From assembly GCA_965224025.1 (NCBI GenBank), contig OZ245033.1, forward strand, positions 256,001 to 320,000: a stretch of DNA of 64,000 nucleotides, given 5' to 3'. This stretch comes from Candidatus Multivorans sp. Its GTDB lineage: Bacteria > Acidobacteriota > Thermoanaerobaculia > Multivoradales > Multivoraceae. Position 1 is the first letter of the stretch, and the number at the start of each line of letters is the position of its first letter. The notes under the pieces were generated by a model, which saw only the letters and a list, made by a program, of their open reading frames with translations, made no database searches and was not told the origin of the DNA. Below are positions 1 through 64,000 of this stretch, in pieces. The position numbers and the translations under genes are program-made.

Positions 1-2026
1 GAGCCGCTCCAACGTTCAGCGTGTAGGTCCTCGGCGTCCCGATTGCGGCTCCAGGCAGGTCGACCGCGGCAAGGACTTCTCCCGACCCCTTGTCGTAGGC
101 CACCAGTTGGGGACCATCGTCGGTGCCACCGGAAGACAACGCGTAGATGAGCAGCGTCTTCGTCAAGAGTGGCCCGAAATTGTTGACCTCACCTCCCAAT
201 GGCGGCAGATCGAGATGGCGCAGCAGGGGGTGGTTACGAATTGGGTCGCCGTTGCCGGTCGGCGTCATCCAGAGGTGCTCGCCCGTGTTCATGTCGATGG
301 CCGTCATCCGCGAATAGGGCGGCTTCCAGAGCGGCAGCCCCGGTGGCATCGGCGGCTGGCGTTGGGGGTTCCCCCCGTCCAGAAACGGCCCGGCGCCCGC
401 GACGACGTATCGCAAGTTCGACCCCTCGTCCGGCTCGGGCTCGCGAAAGCGCACGACGGAGTGCACACCTTTTGACGGCACGTAGAGAATGCCCGTCTCC
501 GGGTCTACCGCCGCGCCGCCCCAACTGGCACCGCCCGCGCCGCCTGGACGGTAGATCGTGCCGCGCAACGAGTGCGGGGTGTACAGCGGGCCGAGCCGGA
601 ACCCCTCGACCGCCTTGACCGCCATCTGGCGGATCTCGGGGGTGAAGTCGACCAGGTCGTCTATCGAAGTGCCCTGATGCTCGAAGGGCGCCGGCTTGGT
701 CGGGAACGGCTGGGTCGGTGACAGGACCTCTCCCTCCAGGTCAGTGTCGGTCGGCACGGGCCGCTCTTCAATCGGCCAGACCGGTTCGCCCGTCACGCGG
801 TCGAAGGTGTAGACGAACCCCTGCTTGGTCACCTGGGCGGCCGCCTTCACCCGGCGGCCGTCAACGGTGATGTCGAGCAGGTTCGGTCCCGCCGGGATGT
901 CGTAGTTCCACAGGCCGTGGTGCACGATCTGGAAGTGCCAGACGCGCTCGCCCGTCTCTACATCCACACAAACCAGACTCTGCGCAAAGAGGTTGTCGCC
1001 AGGCCGCTCGCCGCCCCAACTGTCGGAGGTCGGGGCGCTCGTCGGCAGATAGACGTAGCCGAGCTCGGGGTCCGCCGTGATGTTCCCCCAGGTATTCGTG
1101 TGGCCCGAGTAGCGCCACGACTCGTTCTGCCACGTGTCGGCCCCGAACTCATCGGCGCTCTGCGGCACGTTGTGGAAGTCCCACTTGTGCCGCCCGGTGC
1201 GCGCGTCGTAGGCGCGCACGAACCCCGGCGTGCCCTCTTTCGTGACGCCAAGGTCGTGGATTGTCGAGGGTGCGCCGATGATGATCGTGTCACCCACGAT
1301 CAGCGGAGCTGACCGCGACGGGGAAGGCAGCCCGCTGGGGTTCTCGCGAGGCCGCGGCAGACCCTCCTCCAGACTGACGCGCCCGTTGTCGCCGAACCCG
1401 GTGGCGAGGAGGCCGGTCTTCGCGTCGACGGCCGTCAGATAGCCGTCGCCCGTGCCCCAAATGATCCGCGCCTCGCCCCCGTTCTCCCAGTAGGCCACCC
1501 CGCGGTGTTTCCAGGGCGCAGGGACCGGCGGGCTGGCGGCCTCGTAGACTCGCGGGTTGTAGACCCAGCGCGTCTCACCCGTCCGGGCATCGATCGCCGC
1601 CGCCTGATAGAACGGGGTGCTCAGATACAGCACGCCGTCGACCATGAGCGGGACCGCCTCGAAGAAGATTGATTGCAATGAAACATTCGGCCGCGTCGCG
1701 AAGCGGTAGAACGTCCGCGTCGGCCAGCGGCCTGGCTCGGCCGCCTCGAGCCGGTCGAAGAGTGCCTCGGAGGGGATGAGCGAGATCCCGTGCTCATCCT
1801 CGAACGGGAGATGGGAGTCGGCGATGCGCCAGCGCCAGGCCACCTCGAGGTCGCCGAAGTTCTCGCCGGTGATCTGATCGAGCGGCGCGTACTTCGTGCC
1901 CCACATGTCGCCGGCGTAGGTGCGCCACTCGCCGCCTGCCGCGCCCTGCTGCGCGTCGACCGACGCCGCCCAGAGCCACGTGAGGGTCAGCGTCGCGGCC
2001 ACCAGGACCCGTGTGCGCCGTCTCAT
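1..2026 (-). CDS. PQQ-dependent (quinoprotein glucose-type) dehydrogenase, 3'-partial
   Basis: Not in ORF track because it runs off the window edge. Manual translation from ATG 2026: signal peptide, then EWRTYAGDMWGTKYAPLDQIT..LEVAWRW; later WHFQIVHHGLWNYD and TKQGFVYTFDRVTGEPVWPIEER, typical of the PQQ beta-propeller family. Confidence 0.85.
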   Translation of the reverse strand, partial: MRRRTRVLVAATLTLTWLWAASVDAQQGAAGGEWRTYAGDMWGTKYAPLDQITGENFGDLEVAWRWRIADSHLPFEDEHGISLIPSEALFDRLEAAEPGRWPTRTFYRFATRPNVSLQSIFFEAVPLMVDGVLYLSTPFYQAAAIDARTGETRWVYNPRVYEAASPPVPAPWKHRGVAYWENGGEARIIWGTGDGYLTAVDAKTGLLATGFGDNGRVSLEEGLPRPRENPSGLPSPSRSAPLIVGDTIIIGAPSTIHDLGVTKEGTPGFVRAYDARTGRHKWDFHNVPQSADEFGADTWQNESWRYSGHTNTWGNITADPELGYVYLPTSAPTSDSWGGERPGDNLFAQSLVCVDVETGERVWHFQIVHHGLWNYDIPAGPNLLDITVDGRRVKAAAQVTKQGFVYTFDRVTGEPVWPIEERPVPTDTDLEGEVLSPTQPFPTKPAPFEHQGTSIDDLVDFTPEIRQMAVKAVEGFRLGPLYTPHSLRGTIYRPGGAGGASWGGAAVDPETGILYVPSKGVHSVVRFREPEPDEGSNLRYVVAGAGPFLDGGNPQRQPPMPPGLPLWKPPYSRMTAIDMNTGEHLWMTPTGNGDPIRNHPLLRHLDLPPLGGEVNNFGPLLTKTLLIYALSSGGTDDGPQLVAYDKGSGEVLAAVDLPGAAIGTPRTYTLNVGAA

Positions 2027-2088
2027 CCTGCGCAGCACCCGCTGGATGTCGACCACCGGCGATTCACCCGCGGCCCTCTCAACCCTGC

Positions 2089-2496
2089 TTATCGCCCATC
2101 GGGAGCGCCAGTGCCAGAGGACCCCGCAAAGAACCTTGACCCATCGGGCAACGTGATGTCCCTGGCGTTCGCTGTGTTCGATCCGTTCTTGGCACCAAAG
2201 CCATCGATGACCAGTTCCGTGCCAATCGGGACCGAATACTTGTTCAGGCCCCGCCTGATCAACGCGTTCGGGGCGCCCAATTCAATGGCCCAACTCACCT
2301 CCTGGCCGTCTGGACCTTCCACATCGATGTGTATCCAGCAGTGGGGGTTTATCCACTCCGTTTTCGTGACGGTGCCGCGTAGCTGAAGCGGCCTGTCCAC
2401 GTCGAATTCGGCCGAAAACGCATGGTGCGCCAGCACGGGTCCCGCGGCCAGCAGCATGCCGAAGCCGACAACCGCCAAGAAGAGCCTTGTTCCCAT
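2089..2496 (-). CDS. DUF6152-family secreted protein
   Basis: Signal peptide followed by AHHAFSAEFD...GTVTKTEWINPH motif; start moved to ATG 2496. Confidence 0.7.
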   Translation of the reverse strand: MGTRLFLAVVGFGMLLAAGPVLAHHAFSAEFDVDRPLQLRGTVTKTEWINPHCWIHIDVEGPDGQEVSWAIELGAPNALIRRGLNKYSVPIGTELVIDGFGAKNGSNTANARDITLPDGSRFFAGSSGTGAPDGR

Positions 2497-2656
2497 GAAA
2501 GTCACCTCGCCGTAGATCTCAGAGATTCTGCCACTAATCCTCGCCGTGCGCTCCCGCCCCTGTCCAGGAGACGGGGCGGATTCTTTCGGAGAACTCCTAA
2601 CCGCTGCGCCGTTGATGGCGCCGAGAGCCACGTGAGTGTCAGCGTCGCGGGCTGTT

Positions 2657-3796
2657 CTAGTTCGCGACGTACTTCGTGATGCCGCCGCCGGCGGTGGGAC
2701 GGGAATCCGGCCCTTCCGCCGCATAGATGTTGCCGTCCTCATCCACGGCGACACCCTCACCGGCGACCCCTTGCACGCGATCGTCGTGAGGGTGCGGCGG
2801 CACGAAGCCGGTCAGCCGGTCCTCGCCGGCCGGTCCGATCCGCACACCGTTCTTCCAGGCGGGGTGGTTGTTTGGGCCCGAGTCCGAATCGATCGCATAG
2901 AGCGTGTCGTCGGCGGTGATGAACAGCCCACTGACCTTGCTGTACTGCATGTAGGTGTCGAGGAGGTTGCCGTCCTGGTCGAAGATTTGGATCCGGCTAT
3001 TGCCACGGTCCGCGACATACAGACGGCCTTGCGAGTCGAACGCCAGTCCGTGCGGCGTGCGAAACTGCCCGGGACGGAAGCCGATTTCACCCCACTCCTT
3101 GATGAAGTTGCCCTCGCTGTCGAACTTGAGGATCCGTCCGGTCGCGCCCGGAGGCGGATCAGGCGCCTGGCCGCTATGTCCGTCAGACACGAAGATGTCG
3201 CCGTTGGGCGCCGTAGTGACATCGCACGGCTGGTAGAGCTGGCCAGGGCCGCTTCCGGGCACCCCCGCCTCGCCGAGTCGCAGCAGGATCTCGCCCTCCG
3301 GGCTGAACTTGATCACCTGATGCCCCTTGGTCGCGGCCTCGTTCCCTGCGAAGTCGGTCACCCAGACGTTGCCGTCGCTGTCCACGTGGAGACCGTGCGG
3401 TACCACGAACAGTCCGGCCCCGAAGCTGGTCAGGATCTCACCAGTGTTCCTGTCGAACTTGAAGATCGGATCGAGCTCCGGGTTGGCCTCGCACCCACCG
3501 TCCAGACCGCCACCGCACCGGTCATAGGCCCAGACATGCCCGTCGGGACCGATATCGATGCCCGCGGTCGAACCCCAAACCCGCCCGACGGGGAGCGGCG
3601 CCCAGTTCAAGATCACGTCGCCGGTCGGATTCGGCAGCGACCGATCCACCCGGTCGCTCATCTTCCCGTCGTCCATCGCGCCCGTCTCCTCCTCCACCGC
3701 CGGAGCGCCACCGCCACAGGCCACGAGAGCCACCAGCGGTAGGGACAGGAGCGCCAGCCCGCCTCGGCTCGCCAGGATCGATCGGAATTCACGCAT
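2657..3796 (-). CDS. NHL-repeat beta-propeller lipoprotein (peptidyl-alpha-hydroxyglycine lyase-like)
   Basis: Lipobox LVAC; repeats FVVPHGLHVDSDGNVWVTD and FRTPHGLAFDSQGRLYVADRGNSRIQIFD. Confidence 0.8.
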   Translation of the reverse strand: MREFRSILASRGGLALLSLPLVALVACGGGAPAVEEETGAMDDGKMSDRVDRSLPNPTGDVILNWAPLPVGRVWGSTAGIDIGPDGHVWAYDRCGGGLDGGCEANPELDPIFKFDRNTGEILTSFGAGLFVVPHGLHVDSDGNVWVTDFAGNEAATKGHQVIKFSPEGEILLRLGEAGVPGSGPGQLYQPCDVTTAPNGDIFVSDGHSGQAPDPPPGATGRILKFDSEGNFIKEWGEIGFRPGQFRTPHGLAFDSQGRLYVADRGNSRIQIFDQDGNLLDTYMQYSKVSGLFITADDTLYAIDSDSGPNNHPAWKNGVRIGPAGEDRLTGFVPPHPHDDRVQGVAGEGVAVDEDGNIYAAEGPDSRPTAGGGITKYVAN

Positions 3797-4034
3797 GTTG
3801 CCCACCTTTCTCTGGGTGACGCCAGGAAGCAAAAAGATAGCTCTAGCGGCTCGCGTGATGAGCATCGCGCTCCTCCCTAGTTTACTCAGTACGGCAGCCT
3901 GACCATCAGCGTAGACGCCAAGCTGATTCGCCGAGCGAAGCGCCATGCGGCGGCGCGCGGCGTCTCCTTGTCGTCCCTCATGTCACAGCCGGCTGCCACA
4001 GCTTGTCGCAGCTTGTGCGTTAACTGGCTTCGGC

Positions 4035-4445
4035 TCAGCGGGGTTCCAGGAGGGGCAGGTCGATCTCCTGGAAGTCTCGCGTGTTCAGCGTAGCCAAGGA
4101 GTAGTCGCGACTCTTCGCGGTGCCCGCGATCTGCGAGTCGGCCAGGCTCATCGGCGAGCCTTCGAGTCGTCGTTGCGCCCGGAGCTTTGCGCTCTCCGTG
4201 GCGGCGTCCGAATCGAACGGGACGAGGCGGTCCGAGAAGGCATCGACGATCCGCGCAAACAAGCGGGTCAAACGCAGCCGCTTCCGCCCGCGTGGCAGCA
4301 ATTCGATGCCGAAAGTGATCTCGTCCACGGTGACGGCCGAGACGAACAGGCTTGAAGGGGCGTGGCTGTCCAGCCAATTCATCACGTGCTCGTCCGGTTC
4401 GATGCGCATGGCCTCCGACAGGACATTGGTGTCCAGGAGGATCAT
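4035..4445 (-). CDS. vapC: VapC/FitB-type PIN toxin
   Basis: MILLDTNVLSE N-terminus, DSQIAGTA and TLNTRDF PIN motifs; overlaps upstream antitoxin by 4 nt. Confidence 0.9.
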   Translation of the reverse strand: MILLDTNVLSEAMRIEPDEHVMNWLDSHAPSSLFVSAVTVDEITFGIELLPRGRKRLRLTRLFARIVDAFSDRLVPFDSDAATESAKLRAQRRLEGSPMSLADSQIAGTAKSRDYSLATLNTRDFQEIDLPLLEPR

Positions 4446-4699
4446 CGCGACTCGTTCTCGCCGTAGTCGGGCGAGGTGAAGTCGATCGGGTCGTCCACTT
4501 CGCGTGCCGGCAATTCGAGATCGAAGCCGTCGTCGCCGACGATCCGGCGGATCATGGCGCCGACCGGCTCTTCGTCGACGACCGCGCTGCGGAGGATTCG
4601 CCGAACCGTCTCCTCCAGGGACAAAGACTCCCGCTCCGCACGAATCTTCAGGCGATGGACGACCTCACTGTCCAGGCGACGTACACTCAGGCTTGCCAT
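4442..4699 (-). CDS. FitA-like ribbon-helix-helix antitoxin
   Basis: MASLSVRRLDSEVVHRLKIRAERESLSLEETVRRIL; directly upstream of the PIN toxin. Confidence 0.8.
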   Translation of the reverse strand: MASLSVRRLDSEVVHRLKIRAERESLSLEETVRRILRSAVVDEEPVGAMIRRIVGDDGFDLELPAREVDDPIDFTSPDYGENESR

Positions 4700-4774
4700 G
4701 GGTTTCACTCCATCAGTTACACGGTCGGATGCTAGCACGACATGCCGAAGTGCTGGCAGTCAGTTGACCACACC

Positions 4775-5968
4775 ATGAACGACGTCACACCATCCCGGAC
4801 CGTCGGCTACATGACGCCGGAGCGCGAGATGCTCCGCCGGATCGCGCGGGACTTCACGGACAAGGAAGTCCTGCCGGTCGCCAACGAGCTCGACCCGAAG
4901 AAGGGGACGATCCCGCAGTCGCTGATCGACCAGATGGGCGAGCTGGGCTTCTTCGGCATCGTGATCCCGGAGGAGTACGGCGGCGCCGGGCTGGGGGCGT
5001 TCGAGTACTGCCTGGTCGCCGAGGAGCTGGCGCGGGGTTGGATGAGCGTGGCGAGCATCATCGCCCGCGGCAACGGCTTCTACAGGTCGATCCCCTTCGA
5101 GGGCGAAGAGCGCCGGAAGCGGATCAGGCTGATGGCACAGGGCAAGTACCTCGGCGCGCTCGCGATGTCGGAGCCGGAGGTCGGCTCGGACATCTCGTCG
5201 ATCACCTGCCGGGCGCGGATGGAGGACGACCATTGGGTGATCACCGGCAACAAGTACTGGTGCACCTTCGCCGACGGCGCGAACTTCATCCAGGTCATCG
5301 CGCGGACGGAGGGGGATCCGTCGAAGCGCCACGCCGCCCTGACCGGGATCGGGATCGAGAAGCCGCCCGGCGAGCTGCCCGAAGGCGTCACCGGTTCGCC
5401 GATCCCGAAGATCGGCTACCACGGGTGGAAGACCTGGGAGCTCCACTTCGACAACGTGCGGGTGCCGATCACGAAGCGCCAGAAGGAGGCGAAGGGCCAG
5501 GCGTTCTACGGCATGGCGCGGGGGCTTGAGAGCGCCCGGGCCCACACCGCGGCGCGGTCGATCGGCCTCGCCCAGGGCGCGCTCGAGCAGGCGATCGCGT
5601 ACTCGAAGGAGCGCATCCAGTTCCGGCGTCCGATCGCCGACTTCCAGGCGATCCGCTTCAAGATCGCGAACATGGCGGCCGAGGTCGAGGCGGCCCGGCA
5701 GTTGAACTACTCGGTCTGCGCGAAGATCGACACTGGCGTGTCGGCCGCCAAGGAGGCGGCGATGGTCAAGTACTACGCCGCCGAGATGTCGGAGCGGGTG
5801 TGCTCCGACGCGCTGCAGGTGCTGGCCGGCGCCGGCTACACGACGGACTACCCGGTGGAGCGCTACTGGCGCGACGCGCGGCTGACGAAGATCTTCGAGG
5901 GGACGTCTGAGATCATGCTGAAGATCGTGTCGGACGCGTTGCTTGGAAAGCCGTCGAGGAGGAGTTGA
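4775..5968 (+). CDS. Acyl-CoA dehydrogenase
   Basis: AMSEPEVGSD, ITGNKYWCT, RIQFRRPIADFQ, RDARLTKIFEGTSEI. Confidence 0.92.
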   Translation: MNDVTPSRTVGYMTPEREMLRRIARDFTDKEVLPVANELDPKKGTIPQSLIDQMGELGFFGIVIPEEYGGAGLGAFEYCLVAEELARGWMSVASIIARGNGFYRSIPFEGEERRKRIRLMAQGKYLGALAMSEPEVGSDISSITCRARMEDDHWVITGNKYWCTFADGANFIQVIARTEGDPSKRHAALTGIGIEKPPGELPEGVTGSPIPKIGYHGWKTWELHFDNVRVPITKRQKEAKGQAFYGMARGLESARAHTAARSIGLAQGALEQAIAYSKERIQFRRPIADFQAIRFKIANMAAEVEAARQLNYSVCAKIDTGVSAAKEAAMVKYYAAEMSERVCSDALQVLAGAGYTTDYPVERYWRDARLTKIFEGTSEIMLKIVSDALLGKPSRRS

Positions 5969-6039
5969 CGGGCGCGTCCATTCAGAGGGCGATCGCGGAA
6001 TGGTCTTGACTATTCCACGATAGTAAGAAGAATGGTCGC

Positions 6040-7251
6040 GTGGACTTGGAGTCGCCGCGGATCTATGACCCGATCCTGACGGAGCATCTCGGCCGGAATC
6101 GGCAGATGGCCTTCGTCAGCGGCCCGCGGCAGGTCGGCAAGACGACCACCTGTCGCGCCAGGGCCGACGCAACCCTCAACTGGGACGATCTCGACCATCG
6201 GGAACTCGTGCTCGCCGGTCCCCGTCGGGTCGTCGATGCGTTGGGGCTGGACCGCCTGTCCGAGACGCCGCCCGTCGTGCTGTTCGACGAGCTCCACAAG
6301 TTCGCGCGCTGGAAGTCCTTCCTCAAGGGACTCTTCGACAGCTACGGGGGCCGGATGCGGATTCTGGTCACCGGGAGCAGTCGGCTGGACGTCTACCGGC
6401 GCGGTGGCGACAGCCTGATGGGGCGCTACTTCCTCTACCGGATGCACCCCTTTTCGGTGGCTGAAGTTGCGCTGCGGGATCCGGCCGAGCCGCTTGGCCT
6501 GCTGCGCTCGCCCCGGGCGATTGGCGACGGCGACTTCGAGGCGCTCTGGAGGCACGGCGGTTTTCCCGAGCCGTACCTCAGGCGTGACATCCGCTTCACC
6601 CGTCGCTGGCGGACTCTCCGGTTCGGGCAACTGGTCCGTGAGGAGGTGCGAGACCTGACCCGAATCCAGCAACTGGACCAGTTGGAGGTCCTGGTGCGTG
6701 TGCTCTCCGACCGTTCCGGACAGCAGGTGGTCTACGACAATCTCGCAAGGCAGGTCCAGGTGGCGGCCGACACCGTTCGCCGCTGGGTCGCGGCGCTTGT
6801 CGACCTTCACCTGGGTTTCCTGGTGCGCCCCTGGTTTCGCAACCTCTCTCGGTCGCTGCGCAAGGAGCCCAAGTGGTACCTGCGGGACTGGTCAGGCGTC
6901 GAGGACACTGGCCAGCGCGCAGAGACATTCGTTGCCTGCCACCTCGCCAAGGCCGTCGACGGCTGGAACGACCTCGGCTTGGGCGACTTCGAACTCGCCT
7001 ATCTGCGGGACAAGGAGAAGCGCGAAGTCGATCTGCTCGTCGTGCGGGATGGCGACCCCTGGATCCTCGCCGAAATCAAGCACGGCGGCGACTCGCTGAG
7101 CCCTCACCTCCGCTACTACCAGGACCGCCTGCGGGCGCCCTTCGCCTTCCAGGTCTCGGTCGCGGCTGACTACGTCGACCGGAGCTGCTTCGAGGATCCT
7201 GGAAGGCCCTTGATCGTCCCGGCGCGAACGTTGCTGTCGCAGCTCCTGTGA
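6040..7251 (+). CDS. AAA_14 ATPase with DUF4143 domain
   Basis: Walker A GPRQVGKTT, Walker B VLFDELH, VTGSS, GGFPE, C-terminal EVD..EIK nuclease-like motif. Confidence 0.85.
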   Translation: MDLESPRIYDPILTEHLGRNRQMAFVSGPRQVGKTTTCRARADATLNWDDLDHRELVLAGPRRVVDALGLDRLSETPPVVLFDELHKFARWKSFLKGLFDSYGGRMRILVTGSSRLDVYRRGGDSLMGRYFLYRMHPFSVAEVALRDPAEPLGLLRSPRAIGDGDFEALWRHGGFPEPYLRRDIRFTRRWRTLRFGQLVREEVRDLTRIQQLDQLEVLVRVLSDRSGQQVVYDNLARQVQVAADTVRRWVAALVDLHLGFLVRPWFRNLSRSLRKEPKWYLRDWSGVEDTGQRAETFVACHLAKAVDGWNDLGLGDFELAYLRDKEKREVDLLVVRDGDPWILAEIKHGGDSLSPHLRYYQDRLRAPFAFQVSVAADYVDRSCFEDPGRPLIVPARTLLSQLL

Positions 7252-7372
7252 CTGGGGGTGCCGCGAGTCATCGCCGGTGATCAGAGTGCCGGTGACCTAC
7301 ACTCCGAAGGCGTAGCGTCGGTTCTCGGCGGCATCTGGGGCTCTAGGGAGTCCGGAAAGTGGAGGAAACACG

Positions 7373-8731
7373 ATGAGACTTGCGAACCATCTCTGGGACC
7401 GCTTTGGCCGCTTGACCCTCGACGACATCCCGGTGGAGGCCCGCACCGTGGCCGGCCAGTGTGTGCTCGACTGGTTCGGCTGTGCGCTGGCCGGCAGCCG
7501 CGAGCCGCTGTCCGGGATCTTGCGCGATGAGCTGGCCGGCCAGGCCGGTCCGTGCTCGATCGTCGGCACGGAGCTGCACTGCGCGCCGGGCGTCGCCGCC
7601 CTGCTGAACGGCGCCGCCGGCCACGCGCTCGATTTCGACGACACGCACAGCATGATGGGCGGTCATCCAACGGTGCCGGTCTTCCCGGCCGCCCTGGCGC
7701 AGGCCCAGGAGATGGGCGCGCGCGGCGAGCGGCTGCTCGTCGCCTTCATTGTCGGCGTGGAGGTCGAGTCGCGCGTCGGCGCGCTGATCGGAGGCGCCGC
7801 CTACGCCAAGGGCTGGCACTCGACGTCGACGATCGGCGTCCACGGCGCCGCGGCCGCGGCCTGCCACCTGCTCGGTGCGAGCAACGAGCAGTTCGCGCAC
7901 GCCCTGGGCCTCGCGGCCTCGCAGGCCAGCGGTCTCAAGGCGAACTTCGGCACGATGACCAAGCCGTTCCACGCCGGGCACGCCGCCGAGCGCGGCCTGC
8001 TCTCGGCGCGGCTGGCGATGCGCGGCTTCACCTCGAACCCGGAGGCCGTTGACGGCCGGCAGGGCTACGCCGACGCCGCGGCTACCGGCCACGAAGCGGT
8101 CAAGTGGCAGCGACTGGAGGAACAGGACGGCCGCTTCCTGATCGAGGACACGCTGTTCAAGTACCACGCCGCCTGCTACCTGACCCACGCGGCGATCGAG
8201 TCGGTTGGGCGGCTGCGGCCCCAGTTGGCGGCGGAGGGGATCTCGGCAAGGGACGTCGAGAAGGCGATCGTCACGGTGCATCCGGGCCTGCTCGACGTGT
8301 GCGGCATTCCCGAACCGAAGACCGGCCTGGAGGCGAAGTTCAGCCTGGTCGCCACGACGTCGTTGGCGATGCTCGGAATCGACACGACGGACACCGGGAC
8401 CTTCGTCGACGAGACGCTGGACGATCCGGAGGTTGCGCGGATGATCGACAAGGTCGAGGTGCGGACCGACCGCTTGCTCGGCCACACTCAGGCCCGGGTG
8501 GAGCTACGGGCGAACGGGCATCGGCTGGAGGAGTTCCATGACACCGGCATCCCGGCGACGGACCTGGAGGCGCAGGGGGCGAAGCTGGCGGCGAAGATGA
8601 CTGGTTTGGCGGCGCCGCTGCTGGGGACGGAGGCGAGCGAGCGGCTGCGGGAGTTGTCGTTGCGGTTGGAGACGGTTACGGACGTTCGCGACCTCGCTGG
8701 GCTTGCCGCCGGTTCGCGCGAAGCCGCATGA
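7373..8731 (+). CDS. MmgE/PrpD family protein
   Basis: NGAAGHALDFDDTH, HP, GWHST, TKPFHAG, FKYHAAC. Confidence 0.9.
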   Translation: MRLANHLWDRFGRLTLDDIPVEARTVAGQCVLDWFGCALAGSREPLSGILRDELAGQAGPCSIVGTELHCAPGVAALLNGAAGHALDFDDTHSMMGGHPTVPVFPAALAQAQEMGARGERLLVAFIVGVEVESRVGALIGGAAYAKGWHSTSTIGVHGAAAAACHLLGASNEQFAHALGLAASQASGLKANFGTMTKPFHAGHAAERGLLSARLAMRGFTSNPEAVDGRQGYADAAATGHEAVKWQRLEEQDGRFLIEDTLFKYHAACYLTHAAIESVGRLRPQLAAEGISARDVEKAIVTVHPGLLDVCGIPEPKTGLEAKFSLVATTSLAMLGIDTTDTGTFVDETLDDPEVARMIDKVEVRTDRLLGHTQARVELRANGHRLEEFHDTGIPATDLEAQGAKLAAKMTGLAAPLLGTEASERLRELSLRLETVTDVRDLAGLAAGSREAA

Positions 8732-8856
8732 GGGACTACGCCGCCACGAGGTGGCTTCCCGAACTCAAATCCGTCCTGTAGGGTTCTCCGTTCGCTACAC
8801 TGCCGCCATCGCGGCTGTGGTGAATCGAGTAACTAGCGCCACGGAGGTACTCCGAC

Positions 8857-9198
8857 ATGAGTAGACCGCCTGGGTGGCGAATCACGGTTGGGATTGAGGC
8901 GCATCAAGAGGACGGTGAGTGGGTCGCCACCTGCCCGGACCTCGGCTTGGCCAGTCAGGGAGCTACGCTCGACGAGGCCTTGGAGATGCTGCAAGAGGCG
9001 ACGGTCCTCTTCTTTGAAACGAGCGACGAACTGGGGATCCTGGCCGAGGAACTGGTCAAGAAGGGACTCCTGACGCGCGATCTGGCCCCCCACTTCAGGT
9101 TCGAGGTCACGACATCGGCGCTGCCGCGCCGCGCGACCGATGGCGGGCCCCCGACGCTTCTCGAGTTGCCACTGAATGGCCAGGTTGCCGTCACTTAA
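8857..9198 (+). CDS. hicB: HicB-like antitoxin
   Basis: EDGEWVATCPDLGLASQGATLDEALEMLQEA RNase H-like motif; RBS GGAGG. Confidence 0.8.
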   Translation: MSRPPGWRITVGIEAHQEDGEWVATCPDLGLASQGATLDEALEMLQEATVLFFETSDELGILAEELVKKGLLTRDLAPHFRFEVTTSALPRRATDGGPPTLLELPLNGQVAVT

Positions 9199-9424
9199 GC
9201 CGCGAGAAGTTGTACGCGCCTTCGAGCGACTCGGTTACAAGACGATCCGGCAGAAGGGGTCGCACCTGTGGACCCCGGGACGTTCACCGGTGGTGGTGCC
9301 GATGCACCGGAAGGACGTGAAGCTTGGAACTCTGTCCAGCTTGCTCCGGGGAGCCGGGATCGAACGCGACGAGTTCCTGGTGGCGCTGAAGAAAGAAACG
9401 GAAGTGATGGGCACGGGCACCTAA
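9176..9424 (+). CDS. hicA: HicA-like mRNA interferase
   Basis: RQKGSH, VVVPMH, GTLSSLLRGAGI; overlaps hicB by 23 nt. Confidence 0.8.
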   Translation: MARLPSLKPREVVRAFERLGYKTIRQKGSHLWTPGRSPVVVPMHRKDVKLGTLSSLLRGAGIERDEFLVALKKETEVMGTGT

Positions 9425-9429
9425 GCGGA

Positions 9430-9457
9430 GCCGGCCTTGCGGCCGGCGCACCCAGTG
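9430..9457 (+). repeat. REP-like palindrome, family B (degenerate)
   Basis: GCCGGCCttgcGGCCGGCGCACCCAGTG between convergent genes. Confidence 0.7.
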
Positions 9458-9478
9458 ATTTGCGGCCAGCTTTCCGAG

Positions 9479-9599
9479 CTACCCCTCAATCCCCCCAATG
9501 CACATGTACTTGATCTCGAGGTAGTCGTCGAGTCCGTACTTCGACCCTTCGCGGCCGTGGCCGGATTCCTTCATGCCGCCGAAGGGGGCCATTTCGTTG
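9479..9599 (-). pseudogene. gabD: 3' fragment of NAD(P)-dependent succinate-semialdehyde dehydrogenase, split by IS1595 element
   Basis: Translates [39 protein letters not shown], an exact in-frame continuation of the 12457-13846 ORF once the IS and one TSD are removed. Confidence 0.92.
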
Positions 9600-9631
9600 G
9601 GGGATTATATCCGTAGGTTGACAGAAACCGA

Positions 9632-9766
9632 TCACGCCTCGGCCTTCTTGGTGGCCTTGACCGGCTTCGCCCGGTCCTTCATCAGCAGCCAGTGCGCCAC
9701 CTGCTTCGGAGTCGCGCCGTTGTAGTTGGCCTTCAATCCCTTGCGGCGAGGCTTCTTGATCTTCAT
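9632..9766 (-). CDS. Small basic hypothetical protein inside the IS (44 aa)
   Basis: MKIKKPRRKGLKANYNGATPKQVAHWLLMKDRAKPVKATKKAEA*; fills the space between the MTase stop and the TIR. Confidence 0.5.
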   Translation of the reverse strand: MKIKKPRRKGLKANYNGATPKQVAHWLLMKDRAKPVKATKKAEA

Positions 9767-9809
9767 AACAGCGCCGCTCACCTAGGCCCGCCGTAGATGG
9801 AATGCTCCC

Positions 9810-11396
9810 TCAGAACAGTTCCTGCTGCGCCATCGGCTTGCCGCTGTACGGATCGTTCATCGTCGGCAAGCGTGGCAGTCTCCCGTCGAAGTACTCGCTG
9901 ATCGGCCATAGCTGCATTCTCCTGTAGGGCTGACCGGACACGCTGATCGTGCCAGCCTCTGCCGCTTCCGCCCGCGCTGCACGCGAGCCGACTGGTTCCA
10001 GTGTGACGAAGCAGCCGAGAGCCGCTTCGTCGCGGTCTGTGACATGGCGGAAGTCCCGCAACGCTCCGAGATGGAATCCACCGCCCTTGATCTGCGCCAG
10101 CGCGAGACGGGAATCGTAGTCGTCCGGCTGAGCGGCGATCACGGCGCGACCGTCCACGCCGCCGTCCGCAACCTGCTTCATGTTCGGCGCGAAACCGGGG
10201 AGCCGCGTCACCGCCCACGATTCAAAGCTGAACGGCTGCTCGGTTGCCAGCTTGCGCGCCGATGCGAGATCGACCGGGATCCCCTTCGTCGGGATCGTCC
10301 GGTTCTTCAGCCGCTTCTCACGGATCAGGTCGATAGCGAATGACGAAATGTCGATCCCGGCCCACTGTCGGCCGAGACGCTGCGCCGCTTCAATGGTCGT
10401 ACCGCAACCGCAGAACGGATCGAGAATCAGGTCGTCAGGGTTACTGCTCGCTTCGATGATCCGCTCCAGCAACGCGCGGGGCTTCTGGGTCGGGTAACCC
10501 ATCCGTTCCTTCGCCTGGGCGCCGATCGGCCCTATGTCCGTCCATAGGTCCTGCAACGGCCGGCCCTTGGCCTCGTCCAAATAGCGCTTGTAGGCCGGGA
10601 CGCGGCCCGGCGCTGTTTGTACAACCCGTCCTTCGTCGATCATCCGCTGCATCCGCTCGCGGGAGTAGGCCCAATAGCGCGTTACGCCCAGTACCTCGTA
10701 CTGCGGGTTGCCCTTCGCTGCACCGCCGCGCCCAGTCATATCGCTGAGTCGATAGCGCCGTCCAGTGTCTTCTTCGACATAGCGGTAGAAACCGTCGACG
10801 TATTGGTCATCGTATGGCGTGTACAGCGGATTCCAAGCCCAACCGTCGCCCCTCGAGTAGTAGAGGACGCGATCCAGTACACGTCCAAATTGTCGTCTTC
10901 CCTGCGCGCCGTCGTTGTGGCTGCTGGTTCGCTTCCATCCGATTTCGGATCGGAAATTCGGCACACCGAAGATCGCGTCCATGACGATTTTGAGATAGTG
11001 GCTCGCGGTCGGGTCACAGTGCAAGTAGATCGAACCTGTTGGCTTGAGGAGCCGGTGCATGTGCTCCAAGCGCTCCGCCATGTAGGTCAGGTAGGCGAGC
11101 ATCCCGGACGGGCCGATGGCGTGCCGTAGGCCCACTATCGCGTCGTGGGCGCGTCGTGCGGGCGCACCCTCGTAGGCCGCGTAGCGGTCCGCCGCGGCTT
11201 CGTCCCACGCCCATGTGTCGCTGAACGCCCGGTACTGCGCGTCAGCGCCGCCGCGAGCCGAGTAGAGGATGTTGTAGTCGGCCTTCGAGTTGAATGGCGG
11301 ATCGAGGTAAATCAGGTCTACGGACTGATCGTCCCATCGCTGCATCCAGTCGAGGCAGTCACCGTAGTACAGCGTGCCCGCGTCCGGTGGGTTCAT
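9810..11396 (-). CDS. Beta-class N6/N4 DNA methyltransferase with C-terminal Mrr-like domain
   Basis: LIYLDPPF (motif IV), YPTQKP, DPFCGCGTT (motif I); C-terminal FESWAV..DGGVDG..AQIKGG. Confidence 0.88.
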   Translation of the reverse strand: MNPPDAGTLYYGDCLDWMQRWDDQSVDLIYLDPPFNSKADYNILYSARGGADAQYRAFSDTWAWDEAAADRYAAYEGAPARRAHDAIVGLRHAIGPSGMLAYLTYMAERLEHMHRLLKPTGSIYLHCDPTASHYLKIVMDAIFGVPNFRSEIGWKRTSSHNDGAQGRRQFGRVLDRVLYYSRGDGWAWNPLYTPYDDQYVDGFYRYVEEDTGRRYRLSDMTGRGGAAKGNPQYEVLGVTRYWAYSRERMQRMIDEGRVVQTAPGRVPAYKRYLDEAKGRPLQDLWTDIGPIGAQAKERMGYPTQKPRALLERIIEASSNPDDLILDPFCGCGTTIEAAQRLGRQWAGIDISSFAIDLIREKRLKNRTIPTKGIPVDLASARKLATEQPFSFESWAVTRLPGFAPNMKQVADGGVDGRAVIAAQPDDYDSRLALAQIKGGGFHLGALRDFRHVTDRDEAALGCFVTLEPVGSRAARAEAAEAGTISVSGQPYRRMQLWPISEYFDGRLPRLPTMNDPYSGKPMAQQELF

Positions 11397-12397
11397 GCCG
11401 AGCGAGCGCCGGACGGCAGGCCGTTGTCGGCGATCAGGTCACGGTACTGGAGCCGCTTGCCCGCCAGCCCCTCGGTGACGGACGCCATTTGCGCCAGCGT
11501 GTCGAGATCGCGGAAGTTGTGACGGCCCGCGAACTGGTTGACGTAGCGCTGTAGATGCTTCGGTGAGAGCTTGTGGTACACGCCCTTGTGGGCGCGCTTG
11601 AGCATCGACCAGAAGCTCTCGATCGAGTTCGTGTGAACCTTGCCCGCAACGTACTCGCCGACCGAGTGCTTGACGGTGCCGCGCTCGTACTCGGTCAAAC
11701 CGCTGTACGCCCCCGTATCGTCCGTGTAGACCGTTGCGCCGGGTTCGACGTGCTCACGGACGAACGCTTGCAGGGTCTCGCCGTCGGTCGAACGGACGAC
11801 ACGCGCCGCCACCATGCCGGTCTCGCGGTCCTTGACGCCCACCACCGCTGTCTTGCCGACAGAGCCACGGCCTTCGAGGGTCTTGCGCTTCTTCGCGTGC
11901 ATATTCTTCCGCAGACCGCCGAAGTACGCCTCATCGGCTTCTGCCGGTCCCTCGAAGCGCACGGTCGGCCCCGAGTCGCTGAACTCGCGGATGCGCTGGA
12001 GCATGAACCACGCGGTCTTCTGAGTGACGCCCAGGTCACGGTGGATCTTCATCGACGACACGCCCTTGAGGCTCGTTGTGTCGAGGTAGATCGCGTACAG
12101 CCACTTGAGCAGAGGCAGCTTCGACCGCGCCATCACGGTGCCGGTCTTCACCGAGAAGTACCGCTTGCAGTCGCGGCAGCGGTACGGCATCTTCGCGTGG
12201 CTGCACTCGTGGTTGTTGTCGGTGCCGCAGTGCGGGCAGTAGCGCTCGCCGTCCGGCCAGACGATCGCCTCGAACCACTGCCGCGCCGCTTCCTCATCGG
12301 GGAACATCCGCTGCAAGTCGAACAGCGTGATGCCCTTCCGGTGAGCCTTGCCGGGTGCCTTGAGTTCTGTGTCGTTCATCGCTTCTCCCTCCGTCAA
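11393..12397 (-). CDS. IS1595-family DDE transposase
   Basis: Zn finger CPHC/CRDC, HTH, ADEAY, YTDD, HTNSIESFW, YHKLSPKHLQRY; start may be ATG 12379. Confidence 0.92.
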   Translation of the reverse strand: MTEGEAMNDTELKAPGKAHRKGITLFDLQRMFPDEEAARQWFEAIVWPDGERYCPHCGTDNNHECSHAKMPYRCRDCKRYFSVKTGTVMARSKLPLLKWLYAIYLDTTSLKGVSSMKIHRDLGVTQKTAWFMLQRIREFSDSGPTVRFEGPAEADEAYFGGLRKNMHAKKRKTLEGRGSVGKTAVVGVKDRETGMVAARVVRSTDGETLQAFVREHVEPGATVYTDDTGAYSGLTEYERGTVKHSVGEYVAGKVHTNSIESFWSMLKRAHKGVYHKLSPKHLQRYVNQFAGRHNFRDLDTLAQMASVTEGLAGKRLQYRDLIADNGLPSGARSA

Positions 12398-12456
12398 CCG
12401 TGAGGTATACCCTACCGGACGGAGAGCCAGTTTGTCAACCTAGAGATATAATCCCC

Positions 12457-13846
12457 TTTCGTTGGAAATGATGCCTTCGTTGATGCCGACGATGCCGTAT
12501 TCGAGCGCTTCGCTGACGCGCCAGATGCGGCCCACGTCGCGGGCGTAGAAATAGCTGGCTAGGCCGAACTCGGTGTCGTTGGCCATGGCGATCGCTTCTT
12601 CTTCAGTGCTGAACTTCATCAGCGGCGCGATGGGTCCGAAGATTTCTTCGCGGAACACCCGCATGTCGTCCGTCACGCCGGTGAGGATGGTGGGTTGGAC
12701 GAAGCACCCGCCCAGATCCGACGGAACGCCGCCCATCTCGACCGTGGCGCCCCGGTCCACCGCGTCGGTGACGCGACTGGTCACGTTCGCCACTGCCTCG
12801 GTGCTGATCAGCGGGCCCACGGTGACGCCATCCTCGGTGCCGTCGCCCATCTTGATCCCGGCCACGGCCGCGGCGAGTCTTTCGGCGAACTCGTCGTAGA
12901 CGCCTTCCTGGACCAGGATGCGGTTGGCGCACACGCAGGTCTGGCCCGCGTTGCGGAACTTGCAGATCATGGCGCCGGTCACCGCCGCATCCAGGTCGGC
13001 GTCGTCGAACACGATGAAGGGCGCGTTGCCGCCCAGTTCCATGGACATCCGCTTCATCGTGCCCGCGCATTGAGCCATGAGCAGCTTTCCCACCGCGGTG
13101 GAGCCCGTGAAGGTGAGCTTGCGGACCGTGGGGTTGGACGTCAGTTCCTCGCCGATCTCCTCGGTCTGGCCGCAGAGGATGTTGATCACTCCGGGCGGGA
13201 TGCCCGCGCGCGTCGCCAGCTCGGCCAGGGCATTGGCCGACAGTGGCGTCTCGTTGGCCGGCTTGCAGACCACCGTACAGCCGGCCGCGAGGGCCGGTGC
13301 GATCTTGCGCGCGAGCATGGCGTTGGGGAAGTTCCAGGGTGTGATGCAGGCCACCACTCCGACCGGCTGCTTGATGCAGACGACGCGCTTGTCGTTGGAA
13401 GGCTGGGGGATCGTGTCGCCGTACACCCGCTTGGCCTCTTCCGCGAACCACTCGATGTAGCTGGCGCCGTAGGCGATCTCCCCGCGGGCTTCAAAGAGGG
13501 GCTTGCCCTGTTCCGCCGTCATCATCTGAGCCAGGTCTTCCTGGCTCTCCATCATCAGGTCGAACCAGCGCCGCAGCAGCGCGGCGCGCTCCTTGGCCGT
13601 GGTGTGCCGCCACTGCTCGAAGGCCCTTCCGGCCGCCTCGATGGCGCGCCGGGTTTCGGCCGCGCCGCAGCAGGCGACCTCAGCCAGGACCTCGCCCGTG
13701 GCGGGGTTCTCGACGGCGAAGGTCTCGCCGGAATCGGCGTCGACCCACTGGCCGTCGATGCAGGCCTGGGCTCGAAGTAGGCCGGGGTCGGCCAGGTCGA
13801 TGCGGTCGGCCGGGACTCGGGTGGCTACGGAGGCGGCAATGCTCAT
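12457..13846 (-). pseudogene. gabD: 5' part of succinate-semialdehyde dehydrogenase, IS-interrupted
   Basis: ITPWNFP, FTGST, ELGGNAP, NAGQTCVC, EEIFGP; reads into the TIR after GIISNE. Confidence 0.92.
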
Positions 13847-13958
13847 GAACGTCACTCCCTGCGGGTCGTTGGCGTAGCCGGGTCAATTGGCTCTGTCGAT
13901 CAATCCTAAGATGTATCAGCCCCCCGGACGGGGTCGCAAGGAGACCCGCGTCCGCGGC

Positions 13959-15170
13959 TTAGGCGCCCGCGGGCGGCGGTTCGGCCGACAGCAGCGCGAT
14001 CATCGCGTCGATCTGCTGCAGCGACTCGGCCAGTACGGTCCGGTGCTCCTCGGATTCGACCTCTTCGAGGGACTCCATCCGTCGCTCGCGCCGGTCGCGG
14101 AGGATGTCGAGTGCGGTCTGTCCCTGCTGCGTCTTCGCGGCGGTGTCGATTCCGCGCTCCAGGAGCAGGCGTGCGCCGTCGACCATGGCGTAGACGCCGG
14201 CCCAGTGGAGCGTGTTGTACCCCTCCTCGTTCGTCGACTCGGCGTCCATGCCGCGGTCGAGGAACTCGCGGAGCAGGTCGACGTCCTCCTGGAGGATCAG
14301 CGGGCGGGCGAGGTGGAACCGGTCCGCCTGCTCTCTCGACGGATCGGCGCCCGCATCCAGCAGGGTGCGGAGGCAGCTACGGTCTCCCAGCCGGTGTGAG
14401 CGCATCAGGGACACCCACAGGGGCGACGCGCCGTCCGGGTCCGGTCGGCTGGCGGTCTCGGGATCGTCGGCAAGGGCGGCCTGAAGCTCGTCGCAGCGGC
14501 CCAGGCCGACCAGGTCAGCCGCGGAGATGACCGGCGCCTGCGTCAGCGCGAGGTCGATCTGGGCGTTCTGCCGAATGCTGGGCGAGAGCAGGATCAGCGA
14601 CAGCGGCGTCTGGCCGTTCTCGAACGGTTCGACGAGCAGATCCGGCCGTTCCGGGAGCGCCTTCTCGAGGTCCTCCACGGGCCTTGAGACCACGAAGTGC
14701 CTCCGGAACGCGTCGTCGTCGAGGAAGGCCAGCGAAGCGTCGAACGCCGACCTCCCGGCGATCATGGCTTCCAGGTAGTCGACGTAGGTTTCCCGGCTCT
14801 GGACGCCCACGATCCGGTCCTGCTCCTCGCCGTTCCGGAAGAAGAGGACGTGCGGTACGCCGTTGACGCCCAGCCCCCGATAGATGTCCGGCGACTCGTC
14901 GATGTCCAGCTTGCCGATCTTTGCTCGTCCCGCCATCTCGGGCGCCAGACTTTCGACGATCGGGTCGACGACCTTGCAGGGGACGCACCAGGTGGCGGTG
15001 AAGTCCACCAGGACGGGCACGTCCGCCTGGTAGACCTCCTGGTCGAAGTTGTCGCTGTTCAGGAGGACAACCCGGGCATCGGATGAGGCCGATTGCGCCG
15101 CGTCGTCGCCGGTGGCGCAGGCAGCCAAGATGGCTGCGAGCGGTAGGCAGAGGAATAGACCAACTCTCAT
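13959..15170 (-). CDS. Thioredoxin plus ankyrin-repeat lipoprotein
   Basis: Lipobox LAAC; DFTATWCVPCK thioredoxin domain; ankyrin-like GASPLW, GYNTLHWA..LLERGID, GQTALD. Confidence 0.75.
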   Translation of the reverse strand: MRVGLFLCLPLAAILAACATGDDAAQSASSDARVVLLNSDNFDQEVYQADVPVLVDFTATWCVPCKVVDPIVESLAPEMAGRAKIGKLDIDESPDIYRGLGVNGVPHVLFFRNGEEQDRIVGVQSRETYVDYLEAMIAGRSAFDASLAFLDDDAFRRHFVVSRPVEDLEKALPERPDLLVEPFENGQTPLSLILLSPSIRQNAQIDLALTQAPVISAADLVGLGRCDELQAALADDPETASRPDPDGASPLWVSLMRSHRLGDRSCLRTLLDAGADPSREQADRFHLARPLILQEDVDLLREFLDRGMDAESTNEEGYNTLHWAGVYAMVDGARLLLERGIDTAAKTQQGQTALDILRDRRERRMESLEEVESEEHRTVLAESLQQIDAMIALLSAEPPPAGA

Positions 15171-15216
15171 CGTGGCTGCCTCGCGGGTTGGATGCGCTGG
15201 TGGCTGGCGCTTGCGG

Positions 15217-15894
15217 TTACTCGCCCCCGACGGTTTCGGTCGCCCGCCCCGGCGTTCGCGCCTTGGGCCGCTCCTCGTCGCTCGGCCCCTTGACGAAGAT
15301 GTTGAAGTGGTGGACGAGTTCGCTGCCGCGCCGGAACTCGATCTCCTGCACCCACTTGTCGTCGGGCAGGATGTCCGGGGTCAGGACCAGGCGGTGCTTG
15401 GTGTAGATGTCCTTGATGTCGTCCTCGACGTAGTAGGGCTCGGGCATCTTGAGCACCAGGTCGGGATCGGGGAACAGCCAGCCCTCGTCGTCGGACCAGT
15501 CGATCGGCTCGGGCCCGTCCTCGGGCCGTCCGGGCTGGGCGCCAGCCTCGGCCCAGCGCTTGAACGTCGCGATCTCGGCGTCGGTCAAGCCGCGCTCGTT
15601 CCTGAACACGCCGTCGAAGTGCTCGGAGGCGTCCCACGGCGGCATCTCCTTCGAGGTCGTCATGCGCACGATCGAGCGCGCCCAGGGCCGGGCCTCTTCG
15701 TAGGTCGTGAGCGACATCGGCACGCCGCCACGGTAGATCTTGCCGCCGGACGGGCGGTGACACTCCTGGCAGTTCTCCTGCAGGATGGGCAGGACGTGCT
15801 CGTAGAACGTCGGTCCCGTGGCGTCTGCGGCTCCCTGGGCTGCCGTGGCCAGAGCCAGGCAGAGGAGAAAACCAAGCAGGCGTCGACTCGTCAT
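15217..15894 (-). CDS. c-type heme protein with start of a Cu-monooxygenase-like domain, apparently C-terminally truncated
   Basis: Signal peptide, PTFYEHVLPILQENCQECH (CxxCH), MPPW, PDLVLKMP, ELVHH, then an early stop. Confidence 0.6.
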   Translation of the reverse strand: MTSRRLLGFLLCLALATAAQGAADATGPTFYEHVLPILQENCQECHRPSGGKIYRGGVPMSLTTYEEARPWARSIVRMTTSKEMPPWDASEHFDGVFRNERGLTDAEIATFKRWAEAGAQPGRPEDGPEPIDWSDDEGWLFPDPDLVLKMPEPYYVEDDIKDIYTKHRLVLTPDILPDDKWVQEIEFRRGSELVHHFNIFVKGPSDEERPKARTPGRATETVGGE

Positions 15895-16011
15895 CGCTGC
15901 GTCCCCGTTTCAAGAATCTGGATCGAGGCAGTGTACAGGAGGCGTTGCGGCCGGCGGTGCGATCCGCGCCTGGCGCCATTCACCGGCGCTGCCTGTACTC
16001 TTCGGCGACCG

Positions 16012-16150
16012 ATGAGCCACGGCTCGCCAGCGGAACCCTCGCGCCGGCCGCGGATCGGCATCGTCGCCGACATGGGCCGCGCAGTTGTGGGCCCTTGGGA
16101 CGAAGTCGTATCGATGGCCGGGCTTTCGTTTCCCGGTGTTCGTCAGCCTG
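16012..16150 (+). pseudogene. Probable N-terminal remnant of a peptidase C26/PuuD-like glutamine amidotransferase
   Basis: RRPRIGIVADMGRAVVGPWD resembles the PuuD N-terminus; similarity ends just before the REP at 16157. Confidence 0.4.
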
Positions 16151-16156
16151 AGGTTC

Positions 16157-16183
16157 CTGGGAACGCGGGCATTTTGCCCGCAT
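16157..16183 (-). repeat. REP-like palindrome, family A
   Basis: CTGGGAACGCGGGCattttGCCCGCAT. Confidence 0.75.
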
Positions 16184-16234
16184 CCGGCGCGAAGCACCGG
16201 TCTGTAAACCGTTTGGCGCTGTCCCGTCCCTTGG

Positions 16235-16669
16235 TCAGGGCGCGAGTGGGTAGTGGCAGTTCACTCCCGGGAAGCGCCGGAAGTCGTGATCCGCGGTATG
16301 CACTTCGCCTCGGTGGGCCCGAGCGAGCGCGGCGATCTGCGCGTCCGTGACGAGGTCGCCGCCCGCGGATCCGGCGGCGGCCAGCAGTTCGACGACGTGT
16401 CTCACATGGTCTTCACCCGGTAGGAGGAGGCGCGTCACGGGGTGGGCAGCCCATTCGTCCACCAAGTCGCCCGCTACTTCAAGCGAGAGCGGCGCCCGGA
16501 AGATGCGCCGGTTCGTGCTGACCCGCAGGAACGCGAAGAGGACTGGTTGGCAGAGTCCAACCGGAACGGCGCCGCTCAGACAGCCAGTCCACCACTTCGC
16601 CGCAGAAGAGTGGAACGGACTGGCTGAATCAACCGAGTACAGGAGGAGGTTCGCGTCGGGGACGATCAC
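16235..16669 (-). CDS. vapC: VapC PIN toxin
   Basis: MIVPDANLLLY, LVTDAQIAALA, TADHDFRRF. Confidence 0.9.
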   Translation of the reverse strand: MIVPDANLLLYSVDSASPFHSSAAKWWTGCLSGAVPVGLCQPVLFAFLRVSTNRRIFRAPLSLEVAGDLVDEWAAHPVTRLLLPGEDHVRHVVELLAAAGSAGGDLVTDAQIAALARAHRGEVHTADHDFRRFPGVNCHYPLAP

Positions 16670-16953
16670 TTCGGCTTGTCGGTTTCCTCGACAAGGCGAC
16701 CGGTCACTTCAAGAAACGCCTCTGCATCCAGATCTGCTTCGAGGGCCGAGAGGTTGCCGAGGTCGTAACCGGTTCTGAGGCGCATCGGGAAGGCGCGCTG
16801 GACGAAAGGCGGCCGCTCCTGACTGGCGGCGACTCCGGCGAGGCTTCGCCGGACGGCGTCGTTCAAGGCCTGCTTGAAGGTCTGTCCCCGTTGCCGCATC
16901 GCTTCGCGCAGCAGTGATTCCGTGTCGGCGTCGAGCGTTACGGTGGTTCGCAT
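16666..16953 (-). CDS. vapB: VapB/CopG-like antitoxin
   Basis: MRTTVTLDADTESLLREAMRQRGQTFKQALNDAVRR; 4-nt overlap with the toxin. Confidence 0.8.
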   Translation of the reverse strand: MRTTVTLDADTESLLREAMRQRGQTFKQALNDAVRRSLAGVAASQERPPFVQRAFPMRLRTGYDLGNLSALEADLDAEAFLEVTGRLVEETDKPK

Positions 16954-16957
16954 CTCT

Positions 16958-16988
16958 GCATCATGATGCCTGGCGCCTATGCTGTCAA
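16958..16988 (-). promoter_or_regulatory. Sigma70-type leaderless promoter with operator palindrome for vapBC
   Basis: TTGACA-N17-CATGAT, 6 nt before the ATG; palindrome GCATCATGATGC overlaps the -10 box. Confidence 0.6.
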
Positions 16989-17270
16989 GGCACCATTCCA
17001 CCAGCCTGGTAGAGTTGCCGCCTGTCGCCTGGCCATCCCGAGGACACGCTCGAACGCGTCACGGCGCCCCAGTTCCGGGCGCGCGTCAATGCGCGCCGCG
17101 ATGCGGCCCAGGTGGTCGAAGTAGCCGGCCAGGCGTTCTCCGCTCGCCTCGTCGACCAGATCGGACAGCACCAGCCCCTCTACCCACTCGGAGACACCGA
17201 TCAGGCGCGACTCGCTCGTTCCCACCTGTACCTGCACGTAGCGCCGGCCGTCCAGCACACGAACCGGCAC
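16977..17270 (-). pseudogene. Possible fragment of an aminoglycoside/homoserine-kinase-like phosphotransferase
   Basis: VSEWVEG and LGRIAARI resemble the APH N-lobe; no HxD catalytic motif present. Confidence 0.3.
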
Positions 17271-17335
17271 CGGCGCGCCGACTCCGGCGGCGTTCAGGGC
17301 CGCTGTTCCTCGAGGTCGTGAGCGGCTTGGCGGCT

Positions 17336-18301
17336 CTAGCCGCGGAGCTGCCGCGCCAGAGCCGCGGCTTCGTCCAGCAGCGTTCGCAGACCGCCGTGCT
17401 CCAGCCAGTCAAGACGGAACGACTGGTAGCTGGCGTCCGCCCGAGCCGCGTTGAGTCGCCACAACGACAGCACTCCGGACTTCCTCGCAGACGAGGCGCC
17501 GTCGAGGTAGCCCCTCAGCAGATCGTCGAACACGTTCGCATCGTTCAGAGTGCCGAGCACGTCCTGCAGGCGCTTGCAGCGATCAACCAGGGACGCCGCA
17601 ACCTCGCTTTCCGCGCGTACCGGTTCGACCAGGTAGCGGAGGCGCTTGCAGGCGATGCGCACCCTGTGCGGGCCCTGCTCACGGTCGCCGCCAAGGCCGT
17701 CAACGCGAGCCGCCAGCCTGTGAGCGATCCGATCCAGCCGCTCGGAAAGCACCTGGGCGTACGGCGGGCCAACGCCTTGTCCTTGCATCTGGTGGGCCAG
17801 GCGTGACTCAAGGCCGTCCGCCCAGTCGGCGAACTGGGACTCGAACTCCAGGTGGGTGCCTGTGGGCGCGGCTGAGCCGCCCGGATGCGGGCGAGACTTC
17901 CGTGGTCCGTGGGCGGAACCCGGATGCGGGCGAGACGCCCGCGTTCCCAGGTCTGCTACCAGCCACTCGAGACTGGGCAAGTGCTCGGGGCACAGTTCCG
18001 AGCGCTGTTCCTCCAGCCACTCGAGCGCCACCTCGGCATCGCGGCTGGAGCCGGTCCGTTTCTGGAACCCGGCGAGCGTCCGCCGGTCCCGCTTCTCCAC
18101 GACGCCTCGGAGCAGCCCTTTCCAGGCGCTCATGGTGCTCCGCAGCCGCCGGATCGAGACCCTGAAATCGTGGAGGCCCTCGGCGTCCTCCGGATCGAGG
18201 GTGCGCGGCGCGGCTGTGCGGGCCTGGGAGACCAACTCCTTCACGATCAGACGCACAGCCTCTTCCCCGTCCCGGCGCAACAGATCACCGGCAAGCGGCA
18301 T
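17336..18301 (-). CDS. CHAD-domain (polyphosphate-binding) protein with in-frame REP insertion
   Basis: LHDFRVSIRRLRS, RDAEV, HRVRIACKRLRY, LQDVLGTLND. Confidence 0.85.
   Translation of the reverse strand: MPLAGDLLRRDGEEAVRLIVKELVSQARTAAPRTLDPEDAEGLHDFRVSIRRLRSTMSAWKGLLRGVVEKRDRRTLAGFQKRTGSSRDAEVALEWLEEQRSELCPEHLPSLEWLVADLGTRASRPHPGSAHGPRKSRPHPGGSAAPTGTHLEFESQFADWADGLESRLAHQMQGQGVGPPYAQVLSERLDRIAHRLAARVDGLGGDREQGPHRVRIACKRLRYLVEPVRAESEVAASLVDRCKRLQDVLGTLNDANVFDDLLRGYLDGASSARKSGVLSLWRLNAARADASYQSFRLDWLEHGGLRTLLDEAAALARQLRG
17881..17950 (+). repeat. Tandem REP family A copies inside the CHAD gene
   Basis: CCGGATGCGGGCGAGAC at 17881 and 17920 (39-bp period); the second copy is complete to GTTCCCAG. 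Confidence 0.8.
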
Positions 18302-18321
18302 GTCGTCAGTACGTCGTGCGC

Positions 18322-18722
18322 TCAGCTATCAGCGCCGAACTCTCTTTCCAGGAAAAGTCTTTCAATAAAGAACAGGAAGGCCGGATCGACTTCCCCGGCA
18401 TCAAGCTGGCTGAGCGCTCGTTCGCCAACCTCAGTCAACTCGTCGTACTTGATGCCAACGAAGTGCCGGTCGTAATAGTCGCCGACCACGGGGTCCGTAA
18501 ACACGTTCAAGTCCATCAACTTGCAGGGGCCGCACCAGTCGGTATACACATCGACGATATCGAGCTTGTCTTCGGCAGCCGCCTTTGCAGAGCTTGCGAA
18601 TAGCTTCCAGGGAAGAACTCGATGCCGGAACCCTGAAGTCCCTTGTCGGGTGCGGCGCACGCGGCGATCGCCAGAATCACCACTGAAGCGACCAGCGATG
18701 TCTTATTGCCGTGCCCAGCCAT
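18322..18722 (-). pseudogene. Thioredoxin-family lipoprotein, frameshifted and truncated
   Basis: Lipoprotein N-terminus GIEFFPGSYSQAL in one frame, AKAAAEDK..VDVYTDWCGPCKLMD in another; shift near 18590. Confidence 0.7.
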
Positions 18723-18812
18723 GAAGAAGCCGAGACTCCCGATCCCAGGCTCTCTTGTTGCCGGGGTGACAAAGTTGGTTCAGCCTATCCTAGGCGCGGC
18801 AGAACGACCGCG

Positions 18813-18887
18813 TGCCATCCGTGCGCCCGATGACGGGCGCACGGAGTGGTTCGCGTGTGGCGCGGGTCGCGCCACACGGGTTCCCAG
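18813..18887 (-). repeat. Two-hairpin ~70-bp element, copy 1
   Basis: Reverse complement closely matches 27441-27511; two perfect GC-rich hairpins. Confidence 0.75.
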
Positions 18888-19058
18888 GTCAGATCGTTCT
18901 GCCGCGCAAGCTCCCAAGCTCTTGCCGTCAGTAGAGGAACGTTGCACCTCGGAGGAGCAGCCTCCGGATTTGACGCATCCGGCGTTCCGCTCGAGCCGCC
19001 AGGTGCGGTAGGATGGGCATTGAGCCCGGCGCACGCCCCAGCGCGCGTCCGTCTGCCA

Positions 19059-20408
19059 GTGAAGACCATCATCGAGCCCTTCCGGATCAAGGCTGTCGAG
19101 CCGATCCGGCTACCCAGCGCGGAGCGCCGCGAGGAGTTGCTCCGCGCGGCCGGCTTCAACCTGTTCAAGATCGAAGCGGCGCACGTGCTGATCGATCTGC
19201 TCACCGACAGCGGCACGGGCGCAATGAGTGCACAGCAGTGGGCCGCGATCATGCGCGCGGACGAGAGCTACGCCGGCTCGACCAGCTTCCACCGCCTGCG
19301 GGAGACCGTCGAGGAGATCATGGGGTTCGAGCGGATGCTGCCTACCCATCAAGGGCGCGCCAGCGAGCGGATTCTCTTCGACCTGATCGGCGGCGCCGGG
19401 AAGATCGTGCCGAACAACGCCCATTTCGACACGACCCGCGCGAACATCGAACACAGCGGCGCCCGGGCGGTGGACCTCGCCATTCCCGAAGCGACGGATC
19501 CAACGAACCGCCATCCCTTCAAGGGCAACCTCGATCTGGACCGGCTGGAGTCACTGCTTGCGGCCGAGAGTGTGCATGTACCGGTGGTGATGTGTACGGT
19601 CACCAGCAACACGAGCGGAGGCCAGCCCGTGAGCCTGGAGAACCTCCGCGCGACGCGGCAGTCGTGCCGCCGCTACGGCGTGCCCCTGTTCCTCGATGCC
19701 TGCCGGTTCGCGGAGAACGCCTGGTTCATCAAGGAGCGGGAGACCGGACAACAGGAACGGTCCGCGCACGCGATCGCGCGCGACATGTTCGACCTCGCGG
19801 ACGGCGCCACGATCAGCGCCAAGAAGGACGGGATCGTCAACATCGGCGGACTTCTGCTCCTGCGCGACGCGGAGCTGTTCCGCCGCGCCAGCGACCTGAC
19901 CATCCTGACCGAGGGCTACGTCACCTACGGTGGGCTTGCGGGCAGGGACCTGGAGGCGATGGCTCTCGGTTTCCGCGAGGTGCTCGACGAGGATTACCTC
20001 CGCTACCGGATCCGCAGTACCGCTTACGTCGGAGAGCGATTGCTGGCGGCCGGCATTCAGATCGTCGAGCCGCCGGGCGGACACGCCATCTACATCGACG
20101 CGTGCCGGTTCTGCCCGCACCTGTCTCGCGAACAGCTCCCGGGCCAGGCCCTGGTCGTCGCCCTCTACCGGCATGCCGGCGTCCGCGCCTGCGAGGTGGG
20201 TACCGTCATGTTCGGCGCCCGCAAGGCGCCGCCGCTCGACCTCGTGCGCCTGGCGGTGCCGAGGCGGGTCTACACGCAGTCCCACATGGACTACGTCGTG
20301 GAGGCGATGATCGAGTTGTTCGGCGAGCGCGATCGGATTCGCGGGCTGCGGATCGTCGAGGCGCCGGAAGCCTTGCCGCACTTCAGCGCGCGGTTCGAGG
20401 AGGTGTAG
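19059..20408 (+). CDS. tnaA: Tryptophanase (PLP beta-eliminating lyase)
   Basis: EPFRIKAVEPI, DLLTDSGT, THQGR, SAKKD, YGGLAGRD, LAVPRRVYT; HFSARF has the His typical of tryptophanase rather than the Phe of tyrosine phenol-lyase. Confidence 0.85.
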   Translation: MKTIIEPFRIKAVEPIRLPSAERREELLRAAGFNLFKIEAAHVLIDLLTDSGTGAMSAQQWAAIMRADESYAGSTSFHRLRETVEEIMGFERMLPTHQGRASERILFDLIGGAGKIVPNNAHFDTTRANIEHSGARAVDLAIPEATDPTNRHPFKGNLDLDRLESLLAAESVHVPVVMCTVTSNTSGGQPVSLENLRATRQSCRRYGVPLFLDACRFAENAWFIKERETGQQERSAHAIARDMFDLADGATISAKKDGIVNIGGLLLLRDAELFRRASDLTILTEGYVTYGGLAGRDLEAMALGFREVLDEDYLRYRIRSTAYVGERLLAAGIQIVEPPGGHAIYIDACRFCPHLSREQLPGQALVVALYRHAGVRACEVGTVMFGARKAPPLDLVRLAVPRRVYTQSHMDYVVEAMIELFGERDRIRGLRIVEAPEALPHFSARFEEV

Positions 20409-20507
20409 CCCGGAGTACTCGCAGCGCTTTCCACCCGCTTGCAGCAGGACATTTCATCCCGCCGAGGCGCAACTCTCTACTGCATCCATGCCGGTCCCGC
20501 TGCGGGC

Positions 20508-20535
20508 GATGCGGGCGAGACGCCCGCGTTCCCAG
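20508..20535 (+). repeat. REP-like palindrome, family A
   Basis: GATGCGGGCGAGACGCCCGCGTTCCCAG between convergent genes. Confidence 0.8.
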
Positions 20536-20548
20536 GCTCGCTCCGCGA

Positions 20549-22309
20549 CTACCCGGTCGTGCGGGGCAACAGGCGGAACAGGCCGTAGCCCGCCAGCAGG
20601 GCCGCAGCCCCGAATGCAACGGCCTCCAGCCCACGCCCGTAGAGCGCCATTCCCGTCCCGAACAAGGCCGCATACACCGCGACGCAACCGAACAGCCAGG
20701 CCAGCAGCGCGGCCGTCGCGCTGCCGGGCTCATCCGGCCGCGTCTCCACGACCCGCCGCCAGCCGCACGCGAACGGGCGCACCCGGTCGTAGAACGCCTG
20801 GAGAACGGCCGTCTCCGTCGGCCGCGTGGCCATGGTCACACCAAACCAGACCACGGTCGTGAGGCCGACGCCGAAGAGAAGTTGCGCGGCGGTCGAAGGC
20901 AGCGCCAACCCGACCCCTTCGTGGCCGAACTGGAACCACACCGCGACCCCGAACGACACGACCATCGCCGAGATCTCGGACCAGGCGTTGATCCGCCACC
21001 AGAACCAGCGCAGCAGGAAGATCAGCCCGGTGCCGGCGCCGATCTGGAGCAGGATCTGAAACGCCTGCATCGCGTTCTCGAGCCATAGCGCGACCACCGC
21101 CGCCAGGGCGACCAGGCCGATCGTCGACAGGCGGGCCACCAAAATGTAGTGCGACTCGCCGCGGCCGGGCCGTACGAACCGCCGGTACACGTCGTCGACG
21201 ATGTAAGAGGCGCCCCAGTTGAGATGCGTCGAAATCGTCGACATCAATGCCGCCGCCAGCGACGCGACGACCAGCCCGAGCAGGCCGTGCGGCAGGAAGA
21301 CGAGCATTGCCGGGTAGGCGAGGTCGTGCCGGATGATCGACGGATCGAGATGCGGGAAGGCGGCGGCGATCGAGTCCAGGGTCGGGTAGACGACGATCGA
21401 CGCCAGCGCGACCAGGATCCACGGCCACGGCCGCAGCGCGTAGTGGGCGATGTTGAACCACAGCGTCGCGCCCATCGAGTCCCGCTCGCTGCGCGCGGCG
21501 AGCATGCGCTGGGCCGCGTAGCCGCCGCCGCCCGGCTCGGCGCCGGGGTACCAGGTGGACCACCACTGGACGGCGACCGGGATCAGGAAGACGGTCGCCG
21601 CGGTCTCCCAGTCCCCGAAGTCCGGCAGCAGAGCGAGGCGCGAAGCGATGTCGGGGTTCGAGACCAGGCCCGACAGCCCGCCGACGGCGGGGTGCGCCAG
21701 CGCGTACCAGGCGGCCGCCACGGACCCCACCATCGCGATGACGAACAGCATGAGGTCCGTGACCACGACCCCCCAGAGGCCGGAGGTGGCCGAGTACGCA
21801 GCCGTGACGGCCGCCGCCACGAGCACCGTCGTGTACTTGTCGACGCCGAGCAGGACGCCGCCGATCTTGATCCCGGCGAGCAGCACCGCCGCCATGATCA
21901 TCACGTTGAAGAACACACCCAGGTACACCGCCCGGAAGCCGCGCAGAAACACCGCCGCCCGTCCCGAGTAGCGCAGTTCGTAGAAGCCGATGTCGGTGAA
22001 GACGCCGGACCGCCGCCAGAGCTTCGCGTAGAAGAACGTCGTGCACATGCCGGTGATCAGGAACGCCCACCACATCCAGTTGCCGGAGACGCCGCCGTTC
22101 CGCACCAGGTCCGTGACCAAGTTCGGCGTGTCCGTCGAGAAGGTCGTGGCGACCATGGACGTGCCGAGCAGCCACCACGGCAGGTTCCGACCGGCGAGGA
22201 AGAACTGGCCGGTGCCGGCGCCCGCGCGCCGGGCGAAGACGAGGCCGACTGCAAGGGCGAGCGCGCCGTACGCGGCGAGGACGGTCCAGTCGAGGTTGTT
22301 CAGGCGCAT
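20549..22309 (-). CDS. Sodium:solute symporter family protein
   Basis: FFLAGRNLPWWLLGTSMVATTFSTDTP, GLWGVVVTD, AQRMLAA, many TM helices. Confidence 0.9.
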   Translation of the reverse strand: MRLNNLDWTVLAAYGALALAVGLVFARRAGAGTGQFFLAGRNLPWWLLGTSMVATTFSTDTPNLVTDLVRNGGVSGNWMWWAFLITGMCTTFFYAKLWRRSGVFTDIGFYELRYSGRAAVFLRGFRAVYLGVFFNVMIMAAVLLAGIKIGGVLLGVDKYTTVLVAAAVTAAYSATSGLWGVVVTDLMLFVIAMVGSVAAAWYALAHPAVGGLSGLVSNPDIASRLALLPDFGDWETAATVFLIPVAVQWWSTWYPGAEPGGGGYAAQRMLAARSERDSMGATLWFNIAHYALRPWPWILVALASIVVYPTLDSIAAAFPHLDPSIIRHDLAYPAMLVFLPHGLLGLVVASLAAALMSTISTHLNWGASYIVDDVYRRFVRPGRGESHYILVARLSTIGLVALAAVVALWLENAMQAFQILLQIGAGTGLIFLLRWFWWRINAWSEISAMVVSFGVAVWFQFGHEGVGLALPSTAAQLLFGVGLTTVVWFGVTMATRPTETAVLQAFYDRVRPFACGWRRVVETRPDEPGSATAALLAWLFGCVAVYAALFGTGMALYGRGLEAVAFGAAALLAGYGLFRLLPRTTG

Positions 22310-22466
22310 GGCTGGCTCGGCTTTGAGCACACCCGCGAGGGGACGGCACCGTCCGCAGCGGCGTGAATCCGGTTGCAGTAGAGAACCGCGCAAGGGCAAC
22401 GCACCCAGAGACAAGTCGTCGCTTCGATTGAGCTACCGTGCTGCAACCCGACGGTCCCGGGGAGCG

Positions 22467-23438
22467 TCAAGCGGGTCTCCGGGACGATCGCTCTCCGAAC
22501 CACTCGCCCAAGTCATCCGGGTAGTCGCCGGCTGCCACGGCATCGCTCAGGGTCGAAGCAACCGGGGGCAGGTCGCCGGGGTAGGTCAGTCCCGCGGTGC
22601 TCTGGGTCATCGGCAGGAGTCGGACGCTCGCCGATTCCTGCCCGATCAGTTGGCCGACGGTCTCGCTGAGCAGGAACTCGCTCGTGACCGGATTGTCGAG
22701 GTTCGCGTGGAAGTCCGCGAAGGCGGCTTTGAGGAGGCCGAAGATCGAGGGCTGGAAGGCCCACAGGTTCATCGAGCAGAGGGTGTCCGCGGCCAACGAC
22801 CGAGCCTCCCCTTCGCCGTCGCGGCCAACGAGGCCAGAATCGGTCAGCAGCACATCGTAGACCTCGTCAAGCCGTTCCAGGAACGCGGATGCGGGCGAGA
22901 CGCCCGCGTTCCCAGGGCCGGCGGCCACGATCCCCCGGTTGACGCCGCTGGTACGGGAAACGCCGGTGCGGTGGAGTTCGTACGCGCCGAGGAAGTGCGA
23001 ATCGTCGCCCGCCGCCAGCCCGTCAGCCGCACGCCGCCCGAACGACTCGATCGCCCGGGCGCCGTAGAAATCGTCCGCGTTGACGACCAGGAACGGCTCC
23101 TCCACTTTCTGCCGCAGCGCGAACACCGCATGGCCTGTGCCCCACGGTTTGGCCCTTCCCACCGGCGGTAGGGCGCCGCCGGGCAAGTCGTCCAAATCCT
23201 GGGCCACGAAGTCGACGGGAACCGCCCGGCCAGCATGCGCCGCGGCGCGGCTCATGATCTGCTCCGTCCGGTCCGCCGAGGTCACGAACACGACCTTTCC
23301 GCAGCCGGCGCGGAGCGCGTCGCAGATCGCGTACTCGAACAGCACCTCGCCGCTCGGACCGACCGGTTCCAGCGTCTTCGGGCGCCCGAACCTCGCCGAG
23401 CGGCCAGCGGCGAGCATGGCCAAGGTGAGTCCGCTCAA
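22467..23438 (-). CDS. Sugar-phosphate nucleotidyltransferase with in-frame REP insertion
   Basis: LAAGRSARFG, KPWGTGHAV, NADDFYG, SMNLWAF. Confidence 0.85.
   Translation of the reverse strand: MSGLTLAMLAAGRSARFGRPKTLEPVGPSGEVLFEYAICDALRAGCGKVVFVTSADRTEQIMSRAAAHAGRAVPVDFVAQDLDDLPGGALPPVGRAKPWGTGHAVFALRQKVEEPFLVVNADDFYGARAIESFGRRAADGLAAGDDSHFLGAYELHRTGVSRTSGVNRGIVAAGPGNAGVSPASAFLERLDEVYDVLLTDSGLVGRDGEGEARSLAADTLCSMNLWAFQPSIFGLLKAAFADFHANLDNPVTSEFLLSETVGQLIGQESASVRLLPMTQSTAGLTYPGDLPPVASTLSDAVAAGDYPDDLGEWFGERSSRRPA
22888..22915 (+). repeat. REP family A inside the nucleotidyltransferase CDS
   Basis: GATGCGGGCGAGACGCCCGCGTTCCCAG, identical to the intergenic copy at 20508. Confidence 0.85.
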
Positions 23439-23743
23439 GCGGCTCGATGCCTCTCGATGACCGCCATGTCGAGCTCGACGCCCAAGCCGGGCCCCGTCGG
23501 CGGTTCGATGAACCGCGGGACTACTCGCTGAAGACGATCCGCCACGTGGCGACGATCTTCCGGGTGCCCGATCGGCGGGTCGATGTTGTCGATCAGGATC
23601 GTCTCGAGTTCAGTGATCTTCATGTTCGACGCCTCGGAGTGTTGAGCCAGCGCGACCGCCGCCTCGCGAGCCGCGGTCAGGCCGGCGCCCAGGCCAGCCG
23701 CCGCGATCCCCGCACCGGAGATGAAGCCGCGTCTCGTGATCAT
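23435..23743 (-). pseudogene. Internally deleted Tat-exported mandelate racemase/enolase-superfamily protein
   Basis: TRRGFI Tat signal and MKITELETI N-terminus are joined almost directly to the C-terminal PPTGPGLGVELD. Confidence 0.65.
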
Positions 23744-24154
23744 GACAGGCGGTCTGACTCTATGCCGGTTCGGCGAAGGGCGGCGCCTCTACGCAAGCGG
23801 ACGGCCATCTCTGTGTTTGATGCCGGCCCCTGAGTGCGCCGGCCGTAGACCGGATGGGCCCCACTGCGTAACCGGGGAGTCATCGTAGCGGCGGCCGTGG
23901 CGCTCCTTTTGCTACTGCACAAGGAACGCATCCCCTTTGGTCCTGATTCGCTCCACGCTCCCAAGCCGCGACTTACTCGCAATCATCGGTCGGCTCCAAT
24001 AGATTGGCTTCCTCCTCCATCGTGTTGAATATTCTTGTGTTCTCAATCCTCTGGTGATAGGTTCATTGTCCTCGACGTAGGCCCCTAGCGGCCGGTTTCG
24101 CGGCCTACGATACATGTCAACTGGACCGTCAGGCCCCAGCATTGAGCGACACAA

Positions 24155-24895
24155 ATGATTGACAAACAAGCCGGCATGAGCGCAAAGGAACGCATGGGCG
24201 AAGACGCCGCGGGCGAGACGCTCTACGACAAGAACGACGAGGACCGGCCACCTGTTGGCAAGCAGCGCGCGAACGCCCTTGCGCTGGTAGCCGCGAGCGC
24301 ACTCAAGGGCGGTCTCGATCCAGGGTCCAAGGGCGACCGCTATACAGCCCGTCGCATCGTCTGCGACGCCGGCAAGGTCCGGATGACCCACCGCAACGGC
24401 CAGATCCTGAGCGTCGGCCGCAAGACGCGCACGATTCCGCCGCCGATCCGCCGTGCACTGGAGTTCCGCGACCAGGGTTGCCGCTTCCCGGGCTGCACAT
24501 CGAAGCACTGCGACGCCCACCACATCGAACACTGGGCCGACGGCGGCGAAACGAAGCTCTCGAACCTCGTGCTTCTCTGCCGGCGGCACCACCGCCTGCT
24601 CCACGAGGGCGGTTTCCATGTCCGAATGAACAAGGAAGGCGCCGTGCAGTTCGTTCATCCCCGCGGACGGCCGCTGCAGCAGAGTCCGGCGCCGCCGCCG
24701 GTCGGCCTCCGCGCCGCCCGAGACCTGGTCGAGCACCTGGAGAACGCCGGCATTCTGGTCACGCGCAAGGAATCGATGCCGGCCTGGGACGGCCGGCCGA
24801 TGGACCTGCCCTACGTCATGGAGTGCCTCTGGCGACCGCCACCCCACCTGAAGGCGGCGGTGGACCGGGAACGGGCGTCATCGCGGGCCGCATAA
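24155..24895 (+). pseudogene. DUF222-type HNH endonuclease remnant
   Basis: RALEFRDQGCRFPGC, CDAHHIEHWADGGETKLSNLVLLCRRHHRLLHE; the DUF222 part appears largely deleted. Confidence 0.7.
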
Positions 24896-24930
24896 CAGCG
24901 GACCTGGAGCAGCAGAACTCGCGCCGCCTG

Positions 24931-25359
24931 CTAGGCCACTCTGTCTTCGACCACGAGACTGCGCCCGACGGCTCGAAGGGCGTTCGTGACTCTTCTGATG
25001 TGCGAGTAGCGGTCCGGATCGAGCAGCTTACCGACGGAGGCCTCGTCCAACCCGAGCTGCTTGGCCAGGGACGCCTCGTCAAGGCCCTGTTCCCGCATCG
25101 CCGAATAGAGCGCCAGCTTTGCGGCGGGAACGGGTGGAACAGCCACGACTTCCTGACCCTCCACGACGGAGCTTGGGGGCGGAAGGTCCTCGCCGTTGTG
25201 GACGTAGGTCGCGAGTATGGCTACAAGGGCGTCCGCCGCCATTTCCAGAGCTTCGGCTCGGTCGTCGCCGCACGTCAGCGCGCCCGGAACGTCGGGGAAG
25301 ACGACGAAGAAGCCGCCGTCTTCCTCCGGGTTGAGAACACACGGATAGGCATAGCGCAT
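24931..25359 (-). CDS. hicB: HicB antitoxin with C-terminal HTH
   Basis: YPCVLNPEEDGGFFVVFPDVPGALTCGDDRAEALEMAADAL, AKLALYSAMREQG. Confidence 0.88.
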   Translation of the reverse strand: MRYAYPCVLNPEEDGGFFVVFPDVPGALTCGDDRAEALEMAADALVAILATYVHNGEDLPPPSSVVEGQEVVAVPPVPAAKLALYSAMREQGLDEASLAKQLGLDEASVGKLLDPDRYSHIRRVTNALRAVGRSLVVEDRVA

Positions 25360-25362
25360 CGG

Positions 25363-25455
25363 TCAAAAGTCTCCTCTGTCGACCTTCAGATCTCTCAACA
25401 TGGATGCCAGCAGCCCTCGGCCGATCTCCTTCTGCGGAACGAAGACCGTGCGGCA
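25363..25455 (-). pseudogene. hicA: C-terminal remnant of HicA toxin
   Basis: RTVFVPQKEIGRGLLASMLRDLKVDRGDF* ends 3 nt before the hicB start; the 5' part is replaced by REP copies. Confidence 0.6.
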
Positions 25456-25463
25456 GTAGATGG

Positions 25464-25529
25464 CCGGATGCGGGCAGGATGCCCGCGTTCCCAAGGGCGG
25501 ATGCGGGCGAGACGTCGGCGCACCCAGTG
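25464..25529 (+). repeat. REP doublet (family A plus A/B hybrid)
   Basis: GATGCGGGCAGGATGCCCGCGTTCCCAA followed by GATGCGGGCGAGACGTCGGCGCACCCAGTG. Confidence 0.75.
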
Positions 25530-25550
25530 ACGGAGCGGATCAGGGTCGAC

Positions 25551-27359
25551 TCAGGTCTCGACCCTGCTCATCAGCCGGGCATCGGTCACCGGGTAGTGGC
25601 AGAGCGTTTCGTCGCATGCCTGGTAGTCGATCAGGACCGTCGCCACGCCGCCCTCGCCCTCTAGCGGCACCTCGACGCGGAAGTCGCCGTGGATTCGGCC
25701 CTCGCCGTCGGCTTCGGGCAGCACGGGGTCGGCGGCCACCTGGTAGGCGAAGCCGGATGGGGCACGGACGCCGAACTTGAACTCCGCGTCGGAACCGGGG
25801 GCGTAGATCCAGAACCCGGGTTCGAGCTTGAAGTCGAGAACGGCCAAGGTTGATTCGCCGTCGGTCGTCGTCGACATGGTCACCTCGACCGCGGGGCTCA
25901 CGGTGACGGAGAGATCGTCCAGTTCGTCGCCGTCCGCCGCGAACCGGGAGGAACTGAGCAAGTCCGACCCTCCGGGGCCCTGGGCGGCCCGGAATCGGTA
26001 GCCGGCCCAGTCGGAGGCGAAGAGCGAGGGCCCGTTCTCATCGAGCCAGCCCTGCCAGCCGTCCGCGGAGTCATGGCTCACGCCGGCGTAGCGGGCCAGC
26101 AACCGCTCGGCCCGCTCGGGCTCGACACCTTCACGCAGGTCGGCGACCGCGCGTTCGAGCAGGGCCGGGTCGTTGTTGGCGATCCCGAGCGCTCTGGCGT
26201 CCGCGTCGACCTGGAACTGTCCTTCGAGCCGGAAGAACGCCTTGCCGTCGTACTCGCTGCCGATCCGCCCGCCGTCCCAGTAGAGATACGGCTCGTTCTC
26301 TTCGTACCAGGCCTGCCGCTCTTCGCGGGAGCCGCGCGCCGCCGCCGGAATCGCCTCACCGAAGCTGTACGTGAGGCCCCGATCCTGGGCCTCCTTCACC
26401 TTCTCCGGCGTGTCGTAGAACTCCTTCATGTCCTCCGTCTCGTAGAGATCGAGGAGAGCGAGGGAGGTGGCGAGCCCCTCGCGCGGACGCGCTTCGCGAG
26501 TGGCCAGGATCGGATGGTCCCTGAAGCCGTGGATGTAGTGGACGGCGTTGATCAGGAGGCGCTGGCCGGTCTCCGTCATCTCGTCCGGGGTGCCGTAGAA
26601 CCCCCACTGCAGCAGCCGCCCCTGGCGGCCGATCGCGAAGTAGTCCGGCCCCTTCAGGTGCATGCCGCCGGCGATCCACTCGGTGTCGGGCGAATCGAGA
26701 AAACCGTCGCCCGTCGTCACCACGCCCGCTTCGCTCTTGTCCGGCCGCTCGCCGACGGGGAGGTTCAGGGTGTCCCATTCCTTCTTGAGGATCTTGACCG
26801 TGGTCATCGTGTCCGGGACGTCGTCCGTCAGTTCGTAGTACTTGTACTTGGGTGGGGTCGGCACCTCCTCGAGCTCCAGCTCGATCGGCAGAGGTCCGTG
26901 GAAGATCGGATGGCCAGAGGTCGGATCGGACGTGGACTGTGGCACGACAGCCCTGGAGAACAAGCACAGTCACCCGTATCGCCAGCCCAGCAGCAGGTTC
27001 AGGTCGTCCGAGATGCGAGCGCCCTGGCCGCCGATCAGGACGGTGGGCATGGACAGGGTCTCCAGATCGACTCCCTCCGCTCCCGGGATCGTCTTGATCC
27101 GCTCTTCCGACCGGTCGATCGTCTGGCCGTCGACGATCAGGACGTCGGCGTCGCTGAGGTCGGCCTTCGCCAGGTCGTTGCGGGCGATGCTCCGCACCTC
27201 GAAGTGCTCGGCCAGCAGCGCGTGGTAGCCCTCCGCGTGCGGCGTGCCGGCGTCGCCGGCGTAGACGACGCGCAGTTGCGGCGCCGGTTCGGCGCTGCAT
27301 GCCAGCGTGAGCAGCGCTGCGGTTGTCGCCAGGAAGCCAAGCCACTTACTCTGTTTCAT
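25551..27359 (-). CDS. Candidate selenoprotein: lipoprotein with in-frame UGA (U-L-C) and C-terminal DsbD-N-like domain
   Basis: ORFs 26970-27359 and 25551-26963 are in the same frame, separated only by TGA-CTG-TGC; lipobox LAC; C-terminal PGFWIY...YQACDETLC. Confidence 0.6.
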
Positions 27360-27430
27360 GGGTACATCCTCATCGCGTTTGAACGTCAGGCAGTCTAGCT
27401 GGCGGTCCAGAAACCGGCGCTGCGCGCCAG

Positions 27431-27528
27431 ATGCCGGCCAGAACCCGGGTGGCGCGACCCGCGTCACCCGTGAACCAGTCCGTGCGCCCGTCAGCGGGCG
27501 CACGGATGGCAGCCCGGCGCACCCAGTG
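27431..27528 (+). repeat. Two-hairpin element, copy 2, nested in a split family-B REP
   Basis: ATGCCGGCCA[GAACCCGGGTGG...GATGGCA]GCCCGGCGCACCCAGTG. Confidence 0.7.
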
Positions 27529-27575
27529 GGCGGCCAGCTCCATGCGAATCAGCACCCAGTTCTTCGCATCGCACG

Positions 27576-28109
27576 CTACGCGCAGCAGCCGCGCCGCCGC
27601 TGATCCGAAGCCGTCGGTGTGTCCAGCGAGTACACGTTGAACTGCCGCAGCGGCGGCGAGTAGATGTGGAGCGTGATCAGGTCCTCGCCCGACGGCTGCG
27701 TGTTCGCGACCTGGTGGCAGTCGTCCTCCTCCGACGCGCAGACGCGGCCGGCTCCGTGCTCACGGCGGCCGCAGGGGCAGATGAGGCCGGATGCCGTCGG
27801 CTCGAACTCGGTCTCGGTCGCCACGCCTTCGACGACGCGGAAGGCGCAGCTCGAACCCCGGTGGTCGTGGATCGGGGTCCGCTGGCCGCTGGACCAGCAC
27901 AGGCAGACCAGCTCGTACCAGTCCGACTCGGCGATCCGGTTGCGCTGGTACTTGTCCTCGCCGAAGCGGCAGGCGGCGCCGAGGTCGGCGCGCGTCACCG
28001 CGATGTCGCCCAGGAGCCGGCTCAAGACCTCCAGGTCGGCGCGGCCGTCGAGCGAACCCAAGTAGTCCAGCAGCGGACCGAGCCGGCCCGCGGACGACCC
28101 CGAGTTCAC
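27576..28109 (-). CDS. Cysteine dioxygenase family protein
   Basis: YQRNRI, CWSSGQRTPIHDHRGSSC, HQVAN, TLHIYSPP; RBS GGGAGG before GTG 28109. Confidence 0.85.
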   Translation of the reverse strand: MNSGSSAGRLGPLLDYLGSLDGRADLEVLSRLLGDIAVTRADLGAACRFGEDKYQRNRIAESDWYELVCLCWSSGQRTPIHDHRGSSCAFRVVEGVATETEFEPTASGLICPCGRREHGAGRVCASEEDDCHQVANTQPSGEDLITLHIYSPPLRQFNVYSLDTPTASDQRRRGCCA

Positions 28110-28117
28110 CAGCCTCC

Positions 28118-30970
28118 CTACATCGACCACCGGATCCCGAACTGAGCCGAACGCTGCGGTCCGCGGCTCCGGATTCCTGGAAAGTCATCGATAGTAACAG
28201 TGCCGGGCTCGCCGATACGGCCGCTGTTGTTGTAGCTGCGCAGACCGTTCATCTCGATCGCGTTCGTCCGGTCGGTGGCGTTGAAGACGTCGAGAAAGAC
28301 GTGAAGGTCGTGCCGTTCTCTGACGGTGAACGTCTTGGCCAGACGCACATCAGCCGAGAAGTAGTCCGGCGCGTTCCTGCTGTTGAAGCCCTCGAAGAGA
28401 TCCTGCGGATAGGCGGCGAAGCCCCCAGGTGAGCGTATGAACTCTGAGTCCCGGACGGTGAAGGGAGTGCCGGACCGGTAGTCCAGGAAACCAGACAGTT
28501 GGAGGCCCCAGGGCAGGTTCCCCACCGCTGAGAGCTTGTAGCTGTGCTCCACCGCGGTGTTGAGCGGCCCATTGAAGAGCGCGGGCGGGTTGTCCAGACC
28601 CTCGTATTGAGCTGCCCGATTGAGGGTGGAGTTGCCCGAGATCAAGTCGAAGTACGAACTGCCGACGGCGTCCTGATTCGTGTAGCTCACATGCACCAGG
28701 GAGCCGTTGGCAAAGCGGCGCTTGAACTCGACATCGACATCGAGGACCTCGCTGTATCCCGTGTTGGTGTAGAAGAGGATTTGTCCCCTGGTGGGATCGG
28801 GACGCGCTCCGTCGTGCTCGAACGACACCCTGTTCTGGAAGTCCGTAAAGAAGAGGCCATCGCTGTCGGAGCCGAAGACGTGGATGCTCAACGTATTGCG
28901 CTCACCGAGCTGGCGCTCGTAGCCCACGTTCCACTTGACGATCTCGGGTAGGTGGAGGTTCGGGTCGACGATTAGCTCGCGAGGGGTCGAGCCCGGTCTC
29001 GTCGGGTCCATTTCGAGAGTCACGGGATCGATCGGCACGTTGAAGAGGAGCGGCGGCCGGCCAGCCCCCGTATGGCCGATCAGGTTCGTCCGATCGTGAT
29101 ACAGCCCGGCGCCGAAGCGGAGGACGGAACGGCCGTTCCTCCCGACATCGACGGCAGCGCCCAGCCGCGCCTCGACGGTCTGGTCGTCGACCAGGTTGTT
29201 CCGGTCGTAGCGCCCGCCGAGGTTGAACGTCCAGCGGTCGTTCACGAACCAGTCGTCCTGGATGAAGAGATGGCTGTTCGTGACCGAGACGTCGATGTCG
29301 GTCGCGAATTGGTACACCCCACTGGCCGGAGGGACGGAGAAGTCGTCGACAAACCCATAGCTCCAGTTGCGCCACGCCGGCTGCTCGGTTCGCTGACCGA
29401 AGCGCTCCACGCCGACGCCGGCGCGCAAGGAATGATCCCCACGGAGCCAGGACAGGCGTTCCTTCCACTGGAAGCTCTCGAGCGTGTTGTCGACTTCGGG
29501 GCCGATGGAGCCCTCGAGGTGAAAAACGAGGCCGCCATCCTCGTGGAAGTAAAGACGCAATCGCCGCAACGGATCCGAGGAGGTTTCCATGCTCCGGTCG
29601 GCCTGAATCTGCCCCAGCACCGATTCAAGCGTCATGTCCGATCCCACGGCGGCGACATGGCGCGCGGACAGGCCCAGGGAGTCGTTGGCATGATCCTGAT
29701 GCTCTATGTCTTGCTGGCGGGAGCGGAAGAGCGAGTGCCCGATGGCGGCCTGCTCGCTAACCCAGTTCCCCGACACCGTCAGGTCGTTCGAGTCCGAGAA
29801 CTGGTGGGTCAGCTTGCCGGTCAGGCGGTCGCGGTTGGTGACGTTGGCGGTCAGCCCCAACTCGACCGGCACGGAGCGCGTGAAGACGTGGCTCTGGTTG
29901 TAGTCGTAACCCATCTCATAGTCGTCGTGCTCGTAGCTGGTGAAGAAGTGGGTCGTGCCCCGGTTGACGGGGCCTCCCAGGGTCAGCGAGGCCTGCCTGA
30001 TTGTGAAGTCCTGGCCCTCCAACTGTTCCGCGTCGTCCGCCGTCGCCCCGGTGAACCCCGCTTCCACCACGCCGTCGTGCTGTTGCTGAACCGTCGCCGA
30101 GGCGTTGTACTGGTCGGCCCCGGAGCGGGTGATGATGTTGATCACACCTCCGGACGCGTTGCCGTACTCGGCCGAGAACATCGAGGTCGACACCTGGACC
30201 TCCTGGATGGCGTCCAGGTTGTAGGTCTGCAGCGCCGTTCCCGTCGAGAAGGTCGATCCCCTCTGGCCGCCGCCGGAAGAACTCCGGGGGCCAGCCCGGG
30301 TCTCGGACGTGGCCAGGTCGTCGTAGTTCAGGTCGCTCAGGTCGTTGTTGGCTACGCCGTCGATCAGGAACTGGTTCTGGTTCATGCGCGCCCCGTGAAC
30401 GCTGAAGCTGTTGTTGGGGGCGCTGTTCTCGAGCCCGCCGACCGCAAGCCCCCCGTGGACCCCCGGGAGGATCTTCAGCACGTCCAGGAAGCTCCGGTTC
30501 GGGAGCGGCAGGCTCTGGATCTCCTCGAAGGTGATGTACTTGTTCACCCGGGAATCGACCGACTCGATCTGCGGTCGCTCGGAGACGACGGTGATCTCCT
30601 CGCTCACTTCCTCGGCGGCCGCGAGTTCGAAGTTCACGCGCTGAATGCTGCCGACCCGCACCGCCAGCGACGCGGGGGCGCCGGCATAGCCGGTGGCCTC
30701 CACCGAAACCTGGTAGGTCGCGGGGCGCACGTTGGTCGCGTTGTAGAACCCGTCGGCGTCGGTGGTGACGACGAGCGGCTCCTCGATCTCCTGCGACTGC
30801 AGGATGACGGTCGCGCCGGAGACGGCAGCCCCCTCGCTGTCCGTCACGTGGCCGAGCACCTGGCCGGTGGGACCCTGGCCGGCGGCCGGCGCAGCTACCA
30901 GCAGCAGCACGGCCAGCATCATGGCCCAGCCCACCGCCTGCGCGTGTCGAGTTCTCGTCTCGTTGAACAT
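28118..30970 (-). CDS. TonB-dependent receptor (Oar-like, N-terminal carboxypeptidase-regulatory domain)
   Basis: GHVTDSEGAAVSGATV, LPLPNRSFLD, NQFLIDG, FSAEYGNASGGVINIITRSG, FIQDDW, C-terminal RSAQFGIRWSM. Confidence 0.9.
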   Translation of the reverse strand: MFNETRTRHAQAVGWAMMLAVLLLVAAPAAGQGPTGQVLGHVTDSEGAAVSGATVILQSQEIEEPLVVTTDADGFYNATNVRPATYQVSVEATGYAGAPASLAVRVGSIQRVNFELAAAEEVSEEITVVSERPQIESVDSRVNKYITFEEIQSLPLPNRSFLDVLKILPGVHGGLAVGGLENSAPNNSFSVHGARMNQNQFLIDGVANNDLSDLNYDDLATSETRAGPRSSSGGGQRGSTFSTGTALQTYNLDAIQEVQVSTSMFSAEYGNASGGVINIITRSGADQYNASATVQQQHDGVVEAGFTGATADDAEQLEGQDFTIRQASLTLGGPVNRGTTHFFTSYEHDDYEMGYDYNQSHVFTRSVPVELGLTANVTNRDRLTGKLTHQFSDSNDLTVSGNWVSEQAAIGHSLFRSRQQDIEHQDHANDSLGLSARHVAAVGSDMTLESVLGQIQADRSMETSSDPLRRLRLYFHEDGGLVFHLEGSIGPEVDNTLESFQWKERLSWLRGDHSLRAGVGVERFGQRTEQPAWRNWSYGFVDDFSVPPASGVYQFATDIDVSVTNSHLFIQDDWFVNDRWTFNLGGRYDRNNLVDDQTVEARLGAAVDVGRNGRSVLRFGAGLYHDRTNLIGHTGAGRPPLLFNVPIDPVTLEMDPTRPGSTPRELIVDPNLHLPEIVKWNVGYERQLGERNTLSIHVFGSDSDGLFFTDFQNRVSFEHDGARPDPTRGQILFYTNTGYSEVLDVDVEFKRRFANGSLVHVSYTNQDAVGSSYFDLISGNSTLNRAAQYEGLDNPPALFNGPLNTAVEHSYKLSAVGNLPWGLQLSGFLDYRSGTPFTVRDSEFIRSPGGFAAYPQDLFEGFNSRNAPDYFSADVRLAKTFTVRERHDLHVFLDVFNATDRTNAIEMNGLRSYNNSGRIGEPGTVTIDDFPGIRSRGPQRSAQFGIRWSM

Positions 30971-31182
30971 GTCCTTCGCTCCCTTTCGGTTCCCGGCCTT
31001 CGCGATCTCGAAGCTGCCTGCACCGGAGGTCGTCCGACCCCCGGCCACCGGGCACACTTCAAACGGCTTGGACAGACTATGGGCAGGGCATACCCGATAG
31101 CTTGATCCAATCCCGAGCCGAAGTTGATCGGACTTGAAGCGATAAGCAACCAGAACGTGAGCCGGTCCGCTAGAATCCGTCG

Positions 31183-32847
31183 ATGATCTTCTACTTCGGC
31201 CCCTTCGTGCTGAAGCCGGAGCAGTACGGCCTTGAGGTCGCCGGAGAGCCCCGCCAGCTTCAGCCCAAGGTGTTCGAGCTGCTGACCTTCCTGGTCGCGA
31301 ACCGGGACCGGGTGGTGTCCAAGGAGGAGTTGCTCGGGAACATCTGGGACGGCGCCTACGTGACGGAGGCGGCGATCAGCCGGGCGGTCAGCGAGGCGCG
31401 CAAGGTCCTCGCCGACGGCGGCGGAAGCGCCGAGTGGATCACCACCGTGTACGGGCGCGGATTCCGCTTCACCGGCCCGGTGATCGAGGATCTGGCCGCG
31501 CCGGAAGGCGACCCTTCGGTCGCCGTGCCGCCGCCCGAAGAGGAACGGGGACTCTCGATCGCCGTCCTGCCGTTCGCCGACCGCAGCCCGCAGCGCGATC
31601 AGGCGCACCTCTGCGAAGGGATGGCCGAGGAGATCCTCCACCGGCTCGCGCACGTCGTCGGCCTGCGGGTCACGGCCCGCGGCGTGTCCTTCCAGTACGA
31701 CGCGCTGGCCGATCCCCGGGTAGTAGGGCGGCAGATCGGCGCCAACCTGGTGTTGGCGGGCACGGTCCGCAAGGACGGCGACGAACTCCGCATCGACGTC
31801 GAGGTGACGGACGCCCGCACCGGCATCCAGGTCTGGTCGGAGCAGTGGCAGCGGCATTCGCAGCAGATCTTCGCGCTGCAGGACGAGACCGCAACGCTGA
31901 TCGCCGAGACCCTGGAGCTGCGTCTGGCGCCGGACGCGGCGCGGCACGAGGCCCGGCGCACGGCGTCCAGCCAGGCCTACGACCTCTACCTGCGCGGCCG
32001 GAGTCTCTACCACCAGGCGCGCAAGAGGACTTACTACGAGGCGCGGCGGCTGTTCGCGGAGGCGATCGAGCTCGATCCGGCGTACGCCCTGGCTCACGCG
32101 GCGTCCGCGCACTGCTCCGCGTATCTCTACCTGTTCCACGAACCGAGCGAGGACAACCTCAGACTCGCCGACGAGTCGAGTTCGCGAGCCCTGGAGCTGG
32201 CGCCCGAGGTCGCGGAGGCGCACTCGGCGAGGGCGATGACACTCAGCACCAACGGCCGGCTGGAGGAGGCCGAAGTCCACTTCCGGCGCGCCTTGGAACT
32301 CGACCCGCTGAGCTTCGAGGCGAACCACAACTTTGCCCGTCACCGCTTCGCCCAGGGCCGGATGGAGGAAGCGGTCACGTTCTTCTTCCGGGCCATCGAA
32401 GCCGATCCGACGGCTTACGCCCCCTGCTCCATCTGCACCGCGGCTCTGGCGGCGCTCGGCCGGACTTCTGAAACGGCTCGGCTCCAGGAGCTCACGCAGG
32501 CCAGGGTGCAAAGGCGCCTGTTGCGCTACCCCGACGACCAGCGCGCGCTCTACCTGGGCGCGGTCAATCTCGCCCGCGACGGTCGGACGGACGAGGCCCT
32601 GGAGTGGGCCGCGCGGGCGGAGGCCCTGGATCCCCAGGATGCCGTGGCGCTCTACAACCTGGCCTGCGTGGCGGCCGTGTGCGGCGATGCGGATGCCGGG
32701 CTCCGGTACCTGGAATCGGCAGTGAGGCATGGTTACCCGCACCTGCGCTGGATCGAGAACGATGCCGACTTGGCGGCGCTGCGGGCGGATCCGCGGTTTG
32801 GGGAGGTGGTGGCGGGGCTGCGGGGGGCGGCGCGGGCTGCTGGCTGA
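31183..32847 (+). CDS. Winged-helix (OmpR/CadC-type) regulator with TolB-like and TPR domains
   Basis: LQPKVFELL..VVSKEELL..ITTVYGRGFRF; SIAVLPF; multiple TPRs; divergent from the TonB receptor. Confidence 0.88.
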   Translation: MIFYFGPFVLKPEQYGLEVAGEPRQLQPKVFELLTFLVANRDRVVSKEELLGNIWDGAYVTEAAISRAVSEARKVLADGGGSAEWITTVYGRGFRFTGPVIEDLAAPEGDPSVAVPPPEEERGLSIAVLPFADRSPQRDQAHLCEGMAEEILHRLAHVVGLRVTARGVSFQYDALADPRVVGRQIGANLVLAGTVRKDGDELRIDVEVTDARTGIQVWSEQWQRHSQQIFALQDETATLIAETLELRLAPDAARHEARRTASSQAYDLYLRGRSLYHQARKRTYYEARRLFAEAIELDPAYALAHAASAHCSAYLYLFHEPSEDNLRLADESSSRALELAPEVAEAHSARAMTLSTNGRLEEAEVHFRRALELDPLSFEANHNFARHRFAQGRMEEAVTFFFRAIEADPTAYAPCSICTAALAALGRTSETARLQELTQARVQRRLLRYPDDQRALYLGAVNLARDGRTDEALEWAARAEALDPQDAVALYNLACVAAVCGDADAGLRYLESAVRHGYPHLRWIENDADLAALRADPRFGEVVAGLRGAARAAG

Positions 32848-32880
32848 CTGTCGGTGCGCCGGCCACTGGATGCGCCGCCC

Positions 32881-33035
32881 ACTGGGCGCGCCGGCCTTCT
32901 GGCCGGCTGCCGCCGGAGGCGGCCAAGCGACAGCACCGGCCGCAGGCCGGTTCCATCCGGCAAACGGCCCCAACGAACTTCGGGCTCGCCGCTTCGCGGC
33001 ATCGCGCCCAATGCCGGCCAGAAGGCCGGCGCACC
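32881..33035. repeat. Inverted REP family B doublet (REPIN/BIME-like); right copy interrupted by IS110
   Basis: ACTGGGCGCGCCGGCCTTCTGGCCGGC ... GCCGGCCAGAAGGCCGGCGCACC; the remaining CAGTG resumes at 34746. Confidence 0.85.
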
Positions 33036-33245
33036 TGTACCTTTCTCGGGTGGATTCTGGTGGGTCGTTGAGAGAGGTGGAATCGACCAGTAGCCGTCGC
33101 GGCTGCGGTAGCTGTGGGAAACCGGCTTGCCGGTTTTCCAAGGTCCGGCGGGAAACGGTCTGCCGTTTTCCGCGGGACCGGCAGCTTCCGCAGCCGGGAC
33201 CGCCGGTCGGTTTCGTTTCCGGCCTGCCGGAGTCACTGAAGGAAG

Positions 33246-33400
33246 GTCGGCAAGCAGCCAGGAGCGACCACCGGCGCACTGTGCTTCGAGCACCTGGCTG
33301 GGACCCGTGCCCTGGCTGCTTCGCCGCGTTGGACGCCCAGTGGAGAGTCAGTGCCTTAGAGCACCAGTACAGGTACGGGCAGGCAACGCGGCATGCCGAC
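33246..33400 (+). ncRNA. IS110 bridge RNA core (target- and donor-binding loops), copy 1
   Basis: LTG CCGGCGCAC 33271, RTG CTGGG 33298, LDG GTGGAGAGTC 33340, RDG GTACAGG 33367; closing stems GCAGCCAGG/CCTGGCTGC, GCCGCGTTG/CAACGCGGC, GTCGGCA/TGCCGAC; transcript ends unknown. Confidence 0.85.
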
Positions 33401-33435
33401 CAGGCAACACTACCGCAAGGGAGAAGGAGGACGAG

Positions 33436-34689
33436 ATGACCAGGACGTGGTTCGTCGGCGTGGACTGGGGGTCCGAGACCCACCACGTGTGTGTGCTGGA
33501 TCGGGACGGCAAGGTGAGGGGGGAGCGGGCGTTCGACCACAGCGGCAAGGGACTTGCCGCCATGGCCGACTGGCTCCTTGGACATACCCGACCGACGTCT
33601 CCGGACGAGATCGGCGTCGCCATCGAGGTGCCGCACGGACCGGTGGTCGAGACTCTCCTGGAGCGGGGTTTCGCCGTCCATTCGATCAACCCCAAGCAGC
33701 TCGACCGCTTCAGGGACCGCTTCTCCGTCGCCGGCGCCAAGGATGACCGCCGCGATGCACGGGTGCTCGCCGCCGCGCTTCGCACCGACCCCGAGTGCCT
33801 GAACCGCGTGCAACCATCCGATGCCGCCATCGTCATGCTGCGCGAGGTGTCCCGCGCCCGCAAGCAGTTGGTCAACCAGAAGAACCGCCTGGAGAACCAG
33901 GTCCGCGACCAGCTCTGGCGCTACTACCCGCAGTTTCTCGCCGTGGTCAAGAACGAGGTGTCGGCGCCCTTCGCGCTGGCCTTGTGGCGACTGGCGCCGA
34001 CCCCCGGCAAGGCTCGACGGCTGCGCGAAGCCACGCTCGCCAAACTGCTCAAGGAACACCGCATCCGGCGCCTGACCTCCGCCCAACTGCGCGATCAACT
34101 GCGGGCCGAGCCGATCGCCGTTTCCCCGGACACCGTTAAGGCCGCCGTCGAACACATAGGACTCCTCCGGCCGGTGCTCGACACCGTCTGCCGCCAACTC
34201 GCCGACGCCGACAAGCGGCTGGAGCGGATGACCCGCGCACTCGAGGCCCCGGCCCAACGGGAAAACGACGACGACTCCCCTAAGCCGAGCGACGCCGCCA
34301 TCCTCAGGTCGCTGCCCGGACTCGGCAAGGTCGGCCTCGCCACCCTGCTCTCCGAGGCCGATCAAAGCCTGGGCCGCAGAGACCACGAGGCACTGCGTTG
34401 CCTCTGCGGAGTGGCGCCGGTGACCGTCAAGTCCGGCAAGAAGCTCATCGTCATGCGACGACTCGCCGCCAACGAACACCTCAGCGACGCCGTCTATCAC
34501 TGGGGACGAGTCGCCATCGAGCATGACCCGATCAGCCGCGCCAAGTACGACGCCATGAAAGCCCAGGGAAAGACGCACGGACGCGCCATCAGACAACTCG
34601 TCGACCGACTCCTCGGCGTCGCCTGCGCCATGCTCCGAGACCGAACTCTCTTCGACCCCAACAAGCGATGCCATGCCCAGGTCGCATGA
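33436..34689 (+). CDS. IS110 DEDD recombinase (417 aa)
   Basis: RBS AAGGAGG; GVDWG, AIE, KDDRRDA RuvC-like DEDD residues; SLPGLG, GVAPVTVKSG Tnp domain serine. Confidence 0.95.
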   Translation: MTRTWFVGVDWGSETHHVCVLDRDGKVRGERAFDHSGKGLAAMADWLLGHTRPTSPDEIGVAIEVPHGPVVETLLERGFAVHSINPKQLDRFRDRFSVAGAKDDRRDARVLAAALRTDPECLNRVQPSDAAIVMLREVSRARKQLVNQKNRLENQVRDQLWRYYPQFLAVVKNEVSAPFALALWRLAPTPGKARRLREATLAKLLKEHRIRRLTSAQLRDQLRAEPIAVSPDTVKAAVEHIGLLRPVLDTVCRQLADADKRLERMTRALEAPAQRENDDDSPKPSDAAILRSLPGLGKVGLATLLSEADQSLGRRDHEALRCLCGVAPVTVKSGKKLIVMRRLAANEHLSDAVYHWGRVAIEHDPISRAKYDAMKAQGKTHGRAIRQLVDRLLGVACAMLRDRTLFDPNKRCHAQVA

Positions 34690-34823
34690 CCTCCCTGACC
34701 CGCAGCAGCCTCCCCAAAACACACTTGCTAAAGGGTGGAGAGTCCCAGTGGGCGGAGCTTGCGCACCCTGCCTCGTCACAGGCACACTCACGCTTCACAC
34801 GAACAGCTCGGGGGGCGGAGCGG

Positions 34824-35603
34824 ATGCTGGAACTTGGACTTGAGGGCAGGGTGGCGATCGTCACCGGCGGCAGCGAGGGGATGGGGCTCGCGACGGCGCG
34901 CCGCCTCGTTGGCGAGGGCGCGCGCGTCGCGATCTGCGCGCGGCGGGCGGAGAACCTGGAGCGGGCCGCCGACGAGTTGCGCGCGGCGGGCGGCGGCGAG
35001 GTCTTCGCCCAGCCCGCCGACGTGACCTCCGCGGCCGACGTCGACCGCTTCATCGACGCGGTGACCGCCGAGTTCGGCGGCGTCGACATCCTCGTCAACA
35101 ACGCCGGCGCGTCGGCCGCGCAGGGCCTCGAATCGCTCGACGACGACGCCTGGCTCGCGGACATCCAGCTCAAGGTGATGGGTGCGGTGCGTTTCTGCCG
35201 GGGCGTCGTGCCCTCGATGCGCAAGCGCGGCGGCGGTTCGATCGTCAACGCGACGATCGGGGGCGGCAAGGCGGCGCCGGCGCGGGCGCTGCCGACCAGC
35301 GTCACCCGGGCCGCCGGCATCAACCTGACCAAGTCGCTCGCCAACGAACTGGCCGCCGACAACATCCGCGTCAACACGATCTGCATCGGCCTGATCAAGA
35401 GCGACCAGTGGGTGCGCCGGGCGACGGGCCAGGGCGTCGAGGTCGAGTCGATCTACGAGGCGATGGGCAAGCGCGTCCCCCTGGGCCGCGTCGGCGAGGC
35501 GGAGGAGTACGCCGACCTGATCGCGTTCCTGGTCTCGGAGCGCGGCGCCTACATCACCGGCGCGTCGATCAACCTGGACGGCGGGCTGTGTCCCGTCGTG
35601 TGA
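34824..35603 (+). CDS. SDR family oxidoreductase
   Basis: VTGGSEGMG, LVNNAG, NIRVN, YITGASINLDGG; lacks canonical YxxxK. Confidence 0.88.
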   Translation: MLELGLEGRVAIVTGGSEGMGLATARRLVGEGARVAICARRAENLERAADELRAAGGGEVFAQPADVTSAADVDRFIDAVTAEFGGVDILVNNAGASAAQGLESLDDDAWLADIQLKVMGAVRFCRGVVPSMRKRGGGSIVNATIGGGKAAPARALPTSVTRAAGINLTKSLANELAADNIRVNTICIGLIKSDQWVRRATGQGVEVESIYEAMGKRVPLGRVGEAEEYADLIAFLVSERGAYITGASINLDGGLCPVV

Positions 35604-35634
35604 CCTGCCGGCGGAGCCAAACAAGGAGCCGAAC

Positions 35635-36681
35635 GTGAAAGTAGCGATGCAGAAGAACCCCTTCAATCGCGGGGATCTGATCGAGGCGCAGGGGTTCGAG
35701 ACCGTGGAGGGCGTCTGCCGCAACGAGGACGACCTGGCCGACCTGATGTCCGACGCCGACGGCGCCCTGGTCGGCGTCATGCCGCTGACCTCGCGCTCCG
35801 TGCTCGAGCGGTGCCCGAAGCTCAAGGTGGTCAGCCGGCTGGGGGTCGGCGTCGACTCGATCGACCTCGACGCGGCGACCGAACTCGGCATTTTGGCGAC
35901 CAACGTGCCGGGTTCCAACACGACCGAGGTCGCCGACCACGCGATGGCGCTGATGCTGGCGCTCACCCGGTGTGTGGTCGACGCCGCCGGCACTACCCGC
36001 GAGGGCCGCTGGGGCCATCGGGAATCGATGATCGGGCTCCTCACCCGTGCCCGGCGGATCGCCGGCCATACGGTCGGCATCATCGGCTTCGGCAACATCG
36101 GCCGCGCCTTCGCCACCCGGGCCCGCGGCTTCGGGCCGGCCCGGATCATCGCCGCCGACCCGTACGTCGACCAGGTCACCGCCGACCTCTACGGCGTCCA
36201 GCTCGTGCCGCTCGAGGAGCTGCTGGCCGAAGCCGACTACGTGACGATCCACTGCTCGGCGACCGAGGAAACGCGGCACCTGATCAACGCCGACACGCTC
36301 GCCCTGATGAAGCCCACGGCCCTGCTGGTCAACGCGGCCCGGGGGCCGATCATCGACGGTGCGGCACTGGCCGAAGCGCTCGCCGAAGGCCGGATCGAAG
36401 CCGCCGCGCTCGACGTGACCGAGAAGGAACCGATCGACCCGGACGATCCGCTGCTGAAGCTGCCCAACTGCCTCGTCACCCCGCACATCGCCGGGTTCTC
36501 GCCGGTGTTCCTGGGCGAGTGCCCGATCCGCCAGGCCGAGAACGTGATCCGGGTGCTGACGGGCGAGATGCCGCATGGCATCGCGAACCCCGAGGCGATC
36601 AAGACGATCGCGGTGATGCGGGCGAGCGACCCGGGGCGCTGGGAGGGGGTACCGGACTTCTCGACCGCGCTGGCGTTGTAG
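35635..36681 (+). CDS. D-isomer 2-hydroxyacid dehydrogenase (CtBP/SerA-like)
   Basis: GVGVDSID, EVADHA, GIIGFGNIG, VNAARG, LDVTEKEP, TPHIAG. Confidence 0.9.
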   Translation: MKVAMQKNPFNRGDLIEAQGFETVEGVCRNEDDLADLMSDADGALVGVMPLTSRSVLERCPKLKVVSRLGVGVDSIDLDAATELGILATNVPGSNTTEVADHAMALMLALTRCVVDAAGTTREGRWGHRESMIGLLTRARRIAGHTVGIIGFGNIGRAFATRARGFGPARIIAADPYVDQVTADLYGVQLVPLEELLAEADYVTIHCSATEETRHLINADTLALMKPTALLVNAARGPIIDGAALAEALAEGRIEAAALDVTEKEPIDPDDPLLKLPNCLVTPHIAGFSPVFLGECPIRQAENVIRVLTGEMPHGIANPEAIKTIAVMRASDPGRWEGVPDFSTALAL

Positions 36682-36713
36682 CAGCCACGCCCCGGAGCCA
36701 ACAGGAGAGAACC

Positions 36714-37742
36714 ATGAAGCGACCACAGGACCACCTCTCCCGCCCTGGCAAAGCGCACGTCCTACTGGGTGCGCCGGCCTTCTGGCCGGCTTCTGAAAGA
36801 ACGCCGCCGCGAAGCGGCGTCCGCGGTCGGCCGCGGCGCGAAGGACAACCAAGCGTTCCGGGTAGCGGATTCCGCCTAAGGGCGGATGCCGGCCAGAAGG
36901 CCGGCGCACCCAGTGGCGGAATGGCGGCTTTCCTCCTGCTCTGCCTCACCTGCCCGCTCCTAGTCGCCGCCTGCGCCGCCCCGCCGCCCGAGGGAGCGGC
37001 CGCTCCCGTCACCCCCGACGACGTCGCCAACTGGCGCGCAATCGACCTCAGCCACTCCTACGGCGACACCACGCTCTACTGGCCGACCGACACCAGGGGC
37101 TTCGACCTCGAGACCCTCGCCGAGGGCCACACGGACGCCGGCTACTTCTACGCCGCCAAACAGTTCGCGACCACCGAGCACGGCGGCACCCACCTCGACG
37201 CCCCCGTCCACTTCGCCGAAGGCGGCGACGACGTCGCCTCGATCCCGCTCGACCGGCTGATCCTGCCCGGCATCGTCGTCGACGTCACCGCACAGGCGGC
37301 CGCCGACCCCGACTACCTGGTGACCGCCGCGGATATCGGCGCCTGGGAAGAGCAGCACGGCCCGGTGCCGGCCGGCGCCGCCGTCCTCATCCGCACCGGC
37401 TGGCCGGACCGCTGGCCCGACGTCCTCGCCTACCTCGGCGACGACACTCCGGGAGACGCGAGCAACCTCCACTTCCCCGGGGTCGGCGAGGACGCAGCCC
37501 GCCTGCTGATCGAAGAGCGGGGCATCGGCATGCTCGGCATCGACACCGCCAGCGTCGACTACGGCCAGTCGACCGACTTCATCGTCCACCAGATCGGCGG
37601 CGCCGCCGGCGTCCCCAACCTGGAGAACGTCGGCGACCTGTCGGAACTGCCGGAGACCGGCTTCCTGCTCGTCGCCCTGCCGATGAAGATCGAGGGCGGC
37701 ACCGGCGCACCGGTGCGGATCGTGGCGCTGGTTCCGCGGTAG
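36714..37742 (+). CDS. Cyclase (kynurenine formamidase-like) lipoprotein
   Basis: EHGGTHLDAPVHF, IRTGW, GIDTASVD, LEN, GGTGAPVR; RBS-backed ATG 36714 reads through a REP doublet; alternative ATG 36921. Confidence 0.85.
   Translation: MKRPQDHLSRPGKAHVLLGAPAFWPASERTPPRSGVRGRPRREGQPSVPGSGFRLRADAGQKAGAPSGGMAAFLLLCLTCPLLVAACAAPPPEGAAAPVTPDDVANWRAIDLSHSYGDTTLYWPTDTRGFDLETLAEGHTDAGYFYAAKQFATTEHGGTHLDAPVHFAEGGDDVASIPLDRLILPGIVVDVTAQAAADPDYLVTAADIGAWEEQHGPVPAGAAVLIRTGWPDRWPDVLAYLGDDTPGDASNLHFPGVGEDAARLLIEERGIGMLGIDTASVDYGQSTDFIVHQIGGAAGVPNLENVGDLSELPETGFLLVALPMKIEGGTGAPVRIVALVPR
36764..36914. repeat. Inverted REP family B doublet (empty IS110 target)
   Basis: ACTGGGTGCGCCGGCCTTCTGGCCGGC ... GCCGGCCAGAAGGCCGGCGCACCCAGT, 27-bp perfect inverted arms. 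Confidence 0.88.
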
Positions 37743-37751
37743 GACCGAAGC

Positions 37752-38270
37752 TCAGGTCCCGGCGGGTTCCCCGCCCGACAGCCGGCCCTCGTCATCGATC
37801 AGGACGATCCTGCTCGGTCGATCGGATCCCCACTTCCACAGCACCAGGTTCAGATCGTTCGGCCCCGCGCCGTGAGCGAAGCTCGGGACCACCATCCCCA
37901 CCTGGCCGGCGGCGACCAAACGATCGGCCAGAGCCTGCGAGCGCGGAACAGCCCGGGCCAGCATCTCGGCCTCCCAGGTCGGACACGCCAGGTCCGCTTC
38001 GCTGACGCTCAACTCTGCCCGCTCACGGTCATCTCTCGTGTCGCAGACCGGTTCCGCGTCCACTTCGTAGGCGCAGAGCACGAGCGGCTGCATCGGTCTG
38101 CCCAGGGGTTGCGCTTCGCGGATTGCCGTCAGTGGGCTGAGCGAGGTGTAGAGCGCCGCAACACCGCTCCGGTTGAAGCGTCCGCCGTGCCGGCGCGCGC
38201 CCTCACCCGAAAGCGGCGTCCAGGACCATTGGGAGTTGTGCGCCCGGTAGACGACGCCGCGGAATCGCAC
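37752..38270 (-). CDS. RES-domain toxin (MbcT/ParT-like)
   Basis: SGEGARRHGGRFN, LYTS, AIRE, VPSFA, NLVLW. Confidence 0.88.
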   Translation of the reverse strand: MRFRGVVYRAHNSQWSWTPLSGEGARRHGGRFNRSGVAALYTSLSPLTAIREAQPLGRPMQPLVLCAYEVDAEPVCDTRDDRERAELSVSEADLACPTWEAEMLARAVPRSQALADRLVAAGQVGMVVPSFAHGAGPNDLNLVLWKWGSDRPSRIVLIDDEGRLSGGEPAGT

Positions 38271-38284
38271 TGGCGGAACGCAGC

Positions 38285-38635
38285 CTACGCGTAGCCGCCG
38301 GCCACGATCCGGTCGAGATACGCGTGGACCTGGTCCGCCTGGCCTGCCCGCAGCAGGGAATCCGCCGTGGCGCCGCCAAACCCGGGCAGCGGCTCGGCCC
38401 GAAACCAGGCGTAGGCGGCAAGCGGCGAGCCCGTCTGTTCTTCGACCCGGTTCAGGATCTCCAGCATCTGGCGGAGCCGGACCTGAGTCTTGCGAGCCCG
38501 GACCCGGGACGACCGCGAGAAGGCGTCTCGTCCCAGACCAAGGGTACCGGCGATCTCCGCCTTGGTCGTGCGCAACTCGGATGCGATGAGCACCGGGGAG
38601 AAGACCTGATCTTTGACGAACTCCTGGAAACGCAT
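38285..38635 (-). CDS. Xre/MbcA/ParS-like antitoxin
   Basis: AYAWFRAEPLPGFGGATADSLL; directly upstream of the RES toxin. Confidence 0.85.
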   Translation of the reverse strand: MRFQEFVKDQVFSPVLIASELRTTKAEIAGTLGLGRDAFSRSSRVRARKTQVRLRQMLEILNRVEEQTGSPLAAYAWFRAEPLPGFGGATADSLLRAGQADQVHAYLDRIVAGGYA

Positions 38636-38653
38636 GACGGCGACCTCGTGGTT

Positions 38654-38675
38654 AGTCACGCAGTATAGCGTGACT
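38654..38675 (-). promoter_or_regulatory. Operator palindrome around the -10 box of the RES-Xre operon
   Basis: AGTCACGC-[TATACT on minus strand]-GCGTGACT perfect 8-bp inverted repeat. Confidence 0.55.
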
Positions 38676-38759
38676 CTGTGTGTCAACCGCAAACCGCCCA
38701 AGTGCTGACTTGCGCTCTGTTCCGCCGAGGTCACGATCCATCTTCCTTGGTCGCAACGG

Positions 38760-39926
38760 TCAGTCCATCGCCGCAAGCTGCGTCATCACCGTCTGCAGCG
38801 GCACGGCGGTCGTCGTCTTCGACACGGGGAACTCCTCGTCTCCCGAGTACACCACCATGCGTCTTGCCGCATTCAGGTCATAGGCGGCGAGTTCGAAGCC
38901 GCGGCTCGTGCGCGGCGCCGACGATCTCTTGACCTCGATCGCCCACAGTTGTTGGTCGGGCAACTGCAGCAGGAGATCGATCTCCGCTCCAGCTCGCGTC
39001 CGGTAGAACCAGGGGATCGTCCCGAAGGGCGCGGAGGCGATCAGATTCTCGATCGCGAAGCCCTCCCAGCTCGGCCCGACGACGGGATGCGAGAGCACGT
39101 CGTCGAAGGTGGCGAGGCCGAGAAGGGTGTGCAGAAGACCGCTGTCCCGGATGTACACCTTCGGCGACTTGACGAGCCGCTTGCCGACGTTCGCGAAGTA
39201 CGGCTGAAGTCTCCGCACGAGCATCAGGTCGACCAGGAGGTCGACATAGCGACCAATCGCCGGCACGGAGACATCCATGCTGCGGGCTAACTGGGAGGCG
39301 TTGAACACGCCGCCCTGGCGGTGGGCGAGCATGGTCCAGAACCTCCTCAGGGTCTCGGCAGGAATGCGGATGCCGAACTGCGGGATGTCCCGTTCGAGGT
39401 AGGTACGGATGAAGCTGAGTCTCCAACGGGCCGCGGCCGCGTCGCTCTTGGCCAGGAACGGATCCGGGAAACCTCCGCGTATCCAGAGCCGGTCCCGTTC
39501 GGAAGCGGTCTCAAGGACGTCGAGTCCGGGAAGCTCGTCGTAGACAACGCGTCCTGCCAACGACTCAGCCGATTGCCTGAGGAGGGTATGGGACGCAGAA
39601 CCGAGAAGCAGGAACTGCCCGATGCGGCGACCGTGGCGGCGACGCCGGTCGATCTGCCCTCGCAGTACCTCGAAAAGGCCCGGCACGCGCTGGATCTCGT
39701 CCAGAATGACGAGCCGTCCAGCCTGATGCTCCAGGTAGGCGGCAGGATTGGCAAGCCGGGCCGCATGGTCCGGGTTCTCCAGGTCGAGGTAGATGCTGTC
39801 GGACACCTGATCCGCTATGGCGCGGGCCAGGGTCGTCTTGCCGATCTGGCGTGGACCCAGGAGCACCACCGCCGGCGCTTCCTCCAGCGCACGGAGGATT
39901 CTCTGCTTGGAACGACGCTCGATCAT
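38760..39926 (-). CDS. AAA_14 ATPase with DUF4143 domain
   Basis: GPRQIGKTT, ILDEIQ, LLGSAS, SLAGR, GGFP, KSPKVYIRDSG, EIDLL..IEVK. Confidence 0.9.
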   Translation of the reverse strand: MIERRSKQRILRALEEAPAVVLLGPRQIGKTTLARAIADQVSDSIYLDLENPDHAARLANPAAYLEHQAGRLVILDEIQRVPGLFEVLRGQIDRRRRHGRRIGQFLLLGSASHTLLRQSAESLAGRVVYDELPGLDVLETASERDRLWIRGGFPDPFLAKSDAAAARWRLSFIRTYLERDIPQFGIRIPAETLRRFWTMLAHRQGGVFNASQLARSMDVSVPAIGRYVDLLVDLMLVRRLQPYFANVGKRLVKSPKVYIRDSGLLHTLLGLATFDDVLSHPVVGPSWEGFAIENLIASAPFGTIPWFYRTRAGAEIDLLLQLPDQQLWAIEVKRSSAPRTSRGFELAAYDLNAARRMVVYSGDEEFPVSKTTTAVPLQTVMTQLAAMD

Positions 39927-40103
39927 CCTCGCTAATCTAACGGTTACCGTTAAAAAAGCAAGGCTGGCGGCTCCAGCTACGTTGCCCCGCGACCGCCCGG
40001 GCACCGTAGTAGAGTCCGCTATCCCACCCACAACACAACCCAAGGAACCGGCACGCCGGGGCCTACGATGCGCGCAACCGCGTCACACTACGAGGAGACA
40101 CTC

Positions 40104-40835
40104 ATGCGGTACACCACTTCCCTTCTTGCGGCGACAGCGCTACTGGCGCTGGCGGCCATGCCCGCGGCGGCCGGCTCGATGGACGTCGATCTCAAGGCGG
40201 CCGACGGCACGATGCTCAAGGCGACCTACATGTCGCCCGGCAAGCCGGGTCCGGCGATGCTGCTGATCCACCAGTGCAACATGGACCGGAAGTCCTGGTC
40301 GGGCATCGCGTCGCAGTTGGTTGACGCGGGAGTGCATGTGTTGACGATGGACCTGCGCGGCTTCGGCGAGAGCGGCGGCGCCGGCATTCGCGAGGCCGGC
40401 GGGTTCCCGCCGTTCCTGCAGACGGCGACTGGCGACGTGGACATGGCGTTCGACTACCTGAGCAAGCAGGAAGGCGTCGACACGGACCGGATGGCGGCCG
40501 GGGGCGCCAGTTGCGGCGCGATGCTGACGGCCGATCTGGCCGCGCGCCGGCCGGTGAAGGCGCTGATGCTGCTGTCAGGGCCGCCGAGCGCGGCAGCGGT
40601 GGAGAACATGGCCGCGAAGCCCGACCTGGCGGTCTTCGCTGCCGCGGCGACCGGCGACACGATCACGGCCGGCGTCGACAAGCAGCTCAAGGGCGCGGTC
40701 GACGGGTCGAAGCACCCGAACTCAACGGCGAAGATCTACGACGGGACCGAGCACGGCCTGCCGATGTTCGCGAAGAATGCGGATCTGGAGCCGGCGCTGG
40801 TCGGCTGGCTGAAGATGGAGTTGGTGGGGAAGTAG
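40104..40835 (+). CDS. Secreted alpha/beta hydrolase
   Basis: Signal peptide, DLRGFGES, GASCG nucleophile elbow, GTEHG. Confidence 0.8.
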   Translation: MRYTTSLLAATALLALAAMPAAAGSMDVDLKAADGTMLKATYMSPGKPGPAMLLIHQCNMDRKSWSGIASQLVDAGVHVLTMDLRGFGESGGAGIREAGGFPPFLQTATGDVDMAFDYLSKQEGVDTDRMAAGGASCGAMLTADLAARRPVKALMLLSGPPSAAAVENMAAKPDLAVFAAAATGDTITAGVDKQLKGAVDGSKHPNSTAKIYDGTEHGLPMFAKNADLEPALVGWLKMELVGK

Positions 40836-41100
40836 GCGGCTGCCGCTGGTGCGGCGGCGCCCGGAATGCCGGCCAGAAGGCCGGCGCACCTGTACCTTTC
40901 CGGGATGCATTCTGGCGTGTCGTTGAGAGAGGTGGAATGGACCAGTAGCCGTCGTGGCTGCGGTAGCTGTGGGAAACCGGCTTGCCGGTTTTCCAAGGTC
41001 CGGCGGGAAACGGTCTGCCGTTTTCCGCCGGGCCGGCAGCTTCCGCAGCCGAGACCGCCGGTCGGTTGCGTCTCCGGCCTGCCGGAGTCACTGAAGGAAA

Positions 41101-41255
41101 GTCGGCAAGCAGCCAGGAGCAACCACCGGCGTACTGTGCTTCGAGCACCTGGCTGGGACCCGTGCCCTGGCTGCTTCGCCGCGTTGGACGCCCAGTGGAG
41201 AGTCAGTGCCTTAGAGCACCAGTACAGGTACGGGCAGGCAACGCGGCATGCCGAC
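41101..41255 (+). ncRNA. IS110 bridge RNA core, copy 2
   Basis: Same architecture as copy 1; LTG variant CCGGCGTAC at 41126-41134. Confidence 0.85.
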
Positions 41256-41290
41256 CAGGCAACACTACCGCAAGGGAGAAGGAGGACGAG

Positions 41291-42544
41291 ATGACCAGGA
41301 CGTGGTTCGTCGGCGTGGACTGGGGGTCCGAGACCCACCACGTGTGTGTGCTGGATCGGGACGGCAAGGTGAGGGGGGAGCGGGCGTTCGACCACAGCGG
41401 CAAGGGACTTGCCGCCATGGCCGACTGGCTCCTTGGACATACCCGACCGACGTCTCCGGACGAGATCGGCGTCGCCATCGAGGTGCCGCACGGACCGGTG
41501 GTCGAGACTCTCCTGGAGCGGGGCTTCGCCGTGCATTCGATCAACCCCAAGCAGCTCGACCGCTTCAGGGACCGCTTCTCCGTCGCCGGCGCCAAGGATG
41601 ACCGCCGCGATGCACGGGCGCTCGCCGCCGCGCTTCGCACCGACCCCGAGTGCCTGAACCGCGTGCAACCATCCGATGCAGCCATCGTGATGCTGCGCGA
41701 GGTGTCCCGCGGCCGCAAGCAGTTGGTCGGCCAGAAGAACCGCCTGGAGAACCAGGTCCGCGACCAGCTCTGGCGCTACTACCCGCAGTTTCTCGCCGTG
41801 GTCAAGAACGAGGTGTCGGCGCCCTTCGCGCTGGCCTTGTGGCGACTGGCGCCGACCCCCGACAAGGCTCGACGGCTGCGCGAAGACACGCTCGCCAAAC
41901 TGCTCAAGGAACACCGCATCCGGCGCCTGACTGCCGCCCAACTGCGCGATCAACTGCGGGCCGAGCCGATCGCCGTTTCCCCGGACACCGTTAAGGCCGC
42001 CGTCGAACACATAGGACTCCTCCGGCCGGTGCTCGACACCGTCTGCCGCCAACTCGCCGACGCCGAAAGGCGGCTGGAGCGGATGACCCGCGCACTCGAA
42101 GCCGACCTCTCCCGGGAAAACGACGACGACACGCCCAAGCCGAGCGACGCCGCCATCCTCAGGTCGCTGCCCGGACTCGGCAAGGTCGGCCTCGCCACCC
42201 TGCTCTCCGAGGCCGATCAAAGCCTGGGCCGCAGAGACTACGAGGCACTGCGTTGCCTCTGCGGAGTGGCGCCGGTGACCGTCAAGTCCGGCAAGAAGCT
42301 CATCGTCATGCGACGACTCGCCGCCAACGAACACCTCAGCGACGCCGTCTATCACTGGGGACGAGTCGCCATCCAGCACGACCCGATCAGCCGCGCCAAG
42401 TACGACGCCATGAAAGCCGAAGGCAAGACACACGGACGAGCCATCAGACAACTCGTCGATCGACTCCTCGGCGTCGCCTGCGCCATGCTCCGAGACCGCA
42501 CTCTCTTCGACCCCAACAAGAGAAGCCATGCCCAGGTCGCATGA
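41291..42544 (+). CDS. IS110 DEDD recombinase (417 aa)
   Basis: Near-identical to 33436-34689 with catalytic motifs intact. Confidence 0.95.
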   Translation: MTRTWFVGVDWGSETHHVCVLDRDGKVRGERAFDHSGKGLAAMADWLLGHTRPTSPDEIGVAIEVPHGPVVETLLERGFAVHSINPKQLDRFRDRFSVAGAKDDRRDARALAAALRTDPECLNRVQPSDAAIVMLREVSRGRKQLVGQKNRLENQVRDQLWRYYPQFLAVVKNEVSAPFALALWRLAPTPDKARRLREDTLAKLLKEHRIRRLTAAQLRDQLRAEPIAVSPDTVKAAVEHIGLLRPVLDTVCRQLADAERRLERMTRALEADLSRENDDDTPKPSDAAILRSLPGLGKVGLATLLSEADQSLGRRDYEALRCLCGVAPVTVKSGKKLIVMRRLAANEHLSDAVYHWGRVAIQHDPISRAKYDAMKAEGKTHGRAIRQLVDRLLGVACAMLRDRTLFDPNKRSHAQVA

Positions 42545-42605
42545 CCTCCCTGACCCGCAGCAGCCTCCCCAAAACACACTTGCTAAAGGGTGGAGAGTCC
42601 CAGTG

Positions 42606-42675
42606 CCGGAATGCCGGCCGGAAGGCCGGCGCACCCAGTGCCGGAATGCCGGCCGGAATGCCGGCGTACCCAGTG
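42606..42675 (+). repeat. Tandem 35-bp REP family B units (units 2 and 3 of a three-unit array)
   Basis: CCGGAATGCCGGCCGGAA(G/T)GCCGGCG(C/T)ACCCAGTG twice; unit 1 is 40861-40890 plus 42601-42605, split by IS110. Confidence 0.88.
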
Positions 42676-42677
42676 AT

Positions 42678-43793
42678 CTACCGCAGTTCGGCGGTCTTGT
42701 TGCGCTCGATCAGGTCGAAGTCGATCTCGACTCCGAGGCCCGGGGCCATCGGGGCGTGGACGTAGCCCTCTGAATCGACCTCGATGTCTTCGACGAGGCC
42801 GTACTTCTGCGCGGCCGCCGGCAGCAGGACCTCGAACCACTCGCAGTTGCGGATCGCGGCGCTGATGTGCAGGTGGGCGACGTTGTTCAGCGAGTTGCCG
42901 CCGTGGTGGATCTCGAAGTTCATCCCGAAGCCCTCGGCCAGGTGGGCCGCCTTGAGGCAGCCGGTGATGCCGCCCTTGAGCGCGACGTCGCCGCGCAGGT
43001 AGTCGGTCGCCTGGTTGTAGATCCACGGCGCGAACGAGTCGTACCAGGCGCCGGGGAACTCGGTCGCCATGATCGGAATGCGAAGCTGCTGGCGCAGCTT
43101 CGTGTAGTTGTAGATGTCCTGGTCGCCCAGGGGATCCTCGTACCACTCGAAGTCGAGATCCTCGATCAGCTTGCCGACCCGTAGCGCCGAGGGGTAGTCG
43201 TAGCCCCAGGTCGAATCGAGCATCAACGGGAAACCGTCGCCGACCGCCTCGCGGACGGCCTTGCAGATCCGCATGTCGTCCCGCCAGACGCGGAACGGGT
43301 GGATCTTGTAGCCCTGCCAGCCCGCGGCCTGGTACGACTTGGCCTGCTCGACGTAGGCCTCGACATCAGGCTGCTGCTCGGAGCTGGCGTACGCGGGCAG
43401 CTTCTCCCGGTACGTCCCGAGCAGCCGGTGAACAGGCTCCCCCGCCGCCTTGCCGGCGATGTCCCAGAGCGCCACGTCGACGGCGCCGACCACCCAGGGC
43501 TGGACGACCAGCCGCCGCTCCAGCATCTCCTGGTAGAGCTGCTCACGGGCCAGCGGGTCGCGGCCCATCACGATCGGTTTGAGCATCCGCAGCAGGGTCC
43601 GTGCGGTCATGCTCGTCCCCATGCCGAGGAACGAATGGCCCTCGACTCCGTCGTCGGTACGGATCGTCACCAGGCCGAGTTCGCCTGTGCGGTTCGGCTG
43701 GCCGGCCGGGTCGAACGGCCCGCGTCCCAGGTAGGAGTGCGGCGGAATGTCGTTCCAGGCGAAGAGGGTGATGCTGAGGTCGTCGATCTTCAT
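42678..43793 (-). CDS. Mandelate racemase/muconate lactonizing enzyme family protein
   Basis: MKIDDL, AVDVALWDIAGK, YKIH, LMLD, WYEDP, ATE, PGLGVEID. Confidence 0.9.
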   Translation of the reverse strand: MKIDDLSITLFAWNDIPPHSYLGRGPFDPAGQPNRTGELGLVTIRTDDGVEGHSFLGMGTSMTARTLLRMLKPIVMGRDPLAREQLYQEMLERRLVVQPWVVGAVDVALWDIAGKAAGEPVHRLLGTYREKLPAYASSEQQPDVEAYVEQAKSYQAAGWQGYKIHPFRVWRDDMRICKAVREAVGDGFPLMLDSTWGYDYPSALRVGKLIEDLDFEWYEDPLGDQDIYNYTKLRQQLRIPIMATEFPGAWYDSFAPWIYNQATDYLRGDVALKGGITGCLKAAHLAEGFGMNFEIHHGGNSLNNVAHLHISAAIRNCEWFEVLLPAAAQKYGLVEDIEVDSEGYVHAPMAPGLGVEIDFDLIERNKTAELR

Positions 43794-43884
43794 GGATGCG
43801 TGATCTCCCTTGAAATCCCGGCGGTCACCGCCGAATCTTCAAGCTAGCAGCGCCGCTACACTTCGCTATGTCGTTCCGGCCGCC

Positions 43885-44085
43885 ATGGAATCTCATACCA
43901 AGACACGCGCCGTGGGCAAAGCACTGCTCGCTGTGTTGATCGGCATTCTCGCCGGTGCTGGGTTCAATGCTGCGCTCGGTGAGAAAGGCGCGGACACGCC
44001 GGCGCTCGCGTTGATCGGCGGTGCAGTGGCGCTCGTCGTCGTGGTCGTGCGGGCTCGACGGCGAGCGCGAGAGTCACAGCCCTAG
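43885..44085 (+). CDS. Small two-TM hypothetical membrane protein
   Basis: Two hydrophobic stretches followed by an Arg-rich tail. Confidence 0.45.
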   Translation: MESHTKTRAVGKALLAVLIGILAGAGFNAALGEKGADTPALALIGGAVALVVVVVRARRRARESQP

Positions 44086-46025
44086 GGCGTGTACCAGATC
44101 GGCGACGACCAGGCGCGTTCCTGGATGGTTGCCGGGAAGTCCTGGCGGGGAGTTGTACCGGCTCGGATCGCGTCCCAGGACGACCAGCGGCAGGTGGGGT
44201 TCTCCAGGACCCGGGCGTAGTAGAAGGCGCGCTGGCCCGGATCGAAGTCGGCGTCGGTCCAGATGGTCTTCAGTTCCGCGGCGCCGACCCCGGTGCTGGT
44301 CGAGCAGTCGCTGAGATCGACGGTGGCGCCGTTGTCGGGGCAACGGTTGGTGGCCGGGTCGACTTCGAGGCCGTCGGAGCAGGCGACGTCGTAGACTATC
44401 TCCGCGGTTTCGCCCCCGGATTCCCAGCCCTTGACGATCTGCATGCGCTGGAGCGGGGCGGCCATGGTGTCCTGCATGGCCCAGACGAGGAAGCTGGGTG
44501 CTGAGTCGCCGTCGTCACCGGTGAGGTCGCCGCCCATCGCGACGCCGGCCTCGTACGCACCCGCGACGAGGTCCGGGTCGTCGAGGTCGAGGCCGGCCAG
44601 GGCCGACCCGCCGAAGAAACGGACCTGGATCCGGGTACCGCTGGTGGCGAAGGTCTCCTTGCGCCGGAAGGCGTCGAAGATCGACTCTCGGGTGTTCTCG
44701 TCGGCCCACGCGGCGGCGAGGCCGGAGGCGCCGTTGGTGATCGCGGTCGTGAAGGGATAGATGCGGCCGGTGCCGTCGTCGATCGGCTGTGCGGCGGCAG
44801 TGGGGTTCTGCAGGTCGGCCCCGGCCCCGGGCTGGCTGGGAACCGAGCCGCGCTGCTCGGCGGTCTGCTGCATGAGGCCCGAAGCGCCCCAGTAGTTCTC
44901 TTCGTCGAAGGAGCCGGCGGCGACGTGGGTGTCGGACGAGCCGATCACGCCGACCTTGTAGGGGTTCGACACGCCGCCCGCTTCGATCGTCAGGCCGCGG
45001 CGAAGGGCGTCGCGCACGTAGCTGCCCGGCGGCTCGCTCAGGATGCTGGTCGAGACGCGGTAGGGCATGATCTCGAAGCCCGCCCACTCGTCGTTCGGCG
45101 ACAGGGCCGGGTGGGTCTCGGAGGTGCCCTTGGTCTGGGTGATCTCGACGATCGGCTCGTTGCGGCTGCGGAGGTCGGAGTAGGCCTGGTCGATCGCGCC
45201 GCCCTCGAAGTACTCGTATTCGAACATCCGCCCGCCGGACCCGTTCGTGTTGTGGGGAATCGCGATCGCCTCGTAGCCGTCGGCGCGCCACTCGTCCATC
45301 CGCGCCCAGAGGTCCTCCGGGTTGTACGAGTCGAGCCGGGAGAACGGGATGTCCGGCGCCTCGGCGCCGCGGAAGACGACATTGCGGTGCAGGTTCTCGT
45401 AGATGCCGCCGGCGCCGGCCGACGTGTACTCGTAGGCGATGAAGGTCGTGAACACGCCGGGCTCGTAGTGGCGGTTCGCGGAGGCCGCGATCTCGCTCCA
45501 GGCGGAGCGCACGACATCCTTGTCGAGATGCTCGCGGATACTCGGATCGGCGTCGGCCATGTAGCGCACGTAGGGCTGCATGGCGGCGAAGATGCCCCGC
45601 CGCTCCTGGACGGTTTCGGCGTTGCGGACTGTCTCGGCCGCGGGGTGGTTGTACGCCGGCTGGTCGGGGTCGGTCATCGCGGGCAGCATGCCGAGGTAGT
45701 TCGCGTGGTCCGCGACGCCCTGGAAGTCGAGCGGCCGGTCGAGCTGGAGGTCGAAACCGGCCGGGTGCTTGATCGGGTTCCCCTTGGCGAACTCGTAGGC
45801 CTCGTCCGGGCCGGCCCGGGTCGCGAACACGAAGGCGTCGTAGGAGTACTTCGTGTGGACGTGCAGGTCGCCGAAGAACGCCTGGCGGTCGGCGGGCGGT
45901 CCGGCATCGGCCGCGGAGGCGCCGGCAGGCGTGGCGGACGTGCCCGACGAGTCCGAATCGCCGGCGGCGCAACCAAGGGTCAGGAGTACGGTCAGGCTCA
46001 GGATCAGAACGGCTATTCGGCGCAC
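44082..46025 (-). CDS. DUF3604-family PHP-like metallo-lipoprotein
   Basis: FFGDLHVHTKYSYD, ADHA, NLHRNV, IPHN, SSDTH, ETFATSG, QERAWSSPIWY; start approximate. Confidence 0.85.
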   Translation of the reverse strand: MRRIAVLILSLTVLLTLGCAAGDSDSSGTSATPAGASAADAGPPADRQAFFGDLHVHTKYSYDAFVFATRAGPDEAYEFAKGNPIKHPAGFDLQLDRPLDFQGVADHANYLGMLPAMTDPDQPAYNHPAAETVRNAETVQERRGIFAAMQPYVRYMADADPSIREHLDKDVVRSAWSEIAASANRHYEPGVFTTFIAYEYTSAGAGGIYENLHRNVVFRGAEAPDIPFSRLDSYNPEDLWARMDEWRADGYEAIAIPHNTNGSGGRMFEYEYFEGGAIDQAYSDLRSRNEPIVEITQTKGTSETHPALSPNDEWAGFEIMPYRVSTSILSEPPGSYVRDALRRGLTIEAGGVSNPYKVGVIGSSDTHVAAGSFDEENYWGASGLMQQTAEQRGSVPSQPGAGADLQNPTAAAQPIDDGTGRIYPFTTAITNGASGLAAAWADENTRESIFDAFRRKETFATSGTRIQVRFFGGSALAGLDLDDPDLVAGAYEAGVAMGGDLTGDDGDSAPSFLVWAMQDTMAAPLQRMQIVKGWESGGETAEIVYDVACSDGLEVDPATNRCPDNGATVDLSDCSTSTGVGAAELKTIWTDADFDPGQRAFYYARVLENPTCRWSSWDAIRAGTTPRQDFPATIQERAWSSPIWYTP

Positions 46026-46138
46026 GGCGGGCCTCCCCTCGGCCAGTGGGATCTCGGATTGGTTGCCAGTGTAGCGACCTGCGGCGGCGCTAGGATGAAC
46101 GGCCAACCCGTTTCCTGTCCGCCTCGTCTGGAGGAGCC

Positions 46139-48973
46139 ATGGCTCGACAACTCGTCCTGCGCGCCGCCCCTCTCTGTTGTCTCACTGGCCTGCTCTTTGC
46201 GGCAGGCTCGCTCACCGCACAGGCGATTCCGCCGCTCGCCGGCGACGACGTGGTCTCGGTCCGGGTCCAGTTCGGCATCACGGACACGGAACCGCGGTCG
46301 TGGGACGGTTCGGTCGAGGCCAGCGGCGGCGAGGTGCTGGCCGTTCGCAACTGGAGCGTGCACCCGTCGGAGTCGGTCCAGGGCAACAGTTGGACGATGG
46401 CAACCCGGGAGGGCATGAACTACCCGCGGCGCGTGTACCAGTGGGAGGACCCGCAGGGCACGGTGACCTACCTGCATCAGCCCGGAGTGGTCGTCGACGT
46501 GGCGGACAGCGGTGGGACGCGGCTTGCGTTCACGACGCCCCAGGGCGACTTCGACCTGCGGCCGGCGGACCTTCGCGTTGGCGAGGAGCTCTCCTTCCTC
46601 GACGGCGCCGTGCTGGCCGACCGGGTGGCGCCGGCGGAACCGCTGTCGTCACCGGACCATGAGAACGACTTCGCGACGTTGGCAAGCGGCGAGAACGGCG
46701 AGGTGTGGGCCGCCTGGACCGCCTACCGGGACGGCGGCGTCTCGATCATGGCGCGACGCTTCGACGGCTCGACCTGGCTGGCGGCCACCGCCGTGACCAG
46801 CGAGCCGGGCGACCGGCTGATGCCGAAACTGGGCCGCGACGGCCAGGGTAGGCCCTGGGTGGTCTGGTCCGAGCAGGTCGACGGCAACTTCGACCTCTAC
46901 GGCCGCCACCTCGAGGACGCGGACACCGGCGACTGGTCGGCAACCGAGCGCCTGACCTCGGCGCCCCAGGCAGACATCGAACACGAACTCGCCACCGACT
47001 CGAACGGCGACCTGTGGCTCGTGTGGCAGGGCTTCCGCGACGGGCGGTCCGACATCCTCGCCCGCCGCTACGAGGGCGCCGGCTGGTCGGCCGAGGAGAC
47101 CGTCTCGACCTCGCCCGCCAACGACTGGACGCCGGCGGTTGCGGCCTGCGGTGACGGTTCCGTCTACATCGCCTGGGACACCTACGATGAGGGCAACTAC
47201 GACGTGCTGCTGCGCCGCTTCTCGGGTGGCCGCTGGGGCGACGCGGCCCCGGTAGCCGACACGCCGAAGTTCGAGGCCCACGTGTCGATCGCCTGCGACG
47301 GCCAGAACCGGCTGTGGGCGGCCTGGAACGAGAGCGGCTTCCAGTGGGGCAAGGACTCGGGCTTCGAGATCTACAAGGAGGCGACCCGCATCTACGAGTG
47401 GCGCTCGCTGGCCGTCGCGGTCTGGGACGGCGTCAGGTGGCAGGTTCCCGCGGACGACGTGAACGAACTGCTCGAACGGGAACTCCCCGAGTACATCCCG
47501 GGGTTCAACGACCTGCCGGTGCTCCAGGCCGACGCCGACGGTCGGATGTGGCTGTTCTTCCGCCACCGCACGATCCGGGCCCGCGACACGCCGGCCCACC
47601 GCGCGGTCTGGCAGCTCCACGGCACGGCCTACGTCGGCGGCGAGTGGACCCGGCCGCTTCACCTGCCGTTCAGCCGCGGGCGCCAGGACGTGCGCTGGGG
47701 TCTCGCCTCGGACGGCCAGGGCAACCTGTTCGCGGCCTGGCCGACGGACAACCGCGACTCGGAGGAGTACCTCTTCAACCACTCCCAGATCAACGCGGCG
47801 AAGCTCCCCGCGCTGGGCGGTGAGGCCACGCCGCCGCGGCTGGTCGACCCGGCAGAGCGCGAGTACCACACCTACCCGGTCCACCCCAACGAGGCCGAGG
47901 ACGTGGCCCGCATTCGCGCCTACACGATCGAATCGGAAGGCCGCACCTACAAGATCTACCGTGGCGACACGCACCGCCACACGGAGTTCTCGCACGACGG
48001 CCTGAACGACGGCTCGTTGATGGAGGCGTACCGCTACGCCCTCGACGCCGCCGAACTCGACTTCCTGGGCGTCAGCGAGCACAACAACCGGGGCGGCCAG
48101 GACATCGAGTACGTGAACTGGCTGCACCCGCAGATCGCCGATATCTTCCGCCTGCCCGGGAGCTTCGTGCCCGTCTACACCTACGAGCGCAGCATCAGCT
48201 ACCCGGACGGCCACCGCAACATCCTCTCGGCCAAGCGCGGCATCCCGACCCTGCCGATCACCGAGGCGGAGCAACAGCACGAGGAAGGCGCGGCGAGGCT
48301 GTTCGCGTACCTCCGGGAGCACGACGCGATCTCGATCCCCCACACCTCGGCCACCGGCATGGGTACCGACTGGCGCGACAACGACCCCGAAGTCGAGCCG
48401 CTGGTCGAGATCTACCAGGGCGACCGCACGTCGGCCGAGTACGAGGGCGCCCCGCGCGCGCCGACGGCCGAGAAACCGTACGGCCAGCAGGGCGGCTTCG
48501 AGCCCGCCGGGTTCGTCTGGAACGCCTGGGCCAAGGGGTACAAGATCGGCGTGCAGGCGGCGTCGGACCACATCTCGACGCATATCTCCTACGCCGCCAC
48601 GATCGCCGAGGACTTCAGCGCCGAGGGCCTGCTCGATGCGATGAAGAAGCGCCACTCCTACGCAGCGACGGACAACATCGTCCTCGACTACCGGATGCGC
48701 GCGAACGGCAGGGAGTACCTGCAGGGCGACATCGCCGAGGTCTCGGGCCGCTTCGAACTGGTGGTCAACGTGATCGGCACCGCCCGCATCGAGCAGATCG
48801 ACATCATTCGCGACCAGACGTTCCTCTACAACAGACAGAACCTCGACCAGGAGGTCGAGCTGACCTTCGTGGACAGCGACGTTACACCCGGCGAGCACTA
48901 CTACTATGTGCGGGTGATCCAGAAGAACCGGGAGATCGCCTGGTCGTCGCCGATCTGGGTGACGGTCGAGTAG
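46139..48973 (+). CDS. Secreted beta-propeller plus PHP/DUF3604-like protein
   Basis: Signal peptide, repeated W-x-x-W propeller blades, GDTHRHTEFS, SEH, GHRN, IPHT, ASDH, AWSSPIWV. Confidence 0.75.
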   Translation: MARQLVLRAAPLCCLTGLLFAAGSLTAQAIPPLAGDDVVSVRVQFGITDTEPRSWDGSVEASGGEVLAVRNWSVHPSESVQGNSWTMATREGMNYPRRVYQWEDPQGTVTYLHQPGVVVDVADSGGTRLAFTTPQGDFDLRPADLRVGEELSFLDGAVLADRVAPAEPLSSPDHENDFATLASGENGEVWAAWTAYRDGGVSIMARRFDGSTWLAATAVTSEPGDRLMPKLGRDGQGRPWVVWSEQVDGNFDLYGRHLEDADTGDWSATERLTSAPQADIEHELATDSNGDLWLVWQGFRDGRSDILARRYEGAGWSAEETVSTSPANDWTPAVAACGDGSVYIAWDTYDEGNYDVLLRRFSGGRWGDAAPVADTPKFEAHVSIACDGQNRLWAAWNESGFQWGKDSGFEIYKEATRIYEWRSLAVAVWDGVRWQVPADDVNELLERELPEYIPGFNDLPVLQADADGRMWLFFRHRTIRARDTPAHRAVWQLHGTAYVGGEWTRPLHLPFSRGRQDVRWGLASDGQGNLFAAWPTDNRDSEEYLFNHSQINAAKLPALGGEATPPRLVDPAEREYHTYPVHPNEAEDVARIRAYTIESEGRTYKIYRGDTHRHTEFSHDGLNDGSLMEAYRYALDAAELDFLGVSEHNNRGGQDIEYVNWLHPQIADIFRLPGSFVPVYTYERSISYPDGHRNILSAKRGIPTLPITEAEQQHEEGAARLFAYLREHDAISIPHTSATGMGTDWRDNDPEVEPLVEIYQGDRTSAEYEGAPRAPTAEKPYGQQGGFEPAGFVWNAWAKGYKIGVQAASDHISTHISYAATIAEDFSAEGLLDAMKKRHSYAATDNIVLDYRMRANGREYLQGDIAEVSGRFELVVNVIGTARIEQIDIIRDQTFLYNRQNLDQEVELTFVDSDVTPGEHYYYVRVIQKNREIAWSSPIWVTVE

Positions 48974-49729
48974 ATGGACACAGTCTGGGTCCTGGTCTCG
49001 GCCGCGGTCGGCATCGGCTTCGTGCATACGCTGATCGGCATCGATCACACGCTGCCGTTCGTGGTGCTCGGCAAAGCGCGCGGCTGGTCGCTGCGCCGGA
49101 CGCTGTGGATCACCGGACTGTGCGGCGGCGGCCATGTCGCGTCGTCGGTTGTGCTCGGCGGCGCGGGTATCGGGCTGGCGATCTTCGCTACCGGTCTCGA
49201 CACGCGAGAGGGTTACCACTGGATGCAGGGGCGGGTGGGCGCTTTCGAGTCCATCGAAGCGGTCCGCGGCGACCTCGCGGCGTGGGCGCTGGTGGCTTTC
49301 GGCCTGACCTACGCGGCCTGGTCCCTGGCGCGGAGGCGAAGGCAGCAGCGCCACGTGCACGAACACGCCGGCGGCCTCGTTCATTCGCATGACCATCCAG
49401 CCACCGGCGGCCACGAGCACCCGTCCGGCAAGGCCGCCGGGGTTGCCGGCCTGACCGCCTGGAGCCTGTTCGTCATCTTCGTGCTCGGGCCCTGCGAGCC
49501 GCTGATCCCGATCCTCATGGTGCCGGCCTTCCAGATCGGCCTGTGGGCGGTCATCCCGGTGACCGTGGCGTTCGGCGTGACGACGATCGCGACGATGGCG
49601 GCGGTCGTGGCCCTCGCCTACCGGGGTCTCGAGTTCGCGCGGTTCCCCCGCCTGCAGGCCCATGTCCACACGCTGAGCGGGCTCGCGATCGCGAGTTCGG
49701 GGCTGGCCATGTTGTTGTTTGCGATGTGA
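48974..49729 (+). CDS. His-rich Ni/Co transporter-like membrane protein (NicO/RcnA/DsbD_2 type)
   Basis: FVHTLIGIDHTLP, GHVASS, HVHEH..HSHDH loop, GPCEP. Confidence 0.7.
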   Translation: MDTVWVLVSAAVGIGFVHTLIGIDHTLPFVVLGKARGWSLRRTLWITGLCGGGHVASSVVLGGAGIGLAIFATGLDTREGYHWMQGRVGAFESIEAVRGDLAAWALVAFGLTYAAWSLARRRRQQRHVHEHAGGLVHSHDHPATGGHEHPSGKAAGVAGLTAWSLFVIFVLGPCEPLIPILMVPAFQIGLWAVIPVTVAFGVTTIATMAAVVALAYRGLEFARFPRLQAHVHTLSGLAIASSGLAMLLFAM

Positions 49730-49745
49730 GCGGCGCACCCTCCTG

Positions 49746-52700
49746 ATGGGCCCAACCTTCCACGACGACGGGCACGGCCATAGCCACGGCCACAGCCACG
49801 GGCTGCTGCAGCGGATCGGCTACATCGCGCTCTGCGGCGCGGTCGGCGTCCTGCTGCTGCTGTACCTGACCGGTGCGCTCCGCACCGTCGCCGGCATCGA
49901 CCTGGCGCTGATCCTGACCCTGGTCGCGGGCTATCCGCTCATCCGCCACGCGATCCTCGACCTGCTCCAGGGGCACTTCTCGTCCCACCTGACGATCGCC
50001 ATCGCGGCCGGCGCGGCGGTGTGGATCGGCGAGTACTTCGCCGCCGCCGAGGTCATGTTCATCATGCTGATCGGCGAGGGAATCGAGCACTGGACGGTCG
50101 ATCGCGCCAAGGGGGCGATCGCCGGCTTCGTCGCCAGCCAGCCGGACCAGGTGCGGGTGCTGCGAGACGGCGGCGAGGAACTCGTTGGCCTGGACCAGGT
50201 CGAGATCGGCGACCTCGTGCGGGTGCTCGCGGGGGAACGGGTGCCGGTGGACGGGATGATCGAGCGCGGCGATTCGTCCGTCGACCAGAGCAGCGTGACC
50301 GGCGAACCGTTGCCCGCCGAACTCGGCGTCGGCGACGCGGTGTGGAGCGGCAGTCTGAACGAGTACGGCGTTCTCGACATCCGCTCCGAACGCACCGGCA
50401 GCGACACCACCGTCGCCCGCATCGCGAACCTGATCGAGGACGCGCAGAGCCGGCGGGCACGGGTCGTGCGCACCGCGGACAAGCTGGCGCGGTACTTCCT
50501 GCCTGCCGTGCTCGTCGCAGCCGCCGCCATCTATTTCTTCACCGGCGAGATGATGCGCACGGTGGCGGCCCTGATCGTCGCCTGCCCGTGCGCGCTGGTG
50601 TTGGCAACGCCGGCGGCGATGGCTTCGGCGATCGCCCGGCTGGCGCGCGAGGGCGCCCTGGTCAAGGGCGGCGACGTGATCGAGTCGCTCTCGCGGATCG
50701 ATGCCTGCGTACTCGACAAGACGGGCACGTTGACCTGCGGGCGTCCGGCACTGACCGCGATCGCGCCGGTCGCGGGCATGGACGAGGCTCGCATGCTCCA
50801 ACTCGCGGCGAGCGCCGAACTGACCTCGGAGCACCTGCTCGGCCGGGCGCTGGTGACCGAGGCCAGGGAGCGCCGGCTCGACCTCTCGGAGCCGGACGAC
50901 TTCAAGCTCCACCCCGGCCGCGGTGTCACGGCATCCGTGGACGGCCACCAGATCGCGGTCGGCAACCAGGCGCTGCTGGCCGGAGTCATCGCCGAAGACG
51001 ATCTCGATGCCGTGGCCGAAAGCCTCGTCCCGACACCGGGTACCGGCGAGACCCGGCTGGCGGTCACGGTCGACGGCGCCTTCGCCGGCGCCATCGCCCT
51101 CGCCGATCCGCTGCGCGACGAGGCCGCGGAAGCGGTCGCCGACCTGCGGCAAACGGGCGTCGACCCGATCGTCATGCTGACCGGCGACGCCGAGGCCACG
51201 GCGCGCGCGATCGGCCGCCGGACACGCATCGACCAGGTCCACGCGGAGCTCCTGCCCGAAGAGAAGGTGCGCAAGCTCAGGGACCTCTCCCGCGGCGACC
51301 GCAACGTCCTGATGGTCGGCGACGGGATCAACGACGCGCCCTCGCTGGCGGCCGCGTCCGTCGGCGTCGCGATCGGCCACGGCGCCGCGGATCTCTCGGC
51401 CGAGGCGGCGCAGGTCGTCCTGATGCCCGACCGGCTCGACTACCTGGCGCCTCTGGTGCGGTACTCCCGCCGGGTGGTGGCGCGAATCCGGAGCAGCATC
51501 CTGATCTTCGCCTTCGGGATCAACTTCGTCGCCGTCGGGTTCGCCGCCTTCGGCTGGCTGCCTCCGGCCGCCGCGGCGATCGTCCACCAGGCCGCTTCCC
51601 TGCTGGTCATCCTGAACTGCGTTCGCCTGCTCTACGAGGGCCGGGCAGTGGCCGAGCGTCCCGGCGGCCGCCTGGGCCGCTTCCCCGCTCTCGCCGGAGC
51701 GGCGGAGGGGATGGCTGCCGGCTGGAGATCCCTGCACGCCGGCCGGCGCGAAGCGGTTCACCGCATCGAGCACGCGCTCGAAGAGAGCCCGGCGCGGCTC
51801 CGTGCGGCGGCGCCGCGGCTACTGCGCGCGGCGCCGTTCGTGCTCTTCGCGGTCTGGGCGGCAAGCGGAGTACGGATGATCGCACCGCAGGAAGTCGGTC
51901 TGGTGCAGCGCTTCGGCCGGCACGTCGGCGCCGAGCTCGGTCCGGGCCTGCACTGGCGTTTGCCCTGGCCCGTGGATCGGGTGACCCGCGTGGAGCCGCA
52001 GCGCCTGCGGGTGGCCGCCGTCGGCTCGCCGCGAGCGGCTGCACCCACCGAAGCCGGCGCGAGGCCGAACTACGAGTGGAACGTGCGCCACGCCGGCTTC
52101 GACGACACGCCGCCGCTCGAACGACTCATGCTGACCGGGGACGAGAACCTGGTCGAGGTCGCCGCTCGCATCCACTACCGCATCGCCGACTCCGCCGCCT
52201 TCGCCTTCGGCGCCGCCGATCCGGCACTCGTGGTCGATTCGTCGGCGGAGCGGTCGCTGCGTACCGTTCTCGCGGGTCACACGCTGGACGACGTGCTGAC
52301 CGGCAAGCGGGAGGGGATCGAGCGCGCCTGGAGTGAGCACCTCGCCGCCCTGCTCGACCGCCTCGGCATCGGTGTCGAAGTGGTCGGCGCCACAGTCCAG
52401 GACGCCCATCCGCCGCTCGATGTCGTCGATGCCTTCCGGGACGCGGCGAGCGCCCTGGAGGAGCGGGAGACCCTGATCGACAAGGCGGAGGGTTACGCCC
52501 TGGAACGCCTGCCCGTAGCGCGCGGCGAAGCGCAACGGCAACTTCTCGAGGCCGAGGGCTACCGGAATGAGCGGATCGAGGCCGGTCGGGGCGAGAGCCA
52601 GCGCTTTGAACTGCGCGCCGGAGGGTACCGGCGCGATCTCAACCTGCACCGCTTCCGCCTCCAGTTGGAGACGCTGGAGAGTTCGCTCGCCGGCAAGCCG

Positions 52701-52823
52701 AAACTGATCACCGACGCCGACGCCGGCCGCAAGCGTTTCGTCTTCGTGGACGAAACGAGCGACCGCCTTCTCGATGTGTACGTTCCTCCACCGGGTGCTC
52801 CCCAAAACGAGGTCAACCAGTGA
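49746..52823 (+). CDS. Heavy-metal P1B-type ATPase fused to a C-terminal HflK/SPFH domain
   Basis: His-rich N-terminus, TGE, CPC, DKTGT, MLTGD, GDGIND, then VQRFGR..PGLHWRLPWPVD, MLTGDENLV, HPPLDVVDAF in a single ORF. Confidence 0.9.
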   Translation: MGPTFHDDGHGHSHGHSHGLLQRIGYIALCGAVGVLLLLYLTGALRTVAGIDLALILTLVAGYPLIRHAILDLLQGHFSSHLTIAIAAGAAVWIGEYFAAAEVMFIMLIGEGIEHWTVDRAKGAIAGFVASQPDQVRVLRDGGEELVGLDQVEIGDLVRVLAGERVPVDGMIERGDSSVDQSSVTGEPLPAELGVGDAVWSGSLNEYGVLDIRSERTGSDTTVARIANLIEDAQSRRARVVRTADKLARYFLPAVLVAAAAIYFFTGEMMRTVAALIVACPCALVLATPAAMASAIARLAREGALVKGGDVIESLSRIDACVLDKTGTLTCGRPALTAIAPVAGMDEARMLQLAASAELTSEHLLGRALVTEARERRLDLSEPDDFKLHPGRGVTASVDGHQIAVGNQALLAGVIAEDDLDAVAESLVPTPGTGETRLAVTVDGAFAGAIALADPLRDEAAEAVADLRQTGVDPIVMLTGDAEATARAIGRRTRIDQVHAELLPEEKVRKLRDLSRGDRNVLMVGDGINDAPSLAAASVGVAIGHGAADLSAEAAQVVLMPDRLDYLAPLVRYSRRVVARIRSSILIFAFGINFVAVGFAAFGWLPPAAAAIVHQAASLLVILNCVRLLYEGRAVAERPGGRLGRFPALAGAAEGMAAGWRSLHAGRREAVHRIEHALEESPARLRAAAPRLLRAAPFVLFAVWAASGVRMIAPQEVGLVQRFGRHVGAELGPGLHWRLPWPVDRVTRVEPQRLRVAAVGSPRAAAPTEAGARPNYEWNVRHAGFDDTPPLERLMLTGDENLVEVAARIHYRIADSAAFAFGAADPALVVDSSAERSLRTVLAGHTLDDVLTGKREGIERAWSEHLAALLDRLGIGVEVVGATVQDAHPPLDVVDAFRDAASALEERETLIDKAEGYALERLPVARGEAQRQLLEAEGYRNERIEAGRGESQRFELRAGGYRRDLNLHRFRLQLETLESSLAGKPKLITDADAGRKRFVFVDETSDRLLDVYVPPPGAPQNEVNQ

Positions 52824-52888
52824 GCGACCAAGGCCATGAACATCACCACGAATCTAATCATCACGGTCAGCGTGAGGTAGACCAATGA
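52820..52888 (+). CDS. 22-aa His-rich mini-ORF coupled between the ATPase and hflC
   Basis: GTG..TGA = MSDQGHEHHHESNHHGQREVDQ*; GTGA overlap with the ATPase stop, ATGA overlap with the hflC start. Confidence 0.5.
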   Translation: MSDQGHEHHHESNHHGQREVDQ

Positions 52889-53856
52889 CCAACCACAGCC
52901 ACGAGCATCACCACGACCATCACGGTCACCACGACGAGGCGCACCGCCACGACGGCGGCGACGGGCACGAGCATTCGCCGGGCCGTGGCACGTCCTGGTG
53001 GCGCGCCGGCCTGGCCGTGCTGGCGATCGTCGCGCTGGCGCGGTGCGTGTTCGTCGTGCCCGAAACCGAAAGCGCGATCGTCACCCGGTTCGGCAAGCCG
53101 GTCCGGACGATCGAAGCGCCGGGCCTCCGGTTCAAGTGGCCGATCGACCGCCGGCTCCGCTTCGACAACCGCGTGCTCCTCTACGATCCGGCGCCGGCCG
53201 AGTTTCTGACCCAGGACAAGAAGAACCTGGTCGTCGATACGGCGGTCGTCTGGCGGATCGCCGACCCGGCCCGGTTCCTCGAGACGATCGGCGACATCTC
53301 GGGCGCCGAGATGCGGCTGCACGACGTGGTGTGGGCGGGTCTGGCGGCCGCCCTCGGCCGCACGGAGCTCTCGCAACTCGTGTCCACCGAGCCGAAGACA
53401 CTGCGGATCGAAGAGGTCTCCGCGGAGGTCCGCGAGTCCGCCGGCGCGGTGTCCGGCCCACAGCTCGGAGTCGAGATCCTGGAAGTGCAGCTCACCCGCG
53501 TGAGCTTCCCCGAGCAGAACCTGGAGTCCGTCTTCGCCCGCATGCGGGCCGAGCGCGAGCGGATCGCCAAGGAGTACCGTGCCCAGGGCGAGGAACAGGC
53601 GATGGTCATCCGCGCCGAGGCCGACCGCGACCGTGAGCTGATCCTGGCGGCCGCCTACCGCGACGCCGAGATTCTGCGCGGCAAGGGCGACGCCGAGGCA
53701 GCCGGCATCTACGGCGCCGCCTACCGGCAGGACCCGGCTCTCTACCGGTTCCTGCGCACTCTCGAGTCCTACGAGTCGATCCTGGACGACCAGACCACAG
53801 TCATCCTGTCGGCGGACTCGGAGCTCTTCTCGCTGCTGGGCGGAGGATCCGAATGA
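52885..53856 (+). CDS. hflC: HflC-like SPFH protein with His-rich N-terminus
   Basis: IVTRFGKP, PGLRFK, LTQDKKNLVVD, WRIADP, RMRAERERIA, YRFLRTLESY. Confidence 0.88.
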   Translation: MTNHSHEHHHDHHGHHDEAHRHDGGDGHEHSPGRGTSWWRAGLAVLAIVALARCVFVVPETESAIVTRFGKPVRTIEAPGLRFKWPIDRRLRFDNRVLLYDPAPAEFLTQDKKNLVVDTAVVWRIADPARFLETIGDISGAEMRLHDVVWAGLAAALGRTELSQLVSTEPKTLRIEEVSAEVRESAGAVSGPQLGVEILEVQLTRVSFPEQNLESVFARMRAERERIAKEYRAQGEEQAMVIRAEADRDRELILAAAYRDAEILRGKGDAEAAGIYGAAYRQDPALYRFLRTLESYESILDDQTTVILSADSELFSLLGGGSE

Positions 53857-54785
53857 GGCTTCGCGGCCTCCCGACCGCGGCGCTGGCGCTGGCCCTGATG
53901 TGGGCGGGCTGGGGCGTGTACTTCGTCGCGCCGGACGAGGAGGCGGTGGTGCGGGTACTCGGCCGCGCCAGGGTGACTCCCGCCGGACCCGGACTGCACT
54001 GGAACTGGCCGCGGCCGGTGGGTCGGGTCGACAAGCTGAAGGTGCGGGAAGCCAAGCGCCTGACCCTGGGCTTCGCAGCCGCGGACCGCGTGCTGGGCGG
54101 CGATTTGGGCCCGGCCGAAGCGCGCTGGTTGACTGGCGACCGGAACGTGGTCCATGTCCGGCTGGTGATCCTGTACTCGATCCACGATCCGCTCGCCTAC
54201 TCGCTGCGTTTCGCCGATGTCGAGGCCTTGCTGCAGGCGACCGGGCGCAGCGCCCTGCTCGAGGTGATCGCCGGCATGAGCGTCGACGAACTGCTGACCA
54301 CCGGCAAGGTGGCGGTGCAGCAGAACGTCCAGGCCGCCTCGCAGGGTCTGTTCGACCGCTTCAAGACCGGCGCGACCGTGCTCTCGGTGAGTCTGGAAGG
54401 CGTGAGCCCGCCGAGCCCCGTGCGCGAGGCCTTCAACGACGTGGCCAGCGCGCGCGAGGATCGCGACCGCCTGGTCCGCGAGGCCGAGAGTTACCGCAAC
54501 GAGGTCGTCCCGGTGGCCCGTGGCGAGGCGCGCACGCTCGTAGCTCAGGCCGAGGGCTTCCGGACGGCTGAGGTCGAACGGGCCACGGGTGAAGCCGACC
54601 GTTTCCGCCGGGTCGCCGGCGCCGACCAGGGTGCGCGCAACGAGATTCGCACCCGCACCTACCTGGAGACGATGGAACGTGTCTTCCCGCGCATGAAGAA
54701 GACGATCCTGGAGCCGGGCCAGAGCACGATCGACATCGACTTCCTGCGCAGCGAGTTGACCAACGGGTCGAGAGGCCCGCAGTGA
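53853..54785 (+). CDS. hflK: HflK-like SPFH protein
   Basis: PGLHWNWP, LTGDRNVV, PPSPVREAFNDV, ARGEA, GEADRF, YLETME. Confidence 0.88.
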   Translation: MRLRGLPTAALALALMWAGWGVYFVAPDEEAVVRVLGRARVTPAGPGLHWNWPRPVGRVDKLKVREAKRLTLGFAAADRVLGGDLGPAEARWLTGDRNVVHVRLVILYSIHDPLAYSLRFADVEALLQATGRSALLEVIAGMSVDELLTTGKVAVQQNVQAASQGLFDRFKTGATVLSVSLEGVSPPSPVREAFNDVASAREDRDRLVREAESYRNEVVPVARGEARTLVAQAEGFRTAEVERATGEADRFRRVAGADQGARNEIRTRTYLETMERVFPRMKKTILEPGQSTIDIDFLRSELTNGSRGPQ

Positions 54786-55270
54786 GGATCACGCGCAACC
54801 TGGGGGCGACGGCGCTGACCGTGGTGGTGCTCCTGGCCGGCCTGGCCGTGGCTCTTCGGGACCGCCTGCCGGAGCGCTCGGGCAACACGGGCGACGCGGG
54901 TGCCCCCAGGGAGATCTTCTGGCAGATGGTCGAAGCGAGCCGCGAAGGCGCGGTGGCGGTCTACCTCGATCTCTTTGCCGGGGAGGTCCGCGAACAGCTC
55001 GACACGGTCCGCGACGAGATGGGAGACGCCGCGTTCGAGCAGTATCTCCGGCAACGGTTCGCGGATGTGAAGGGCGTCGCAGTGATCGATGAAGAGGATC
55101 GCGGCGAGACCGTGCGGCTCCAAGTCGAGTACGTCCGGGCCGCGAGCTACGACACCCAGAGCCTCGATCTCCGTTCGTCACGGGGGCGCTGGCGCATCGT
55201 CGCCGTCGGCCCGACCCAGGAACGCGAACCGCCGGTTCCCTACGGCACGCCCGTCGGCCCCGCCGACTGA
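54782..55270 (+). CDS. Membrane-anchored hypothetical protein (NTF2-like?)
   Basis: One N-terminal TM helix, 4-nt overlap with hflK, C-terminal GRWRIV. Confidence 0.6.
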   Translation: MRITRNLGATALTVVVLLAGLAVALRDRLPERSGNTGDAGAPREIFWQMVEASREGAVAVYLDLFAGEVREQLDTVRDEMGDAAFEQYLRQRFADVKGVAVIDEEDRGETVRLQVEYVRAASYDTQSLDLRSSRGRWRIVAVGPTQEREPPVPYGTPVGPAD

Positions 55271-55289
55271 CGGCGGCAGGAAAGGCACG

Positions 55290-56476
55290 ATGAGGAAGCT
55301 CGCCATCGCTTTACTTGCGCTCTTCCGCCGCGTCTCGCTGGCGAGCTCCGTGGGCAATCCGAGGACGACGTCGCCGCGCAGCGCGTGGTCAGCGGCCGCG
55401 CCTGGGACGAGTTCTGCGACACGCTGAAGGCGGCCGGTGCGGCGCTCAACTTCCCGGGCACGCCCCGCGACGCGTTCAACCAGGCCGAGGGCTACCGGTA
55501 CCTGAGCCGTCTGACACGCGCCGGTCTGATGGCCTTCCTCGAGCACGCCGACCCGAGAGCGCCGGTCCTCCACCGGGTCGCCCACGAAACGGTCAAGCTC
55601 GGTTCTGACAACCCGGACAACCACTACCTGACGGCCGCCCTCTCGGGCGCGTACGAGTACCGGATCACGGGGCGCCGCAACACCGTCGCCTACCTCGGGT
55701 TCGGCACCCAGACCGGGCACTACGGCCAGGGAGGCGGCATGCCGCCGACCGGCTACGTCGAGGCCGCGGAACTCGAGATCGACGCGGAAGGCCGTTTCGA
55801 GTTGTTCCTCAGTTGCGAGCGCCAGGACGGGAACTGGCTGCCCATGGCGCCCGAGACCGGCATGTTGATCGTGCGCCAGACCTTCCTCGACCGCCGCACG
55901 GAGATCCCGGCAGAACTGCACATCGAGCGGATCAACTGCGCTCCCAAAGAGAAGAGTCCCGCGCCCCTGACGCCGACTCAGGTCGACGAAGGGCTGCGCT
56001 CGGCGAGCACCCTGGTCGCCGGCGCATCGCTCCTGTTCGCGAAGTGGGCCCGCGACTTCCAGAAGCACTCGAACAGACTGCCCCGCTTCGACCAGGAGAC
56101 GTCGAACCAGGCCGGGGGCGACCCCAACATCGCCTACTACCACTCGCACTGGCGGCTGGCCGAGGACGAAGCGCTGGTGATCGAGGCCACGCCGCCGGAG
56201 TGCGAACACTGGAACTTCCAGCTCAACAACCACTGGATGGAGTCGCTCGACTACCGCTACCACACGATCCACACCAACAAGCATCTCGCCGACTACGAGA
56301 GCGACGGCTCCGTGCGCCTGATCGTCGCGCACGAGGACCCCGGGCTTCCGAACTGGCTCGAGACCGCCGGCCACACCTCCGGGACCATGTGCTTCCGTTG
56401 GATCCGGGCCGAGGAGCACCCGGAGCCGGCAACCCGGGTCGTCAAGCTGAGCGAGCTTCGGGCGCTTCGCCGGTAA
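55290..56476 (+). CDS. DUF1214-type protein (apparent frameshift near 55340)
   Basis: AWDEFCDTL, AEGYRYLSRL, DNPDNHY, WNFQLNNHWMESLDY, DPGLPNWLET; RBS-backed ATG 55290 is out of frame with the main ORF (55385-56476). Confidence 0.75.
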
Positions 56477-56480
56477 GCGG

Positions 56481-57740
56481 ATGCCGAAGCGGGTTACCGA
56501 GACGCCGACGAACTACGAGCGGCCGTACCGGCCGCTTCCGGTCGCGCTGCTGAATGCCGCCGGGCGGGCGGGCGGCCATCTTGGCCTGCGCGGAGAGCTG
56601 GACGTCGGCTCGATGATCGCAAGGGCGCGGAGGAGGACGGGGCTCGCCAGCTTCGGCGACGAGTGGTTCATGGAACCGCTGTCCGTGCTCGTCCGTTCGA
56701 TCAACGAGGAGGCCGGCCTCACGACCCTGGGCCGCTTCATCCAGAAGCGGCGGATCGAAGGTCTGCTGGCAACGCGCCTGCGGGTCGAGGAGCTGATCCG
56801 CAGGCACCCGGAGATACGCGACATCGACCTCGGCAGCGTCGTCGTGATCGCCGGCCTCCAGCGGACGGGCACGACCACGCTGCACCGGCTGATCGCGTCC
56901 CACCCGGACATGCGCGCCGTCACGGCCTGGGAAGGACTGAATCCGATGCCCCTGCCGCGCGAGGAACCGGGAGACCCTCACGCCCGGATCCGGCAGGCCC
57001 TCCTCGCCGAACGCGCAATCGCCTACCTGGCCCCCGCCTTCTTCGCCGTGCATCCCGCCGAACACGACGCCCCCGAGGAGGACGTGCTTCTGCTCGACGT
57101 GTCCTTCATGAGCCAGTCGGCCGAGGCGACGATGCATGTGCCGACCTACGCGCGCTGGCTCGAAGAACACGACCACACGAGAACGTATGAGGAGTTCCGC
57201 ACCCTGCTCCAGGTCCTGCACTGGCAACGTCCACGCCGTCACTCGGTGCTCAAGACACCGCACCACATGGAGTACCTGGACACCGTCCTCGCGGTGTTCC
57301 CGACCGCCACGATCGTGCAGACGCACCGCGATCCCCTGAAGACCATCCCCTCCTTCTGCAGCATGGTCGCCCACGGCCGGGGGATGTTCAGCGACCGCGT
57401 GGAACCGGGGGAAATCGGCGCGCACTGGCTGGCCAAGACCTGCCGCCTGATCGAGCGCACCGCCGGCGCCCGGGAAGCGGCGGACCCGCGCCGTTTCGTC
57501 GACGTCTCTTACTACGACCTCGTCAGCGACCCCATGGCGCAGCTATGCCGGGTCTACGAACGGGCCGGCATCCCCTTCGGCCCGAACGCGGTGAGCGCCG
57601 CCGAGCGCACCGCGGGCCGCAACGTCCAGCACCGCTACGGACGGCATGTCTACGATGCGGAGAGCTTCGGCCTGACCCGCGAGGCAATCGAGCGCGCCAT
57701 CAAGTCCTACCGGCGCAGGCACAGCATTCCCTACGAGTAG
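56481..57740 (+). CDS. Sulfotransferase (Sulfotransfer_3 type)
   Basis: PAPS-binding loop GLQRTGTTTL, VLKTPHH, THRDP..SFCS, YYDLVSDP. Confidence 0.9.
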   Translation: MPKRVTETPTNYERPYRPLPVALLNAAGRAGGHLGLRGELDVGSMIARARRRTGLASFGDEWFMEPLSVLVRSINEEAGLTTLGRFIQKRRIEGLLATRLRVEELIRRHPEIRDIDLGSVVVIAGLQRTGTTTLHRLIASHPDMRAVTAWEGLNPMPLPREEPGDPHARIRQALLAERAIAYLAPAFFAVHPAEHDAPEEDVLLLDVSFMSQSAEATMHVPTYARWLEEHDHTRTYEEFRTLLQVLHWQRPRRHSVLKTPHHMEYLDTVLAVFPTATIVQTHRDPLKTIPSFCSMVAHGRGMFSDRVEPGEIGAHWLAKTCRLIERTAGAREAADPRRFVDVSYYDLVSDPMAQLCRVYERAGIPFGPNAVSAAERTAGRNVQHRYGRHVYDAESFGLTREAIERAIKSYRRRHSIPYE

Positions 57741-57754
57741 GCTGCCCACCCATC

Positions 57755-58732
57755 GTGAAAAAGCTCTTCAAGGTTCTCCGCAAGGCGGTCACGGACCGCG
57801 CAGCCGAGCGCGCCGAGATCGAGCCGCTGCCGGCTTCCGCGCGAATCGACGGCAAGACCTGCCTGCTGACGGGGGCCAACAGCGGTCTCGGCAAGGCCGT
57901 CGCCATCGATCTGGCCCGGCGCGGCGGCCACGTCCTGATGGCCTGCCGGAGCGGCCACCCCGACGCGGGCGAAGACGTCAAGGCCGCCTCCGGCTCCGAC
58001 CGGGTCGAGATGCTGCGGGTCGATCTCTCCGACATGCGTTCGGTGCACCGCCTCTGCGACGAACTGCGCGACCGGGGAACAGTTCTCGACATCGCGGTCC
58101 TCAACGCCGGCGTCGTGCCGCGCCGCGCGCGCCGGACACCGCAGGGCTTCGAACTCATGTTCGCCGTCCACTTCCTGGCCAACCGCCTCCTCGTCGACCG
58201 CTGGTTGGGAGACGGAACGGTCCGCCCGGCGGCCAGGATCGAGGACGCACCCCGCATCGTCCTCGTCTCTTCCGACGCTCACCGCTCCGCCGAGCCGATC
58301 GACTTCGACCGTTTCGGCGAGTTCACGGACTACGGTGTCCGGGACGGGATCAAGCACTACGGCGCCAGCAAGCTCGTCCTCTGCACGTACGCGACCGAAC
58401 TTTCGCGCCGCCTGAACGGCGACGGCGAGGACCACGTCGTGGTGCACTCGCTCTGTCCCGGCCCCGTCAACACCGCCATCGCGCGCGAAGCGCCGTGGTT
58501 CCTGAAGCCCCTGGTGGTTCCGATGATGAAGCTCTTCTTCCTGGCGCCGGAGAAGGCCGCCCTGCCCGTGAGCTACCTCTGCTGCGCCGACGACGCCGGC
58601 GAACGCACCGGCATCTACCTTCACATGCTGCGCGAGAAGCGCCCGTCCGAGCACGCGACCGACCGTTCCAACGGCGCACGACTCTGGCAGGCGAGCACCG
58701 AATTCGTACGCAGCCACAGCCCCCAAGCATGA
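57755..58732 (+). CDS. SDR oxidoreductase (retinol dehydrogenase-like)
   Basis: TGANSGLG, LNAG, VSS, YGASK. Confidence 0.88.
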   Translation: MKKLFKVLRKAVTDRAAERAEIEPLPASARIDGKTCLLTGANSGLGKAVAIDLARRGGHVLMACRSGHPDAGEDVKAASGSDRVEMLRVDLSDMRSVHRLCDELRDRGTVLDIAVLNAGVVPRRARRTPQGFELMFAVHFLANRLLVDRWLGDGTVRPAARIEDAPRIVLVSSDAHRSAEPIDFDRFGEFTDYGVRDGIKHYGASKLVLCTYATELSRRLNGDGEDHVVVHSLCPGPVNTAIAREAPWFLKPLVVPMMKLFFLAPEKAALPVSYLCCADDAGERTGIYLHMLREKRPSEHATDRSNGARLWQASTEFVRSHSPQA

Positions 58733-58743
58733 CCGCGGAGAGA

Positions 58744-60315
58744 CTAAGGGCTCGGGGCCGACACACTCTTCGTCAAAGTAAGGTGATTCCAGGCGCCCTG
58801 CCGAGAGTACTCGACGTGATCCGCAAACTCGAGCACCAACTGGACGCCGACGCCGCCACCCTCGACACGATCCGCGAGAAACGCCTCCAGGTCTGCCTCC
58901 AGCGATCGGGCGAGAGGATCGAACTCCCGGCCGTCGTCGAAAATGTGAACAACGAGCGTCCGGGTGGCCTCCTTGAACACAAGGTCGACATGGATCTCGT
59001 GTTCCGCCGCGTCGTTGAATCCATAGTTGATGGTATTCATCACCCACTCTTCCAGAGCCAATTGGATCTGGAACAGGGGCCTGTCAGCGCACCTGTGGCC
59101 TGCCGCGAAGGTACTTAGGTCACTTGCCAGACGTTCGAGCTCGGAACTGTCGTTCTTCAGTACAAGGCACAGAGCCTCCGTCGAACCGTCTCCTTCGACT
59201 TTCACCGGCGCGTGGACCCGCACCGGCGGTGGAGGCGCACCACTGACGATTCCCCTCAATTCGGCCACATCAATGACCGTCCTCACAGAGTGCATCGCGC
59301 TCTTCGGCGGCCAGGACTCTTCGGGGTCATTCAGGATGACTTGCTTTATCTGCTTGAAGAGATCGGCGACCAGCGGCGTACTCCTGATCGCGCCGAAGGC
59401 CGACTCCTTCTCCCGCAGCATCATGTGACGGTAGAGCGTCATGTACGACACGGCGCCATCGCCGGCCAGATCGAAAACGTCCATGAGCGTATCGGCCCCG
59501 TCCGGCGGCAGATTCGCCGTGCGCTGCAGTTCCGCAAGCACTTCAGGACCGATGGAGTTCTCATCCAGGTCCTCCTCGATCCGGTGAAGCGCTCCCAGGA
59601 TGGCGTAGTAGTCCGGCCGCGGCGGCTGCGTGAAACTCCAGAGAGGTCTTACTGGATTCTTAAGGTAGTGGGGTTCACCCGGCTTGTGCTCACGGCCCAG
59701 GATGGCGTTGCGATGGGGAAAACGCCCGTAAACCATCAAGGCGTCCGAATGCTCGATAAAGGCCTTGATGAAGTACCAACCGATGTATTGGTTGATTTTG
59801 CGGCGGCCCGACGAAACGCCGGCCACCAGCTCCTCGCTCCACCGAACGGATTCTCTGACACACATCTCCTGCAACTCGAGCTCCTCGGGATGCGAAAGCG
59901 GCAAGAACGCCCAGAAACGCTCGATGCTGTTGTACTCGCTCGAGTACCAATGCGAGGCGCATAGATGCTCGGCCAGGCGCCCCGTGATGGAGTCAGTCGC
60001 ATAGGCCGCAGGCGTGCCCCGGTAAACGCTGCGCGGGAACTGGTCGAGCACGATGAGCTTCGCCAACATGCCCTTGGGGGTCTCCCACACCGGATCGAAG
60101 AAGAACCTGTCGATGCCTTCTCGATGGATCTGCTCGCACCAGTCACGCTGTGCGTTGAAGAATCCCCTATCCTCCGCGCTACGGGCGAATGGACCGACCC
60201 TCCACTTCAACATCCGGTCGCGCCAACTGTCCCGGCTGGCGGCAGCTTCAGAGCGCAGCGGCCCCAACCAGAAGTCAAGAACCGCTTCGGGCGTCCTTGC
60301 CTGTATCGTCGTCAA
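58744..60315 (-). CDS. DUF924 domain fused to an anti-sigma/RsbW-type HATPase
   Basis: VLDFW, LIVLDQFPR, ERFWAFLPLSHPE, YGRFPHRNAILGR; C-terminal LALEEWVMN, DDGREFDP, GGVGVQLV. Confidence 0.8.
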   Translation of the reverse strand: MTTIQARTPEAVLDFWLGPLRSEAAASRDSWRDRMLKWRVGPFARSAEDRGFFNAQRDWCEQIHREGIDRFFFDPVWETPKGMLAKLIVLDQFPRSVYRGTPAAYATDSITGRLAEHLCASHWYSSEYNSIERFWAFLPLSHPEELELQEMCVRESVRWSEELVAGVSSGRRKINQYIGWYFIKAFIEHSDALMVYGRFPHRNAILGREHKPGEPHYLKNPVRPLWSFTQPPRPDYYAILGALHRIEEDLDENSIGPEVLAELQRTANLPPDGADTLMDVFDLAGDGAVSYMTLYRHMMLREKESAFGAIRSTPLVADLFKQIKQVILNDPEESWPPKSAMHSVRTVIDVAELRGIVSGAPPPPVRVHAPVKVEGDGSTEALCLVLKNDSSELERLASDLSTFAAGHRCADRPLFQIQLALEEWVMNTINYGFNDAAEHEIHVDLVFKEATRTLVVHIFDDGREFDPLARSLEADLEAFLADRVEGGGVGVQLVLEFADHVEYSRQGAWNHLTLTKSVSAPSP

Positions 60316-60472
60316 CGGTGCTCGCGGCGCATCAAGGTTCCAGTACCGGCGGATGACGCTAGCCTTGACTCAAACCGGGCACAATCGCAATTTTACGGGG
60401 CCACCTGCAGATCGGCCTGGCCATTCCCCACCCCCGACGAAGGCACACCGATCGCTTCCTGAAGCTGACGCC

Positions 60473-61471
60473 ATGACCCACCGATCGACATCCGCGCTCT
60501 CCAAGGCGCTCCACCACATGGTCGAGCTCTGCTCGCGCAAGCCGATGGCAGAGCAGGTCGACATGTTGGGCAGAAAGGTGATCGTCACCGGCGCGACGCC
60601 CGCGTCGATCGGTTACGAGGTCGCGAAGACGCTGGCCGCCTGGGGCGCCGATGTCGCGGTTACCTGCCCGCGCGACAGCACCGCCGCGAAGGAGGCCCTG
60701 CTGCGGGACCTGCGGGAAGCCGGACACCGCCCGAACGGAATCGAGGCCCACGGCCTGGATCTAGCCGACGCCCGAAGCGTCGCGGAATTCGCCGCCTGGT
60801 ACCGGGAGAAGTCCGGCGGCCGCCTGGACGTGCTGATCAACAACGCCGGCATCCTCCGGGATGTGCTCTGGCGCTGGCGCGAGCGCAGGGTCTCCGCCGA
60901 CGGGTTCGAGATCCACTGGCGGACAAACTACCTCGGCACGTTCCACCTGACGCGCCTCCTGCTGCCGATGCTTCGCGGGTCCGGCCGGCAGAGCGGCGAC
61001 GCGCGGGTGATCAACGTCTCCTCGCACCAGCACGACAAGGGCAGCAACGACCGCCTCTTCGGGGATTCCGGCAGGTTGGACTCCTGGACCGCCTACGGCC
61101 AGTCCAAGCTGGCGCTGATCCACCACAGTTTCGAGTTGCACCGCCGCTACGCCGCGAACTACAACCTCCGAACCGCCGCCCTGCATCCGGGGTCGGCCTA
61201 CTCGAACATGACCTTCGGCTGGCAGGACGAACCCCGCTGGCTCAGACGGACAAAGCGTCTGGCCACCCCACTGGCGCCGCTGATTCTCCTGACCCCGGCC
61301 CAGGCCGCTCAGACCACGATCCACTGCGCGACCGATCCTCACCTGGAAGGCGGCCACTACTATGAGCGCTGCGCCAGGGCCGAGCCCATCCCTGACGCTC
61401 GGGACGAAGCAGCGTCACGACGCCTTTGGGAGGAATCGGACCGCTGGTTCCGGTCGCTCGGCCAGGAGTAG
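60473..61471 (+). CDS. SDR oxidoreductase (retinol dehydrogenase-like)
   Basis: TGATPASIG, INNAG, NYLG, VSS, YGQSK, LHPG. Confidence 0.88.
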   Translation: MTHRSTSALSKALHHMVELCSRKPMAEQVDMLGRKVIVTGATPASIGYEVAKTLAAWGADVAVTCPRDSTAAKEALLRDLREAGHRPNGIEAHGLDLADARSVAEFAAWYREKSGGRLDVLINNAGILRDVLWRWRERRVSADGFEIHWRTNYLGTFHLTRLLLPMLRGSGRQSGDARVINVSSHQHDKGSNDRLFGDSGRLDSWTAYGQSKLALIHHSFELHRRYAANYNLRTAALHPGSAYSNMTFGWQDEPRWLRRTKRLATPLAPLILLTPAQAAQTTIHCATDPHLEGGHYYERCARAEPIPDARDEAASRRLWEESDRWFRSLGQE

Positions 61472-61492
61472 ACACGACGAGGAGGCCCCCGG

Positions 61493-61942
61493 ATGTTCAA
61501 GCGCTCCATCGATTCGGAACCGGTAGAGATCGACGCTCCCATCGAGGTGGCCTGGGAGCTCCTGGTCGATCTCGACCGCTACCACGAGTGGAATCCCTTC
61601 GCCCGGACCTACACCAAGACCGATGTCCGCGTGGGCTCCCCCATCCACTTCGACGTCAAGCTGGACCGCTACAACCGGAAGCAGACCGAGCGCATCGCGA
61701 TCATCGAACCGCCGACCCGTCTGGCCTGGAGCACGAACGTCGCCCTCGGGCTCGTGAAGGCGCTGCGCGTACAGCGACTCGAGAAGCGAAGCGAGACGAG
61801 CTGCACCTACTTCAACACCGACGCCCTCGAAGGGCCACTGGCGCCGATGGCCCGGCTCCTGTTCGGCGGCGCCATGCACCGTGGCTTCGCAACCGTCGGC
61901 AGGGCGCTCAAGCAGACGGCGGAGGAACGGCACAGCCGCTAG
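61493..61942 (+). CDS. SRPBCC/START-like protein
   Basis: VEIDAPIEVAWELLVDLDRYHEWNPF, C-terminal ALKQTAE helix. Confidence 0.85.
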   Translation: MFKRSIDSEPVEIDAPIEVAWELLVDLDRYHEWNPFARTYTKTDVRVGSPIHFDVKLDRYNRKQTERIAIIEPPTRLAWSTNVALGLVKALRVQRLEKRSETSCTYFNTDALEGPLAPMARLLFGGAMHRGFATVGRALKQTAEERHSR

Positions 61943-62052
61943 CGGCCCACGACGTCGCGGCGCGCCGGCGTCACCCGCCCGCGTTGGGTCCGGACTCGGC
62001 CGGGGCTGCAGCCTGCTTTCCCAGAGGCTTCGGACCAGTGCGATACTGCGGG

Positions 62053-64000
62053 ATGCGTGTCCCGCAGGACCGGAACGAAACCGAGTCTTCGACGAAGAAG
62101 GGGCTGAGCCGGCGAGGTCTGCTCGGACTGTTGGCGGCGGTCGTTTCGCTCCCGAAGCGGATTGGACGGGCCGGGGCAGCGCAGCAGGAAGCGGGTGGTC
62201 GCGGCGAAGGCAACCAAGTCGACCGGTGGCACCGAACACATGATCGGGTGTGGCTCGGGGAGTCGTTCTGGGCCAATCCGATGGAGGACTGGCTGGTTGT
62301 AGACGGTGCGGCGGAGGTGCAGACGTCGGGTGGCGACCGGAATGTGCACTTGATCACGCATCGACTGACGGGCGAGCAGGGGCGGTTTCGGATGTCGGTG
62401 CGCTGCCGGCGGGTGGAAGCTGGGGAGCGCGACGGAGGCGCAGGGTTCCGGATCGGAGTCCGCAACCTGATCGACGACCACCGCAGCAACTGCTTTGCCC
62501 GTGGCGTTGGGGTCGATGGCGGACTGGTCGATGGACGGCTGGTGCTGGGTGGAGCGGACGCAGAGGTAGTCGTCGGTGACGCGGTCGCAATGGAAGGCCT
62601 CACGTTGCTGCTCGAAGGGCGGACGGAAGGCGGCGACTGTCAACTCAGCCTGAAGGCGCGGAGCGCCTCCGGAGCCGAGTTGGGCAGCGTCACCCACACC
62701 CTTCCGGCAGCCGACATCGCAGGCAACGTCGCCATCGTCAGCAACTTCGACCGGGACATCCCGAAGGGTGAGGGCGCCCGCTACCGGTTCAGCGAGTGGA
62801 CGGCGGACGGGGATGCGTTCGCGGTCGAGGAGGACCGCCGGTTCGGGCCGATCCTGTGGTCGATGTACTCGATGAGCGACTCCCGCGGTGACGAAGGGTT
62901 CGTGGTCAAGTTGACGGCGCTGGTGCCGCCGCTGGGCGCCAACGACGACCGGCGGGTCGAGCTGCTGACGGAGCACGATGGGGAATGGCGGTCCCAAGGC
63001 TTCGCCGAGCTCGACCCGGACGCCTGGACGGCGACGTTCCGTCTCTCTAACTGGAACGAGCGAGAGGCCACGCCGTTCCGGGTCGTCTACCGGGAACGCC
63101 ACACCGACGGCGGCGAGACGGCGCACGAATGGCTCGGGTCGATCCGGGCCAATCCCGCCGGCCGGCCGCTGCGGCTGGCGGGTCTCACCTGCCAGAACGA
63201 CTACTCGTTCCCCTACGCGCCGATCGCCGACCACGTCCTTGAGCTCGATCCCGACCTGCTCTTCTTCTCCGGCGACCAGCTTTACGAGAACCACGGCGGC
63301 TACGGGCTGATCCGCGACCCGGCCGGACCGGCGATCCTCAACTACCTGCGCAAGTACTACCAGTTCGGCTGGGCGTTCCGCGAGGCGATGCGCGACCGGC
63401 CGACGCTGTGCATCCCGGACGACCACGACGTGTTCCAGGGCAACATCTGGGGTGAGAGCGGCAAGGCGATGGACACCGGCCGGGGCACGTCCTCGCTCGG
63501 CGGGTACCGGAACCGGCGCGGATGGTCAACGTGGTCCACCGCACGAACGCGTCGCACCACCCGGACCCGTTCGACCCGGCGCCGGTCGAGCAGGACATCA
63601 GCGTCTACTACGGCGACATGGTCTACGGCGGCGTGGGGTTCGCGATCCTCGCCGACCGGCAGTTCAAGAGCGGGCCTGAGCACGTGGACACCGGTCCCGG
63701 GCGGGCGGACCATGTGCTCGACGCCGACCTGGACACCTCGACTCTCGACCAGCCCGGCCTCGCCCTGCTCGGCGCGCGGCAGGAAGAGTTCCTGGAGCAG
63801 TGGGCCGGCGACTGGCGCGGCCACACGATGAAGGTGCTGCTCAGCCAGACCGTCTTCGCGGGCGTTGCCACCCATCACGGCGGCTACGACGACTACCTGA
63901 TCGCGGATCTCGACTGCGGCGGCTGGCCGCAGACTCCGCGCAACCGGCTCCTCCGCATTCTCAGGGAGGCGAAGTGCCTGCACGTCTGCGGCGACCAGCA
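62053..64000 (+). CDS. Tat-exported PhoD-like phosphatase, 3'-partial, frameshift near 63510
   Basis: SRRGLL Tat motif, [18 protein letters not shown]; after a one-base shift continues [23 protein letters not shown]. Confidence 0.75.

Follow-up and report, generated by a model that had tools for sequence, protein, structure and literature searches.

A probable bridge-RNA-guided insertion sequence of the IS110 group at REP-like repeats of an acidobacterial genome

The element and its surroundings

The window, by which we mean the whole 64,000-nucleotide stretch of DNA analyzed, contains two copies of an insertion sequence. The first (copy 1) is 1708 bp long and consists of a left end of 400 nt, a recombinase coding region, and a right end of 54 nt. 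It is flanked by a CC dinucleotide at 33034-33035 that is repeated at 34744-34745, and copy 2 is likewise flanked by CC at 40889-40890 and 42599-42600. The features located at the two copies are as follows.

33013-33030 (+): GC-rich, REP-like hairpin GCCGGCC-AGAA-GGCCGGC, immediately 5' of where the element inserted, with its 3' arm reaching into the left target
33024-33035 (+): left target GGCCGGCGCA and left CC core (33034-33035), seen in 14 of 14 copies
33036-34743 (+): insertion sequence, copy 1
33048-33237 (+): expanded 5' stem-loop, a long hairpin conserved in eight of eight left ends of the Thermoanaerobaculia lineage, with 14 compensatory pairs
About 33101-33195 (+): Y-shaped module, about 95 nt and nearly invariant, with two hairpins of the form GGGAAACCGG-loop-CCGGTTTTCC
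33246-33400 (+): putative bridge RNA core (target and donor stem-loops), at the same distance from the coding region in 79 of 80 related loci
33271-33280 (+): left target guide CCGGCGCAC(U), of which CCGGCGCAC is 33271-33279
33281-33293 (+): target-loop inner hairpin GTGCT-TCG-AGCAC (helix 3)
33297-33304 (+): right target guide GCUGGG, reverse complement of CC-CAGC, then handshake guide AC, facing GT at donor positions 6-7
33340-33349 (+): left donor guide GTGGAGAGTC (as RNA, GUGGAGAGUC), identical to the final 9 nt of the right end and, after them, the first core C
33351-33364 (+): donor-loop inner hairpin GTGC-CTTAGA-GCAC (helix 6), with a compensatory change in seven sequences
33367-33375 (+): right donor guide GUACAGG (GTACAGG, 33367-33373), reverse complement of CC-TGTAC, then handshake guide UA
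33436-34689 (+): recombinase gene, 417 aa plus stop, with DEDD RuvC-like and Tnp domains (D10, E64, D104, D107, S333)
34725-34743 (+): right-end terminus, with a -35-like TTGCTA (34725-34730) of probable promoter function and the left-donor sequence GGTGGAGAGT
34744-34751 (+): right CC core (34744-34745), seen in 14 of 14 copies, and right target CAGTGG, of which CAGT is read in the vacant site of a relative
40891-42598 (+): IS110-group insertion sequence, copy 2, about 97% identical to copy 1
41291-42544 (+): recombinase gene of copy 2, intact, 417 aa
42624-42674 (+): two vacant targets in tandem REP units to the right of copy 2 (cores 42634-42635 and 42669-42670)

Both copies share the left flank GGCCGGCGCA-CC and the right flank CC-CAGTG. 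An earlier note on this DNA had placed them at one common site, and reading both pairs of junctions confirms this. Reasoning from these two copies, only one register of the core is compatible with all four junction sequences. Both sites are apparently intergenic. By our own reading copy 2 directly follows an in-frame stop, and copy 1 has a conserved left gene on one side and a conserved right flank common to relatives on the other.

Copies and target sites across the genome

The genome contains 14 near-full copies of the element, and every one lies at GCCGGCG[C/T]A-CC-C[A/G]G[T/C], flanked left and right by the CC core that had been proposed from the window alone. The earlier note had asked for a survey of the genomic copies and held that copies at unrelated sites would speak against it; all 14 near-full copies share one site. 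When all junctions in the genome are counted, this site is found at 17 of 18 on the left and 15 of 17 on the right. One further copy is identical to copy 1, two others are at least 99.9% identical, and nine of the 12 full-length copies reach at least 99%. An uninterrupted 417-aa match with all catalytic residues is found in ten of the 14 copies and is missing in four, and two have deletions in the left end. The guides and stems described below are intact in all 12 copies aligned.

The target is itself repeated. We identified 43 vacant copies (pattern CCGGCG[CT]ACCCAG[CT]; 5.14 Mb), each with a single CC, which together with the 17 occupied left junctions bring the genome total to about 60. The two vacant sites beside copy 2 read GGCCGGCGCA-CC-CAGT (core 42634-42635) and GCCGGCGTA-CC-CAGT (core 42669-42670), and the site consensus includes a second palindrome upstream. 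These vacant and occupied copies of a repeated GC-rich hairpin support the proposal that insertion is directed at a host REP-like palindrome. The 3' flank of the REP-like hairpin is the probable programmed target. We considered whether the hairpin is a requirement for insertion, and rejected this: a 5-7 bp GC-rich hairpin ending 3-5 nt before the core was identified beside 12 of the 14 occupied sites and beside 30 of the 43 vacant ones, which is no clear difference.

The element has no match at the orthologous locus in five relatives, and one relative retains a vacant orthologous site (...GGCGCA-CC-CAGT...) that is uninterrupted and contains a single CC. Relatives that have about 88% DNA identity lack an insertion at this site, so the window copy arrived after that divergence.

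The recombinase

The predicted protein matches PF01548 over residues 7-165 (120 bits, cut-off 29), PF02371 over residues 288-371 (47.5 bits, cut-off 21.3), and the equivalog model NF033542.1, 'IS110 family RNA-guided transposase' (177.2 bits, cut-off 140). Residues D10, E64, D104 and D107 align with residues 13, 62, 104 and 107 of the IS621 chain 8wt6_A. Given two extra N-terminal residues, as a constant offset suggests, these positions would be native D11, E60, D102 and D105. S333 aligns with S243 of the chain, which is native S241 of IS621. The catalytic residues of IS621 have been named from its structure as DEDD and Ser (PMC11208160 / PMC11208158). The IS621 protein is only distantly similar, with two matching stretches (E = 7.6e-12), and for this reason the mechanism may differ in detail. 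The Tnp domain is also matched by the solved chain of ISCro4 / IS622, 9t56_A (E = 4.3e-10). The protein had been described as larger than that of IS621. This is true, as the solved IS621 chain has 328 residues, but 417 aa still falls within the reported family range of 300-460 aa (PMC11208160 / PMC11208158).

In the IS110 group the left end is reported to exceed the right end in length and to encode the RNA, while the IS1111 group carries its RNA in the right end (PMC11208160 / PMC11208158). Here the longer non-coding end is the left one (400 vs 54 nt), and the structured RNA sits within it, at 33246-33400. Both domains, the whole-protein model and the catalytic residues together assign the element, on sequence grounds, to the IS110 family and its IS110 group.

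Guides of the putative bridge RNA

The left end as a whole folds with a z-score of -8.9. In a single-sequence fold the core is closed by pairing of GUCGGCA (33246-33252) with UGCCGAC (33394-33400). In bridge RNAs the 5' sides of the loops are reported to pair with the bottom strand over 8-9 nt and the 3' sides with the top strand over 4-7 nt (PMC11208160), with the core dinucleotide contained in all four guides (PMC11208160 / PMC11208158). The left target guide is identical to the left target as read on the top strand and continues through the first core C, and its final U faces the second core position, where it would form a G-U wobble with the bottom strand. The four guides match over 9, 5-6, 10 and 7 nt. 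Taken singly, these matches are reached in 90, 1561, 14 and 119 of 2000 dinucleotide-preserving shuffles of the left end, and jointly in none of the 2000.

The guide matches that the earlier note had read around both inner hairpins are present in both loops, with some corrections. The right target guide had been given as CTGGG (33298-33302), and this stretch is there, but the guide is really the 6-nt GCUGGG, which is perfect against CAGC and has a G-T wobble against CAGT. Closing stems of 7-9 bp had also been described. The stem that closes the target loop is 12 bp long, and the one that closes the donor loop has 9 bp when the single sequence is folded, or 5+3 pairs if conserved ones are counted.

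Both right guides carry GG, and the left guides carry CU (target) and CA (donor), so the left guides can form a Watson-Crick pair with the first core base only. The second core position of the left guides is C, U, G or A among relatives. In IS621, pairing to both core strands is reported to be strongly preferred (PMC11208160 / PMC11208158).

Handshake guides are reported to pair at positions 6-7 with the non-cognate DNA, while the cognate DNA is left unpaired there (PMC11208160 / PMC11208158; 10.1101/2025.05.14.653916). Target and donor differ at positions 6-7, as this rule needs. The target-loop handshake is AC in 74 loci and AU in four, and the donor GT is invariant. The donor-loop handshake UA faces CA or TA in the target: its U is opposite position 7 (A), and its A finds a partner at position 6 in the GCGTA variant of the site alone. 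Across relatives a Watson-Crick pair between the donor-loop handshake and the target is formed at position 7 in 77 of 78 loci (as A-U, C-G or G-C) and at position 6 in 37 of 78. Judged from these bases, both handshake dinucleotides fit the IS621 rule.

Position 33277 is variable (C or U) among copies in the genome, and copy 2 carries U. Copies with U or C are not cleanly sorted onto GCGTA and GCGCA sites, and GCGTA sites are occupied by two copies whose left guide has C. No rule linking each copy in cis to its own site can therefore be claimed, and RNA acting in trans may explain the mismatch of single copies with their sites. The site variant that best fits the guides, GTA-CC-CAGC, is occupied in four of five instances and the other variants in ten of 62 (Fisher p = 0.006, in a post-hoc test).

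Conservation and covariation among relatives

We compared the element with relatives from Acidobacteriota and Alphaproteobacteria, comprising loci L001-L080 (57-93% protein identity) and plasmid hits H1-H13 (45-55%), and read the guides across loci off the alignment columns. Like the element, these relatives have a CC core, donor ends of the form GGTGG[A/G][A/G]AGT-CC-TGTAC, and the RNA scaffold at an equal distance from the gene in nearly every locus. They differ in their targets, and the relatives in Vicinamibacterales and Azospirillum have left ends of 230-240 nt without the expanded 5' stem-loop.

In a structure alignment of 24 distinct sequences, 99.1% of cells are paired and 11 of 31 pairs show compensatory changes. 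On four of five measures none of 500 shuffled controls reaches the observed values; on the remaining one, the count of further pair types, 13 of them do. In slid controls 26-44% of cells are paired.

The guides change together with the flanks. At least 14 distinct target families occur among the relatives. The left guide has on average 8.4 nt in common with its own left flank compared with 3.7 nt for the flanks of other families, and the right guide has 3.4 contiguous nt in common with its own right flank compared with 0.65 for other families. The observed guide-flank total is reached in none of 20000 permutations over 14 distinct target families. [quoted passage not shown] This natural covariation of guides with flanks supports the proposed programmability of the system. 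The element had been put forward as a new programmable recombinase orthologue. It is an uncharacterised orthologue among relatives in which guides covary with flanks, but the class of protein is already named as RNA-guided in NCBIfam.

The expanded 5' stem-loop

In the lineage of the element the 5' stem-loop, originally about 25 nt long, has gained about 165 nt and now measures about 190 nt, and because of this the bridge RNA core begins about 210 nt into the left end. The same Y-shaped module also occurs in a repeated unit, about 50 nt from one of its ends, and in the one locus examined this unit borders an IS21-like element. We suggest, tentatively and as the less likely reading of its conservation, that the module serves the bridge RNA or the left-end DNA as a functional accessory domain. 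Such a domain, which would be common to two unrelated IS families, could be a platform for a host factor or a second transposase, or could switch the output of guide RNA.

Promoter elements and database searches

All 20 lineages listed have CTTGC[A/T]A or TTGAC[A/T] at a distance of 13 nt ahead of the core. On its other side, starting 3 nt beyond it, 18 of them have TACC[T/C]T and the other two TACATT and TACCGT. By our own count TACCTT agrees with TATAAT at three of six positions. A consensus promoter scan identified no sigma-70-like site in the integrated element. Rfam gave no match at gathering score anywhere in the window, and a search restricted to 32950-33500 returned only chance-level matches (E 0.75-6.9), all far under their cut-offs. 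Contigs of four sequencing runs over 32800-35000 contain neither a circle joint nor a precise skip from 33035 to 34746. They do contain short skips of low support and numerous loose ends, which are to be expected where short-read assemblies break at a multi-copy repeat, and are uninformative on excision. No RNA sequencing run was listed as containing this DNA, a result equally uninformative on expression.

Proposed mechanism and alternatives

Taken together, the genomic context and the conserved structure make it very probable that the element is an autonomous insertion sequence of the IS110 group and that a bridge RNA guides the recombination by which it moves. Transcription of the 400-nt left end would yield an RNA in which a 5' stem-loop is followed by one stem-loop that binds the target and another that binds the donor. 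The left guides would pair with the bottom strand and the right guides with the top strand, and in the donor loop GUGGAGAGUC and GUACAGG would pair with the joined right and left ends of the excised circle. The DEDD and serine recombinase would exchange strands around the common CC core, and the handshakes AC and UA would pair with their non-cognate partners once the top strands are exchanged. A promoter would be rebuilt at the circle junction, with the -35 element from the right end and TACCTT from the left end. RNA-protein binding and chemistry are proposed here by homology with IS621.

It is improbable, in our view, that the family assignment is right but the lineage consists of immobile relics whose left-end RNA is unmade or unused. 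The four copies of 14 without an uninterrupted 417-aa match, the two left-end deletions, and the lack of a promoter-like site in the consensus scan of the integrated copy would all fit such relics. However, immobile relics would hardly include near-identical copies (one identical to copy 1 and nine of 12 full-length copies at 99% or above), ten of 14 copies with the whole frame and all catalytic residues, and guides and stems intact in 12 of 12 aligned copies. The vacancy of the orthologous site in relatives at about 88% DNA identity likewise points away from them.

Another possibility is that the protein alone or the REP hairpin chooses the site, and that the matches in the left end are leftover subterminal repeats or captured REP sequence. 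The 9-mer of the left target is indeed GC-rich and REP-like, and 90 of 2000 shuffles produce a match of its length. Of the 14 occupied sites, 12 have a GC-rich hairpin in front of them, and the target stem-loop of ISPpu10 is reported to add specificity (10.64898/2026.03.19.712850). We nevertheless regard this as very improbable. The guides shift with the flanks in 14 target families of unlike sequence, and the matches always fall in internal loops of a structure with compensatory changes. The hairpin is not clearly more frequent at occupied sites (12 of 14) than at vacant ones (30 of 43). Furthermore, the handshake bases covary with the non-cognate partner, which captured repeats do not explain. 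A contribution of the hairpin on top of RNA guidance is compatible with bridge-RNA-guided recombination, which we continue to favor.

Relation to known systems

This type of RNA-guided recombinase was first described in 2024 for IS621 of Escherichia coli and its bridge RNA (PMC11208160, PMC11208158). The earlier note's comparison with the IS621 architecture holds in detail, down to the recombinase, the order of the loops, the guide strands and the presence of a core, here CC, and the handshakes fit as well. As reported for IS621, the element combines a DEDD RuvC-like and Tnp(Ser) recombinase with a predicted RNA in the long left end that has a 5' stem-loop, a target loop and a donor loop in that order. 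In both, left guides address the bottom strand and right guides the top strand, donor and target have a 2-nt core in common, a handshake guide lies 3' of each right guide, and a -35-like box in the right end faces the left end over the junction. The differences concern the core (CC in place of the CT reported for IS621), the REP family that is targeted, the length of the protein, and the left guides, which form a Watson-Crick pair with the first core base only. The right target guide of the element spans four non-core bases (up to seven in relatives), and its 5' stem-loop is expanded, which displaces the bridge RNA core.

ISCro4 / IS622 is also a bridge recombinase with the same guide and handshake logic; it is a close relative of IS621 with CT or GT cores and has been reported as tested in human cells (10.1101/2025.05.14.653916). 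The REP-like targets have parallels elsewhere in the family. ISPpu9 of Pseudomonas putida is an IS110-family element that reportedly inserts into repeated intergenic palindromic sequences. ISPpu10, an IS110-family element of the same species, is described as targeting repeated intergenic palindromes, with a GC-rich stem-loop 5' of the paired bases (10.64898/2026.03.19.712850), the position that the hairpin at 33013-33030 also has. Both differ from the element described here in host and target sequence, and the likeness is one of description only.

The element is a clear and well-defined example of an RNA-guided recombinase whose type is already known. Durrant et al. report predicted bridge RNAs for IS110 elements in the thousands (PMC11208160), and because most elements of the family have such a prediction this one will not surprise a specialist. 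Among the papers listed for IS110 and bridge RNAs, titles and abstracts yielded nothing on Acidobacteriota, and those listed for IS110 together with the host lineage and related taxa do not contain the term IS110. Its distinctive points are the CC core, the weak pairing of the left guides at the second core position, and the expanded 5' stem-loop with its conserved module.

All parts for a bench test of a bridge recombinase are set out by the sequence: the recombinase, the scaffold, four guides, the handshakes, the donor junction, the core and the target. Unlike the characterised enzymes, IS621 and IS622, which work on CT or GT, it has a CC core, and it comes from a high-GC acidobacterial host. 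If active, it could broaden the range of addressable sequences. The clade has been retargeted naturally to at least 14 sites on one scaffold, which is natural evidence for freely exchangeable loops. Within this genome, the element explains why the REP-like repeats carry scattered copies of one insertion sequence.

An IS110-group element at a common CC site

We identified a 1708-bp unit at 33036–34743 of the window that is repeated at 40891–42598. The host genome (5.14 Mb, 67.6% G+C; window at C1:256001–320000) contains 12 full-length copies as identified by BLAST, two more with a left-end deletion, and several fragments. The left flank is GCCGGCG[C/T]A-CC in all 14 near-full copies, and the right flank is CC-CAGT in nine, CC-CAGC in four and CC-CGGT in one. 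The flanks thus fit in 14/14 near-full copies, confirming the earlier note's description of a two-copy IS110 element at a common CC site. A survey of genomic copies for the common target, proposed in that note, is also favorable, as 17 of 18 left and 15 of 17 right junctions genome-wide fit the target site. Comparing the two junctions with an uninterrupted site (42624–42639) and the element ends leaves a single workable register, with target ...GCGCA-CC-CAGT... and donor ...GGAGAGT-CC-TGTACC... (the right end joined to the left end). CC is present on either side of the inserted element.

The flanks of copy 1 (a gene to the left, sequence to the right) are 87–89% identical in five same-genus relatives, where they lie only 70–120 nt apart with no match to the element between them. 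One relative carries ...GTCGGCGCA-CC-CAGTAGAGGAGCTTGCGCACCCTGCC..., in which the left and right flanks of copy 1 in the window meet across one CC. The locus without the element in these relatives is independent proof of the element boundaries.

The recombinase

The ORF at 33436–34689 encodes a 417-aa protein with domains PF01548 (DEDD_Tnp_IS110) and PF02371. The protein scores above the cut-off of NCBIfam NF033542, 'IS110 family RNA-guided transposase' (177.2 bits vs 140), and matches the solved structures of IS621 (8wt6_A, E = 7.6e-12), from which it is nevertheless distant, and ISCro4 (9t56_A, E = 4.3e-10). In the printed alignment D10, E64, D104, D107 and S333 align to IS621 D11, E60, D102, D105 and S241, assuming a constant +2 offset in chain numbering that was itself inferred. 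These IS621 residues are described as its composite active site (Hiraizumi et al., PMC11208158). The match to the 417-aa protein is intact in 10 of 14 copies, covers only residues 1–409 in three, and is split in one. A search of the genome at E ≤ 1e-5 gave no additional, more divergent IS110 paralogue.

The predicted bridge RNA and its guides

The non-coding ends are 400 nt (left) and 54 nt (right), and a left end longer than the right is the pattern described for the IS110 group (PMC11208160). The fold of 33225–33400 consists of a 7-bp closing helix around two stem-loops with large internal loops, which contain the following features.

Features of the target and donor loops (window coordinates)
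33271–33279, +, left target guide CCGGCGCAC; identical to the left-target top strand extended by the first core C, with U next
33281–33293, +, target-loop inner hairpin, from the fold
33297–33302, +, right target guide GCUGGG; reverse complement of CC-CAGC
33340–33349, +, left donor guide GUGGAGAGUC; identical to the right end extended by the first core C
33367–33373, +, right donor guide GUACAGG; reverse complement of CC-TGTAC

The guides follow the strand rule given for IS621, the 5' sides of the loops pairing with the bottom strand and the 3' sides with the top strand (PMC11208160). When the left end was shuffled 2000 times with dinucleotides preserved, no shuffle gave the four guide matches jointly; on its own, the match of the GC-rich 9-mer guide is not rare (90/2000).

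The handshake guides are a detail unused in the earlier note. In IS621 each right guide is reportedly followed on its 3' side by a two-base handshake guide, which pairs with positions 6–7 of the other DNA after top-strand exchange and has to avoid pairing with its own DNA (PMC11208158; 10.1101/2025.05.14.653916). The target-loop handshake AC is complementary to GT at donor positions 6–7. In the donor-loop handshake UA, the U is opposite target position 7 (A), and pairing of the A with position 6 is limited to the GCGTA variant. The handshake positions of target (CA or TA) and donor (GT) differ, matching the IS621 requirement.

Position 33277 in the left target guide is polymorphic (C in nine copies, U in five), as is the target base opposite it (GCGCA or GCGTA), and U is able to pair with both. 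T at 33277 also occurs in contigs of three public sequencing runs. An orphan fragment on the contig containing the window (C1:4322367–4322573) consists of element positions 158–365 only, a bridge RNA that lacks both the element ends and the gene. It shares its right target guide with the copies in a sister genome, and its right donor guide is altered at one base.

The REP-like target

The genome contains 43 unoccupied CCGGCG[CT]ACCCAG[CT] sites. Their consensus context has, in order, a short palindrome, GCCGGC[G/C]-4 nt-[C/G]GCCGGC, and GCA-CC-CAGT, which places the insertion point 3 nt past a GC-rich hairpin whose 3' arm forms part of the left target. A hairpin of this kind is found at 12/14 occupied and 30/43 vacant sites. 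Vacant sites are present 35 and 70 bp to the right of copy 2. The variant that best fits the guides, GTA-CC-CAGC, is perfect for the right guide and both donor-loop handshake bases. It is occupied in 4/5 cases, compared with 10/62 for other variants (Fisher p = 0.006, a comparison chosen post hoc).

REP-like units are clustered in both orientations beside both copies (32850–33035, 42600–42680), and after copy 2 come two in tandem, each with a vacant target. At the site orthologous to that of copy 1 in one relative (locus L086 of G002, ~2620–2645), the 5' arm of the REP hairpin is fused to TGGTGGGGAGT-CC-CAGT. Of a related element only the tip of the right end is left here, apparently as a deletion remnant.

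Relatives and covariation

A one-genome-per-species scan identified 80 related loci.

Protein identity of relatives
Candidatus Multivorans MAGs, 72–93%
Thermoanaerobaculia, 66%
Vicinamibacterales, about 57–59%
one Azospirillum, 58%

In 79/80 loci the bridge-RNA region can be identified from its sequence, at a constant distance from the start codon; it comprises 30 distinct sequences, window included. We aligned 24 of these, omitting near-duplicates (L004, L036, L051, L056) and loci with diverged target loops (L047, L076). Both basal stems and both inner hairpins reappear in the RNAalifold consensus. With two pairs falling inside the right target guide removed, 99.1% of cells are paired, compared with 26–44% in slid-register controls, and 11 of 31 pairs show compensatory changes. 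The observed values on four of five measures were reached by none of 500 shuffles, and the further-pair-type count by 13/500.

The donor loop and element ends are near-constant across relatives (GGTGG[A/G][A/G]AGT-CC-TGTAC), and the target loop is variable, changing together with the flanks. Guides GGGGUC-CC and AAAAGG accompany flanks ...GGGGTC-CC and CC-TTTT, GCGAUC-CC and AAAUGG accompany ...GCGATC-CC and CC-ATTT, and GUGGACG-C and GGGGAGG accompany ...GTGGACG-CC and CC-TCCCC. Both flanks are available for 22 of 26 guide classes, which reduce to 14 distinct target families. Across these the mean left-guide match is 8.4 nt for cognate and 3.7 for non-cognate flanks, and the mean right-guide match 3.4 and 0.65, with 0/20000 label permutations giving a sum as high as observed. 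The right side scores 0 in three families: L075, in which another left end lies directly 3' of its right end, and L022 and L074, in which the right flanks simply mismatch the guide. In 77/78 loci target position 7 forms a Watson-Crick pair (A-U, C-G, G-C) with the donor-loop handshake base; the remaining locus has a G-T wobble. The four guide matches, stem covariation and guide-flank covariation together support the IS621-type bridge-RNA architecture proposed from the window alone.

Several relatives are unusual. About 1.2–1.6 kb past the start codon, L075 (Azospirillum canadense) has a right end followed immediately by CC and TGTACC, the start of a left end. Two readings fit: a tandem or nested copy, or a junction-like arrangement that became fixed in the chromosome. 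In Vicinamibacterales the matching right end is about 3550 nt past the start codon in L033, L036, L039, L041 and L051 and about 2300 nt in L055. These right ends (GGTGGGGAGT-CC, then the predicted right target) lie about 1–2.3 kb past the stop codon, and the elements seem to contain extra DNA between gene and right end. Expanded IS110 elements have reportedly been described in a 2026 preprint. L047 and L076, also Vicinamibacterales, retain the gene, and their target-loop region has diverged or been replaced; in L076 the donor loop pattern is missing as well. Both may be decaying copies or rearrangement products.

An expanded 5' stem-loop

In contrast to characterised systems, about 210 nt of the left end precede the bridge-RNA core. 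The 5' stem-loop is a plain one of 7–8 bp in relatives whose left ends measure 230–240 nt, and all eight Thermoanaerobaculia-lineage left ends examined have a ~190 nt hairpin enclosing a nearly invariant Y-shaped module. The whole left end has a fold z of -8.9. Two copies (C1:598851–600478 and C1:3853427–3855042) lack ~80–90 nt of the stem-loop (positions about 60–139); both retain the guide loops and are located at the usual target.

The Y-shaped double-hairpin module (window 33088–33211) also occurs outside the element at 87–91% identity, each time preceded by another conserved stretch of ~60 nt.

Modules outside the element (loci L081, L082)
C1:2474161–2474283
C1:3672584–3672706
C1:4048787–4048909
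C1:1301954–1302035
C1:3408859–3408901

In L081 the module is just past an IstB-like gene (PF01695) adjoining an rve-domain gene below the Pfam cut-off (31.6 vs 32.6 bits), a position at one terminus of an IS21-like element. A scan of three ORFs in L082 gave no IstB-like or rve-type gene. The expanded stem-loop with its shared module is the sole feature of the element left unplaced.

Proposed mechanism and comparison with known systems

By homology with IS621, the element would excise as a circle with the right end joined to the left end across CC. A -35-like hexamer 13 nt 5' of the core in the right end is conserved in 20/20 lineages printed (TTGCTA here; TTGCAA, TTGACA, TTGACT or TTGCCA in relatives), and TACCTT lies in the left end, 17 nt beyond it by our own count. 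The same arrangement across the junction is described for IS621 (PMC11208160). A transcript starting at the junction would run through the 5' stem-loop and both guide loops before reaching the ribosome-binding site and the gene. Together with this RNA, the recombinase would form a complex that base-pairs with the REP flank and the junction, with strand exchange at CC. We infer this transcription, binding and chemistry from the homology. A look for RNA sequencing runs that contain the stretch gave none.

The core is CC here and CT in IS621. IS621 is reported to prefer pairing to both core strands (PMC11208160); however, neither left guide here is Watson-Crick with the second core base, and in relatives this position of the left guides is C, U, G or A. 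The element was previously proposed to encode a new recombinase orthologue. It is indeed uncharacterised, but it is a typical IS110-group member with a fully readable bridge RNA. Bridge-RNA predictions are reported to cover 85.7% of catalogued IS110 elements, along with thousands of orthologues (PMC11208160). As such RNAs are already widely predicted and the protein class is already named by NCBI, the find is more useful than surprising.

Follow-up and report, generated by a model that had tools for sequence, protein, structure and literature searches.

Organization of the locus

The region 48974..55270 of the window (the whole stretch of 64,000 nucleotides that was analysed, C1:256001-320000) contains, on the plus strand and in tight coupling, all the genes that had been described there earlier (Table 1). 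The gene of a predicted exported protein, P0006, directly abuts the permease gene. The open frame of the fusion begins at 49719, ahead of the end of the permease gene at 49729, and its likely ATG lies at 49746, the point at which it matches its 1025-aa database twin, P0007; the frame ends at 52823. The genes for P0003 and P0004 overlap by 4 nt, as do those for P0004 and P0005; the tightly coupled operon of the original description is confirmed. Four of these genes, encoding the P1B-ATPase-HflK fusion, the HflC-like protein, the second HflK-like protein and the small anchored NTF2-like protein, constitute a conserved module.

Table 1. Genes and protein parts at the locus, in window coordinates
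Feature	Position	Strand	Description
P0006	46139..48973	+	944 aa; predicted exported, C-terminal PHP-like region
P0001, permease	48974..49729	+	251 aa, polytopic membrane protein
Fusion, P1B-type ATPase part	49746..51638	+	eight membrane helices
Fusion, linker	51639..51830	+	cytoplasmic, ~64 residues, from the last helix of the pump to the HflK membrane helix (alignment)
Fusion, HflK-type part	51831..52823	+	ninth membrane helix and SPFH domain
P0003, HflC-like	52885..53856	+	323 aa
P0004, second HflK-like, free-standing	53853..54785	+	310 aa
P0005, small anchored protein	54782..55270	+	162 aa

The fusion of a metal pump with HflK

The fusion protein contains the Pfam domains E1-E2_ATPase (residues 140-310), HAD (327-546) and Band_7 (720-926), and exceeds the cut-offs of two NCBIfam families, TIGR01525 (heavy-metal P-type ATPase; 541.8 bits against 346, residues 91-637) and TIGR01933 (HflK; 181.1 bits against 159.4, residues 719-1003). 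The pump motifs are TGEP (residues 194-197), CPC (289-291; nucleotides 50583-50591), DKTGT (333-337; 50715-50729), GDGINDAP (534-541) and, in the last pump helix, HQAAS (623-627; 51585-51599), and a His-rich stretch occupies residues 15-28 near the N-terminus (49761-49802). Domain scores and motifs thus agree with the predicted joining of a P1B-ATPase to a full HflK. The pump passes the cut-off of TIGR01512 (IB2) and falls below that of TIGR01511 (Cu); judging from the sequence, it probably carries a divalent first-row metal of the Zn/Co/Ni/Cd type, probably in the outward direction. The AF2 model of the fusion matches P1B-ATPase structures, and the closest solved structure to the pump is 7qbz ('Cadmium translocating P-type ATPase'; E 2.6e-100, residues 15-638), which we take to be the P1B-4 pump sCoaT. 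This match takes in the first two helices as well as the N-terminal His-rich stretch, but 7qbz has SPC and HEGST instead of CPC and HQAAS and lacks an SPFH extension.

With its eight membrane helices, the pump has a cytoplasmic C-terminus, and the linker and ninth helix (residues 704-722) put the SPFH domain in the periplasm, the normal orientation of HflK. The linker varies in sequence; AF2 models it as a single long helix (656-715) that runs into the ninth membrane helix (pLDDT ~53-76). Beyond this helix, the fused HflK part comprises the SPFH domain, a long coiled coil and C-terminal strands (AF2 secondary structure), and is matched by the HflK of PDB 7vhp (E 1.7e-28). It also contains a clade-specific insertion with the conserved periplasmic motif YEWNxxH (52071-52091), in which Y, E, W, N and H are invariant; in the alignment, this insertion was not found in the second HflK-like protein, in HflKs fused to CDF transporters (see below) or in canonical HflK.

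The fusion is widespread. Relatives were collected at E<=0.001 (4312 sequences), and among the best 120, which were examined for domains, 117 contain both the ATPase and Band_7, down to 41% identity. The two parts lie in a single frame in 68 of 80 related loci (31 close and 49 distant), the other 12 consisting of six cuts at contig ends, four frame breaks, one decayed remnant and one locus with an NRAMP gene instead. The order of the fusion, HflC-like, HflK-like and small-protein genes is retained at 40% identity, in line with the earlier expectation that similar clusters exist elsewhere. In a tree of 145 pump rows, all fused pumps belong to one 48-row clade (42 fused, six scored unfused) with SH-like support of 99, so that, to judge from the tree, they represent a single clade of P1B-ATPases with a single origin. 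The suspicion that the fusion is an artefact of assembly or annotation, or an accidental read-through without functional coupling, could draw on the four loci in which the ATPase and HflK parts differ in frame, on the decayed remnant and on the shortness of the public read contigs across the junction, the best source of which may be the window's own sample. One Logan contig agrees with the window without a difference over 51566-51851. Given the unbroken frame in so many independent assemblies and best-matching protein clusters, the shared gene order, the consistent topology and the monophyly of the pumps, the chance of an artefact is negligible.

The other proteins of the locus

In the HflC-like protein P0003, which passes TIGR01932 (219.5 bits, cut-off 134.4), a single membrane helix separates the SPFH domain from a His-rich cytoplasmic tail at the N-terminus (13 His in residues 4-30). 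The protein is 36% identical to the canonical HflC of the same genome and 47-50% identical to its orthologues in the distant modules. P0004 passes TIGR01933 (184.3 bits, cut-off 159.4), shares 34% identity with the fused HflK part and 33% with canonical HflK, and has a homologue downstream in 46 of the 49 distant loci. The fourth conserved gene of ATPase-type modules encodes P0005 and is present downstream in 33 of the 49 distant loci, with no room for it in four more. In this protein, an N-terminal membrane anchor precedes an NTF2-like alpha+beta domain (AF2 pLDDT 82, core >92; Foldseek matches to NTF2-like proteins at E ~1e-4); in an alignment of 30 orthologues, it contains neither Cys nor His. 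The His tracts noted earlier on the permease, the ATPase N-terminus and the HflC-like N-terminus were all seen; all 31 close loci encode the His-rich tail on the HflC-like protein, as opposed to one of the 49 distant ones. Such lineage-specific tails cannot be the core mechanism, and His tracts do not characterize the module at large.

The permease P0001, with 8 His in a loop (residues 127-149), has no match in Pfam or NCBIfam even at E up to 10, and resembles UreH-like/DsbD_2/NicO clusters by language-model features alone (Atlas score 0.97). The earlier NicO/RcnA-like assignment therefore stands on the language-model score and finds no counterpart in the family searches: P0001 is a putative UreH/NicO/RcnA-like Ni/Co-type permease that is confined to a few lineages, with homologues in 30 of the 31 close but only two of the 49 distant loci. 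In genome G190, the P0001 homologue adjoins the module in divergent orientation.

P0006 has an N-terminal signal-like hydrophobic stretch and a C-terminal region of the CehA/McbA/DUF3604 metallohydrolase type (CehA_McbA_metalo, 53.9 bits, under the cut-off of 80; DUF3604, E 1.2e-5). Same-strand homologues of 25-37% identity lie immediately upstream in 24 of the 31 close and 11 of the 49 distant loci, and no PHP-like gene is found within 34 of the 49 distant loci, so that this gene is not a core part. A second DUF3604 gene, encoding a lipoprotein, is divergently oriented. No inverted repeats of >=12 nt were detected in 45800-46260 of the window, an interval that takes in the 111-nt gap ahead of P0006.

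Relation to canonical HflK, HflC and FtsH

In a profile search, Peptidase_M41 has no match in the window, and its sole match in the genome (C1:16518-18521) is ~290 kb away, in accord with the earlier statement that ftsH is missing from the window. The module travels without ftsH in general: this gene is not part of the module in any of the 80 loci, being absent among the 25 most widespread recurrent gene clusters, and is present in every genome checked. A separate canonical hflK/hflC pair, to which the module proteins are 28-36% identical, and the single distant ftsH indicate that the HflC-like and HflK-like genes are an extra, dedicated set in this genome. A second, higher-scoring HflC is encoded elsewhere here and likewise in G170, G190 and G196. 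In G201 and G203, the module's HflC is the sole one over the cut-off; there, the set may double as housekeeping HflK/C and thus need not be independent of FtsH. The SPFH trees give no resolved split of the module HflK-like proteins from canonical HflK, with support of 80-91 in one tree and an open backbone in another, and none of module HflC-like proteins from canonical HflC.

Compared with the HflK/HflC-FtsH complex of Escherichia coli (7vhp, 7wi3), the HflK equivalog model accepts both the fused C-terminal part and P0004, and the HflC model accepts P0003; all the module SPFH proteins share the N-terminal membrane helix, periplasmic SPFH domain, long coiled coil and C-terminal strands, and their genes are likewise adjacent and overlapping. 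Unlike the E. coli pair, the module encodes three such subunits, one of them fused to a pump, and a fourth, NTF2-like one; it lacks the ftsH, hfq or hflX context and accompanies a canonical pair as an additional copy.

Other metal transporters linked to SPFH proteins

HflK-type proteins are also fused to metal exporters of the CDF family. All of the best 120 of 1732 relatives of a plasmid protein of Aquibium oceanicum (NZ_CP018172) that is annotated 'HflK' are CDF-HflK fusions, and a second fusion type has 570-573 aa; a literature search found no published account of such proteins. As in the ATPase module, the transporter is N-terminal to the HflK-type protein, and the Aquibium fusion is followed by genes for an HflC-like protein, 41% identical to P0003, and for another HflK-like protein; in contrast, the transporter part is a Cation_efflux (CDF) domain rather than an ATPase, and both the NTF2-like fourth gene and the YEWN insertion are absent. 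The next gene in Aquibium encodes a periplasmic PPIase-type chaperone. At one locus (L061), the place of the pump is taken by a gene for NRAMP, a family of importers, which abuts the HflC-like, HflK-like and small-protein set. The two fusion types and the NRAMP locus tie SPFH proteins to divalent-metal transporters in general.

Possible functions of the module

As had been anticipated, the literature search found no functional characterization of the module. There is about an even chance that a built-in HflK/C-type ring tethers the pumps and serves as a scaffold that stabilizes, clusters and insulates metal exporters independently of housekeeping HflK/C. By homology at 28-36% identity, the fused HflK part, the free HflK-like and the HflC-like protein would co-assemble into an alternating HflK/C-type ring or cage; this would tether several pumps to one bounded membrane patch, and, through dilution by the free HflK-like subunit, only some ring positions would have a pump. 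In this lineage, the cytoplasmic His-rich tails of the pump and the HflC-like protein may add a ring of metal-collecting sites beneath the patch. Such a scaffold would resemble the PacL proteins that act for CtpC/CtpG/CtpV in mycobacterial 'effluxosomes'. PacL1-3 are described, in PMC13460109, as dedicated single-pass membrane scaffolds that are co-encoded with P1B-ATPases and needed in Mycobacterium tuberculosis for the stability and clustering of the Ctp pumps, and one bears a His/Asp metal-binding tail, a parallel to that of the HflC-like protein. The likeness is in function only: the PacL proteins (DUF1490/DUF6110) are small, cytoplasm-facing, unrelated to SPFH and not fused to the pump.

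Alternatively, the fused HflK part could recruit FtsH or shield the pump from it, so that proteolysis sets pump abundance; the dedicated HflC-like and HflK-like proteins would then be an FtsH-holding complex, with the pump as built-in substrate or client. HflK/C are known partners of FtsH, and the match to 7vhp, the equivalog scores of all three SPFH proteins, the ubiquity of ftsH among the genomes checked and the two genomes with no second HflC over the cut-off fit such turnover control, as does the remark, in PMC13460109, that scaffolds may guard metal-ion pumps against degradation. This is nevertheless unlikely, with ftsH outside the module in all 80 loci and, in four genomes with the module, a canonical HflK/C pair able to serve FtsH. 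A closed SPFH cage around the pump with a compartment for storage or metallation, as originally proposed from the E. coli HflK/C structures, is possible by analogy. In this reading, a closed periplasmic cage would enclose the pump outlet, with the metal buffered in the confined space or passed on there to apo-enzymes that are exported, for example the PHP-like hydrolase; it appears quite unlikely. It would account for the translationally coupled PHP/DUF3604-like gene directly upstream and its recurrence in other loci, the divergent DUF3604 lipoprotein gene, the invariant residues of the periplasmic insertion and the chaperone gene after the Aquibium module; yet most distant loci have no PHP-like gene, the small conserved partner P0005 lacks Cys and His, and HflK/C cages may be fenestrated or open, in which case ions would not be retained. 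Both open and closed conformations are mentioned in the abstract of PMC13220708.

An unfused counterpart in Pseudomonas aeruginosa raises the very unlikely prospect of a zinc-starvation system for uptake or allocation, in which the SPFH set would support inward transport or metal economy in scarcity rather than detoxification. In the hmtA cluster PA2434-PA2439 (HmtA, PaFlo5-7), a metal P-type ATPase has exactly three SPFH genes next to it (PA2437-2439), which bear the annotations HflC family, HflC and HflK family, although the genes are unfused, PA2436 lies in between, and the likeness comes from the gene tables of the papers and not from sequences. According to three reports, PA2435 (hmtA) and PA2437-2439 rise jointly in zinc limitation (PMC4542158 Table 2, PMC11761036, PMC9431628), and reviews relate after Lewinson 2009 that HmtA overexpression raises cellular Zn and Cu (PMC10393844, PMC8456098). 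The NRAMP importer that replaces the pump in one module points the same way. Against uptake, the likeness of the two clusters is one of annotation, at least 120 sequence clusters contain HflK fusions of CDF proteins, which are exporters, HmtA import itself needs confirmation according to PMC10393844, and the general, not Zur-box-specific, scan for inverted repeats upstream of P0006 was negative. In the available text of PMC13086221, deletion of PA2437-2439 has merely subtle phenotypes under conditions that do not include metals, and there is no mention of an ATPase, HmtA, heavy metal or copper; cooperation of HmtA with SPFH proteins is not proposed in the accessible parts of the Pseudomonas literature searched. 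With HmtA reported as an importer and with an NRAMP importer in one module, the preferred notion of a scaffold for exporters may be too narrow.

The CDF fusions and the NRAMP locus make the link of SPFH proteins to metal transport stronger than it was in the original prediction. The pump-scaffold fusion is found in many bacteria, and through it the action of SPFH scaffolds on transporters could be tested directly.

A P1B-ATPase covalently joined to an HflK-type protein

The operon region of the window holds six closely packed genes on one strand, one of which encodes a heavy-metal pump followed, in the same open frame, by an HflK-type protein; the start codon of this fusion gene is likely because the identical database protein consists of 1025 residues. 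Pfam recognizes E1-E2_ATPase, HAD and Band_7 domains on the fusion protein, and Band_7 on the HflC-like P0003 and the HflK-like P0004. In NCBIfam, residues 91–637 of the fusion match the heavy-metal P-type ATPase model TIGR01525 with 541.8 bits (cut-off 346.25) and residues 719–1003 match the HflK equivalog TIGR01933 with 181.1 bits (cut-off 159.4).

Features of the operon and its surroundings in the window
Feature	Position	Strand	Remark
IS110-family transposase-domain frame	33112–34686	+	525 aa
RES-domain frame	37755–38651	-	
DUF4143/AAA_14 ATPase frame	38763–40082	-	
IS110-family transposase-domain frame	40967–42541	+	525 aa
DUF3604 gene	44082–46026	-	divergent; start likely GTG near 46026
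P0006 (PHP-like)	46139–48973	+	ends one base ahead of P0001
P0001 (putative permease)	48974–49729	+	
Fusion protein (open frame)	49719–52823	+	likely ATG 49746
Identical 286-nt Logan contig	51566–51851		pump end and linker
Y-E-W-N-x-x-H of the periplasmic insertion	52071–52091		residues 785–791 of the fusion
P0003 (HflC-like)	52885–53856	+	61-nt gap after the fusion gene
P0004 (free HflK-like)	53853–54785	+	4-nt overlap with P0003
P0005 (small NTF2-like)	54782–55270	+	4-nt overlap with P0004
DUF1214-like frame	55385–56476	+	
Sulfotransferase	56481–57740	+	Sulfotransfer_3, E 1.3e-46

A hydropathy scan assigns eight helices to the pump and a ninth to residues 704–722. With eight helices, the C-terminus of the pump is cytoplasmic; the linker of ~64 residues is cytoplasmic as well, and the ninth helix puts the SPFH domain in the periplasm, as in free HflK. 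An AlphaFold2 model of the fusion protein, built on 37 fused relatives (mean pLDDT 81), contains a well-defined pump that matches solved P1B-ATPases, a long helix (656–715) of low confidence and, after the linker, SPFH strands (718–897), two helices (900–972 and 974–990) that form a coiled coil of ~90 residues, and terminal strands (995–1021). For the fused protein, the only one modeled for this comparison, the arrangement is that of HflK, namely, a single N-in helix, then the SPFH domain, a coiled coil and a C-terminal cap region.

Homologues show the fusion to be both real and old. ATPase and Band_7 occur together in 117 of the 120 best relatives (out of 4312 with E ≤ 0.001), which are ~1000 residues long, at identities down to 41%; the other three, of 585–708 residues, lack Band_7. 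With an HflC-like alignment as query, one genome per species was scanned, which gave 311 relatives, and the best 80 loci were examined: the ATPase and the HflK part share one open frame in 68, six are cut at a contig end (L055, L056, L057, L063, L065 and L077), in four the ATPase and HflK parts lie in separate frames (L072, L080, L088 and L093), and in L061 another transporter replaces the pump. The remaining locus, L085, was considered as an unfused form, which is ruled out, this being the decayed remnant of a fusion. The order of the fusion, HflC-like, HflK-like and small protein genes is kept where protein identity is only ~40%. Of the 49 distant loci, 46 have the second HflK-like gene downstream and 33 the small gene, with four more leaving no room for it; for the 31 close loci, where the positional filter for downstream genes under-counts, the locus listing has both genes wherever room allows.

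The original prediction called for confirmation of the fusion in homologues and in reads, and the homologues provide it. In reads, one identical Logan contig covers the pump's end together with the linker; it is short and possibly comes from the source sample, so that its support for the junction is weak and the case rests on independent assemblies. Given these, there is next to no chance that the fusion is an assembly artefact.

Class and origin of the pump

The P-type ATPase motifs DKTGT (333–337), TGEP (194–197) and GDGINDAP (534–541) are all present, and D333–T337 is unchanged across the 37 fused relatives; CPC (289–291), together with the TIGR01525 score, places the pump in the P1B family. 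Read from the sequence, the catalytic motifs, CPC and the HQAAS of the last helix lie where the original prediction had placed them.

Judged by its motifs and model scores, the pump appears to fit no named P1B subgroup cleanly. As a P1B-1 copper pump, it scores just under the cut-off of the Cu-type model TIGR01511 (389.8 versus 397 bits) and far under that of the CopA equivalog (331.9 versus 1316). With respect to P1B-2 (Zn/Cd/Pb) pumps, it passes the cut-off of the IB2, Cd-type model TIGR01512 (455.9 bits, cut-off 313.5) and stays far under those of the ZntA models (341 versus 1240); the last helix reads HQAAS, and in ZntA-type pumps an Asp motif is expected there. The best solved relative, 7qbz (E 2.6e-100), carries SPC where the fused pump has CPC, and HEGST in place of HQAAS, which argues against P1B-4 (Co/Zn/Cd), and SPC/HEGST rows lie outside the fused clade in the pump tree. 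For P1B-6-like (CtpC-like) pumps, a passage of a review (PMC13460109) gives N-X18-H-N-X-(S/T) between helices 5 and 6; the fusion reads N602-X20-H623-Q-A-A-S, and HNxxS is found in unfused rows that make up another clade. We infer a divalent substrate of the Zn/Co/Ni/Cd type and outward transport.

A search with the pump part against 1.84 billion representatives returned 150 proteins, 44 of them with an SPFH region behind the pump (blastp). In a FastTree of 145 rows (P0137, P0234, P0243, P0256, P0257 and P0275 were left out for short alignment), the fused pumps group in a single clade of 48 rows (SH-like support 99), which points to one ancestral fusion. This clade includes 42 fused rows and six scored as unfused, of which one is a partial entry according to its source and another ends within the SPFH region. 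Clade-wide motifs are CPC, with few variants, and H-(Q/E)-x-x-S in the last helix. One fused pump, P0127, 49% identical in the pump part, has CSC in place of CPC in helix 4, the motif given for the poorly known P1B-7 group in the same review (PMC13460109). In two cluster look-ups, the closest unfused pumps fell into clusters with uncultured taxa only.

The SPFH set

P0003 is an HflC (TIGR01932, 219.5 bits, cut-off 134.4) and P0004 an HflK (TIGR01933, 184.3 bits, cut-off 159.4). The genome encodes eight Band_7 regions: three in the operon, two in an adjacent canonical HflK/HflC pair at C1:1.261–1.263 Mb, and one each in a stomatin-like, a flotillin-like and a 318-aa protein. The operon thus has a dedicated SPFH set beside the canonical pair. 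The SPFH proteins of the operon are 28–36% identical to the canonical pair and 27–34% identical among themselves. A second, higher-scoring HflC outside the module also occurs in the sampled genomes G170, G190 and G196; in G201 and G203, the HflC of the module alone exceeds the cut-off. The original prediction had noted that the window contains no ftsH, and this holds: the module has none, and the single ftsH of the genome is 290 kb from the operon.

In quick IQ-TREE trees of the SPFH parts, the ATPase-fused HflKs form one clade (SH-aLRT 90–97), the free second HflKs join a 515-aa fusion of a cation diffusion facilitator (CDF) and HflK in another (82–95), a 573-aa CDF type is a separate clade (100), and the canonical HflKs are the fourth. 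There is no supported order among these four clades, nor between the HflC-like proteins and canonical HflC. A placement of the HflK-like proteins of the module as a lineage apart from canonical HflK had support of 80–91 in the first tree and was dropped, the backbone being open with more rows.

The ATPase-fused HflKs carry a periplasmic insertion of ~20 residues with a conserved Y-E-W-N-x-x-H, which neither the free HflK-like proteins nor the CDF-fused and canonical HflKs have; the confidence of the AlphaFold2 model is low here (pLDDT below 50).

Other metal transporters joined to HflK

The association with SPFH proteins extends to metal transporters in general, and this is the main addition to the original prediction. 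Among plasmids, the HflC-like protein finds its best match in Aquibium oceanicum (NZ_CP018172; identity of 43% in tblastn and 41% in blastp), where the gene is flanked by two genes annotated hflK. The first of these (L097:6361–7908), annotated ‘FtsH protease activity modulator HflK’, encodes the 515-aa protein, a Cation_efflux (CDF) membrane domain followed by a Band_7/HflK part, and both domains are found in all 120 best relatives (of 1732), whose names include Rhizobium, Oceanicaulis, Kouleothrix and Chloroflexi, that is, Alphaproteobacteria and Chloroflexi, among others. The second CDF-HflK type, of 570–573 aa (P0433, P0437, P0441, P0445 and P0448), was found with the fused HflK part of the window as query, to which it is 37–41% identical, and its SPFH part is a clade of its own; Pfam was re-run on four of these five proteins, and the domains of P0441 are precomputed. 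In addition, an NRAMP-family gene (L061:8557–9921) ends 10 nt ahead of a set of HflC-like, HflK-like and NTF2-like genes; this set has no fused HflK. L055 comes from the same Blastocatellia assembly, in which L061 is thus the second copy of the module. At least two, and probably three, separate events thus linked a transporter to an HflK-type protein. The current names ‘FtsH protease activity modulator HflK’ and ‘Cu+-exporting ATPase’ each hide half of the protein.

Accessory genes and neighborhood

P0005 is a membrane-anchored NTF2-like protein with no Cys and no His: the core of its AlphaFold2 model has a pLDDT above 92, and the top Foldseek matches are NTF2-like (E 1e-4, target-normalized TM 0.51–0.61). 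No P0005-like gene was found in the Aquibium CDF module (hhalign probability 0.4%). P0001, which had been read as a NicO/RcnA-like permease, resembles UreH/NicO-type clusters only in language-model features (likeness 0.97; 10–70% of their members have DsbD_2 or NicO); family profiles do not back this reading, there being no Pfam or NCBIfam match at E up to 10. The gene is present in 30 of the 31 close loci and two of the 49 distant ones. P0006 is likely an exported PHP/DUF3604-like metallohydrolase, and homologues immediately precede the module in the same orientation in 24 of the 31 close and 11 of the 49 distant loci; upstream sequence is shorter than 6.5 kb in 11 of the distant loci. The divergent DUF3604 gene (E 3.9e-217, with a lipoprotein-like signal) encodes a second PHP-like metallohydrolase adjoining the operon.

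All three His tracts that the original prediction described are present in the sequence; as a feature of the module, they do not hold. The His-rich tail of the HflC-like protein (4–15 His) is bound to a lineage, occurring in all 31 close loci versus one of the 49 distant ones (L081, 14 His); the other 48 have 0–2 His in the tail, and this absence rules out the tracts as a defining feature. In L081, a distant module of an Acidobacteria MAG (54% identity), the 14 His belong to a His/Asp-rich stretch before the HflC-like membrane helix, and the ranking neighbors of this locus lack such a stretch, so that it may have been gained independently.

In distant Acidobacteriota, sulfatase genes recur near the module, at up to 10 kb, in 12 of 50 loci (e.g. 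L059:12002–13357), as do genes for large TonB-dependent-like outer-membrane barrels in 10 of 50 (e.g. L085:17502–20774). The two IS110-family frames of the window lie 4–13 kb upstream of the operon, in the same region as the RES-domain and DUF4143/AAA_14 frames. Neither a sigma-70-like site nor a + strand terminator was found in window 45500–56000, and no inverted repeat of at least 12 nt in 45800–46260; with no terminator-like site on the + strand after the small gene, the DUF1214-like and sulfotransferase frames may share its transcript. No RNA sample is listed as containing this stretch.

Distribution

Full-length matches occur in eight of the 201 sampled Acidobacteriota genomes (from three genera, with three genomes in that of the window and four and one, respectively, in the other two); the unpublished G024, part of this sample, has none. 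The record titles of the 80 loci are mostly Acidobacteriota, and the groups named are Thermoanaerobaculia, including ‘Candidatus Multivorans’, Holophagales, Vicinamibacterales, Blastocatellia, Bryobacterales and Acidobacteriaceae, with one record each outside these labeled Gemmatimonadaceae, Abditibacteriales and Clostridia. In the phylum of the Gemmatimonadaceae record, the fusion was found in that genome alone (151 genomes sampled). Cluster names further give Fervidibacterota and Abditibacteriales. The spread is patchy, which fits lateral transfer.

Possible roles of the SPFH-linked pump

The role of SPFH scaffolds (HflK/C, stomatin, prohibitin and flotillin) for the proteins that they enclose is a long-standing question, and, to our knowledge, FtsH is the sole structurally defined SPFH client in bacteria. 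A natural covalent fusion identifies the client unambiguously, and many lineages have kept this one, while a second transporter family, unrelated to the first, has undergone the same kind of fusion. The covalent link, the topology, the conserved four-gene module and the single origin of the fused pump clade are established, as are the canonical pair elsewhere in the genome and the recurrent linkage to further metal transporters. Beyond this, the E. coli HflK/C structures suggest a ring or cage in which HflC-like subunits would alternate with HflK-like ones, fused and free, and which would tether several pumps to one membrane patch.

We give an even chance to a scaffold role, in which the ring would stabilize, cluster and insulate the pumps. 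A review describes PacL scaffolds that stabilize and cluster the pumps CtpC, CtpG and CtpV (PMC13460109), and the architecture reported here is related both to SPFH scaffolds and to P1B pumps with scaffolds, each of which is already known. Control of pump turnover linked to FtsH seems rather unlikely, and a chamber for metallation or export, close to the pump inside an SPFH cage originally proposed, is unlikely.

A role in starvation or uptake, as claimed for HmtA, is quite improbable, and evidence that bears on it comes from Pseudomonas aeruginosa. According to Table 2 of PMC4542158, loss of znuA raises PA2434, PA2435, PA2437, PA2438 and PA2439 by 5.6- to 14.4-fold, and a weak Zur site is noted; PA2435 is HmtA, termed an importer, and PA2437–PA2439 are members of the HflC/HflK family. 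A proteome preprint (PMC11761036) and an N-acetylcysteine transcriptome (PMC9431628) agree with this induction. The latter equates PA2437–2439 with PA14_33110, PA14_33080 and PA14_33070, which are PaFlo7, PaFlo6 and PaFlo5 of PMC13086221, where the triple deletion is reported to have subtle phenotypes; a term search of that paper returned no ATPase, and no metal except one ‘zinc’ in ‘zinc metalloprotease FtsH’. No Pseudomonas occurs among the best 80 of the 311 HflC-like relatives, in the plasmid searches or among the matches listed for the fused HflK part. A possible homology of the P. aeruginosa cluster, as known from the gene tables of these papers, to the module is a lead. The natural fusion also suggests a reason for the three SPFH genes beside hmtA in the zinc-starvation response.

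A full-text literature search found no publication describing ATPase-HflK or CDF-HflK fusions; the architecture is real, conserved and apparently undescribed. At the broadest, and with rather low probability, HflK/C-type SPFH cages may be a general, FtsH-independent housing for divalent-metal transporters, to the wall of which P1B-ATPases and CDFs (at least twice) have been welded, with NRAMP beside; the patch and the periplasmic chamber would form a dedicated compartment in which metal is handed off during efflux or used to metallate exported enzymes, e.g. the upstream PHP-type hydrolases. If this is true, the natural fusions would give the bacterial SPFH cage a concrete client and function besides FtsH. 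The idea of the ‘effluxosome’, that P1B pumps need dedicated scaffolds, is extended beyond Actinobacteria, and the fusion, being conserved and repeated, makes the SPFH question testable with one operon.
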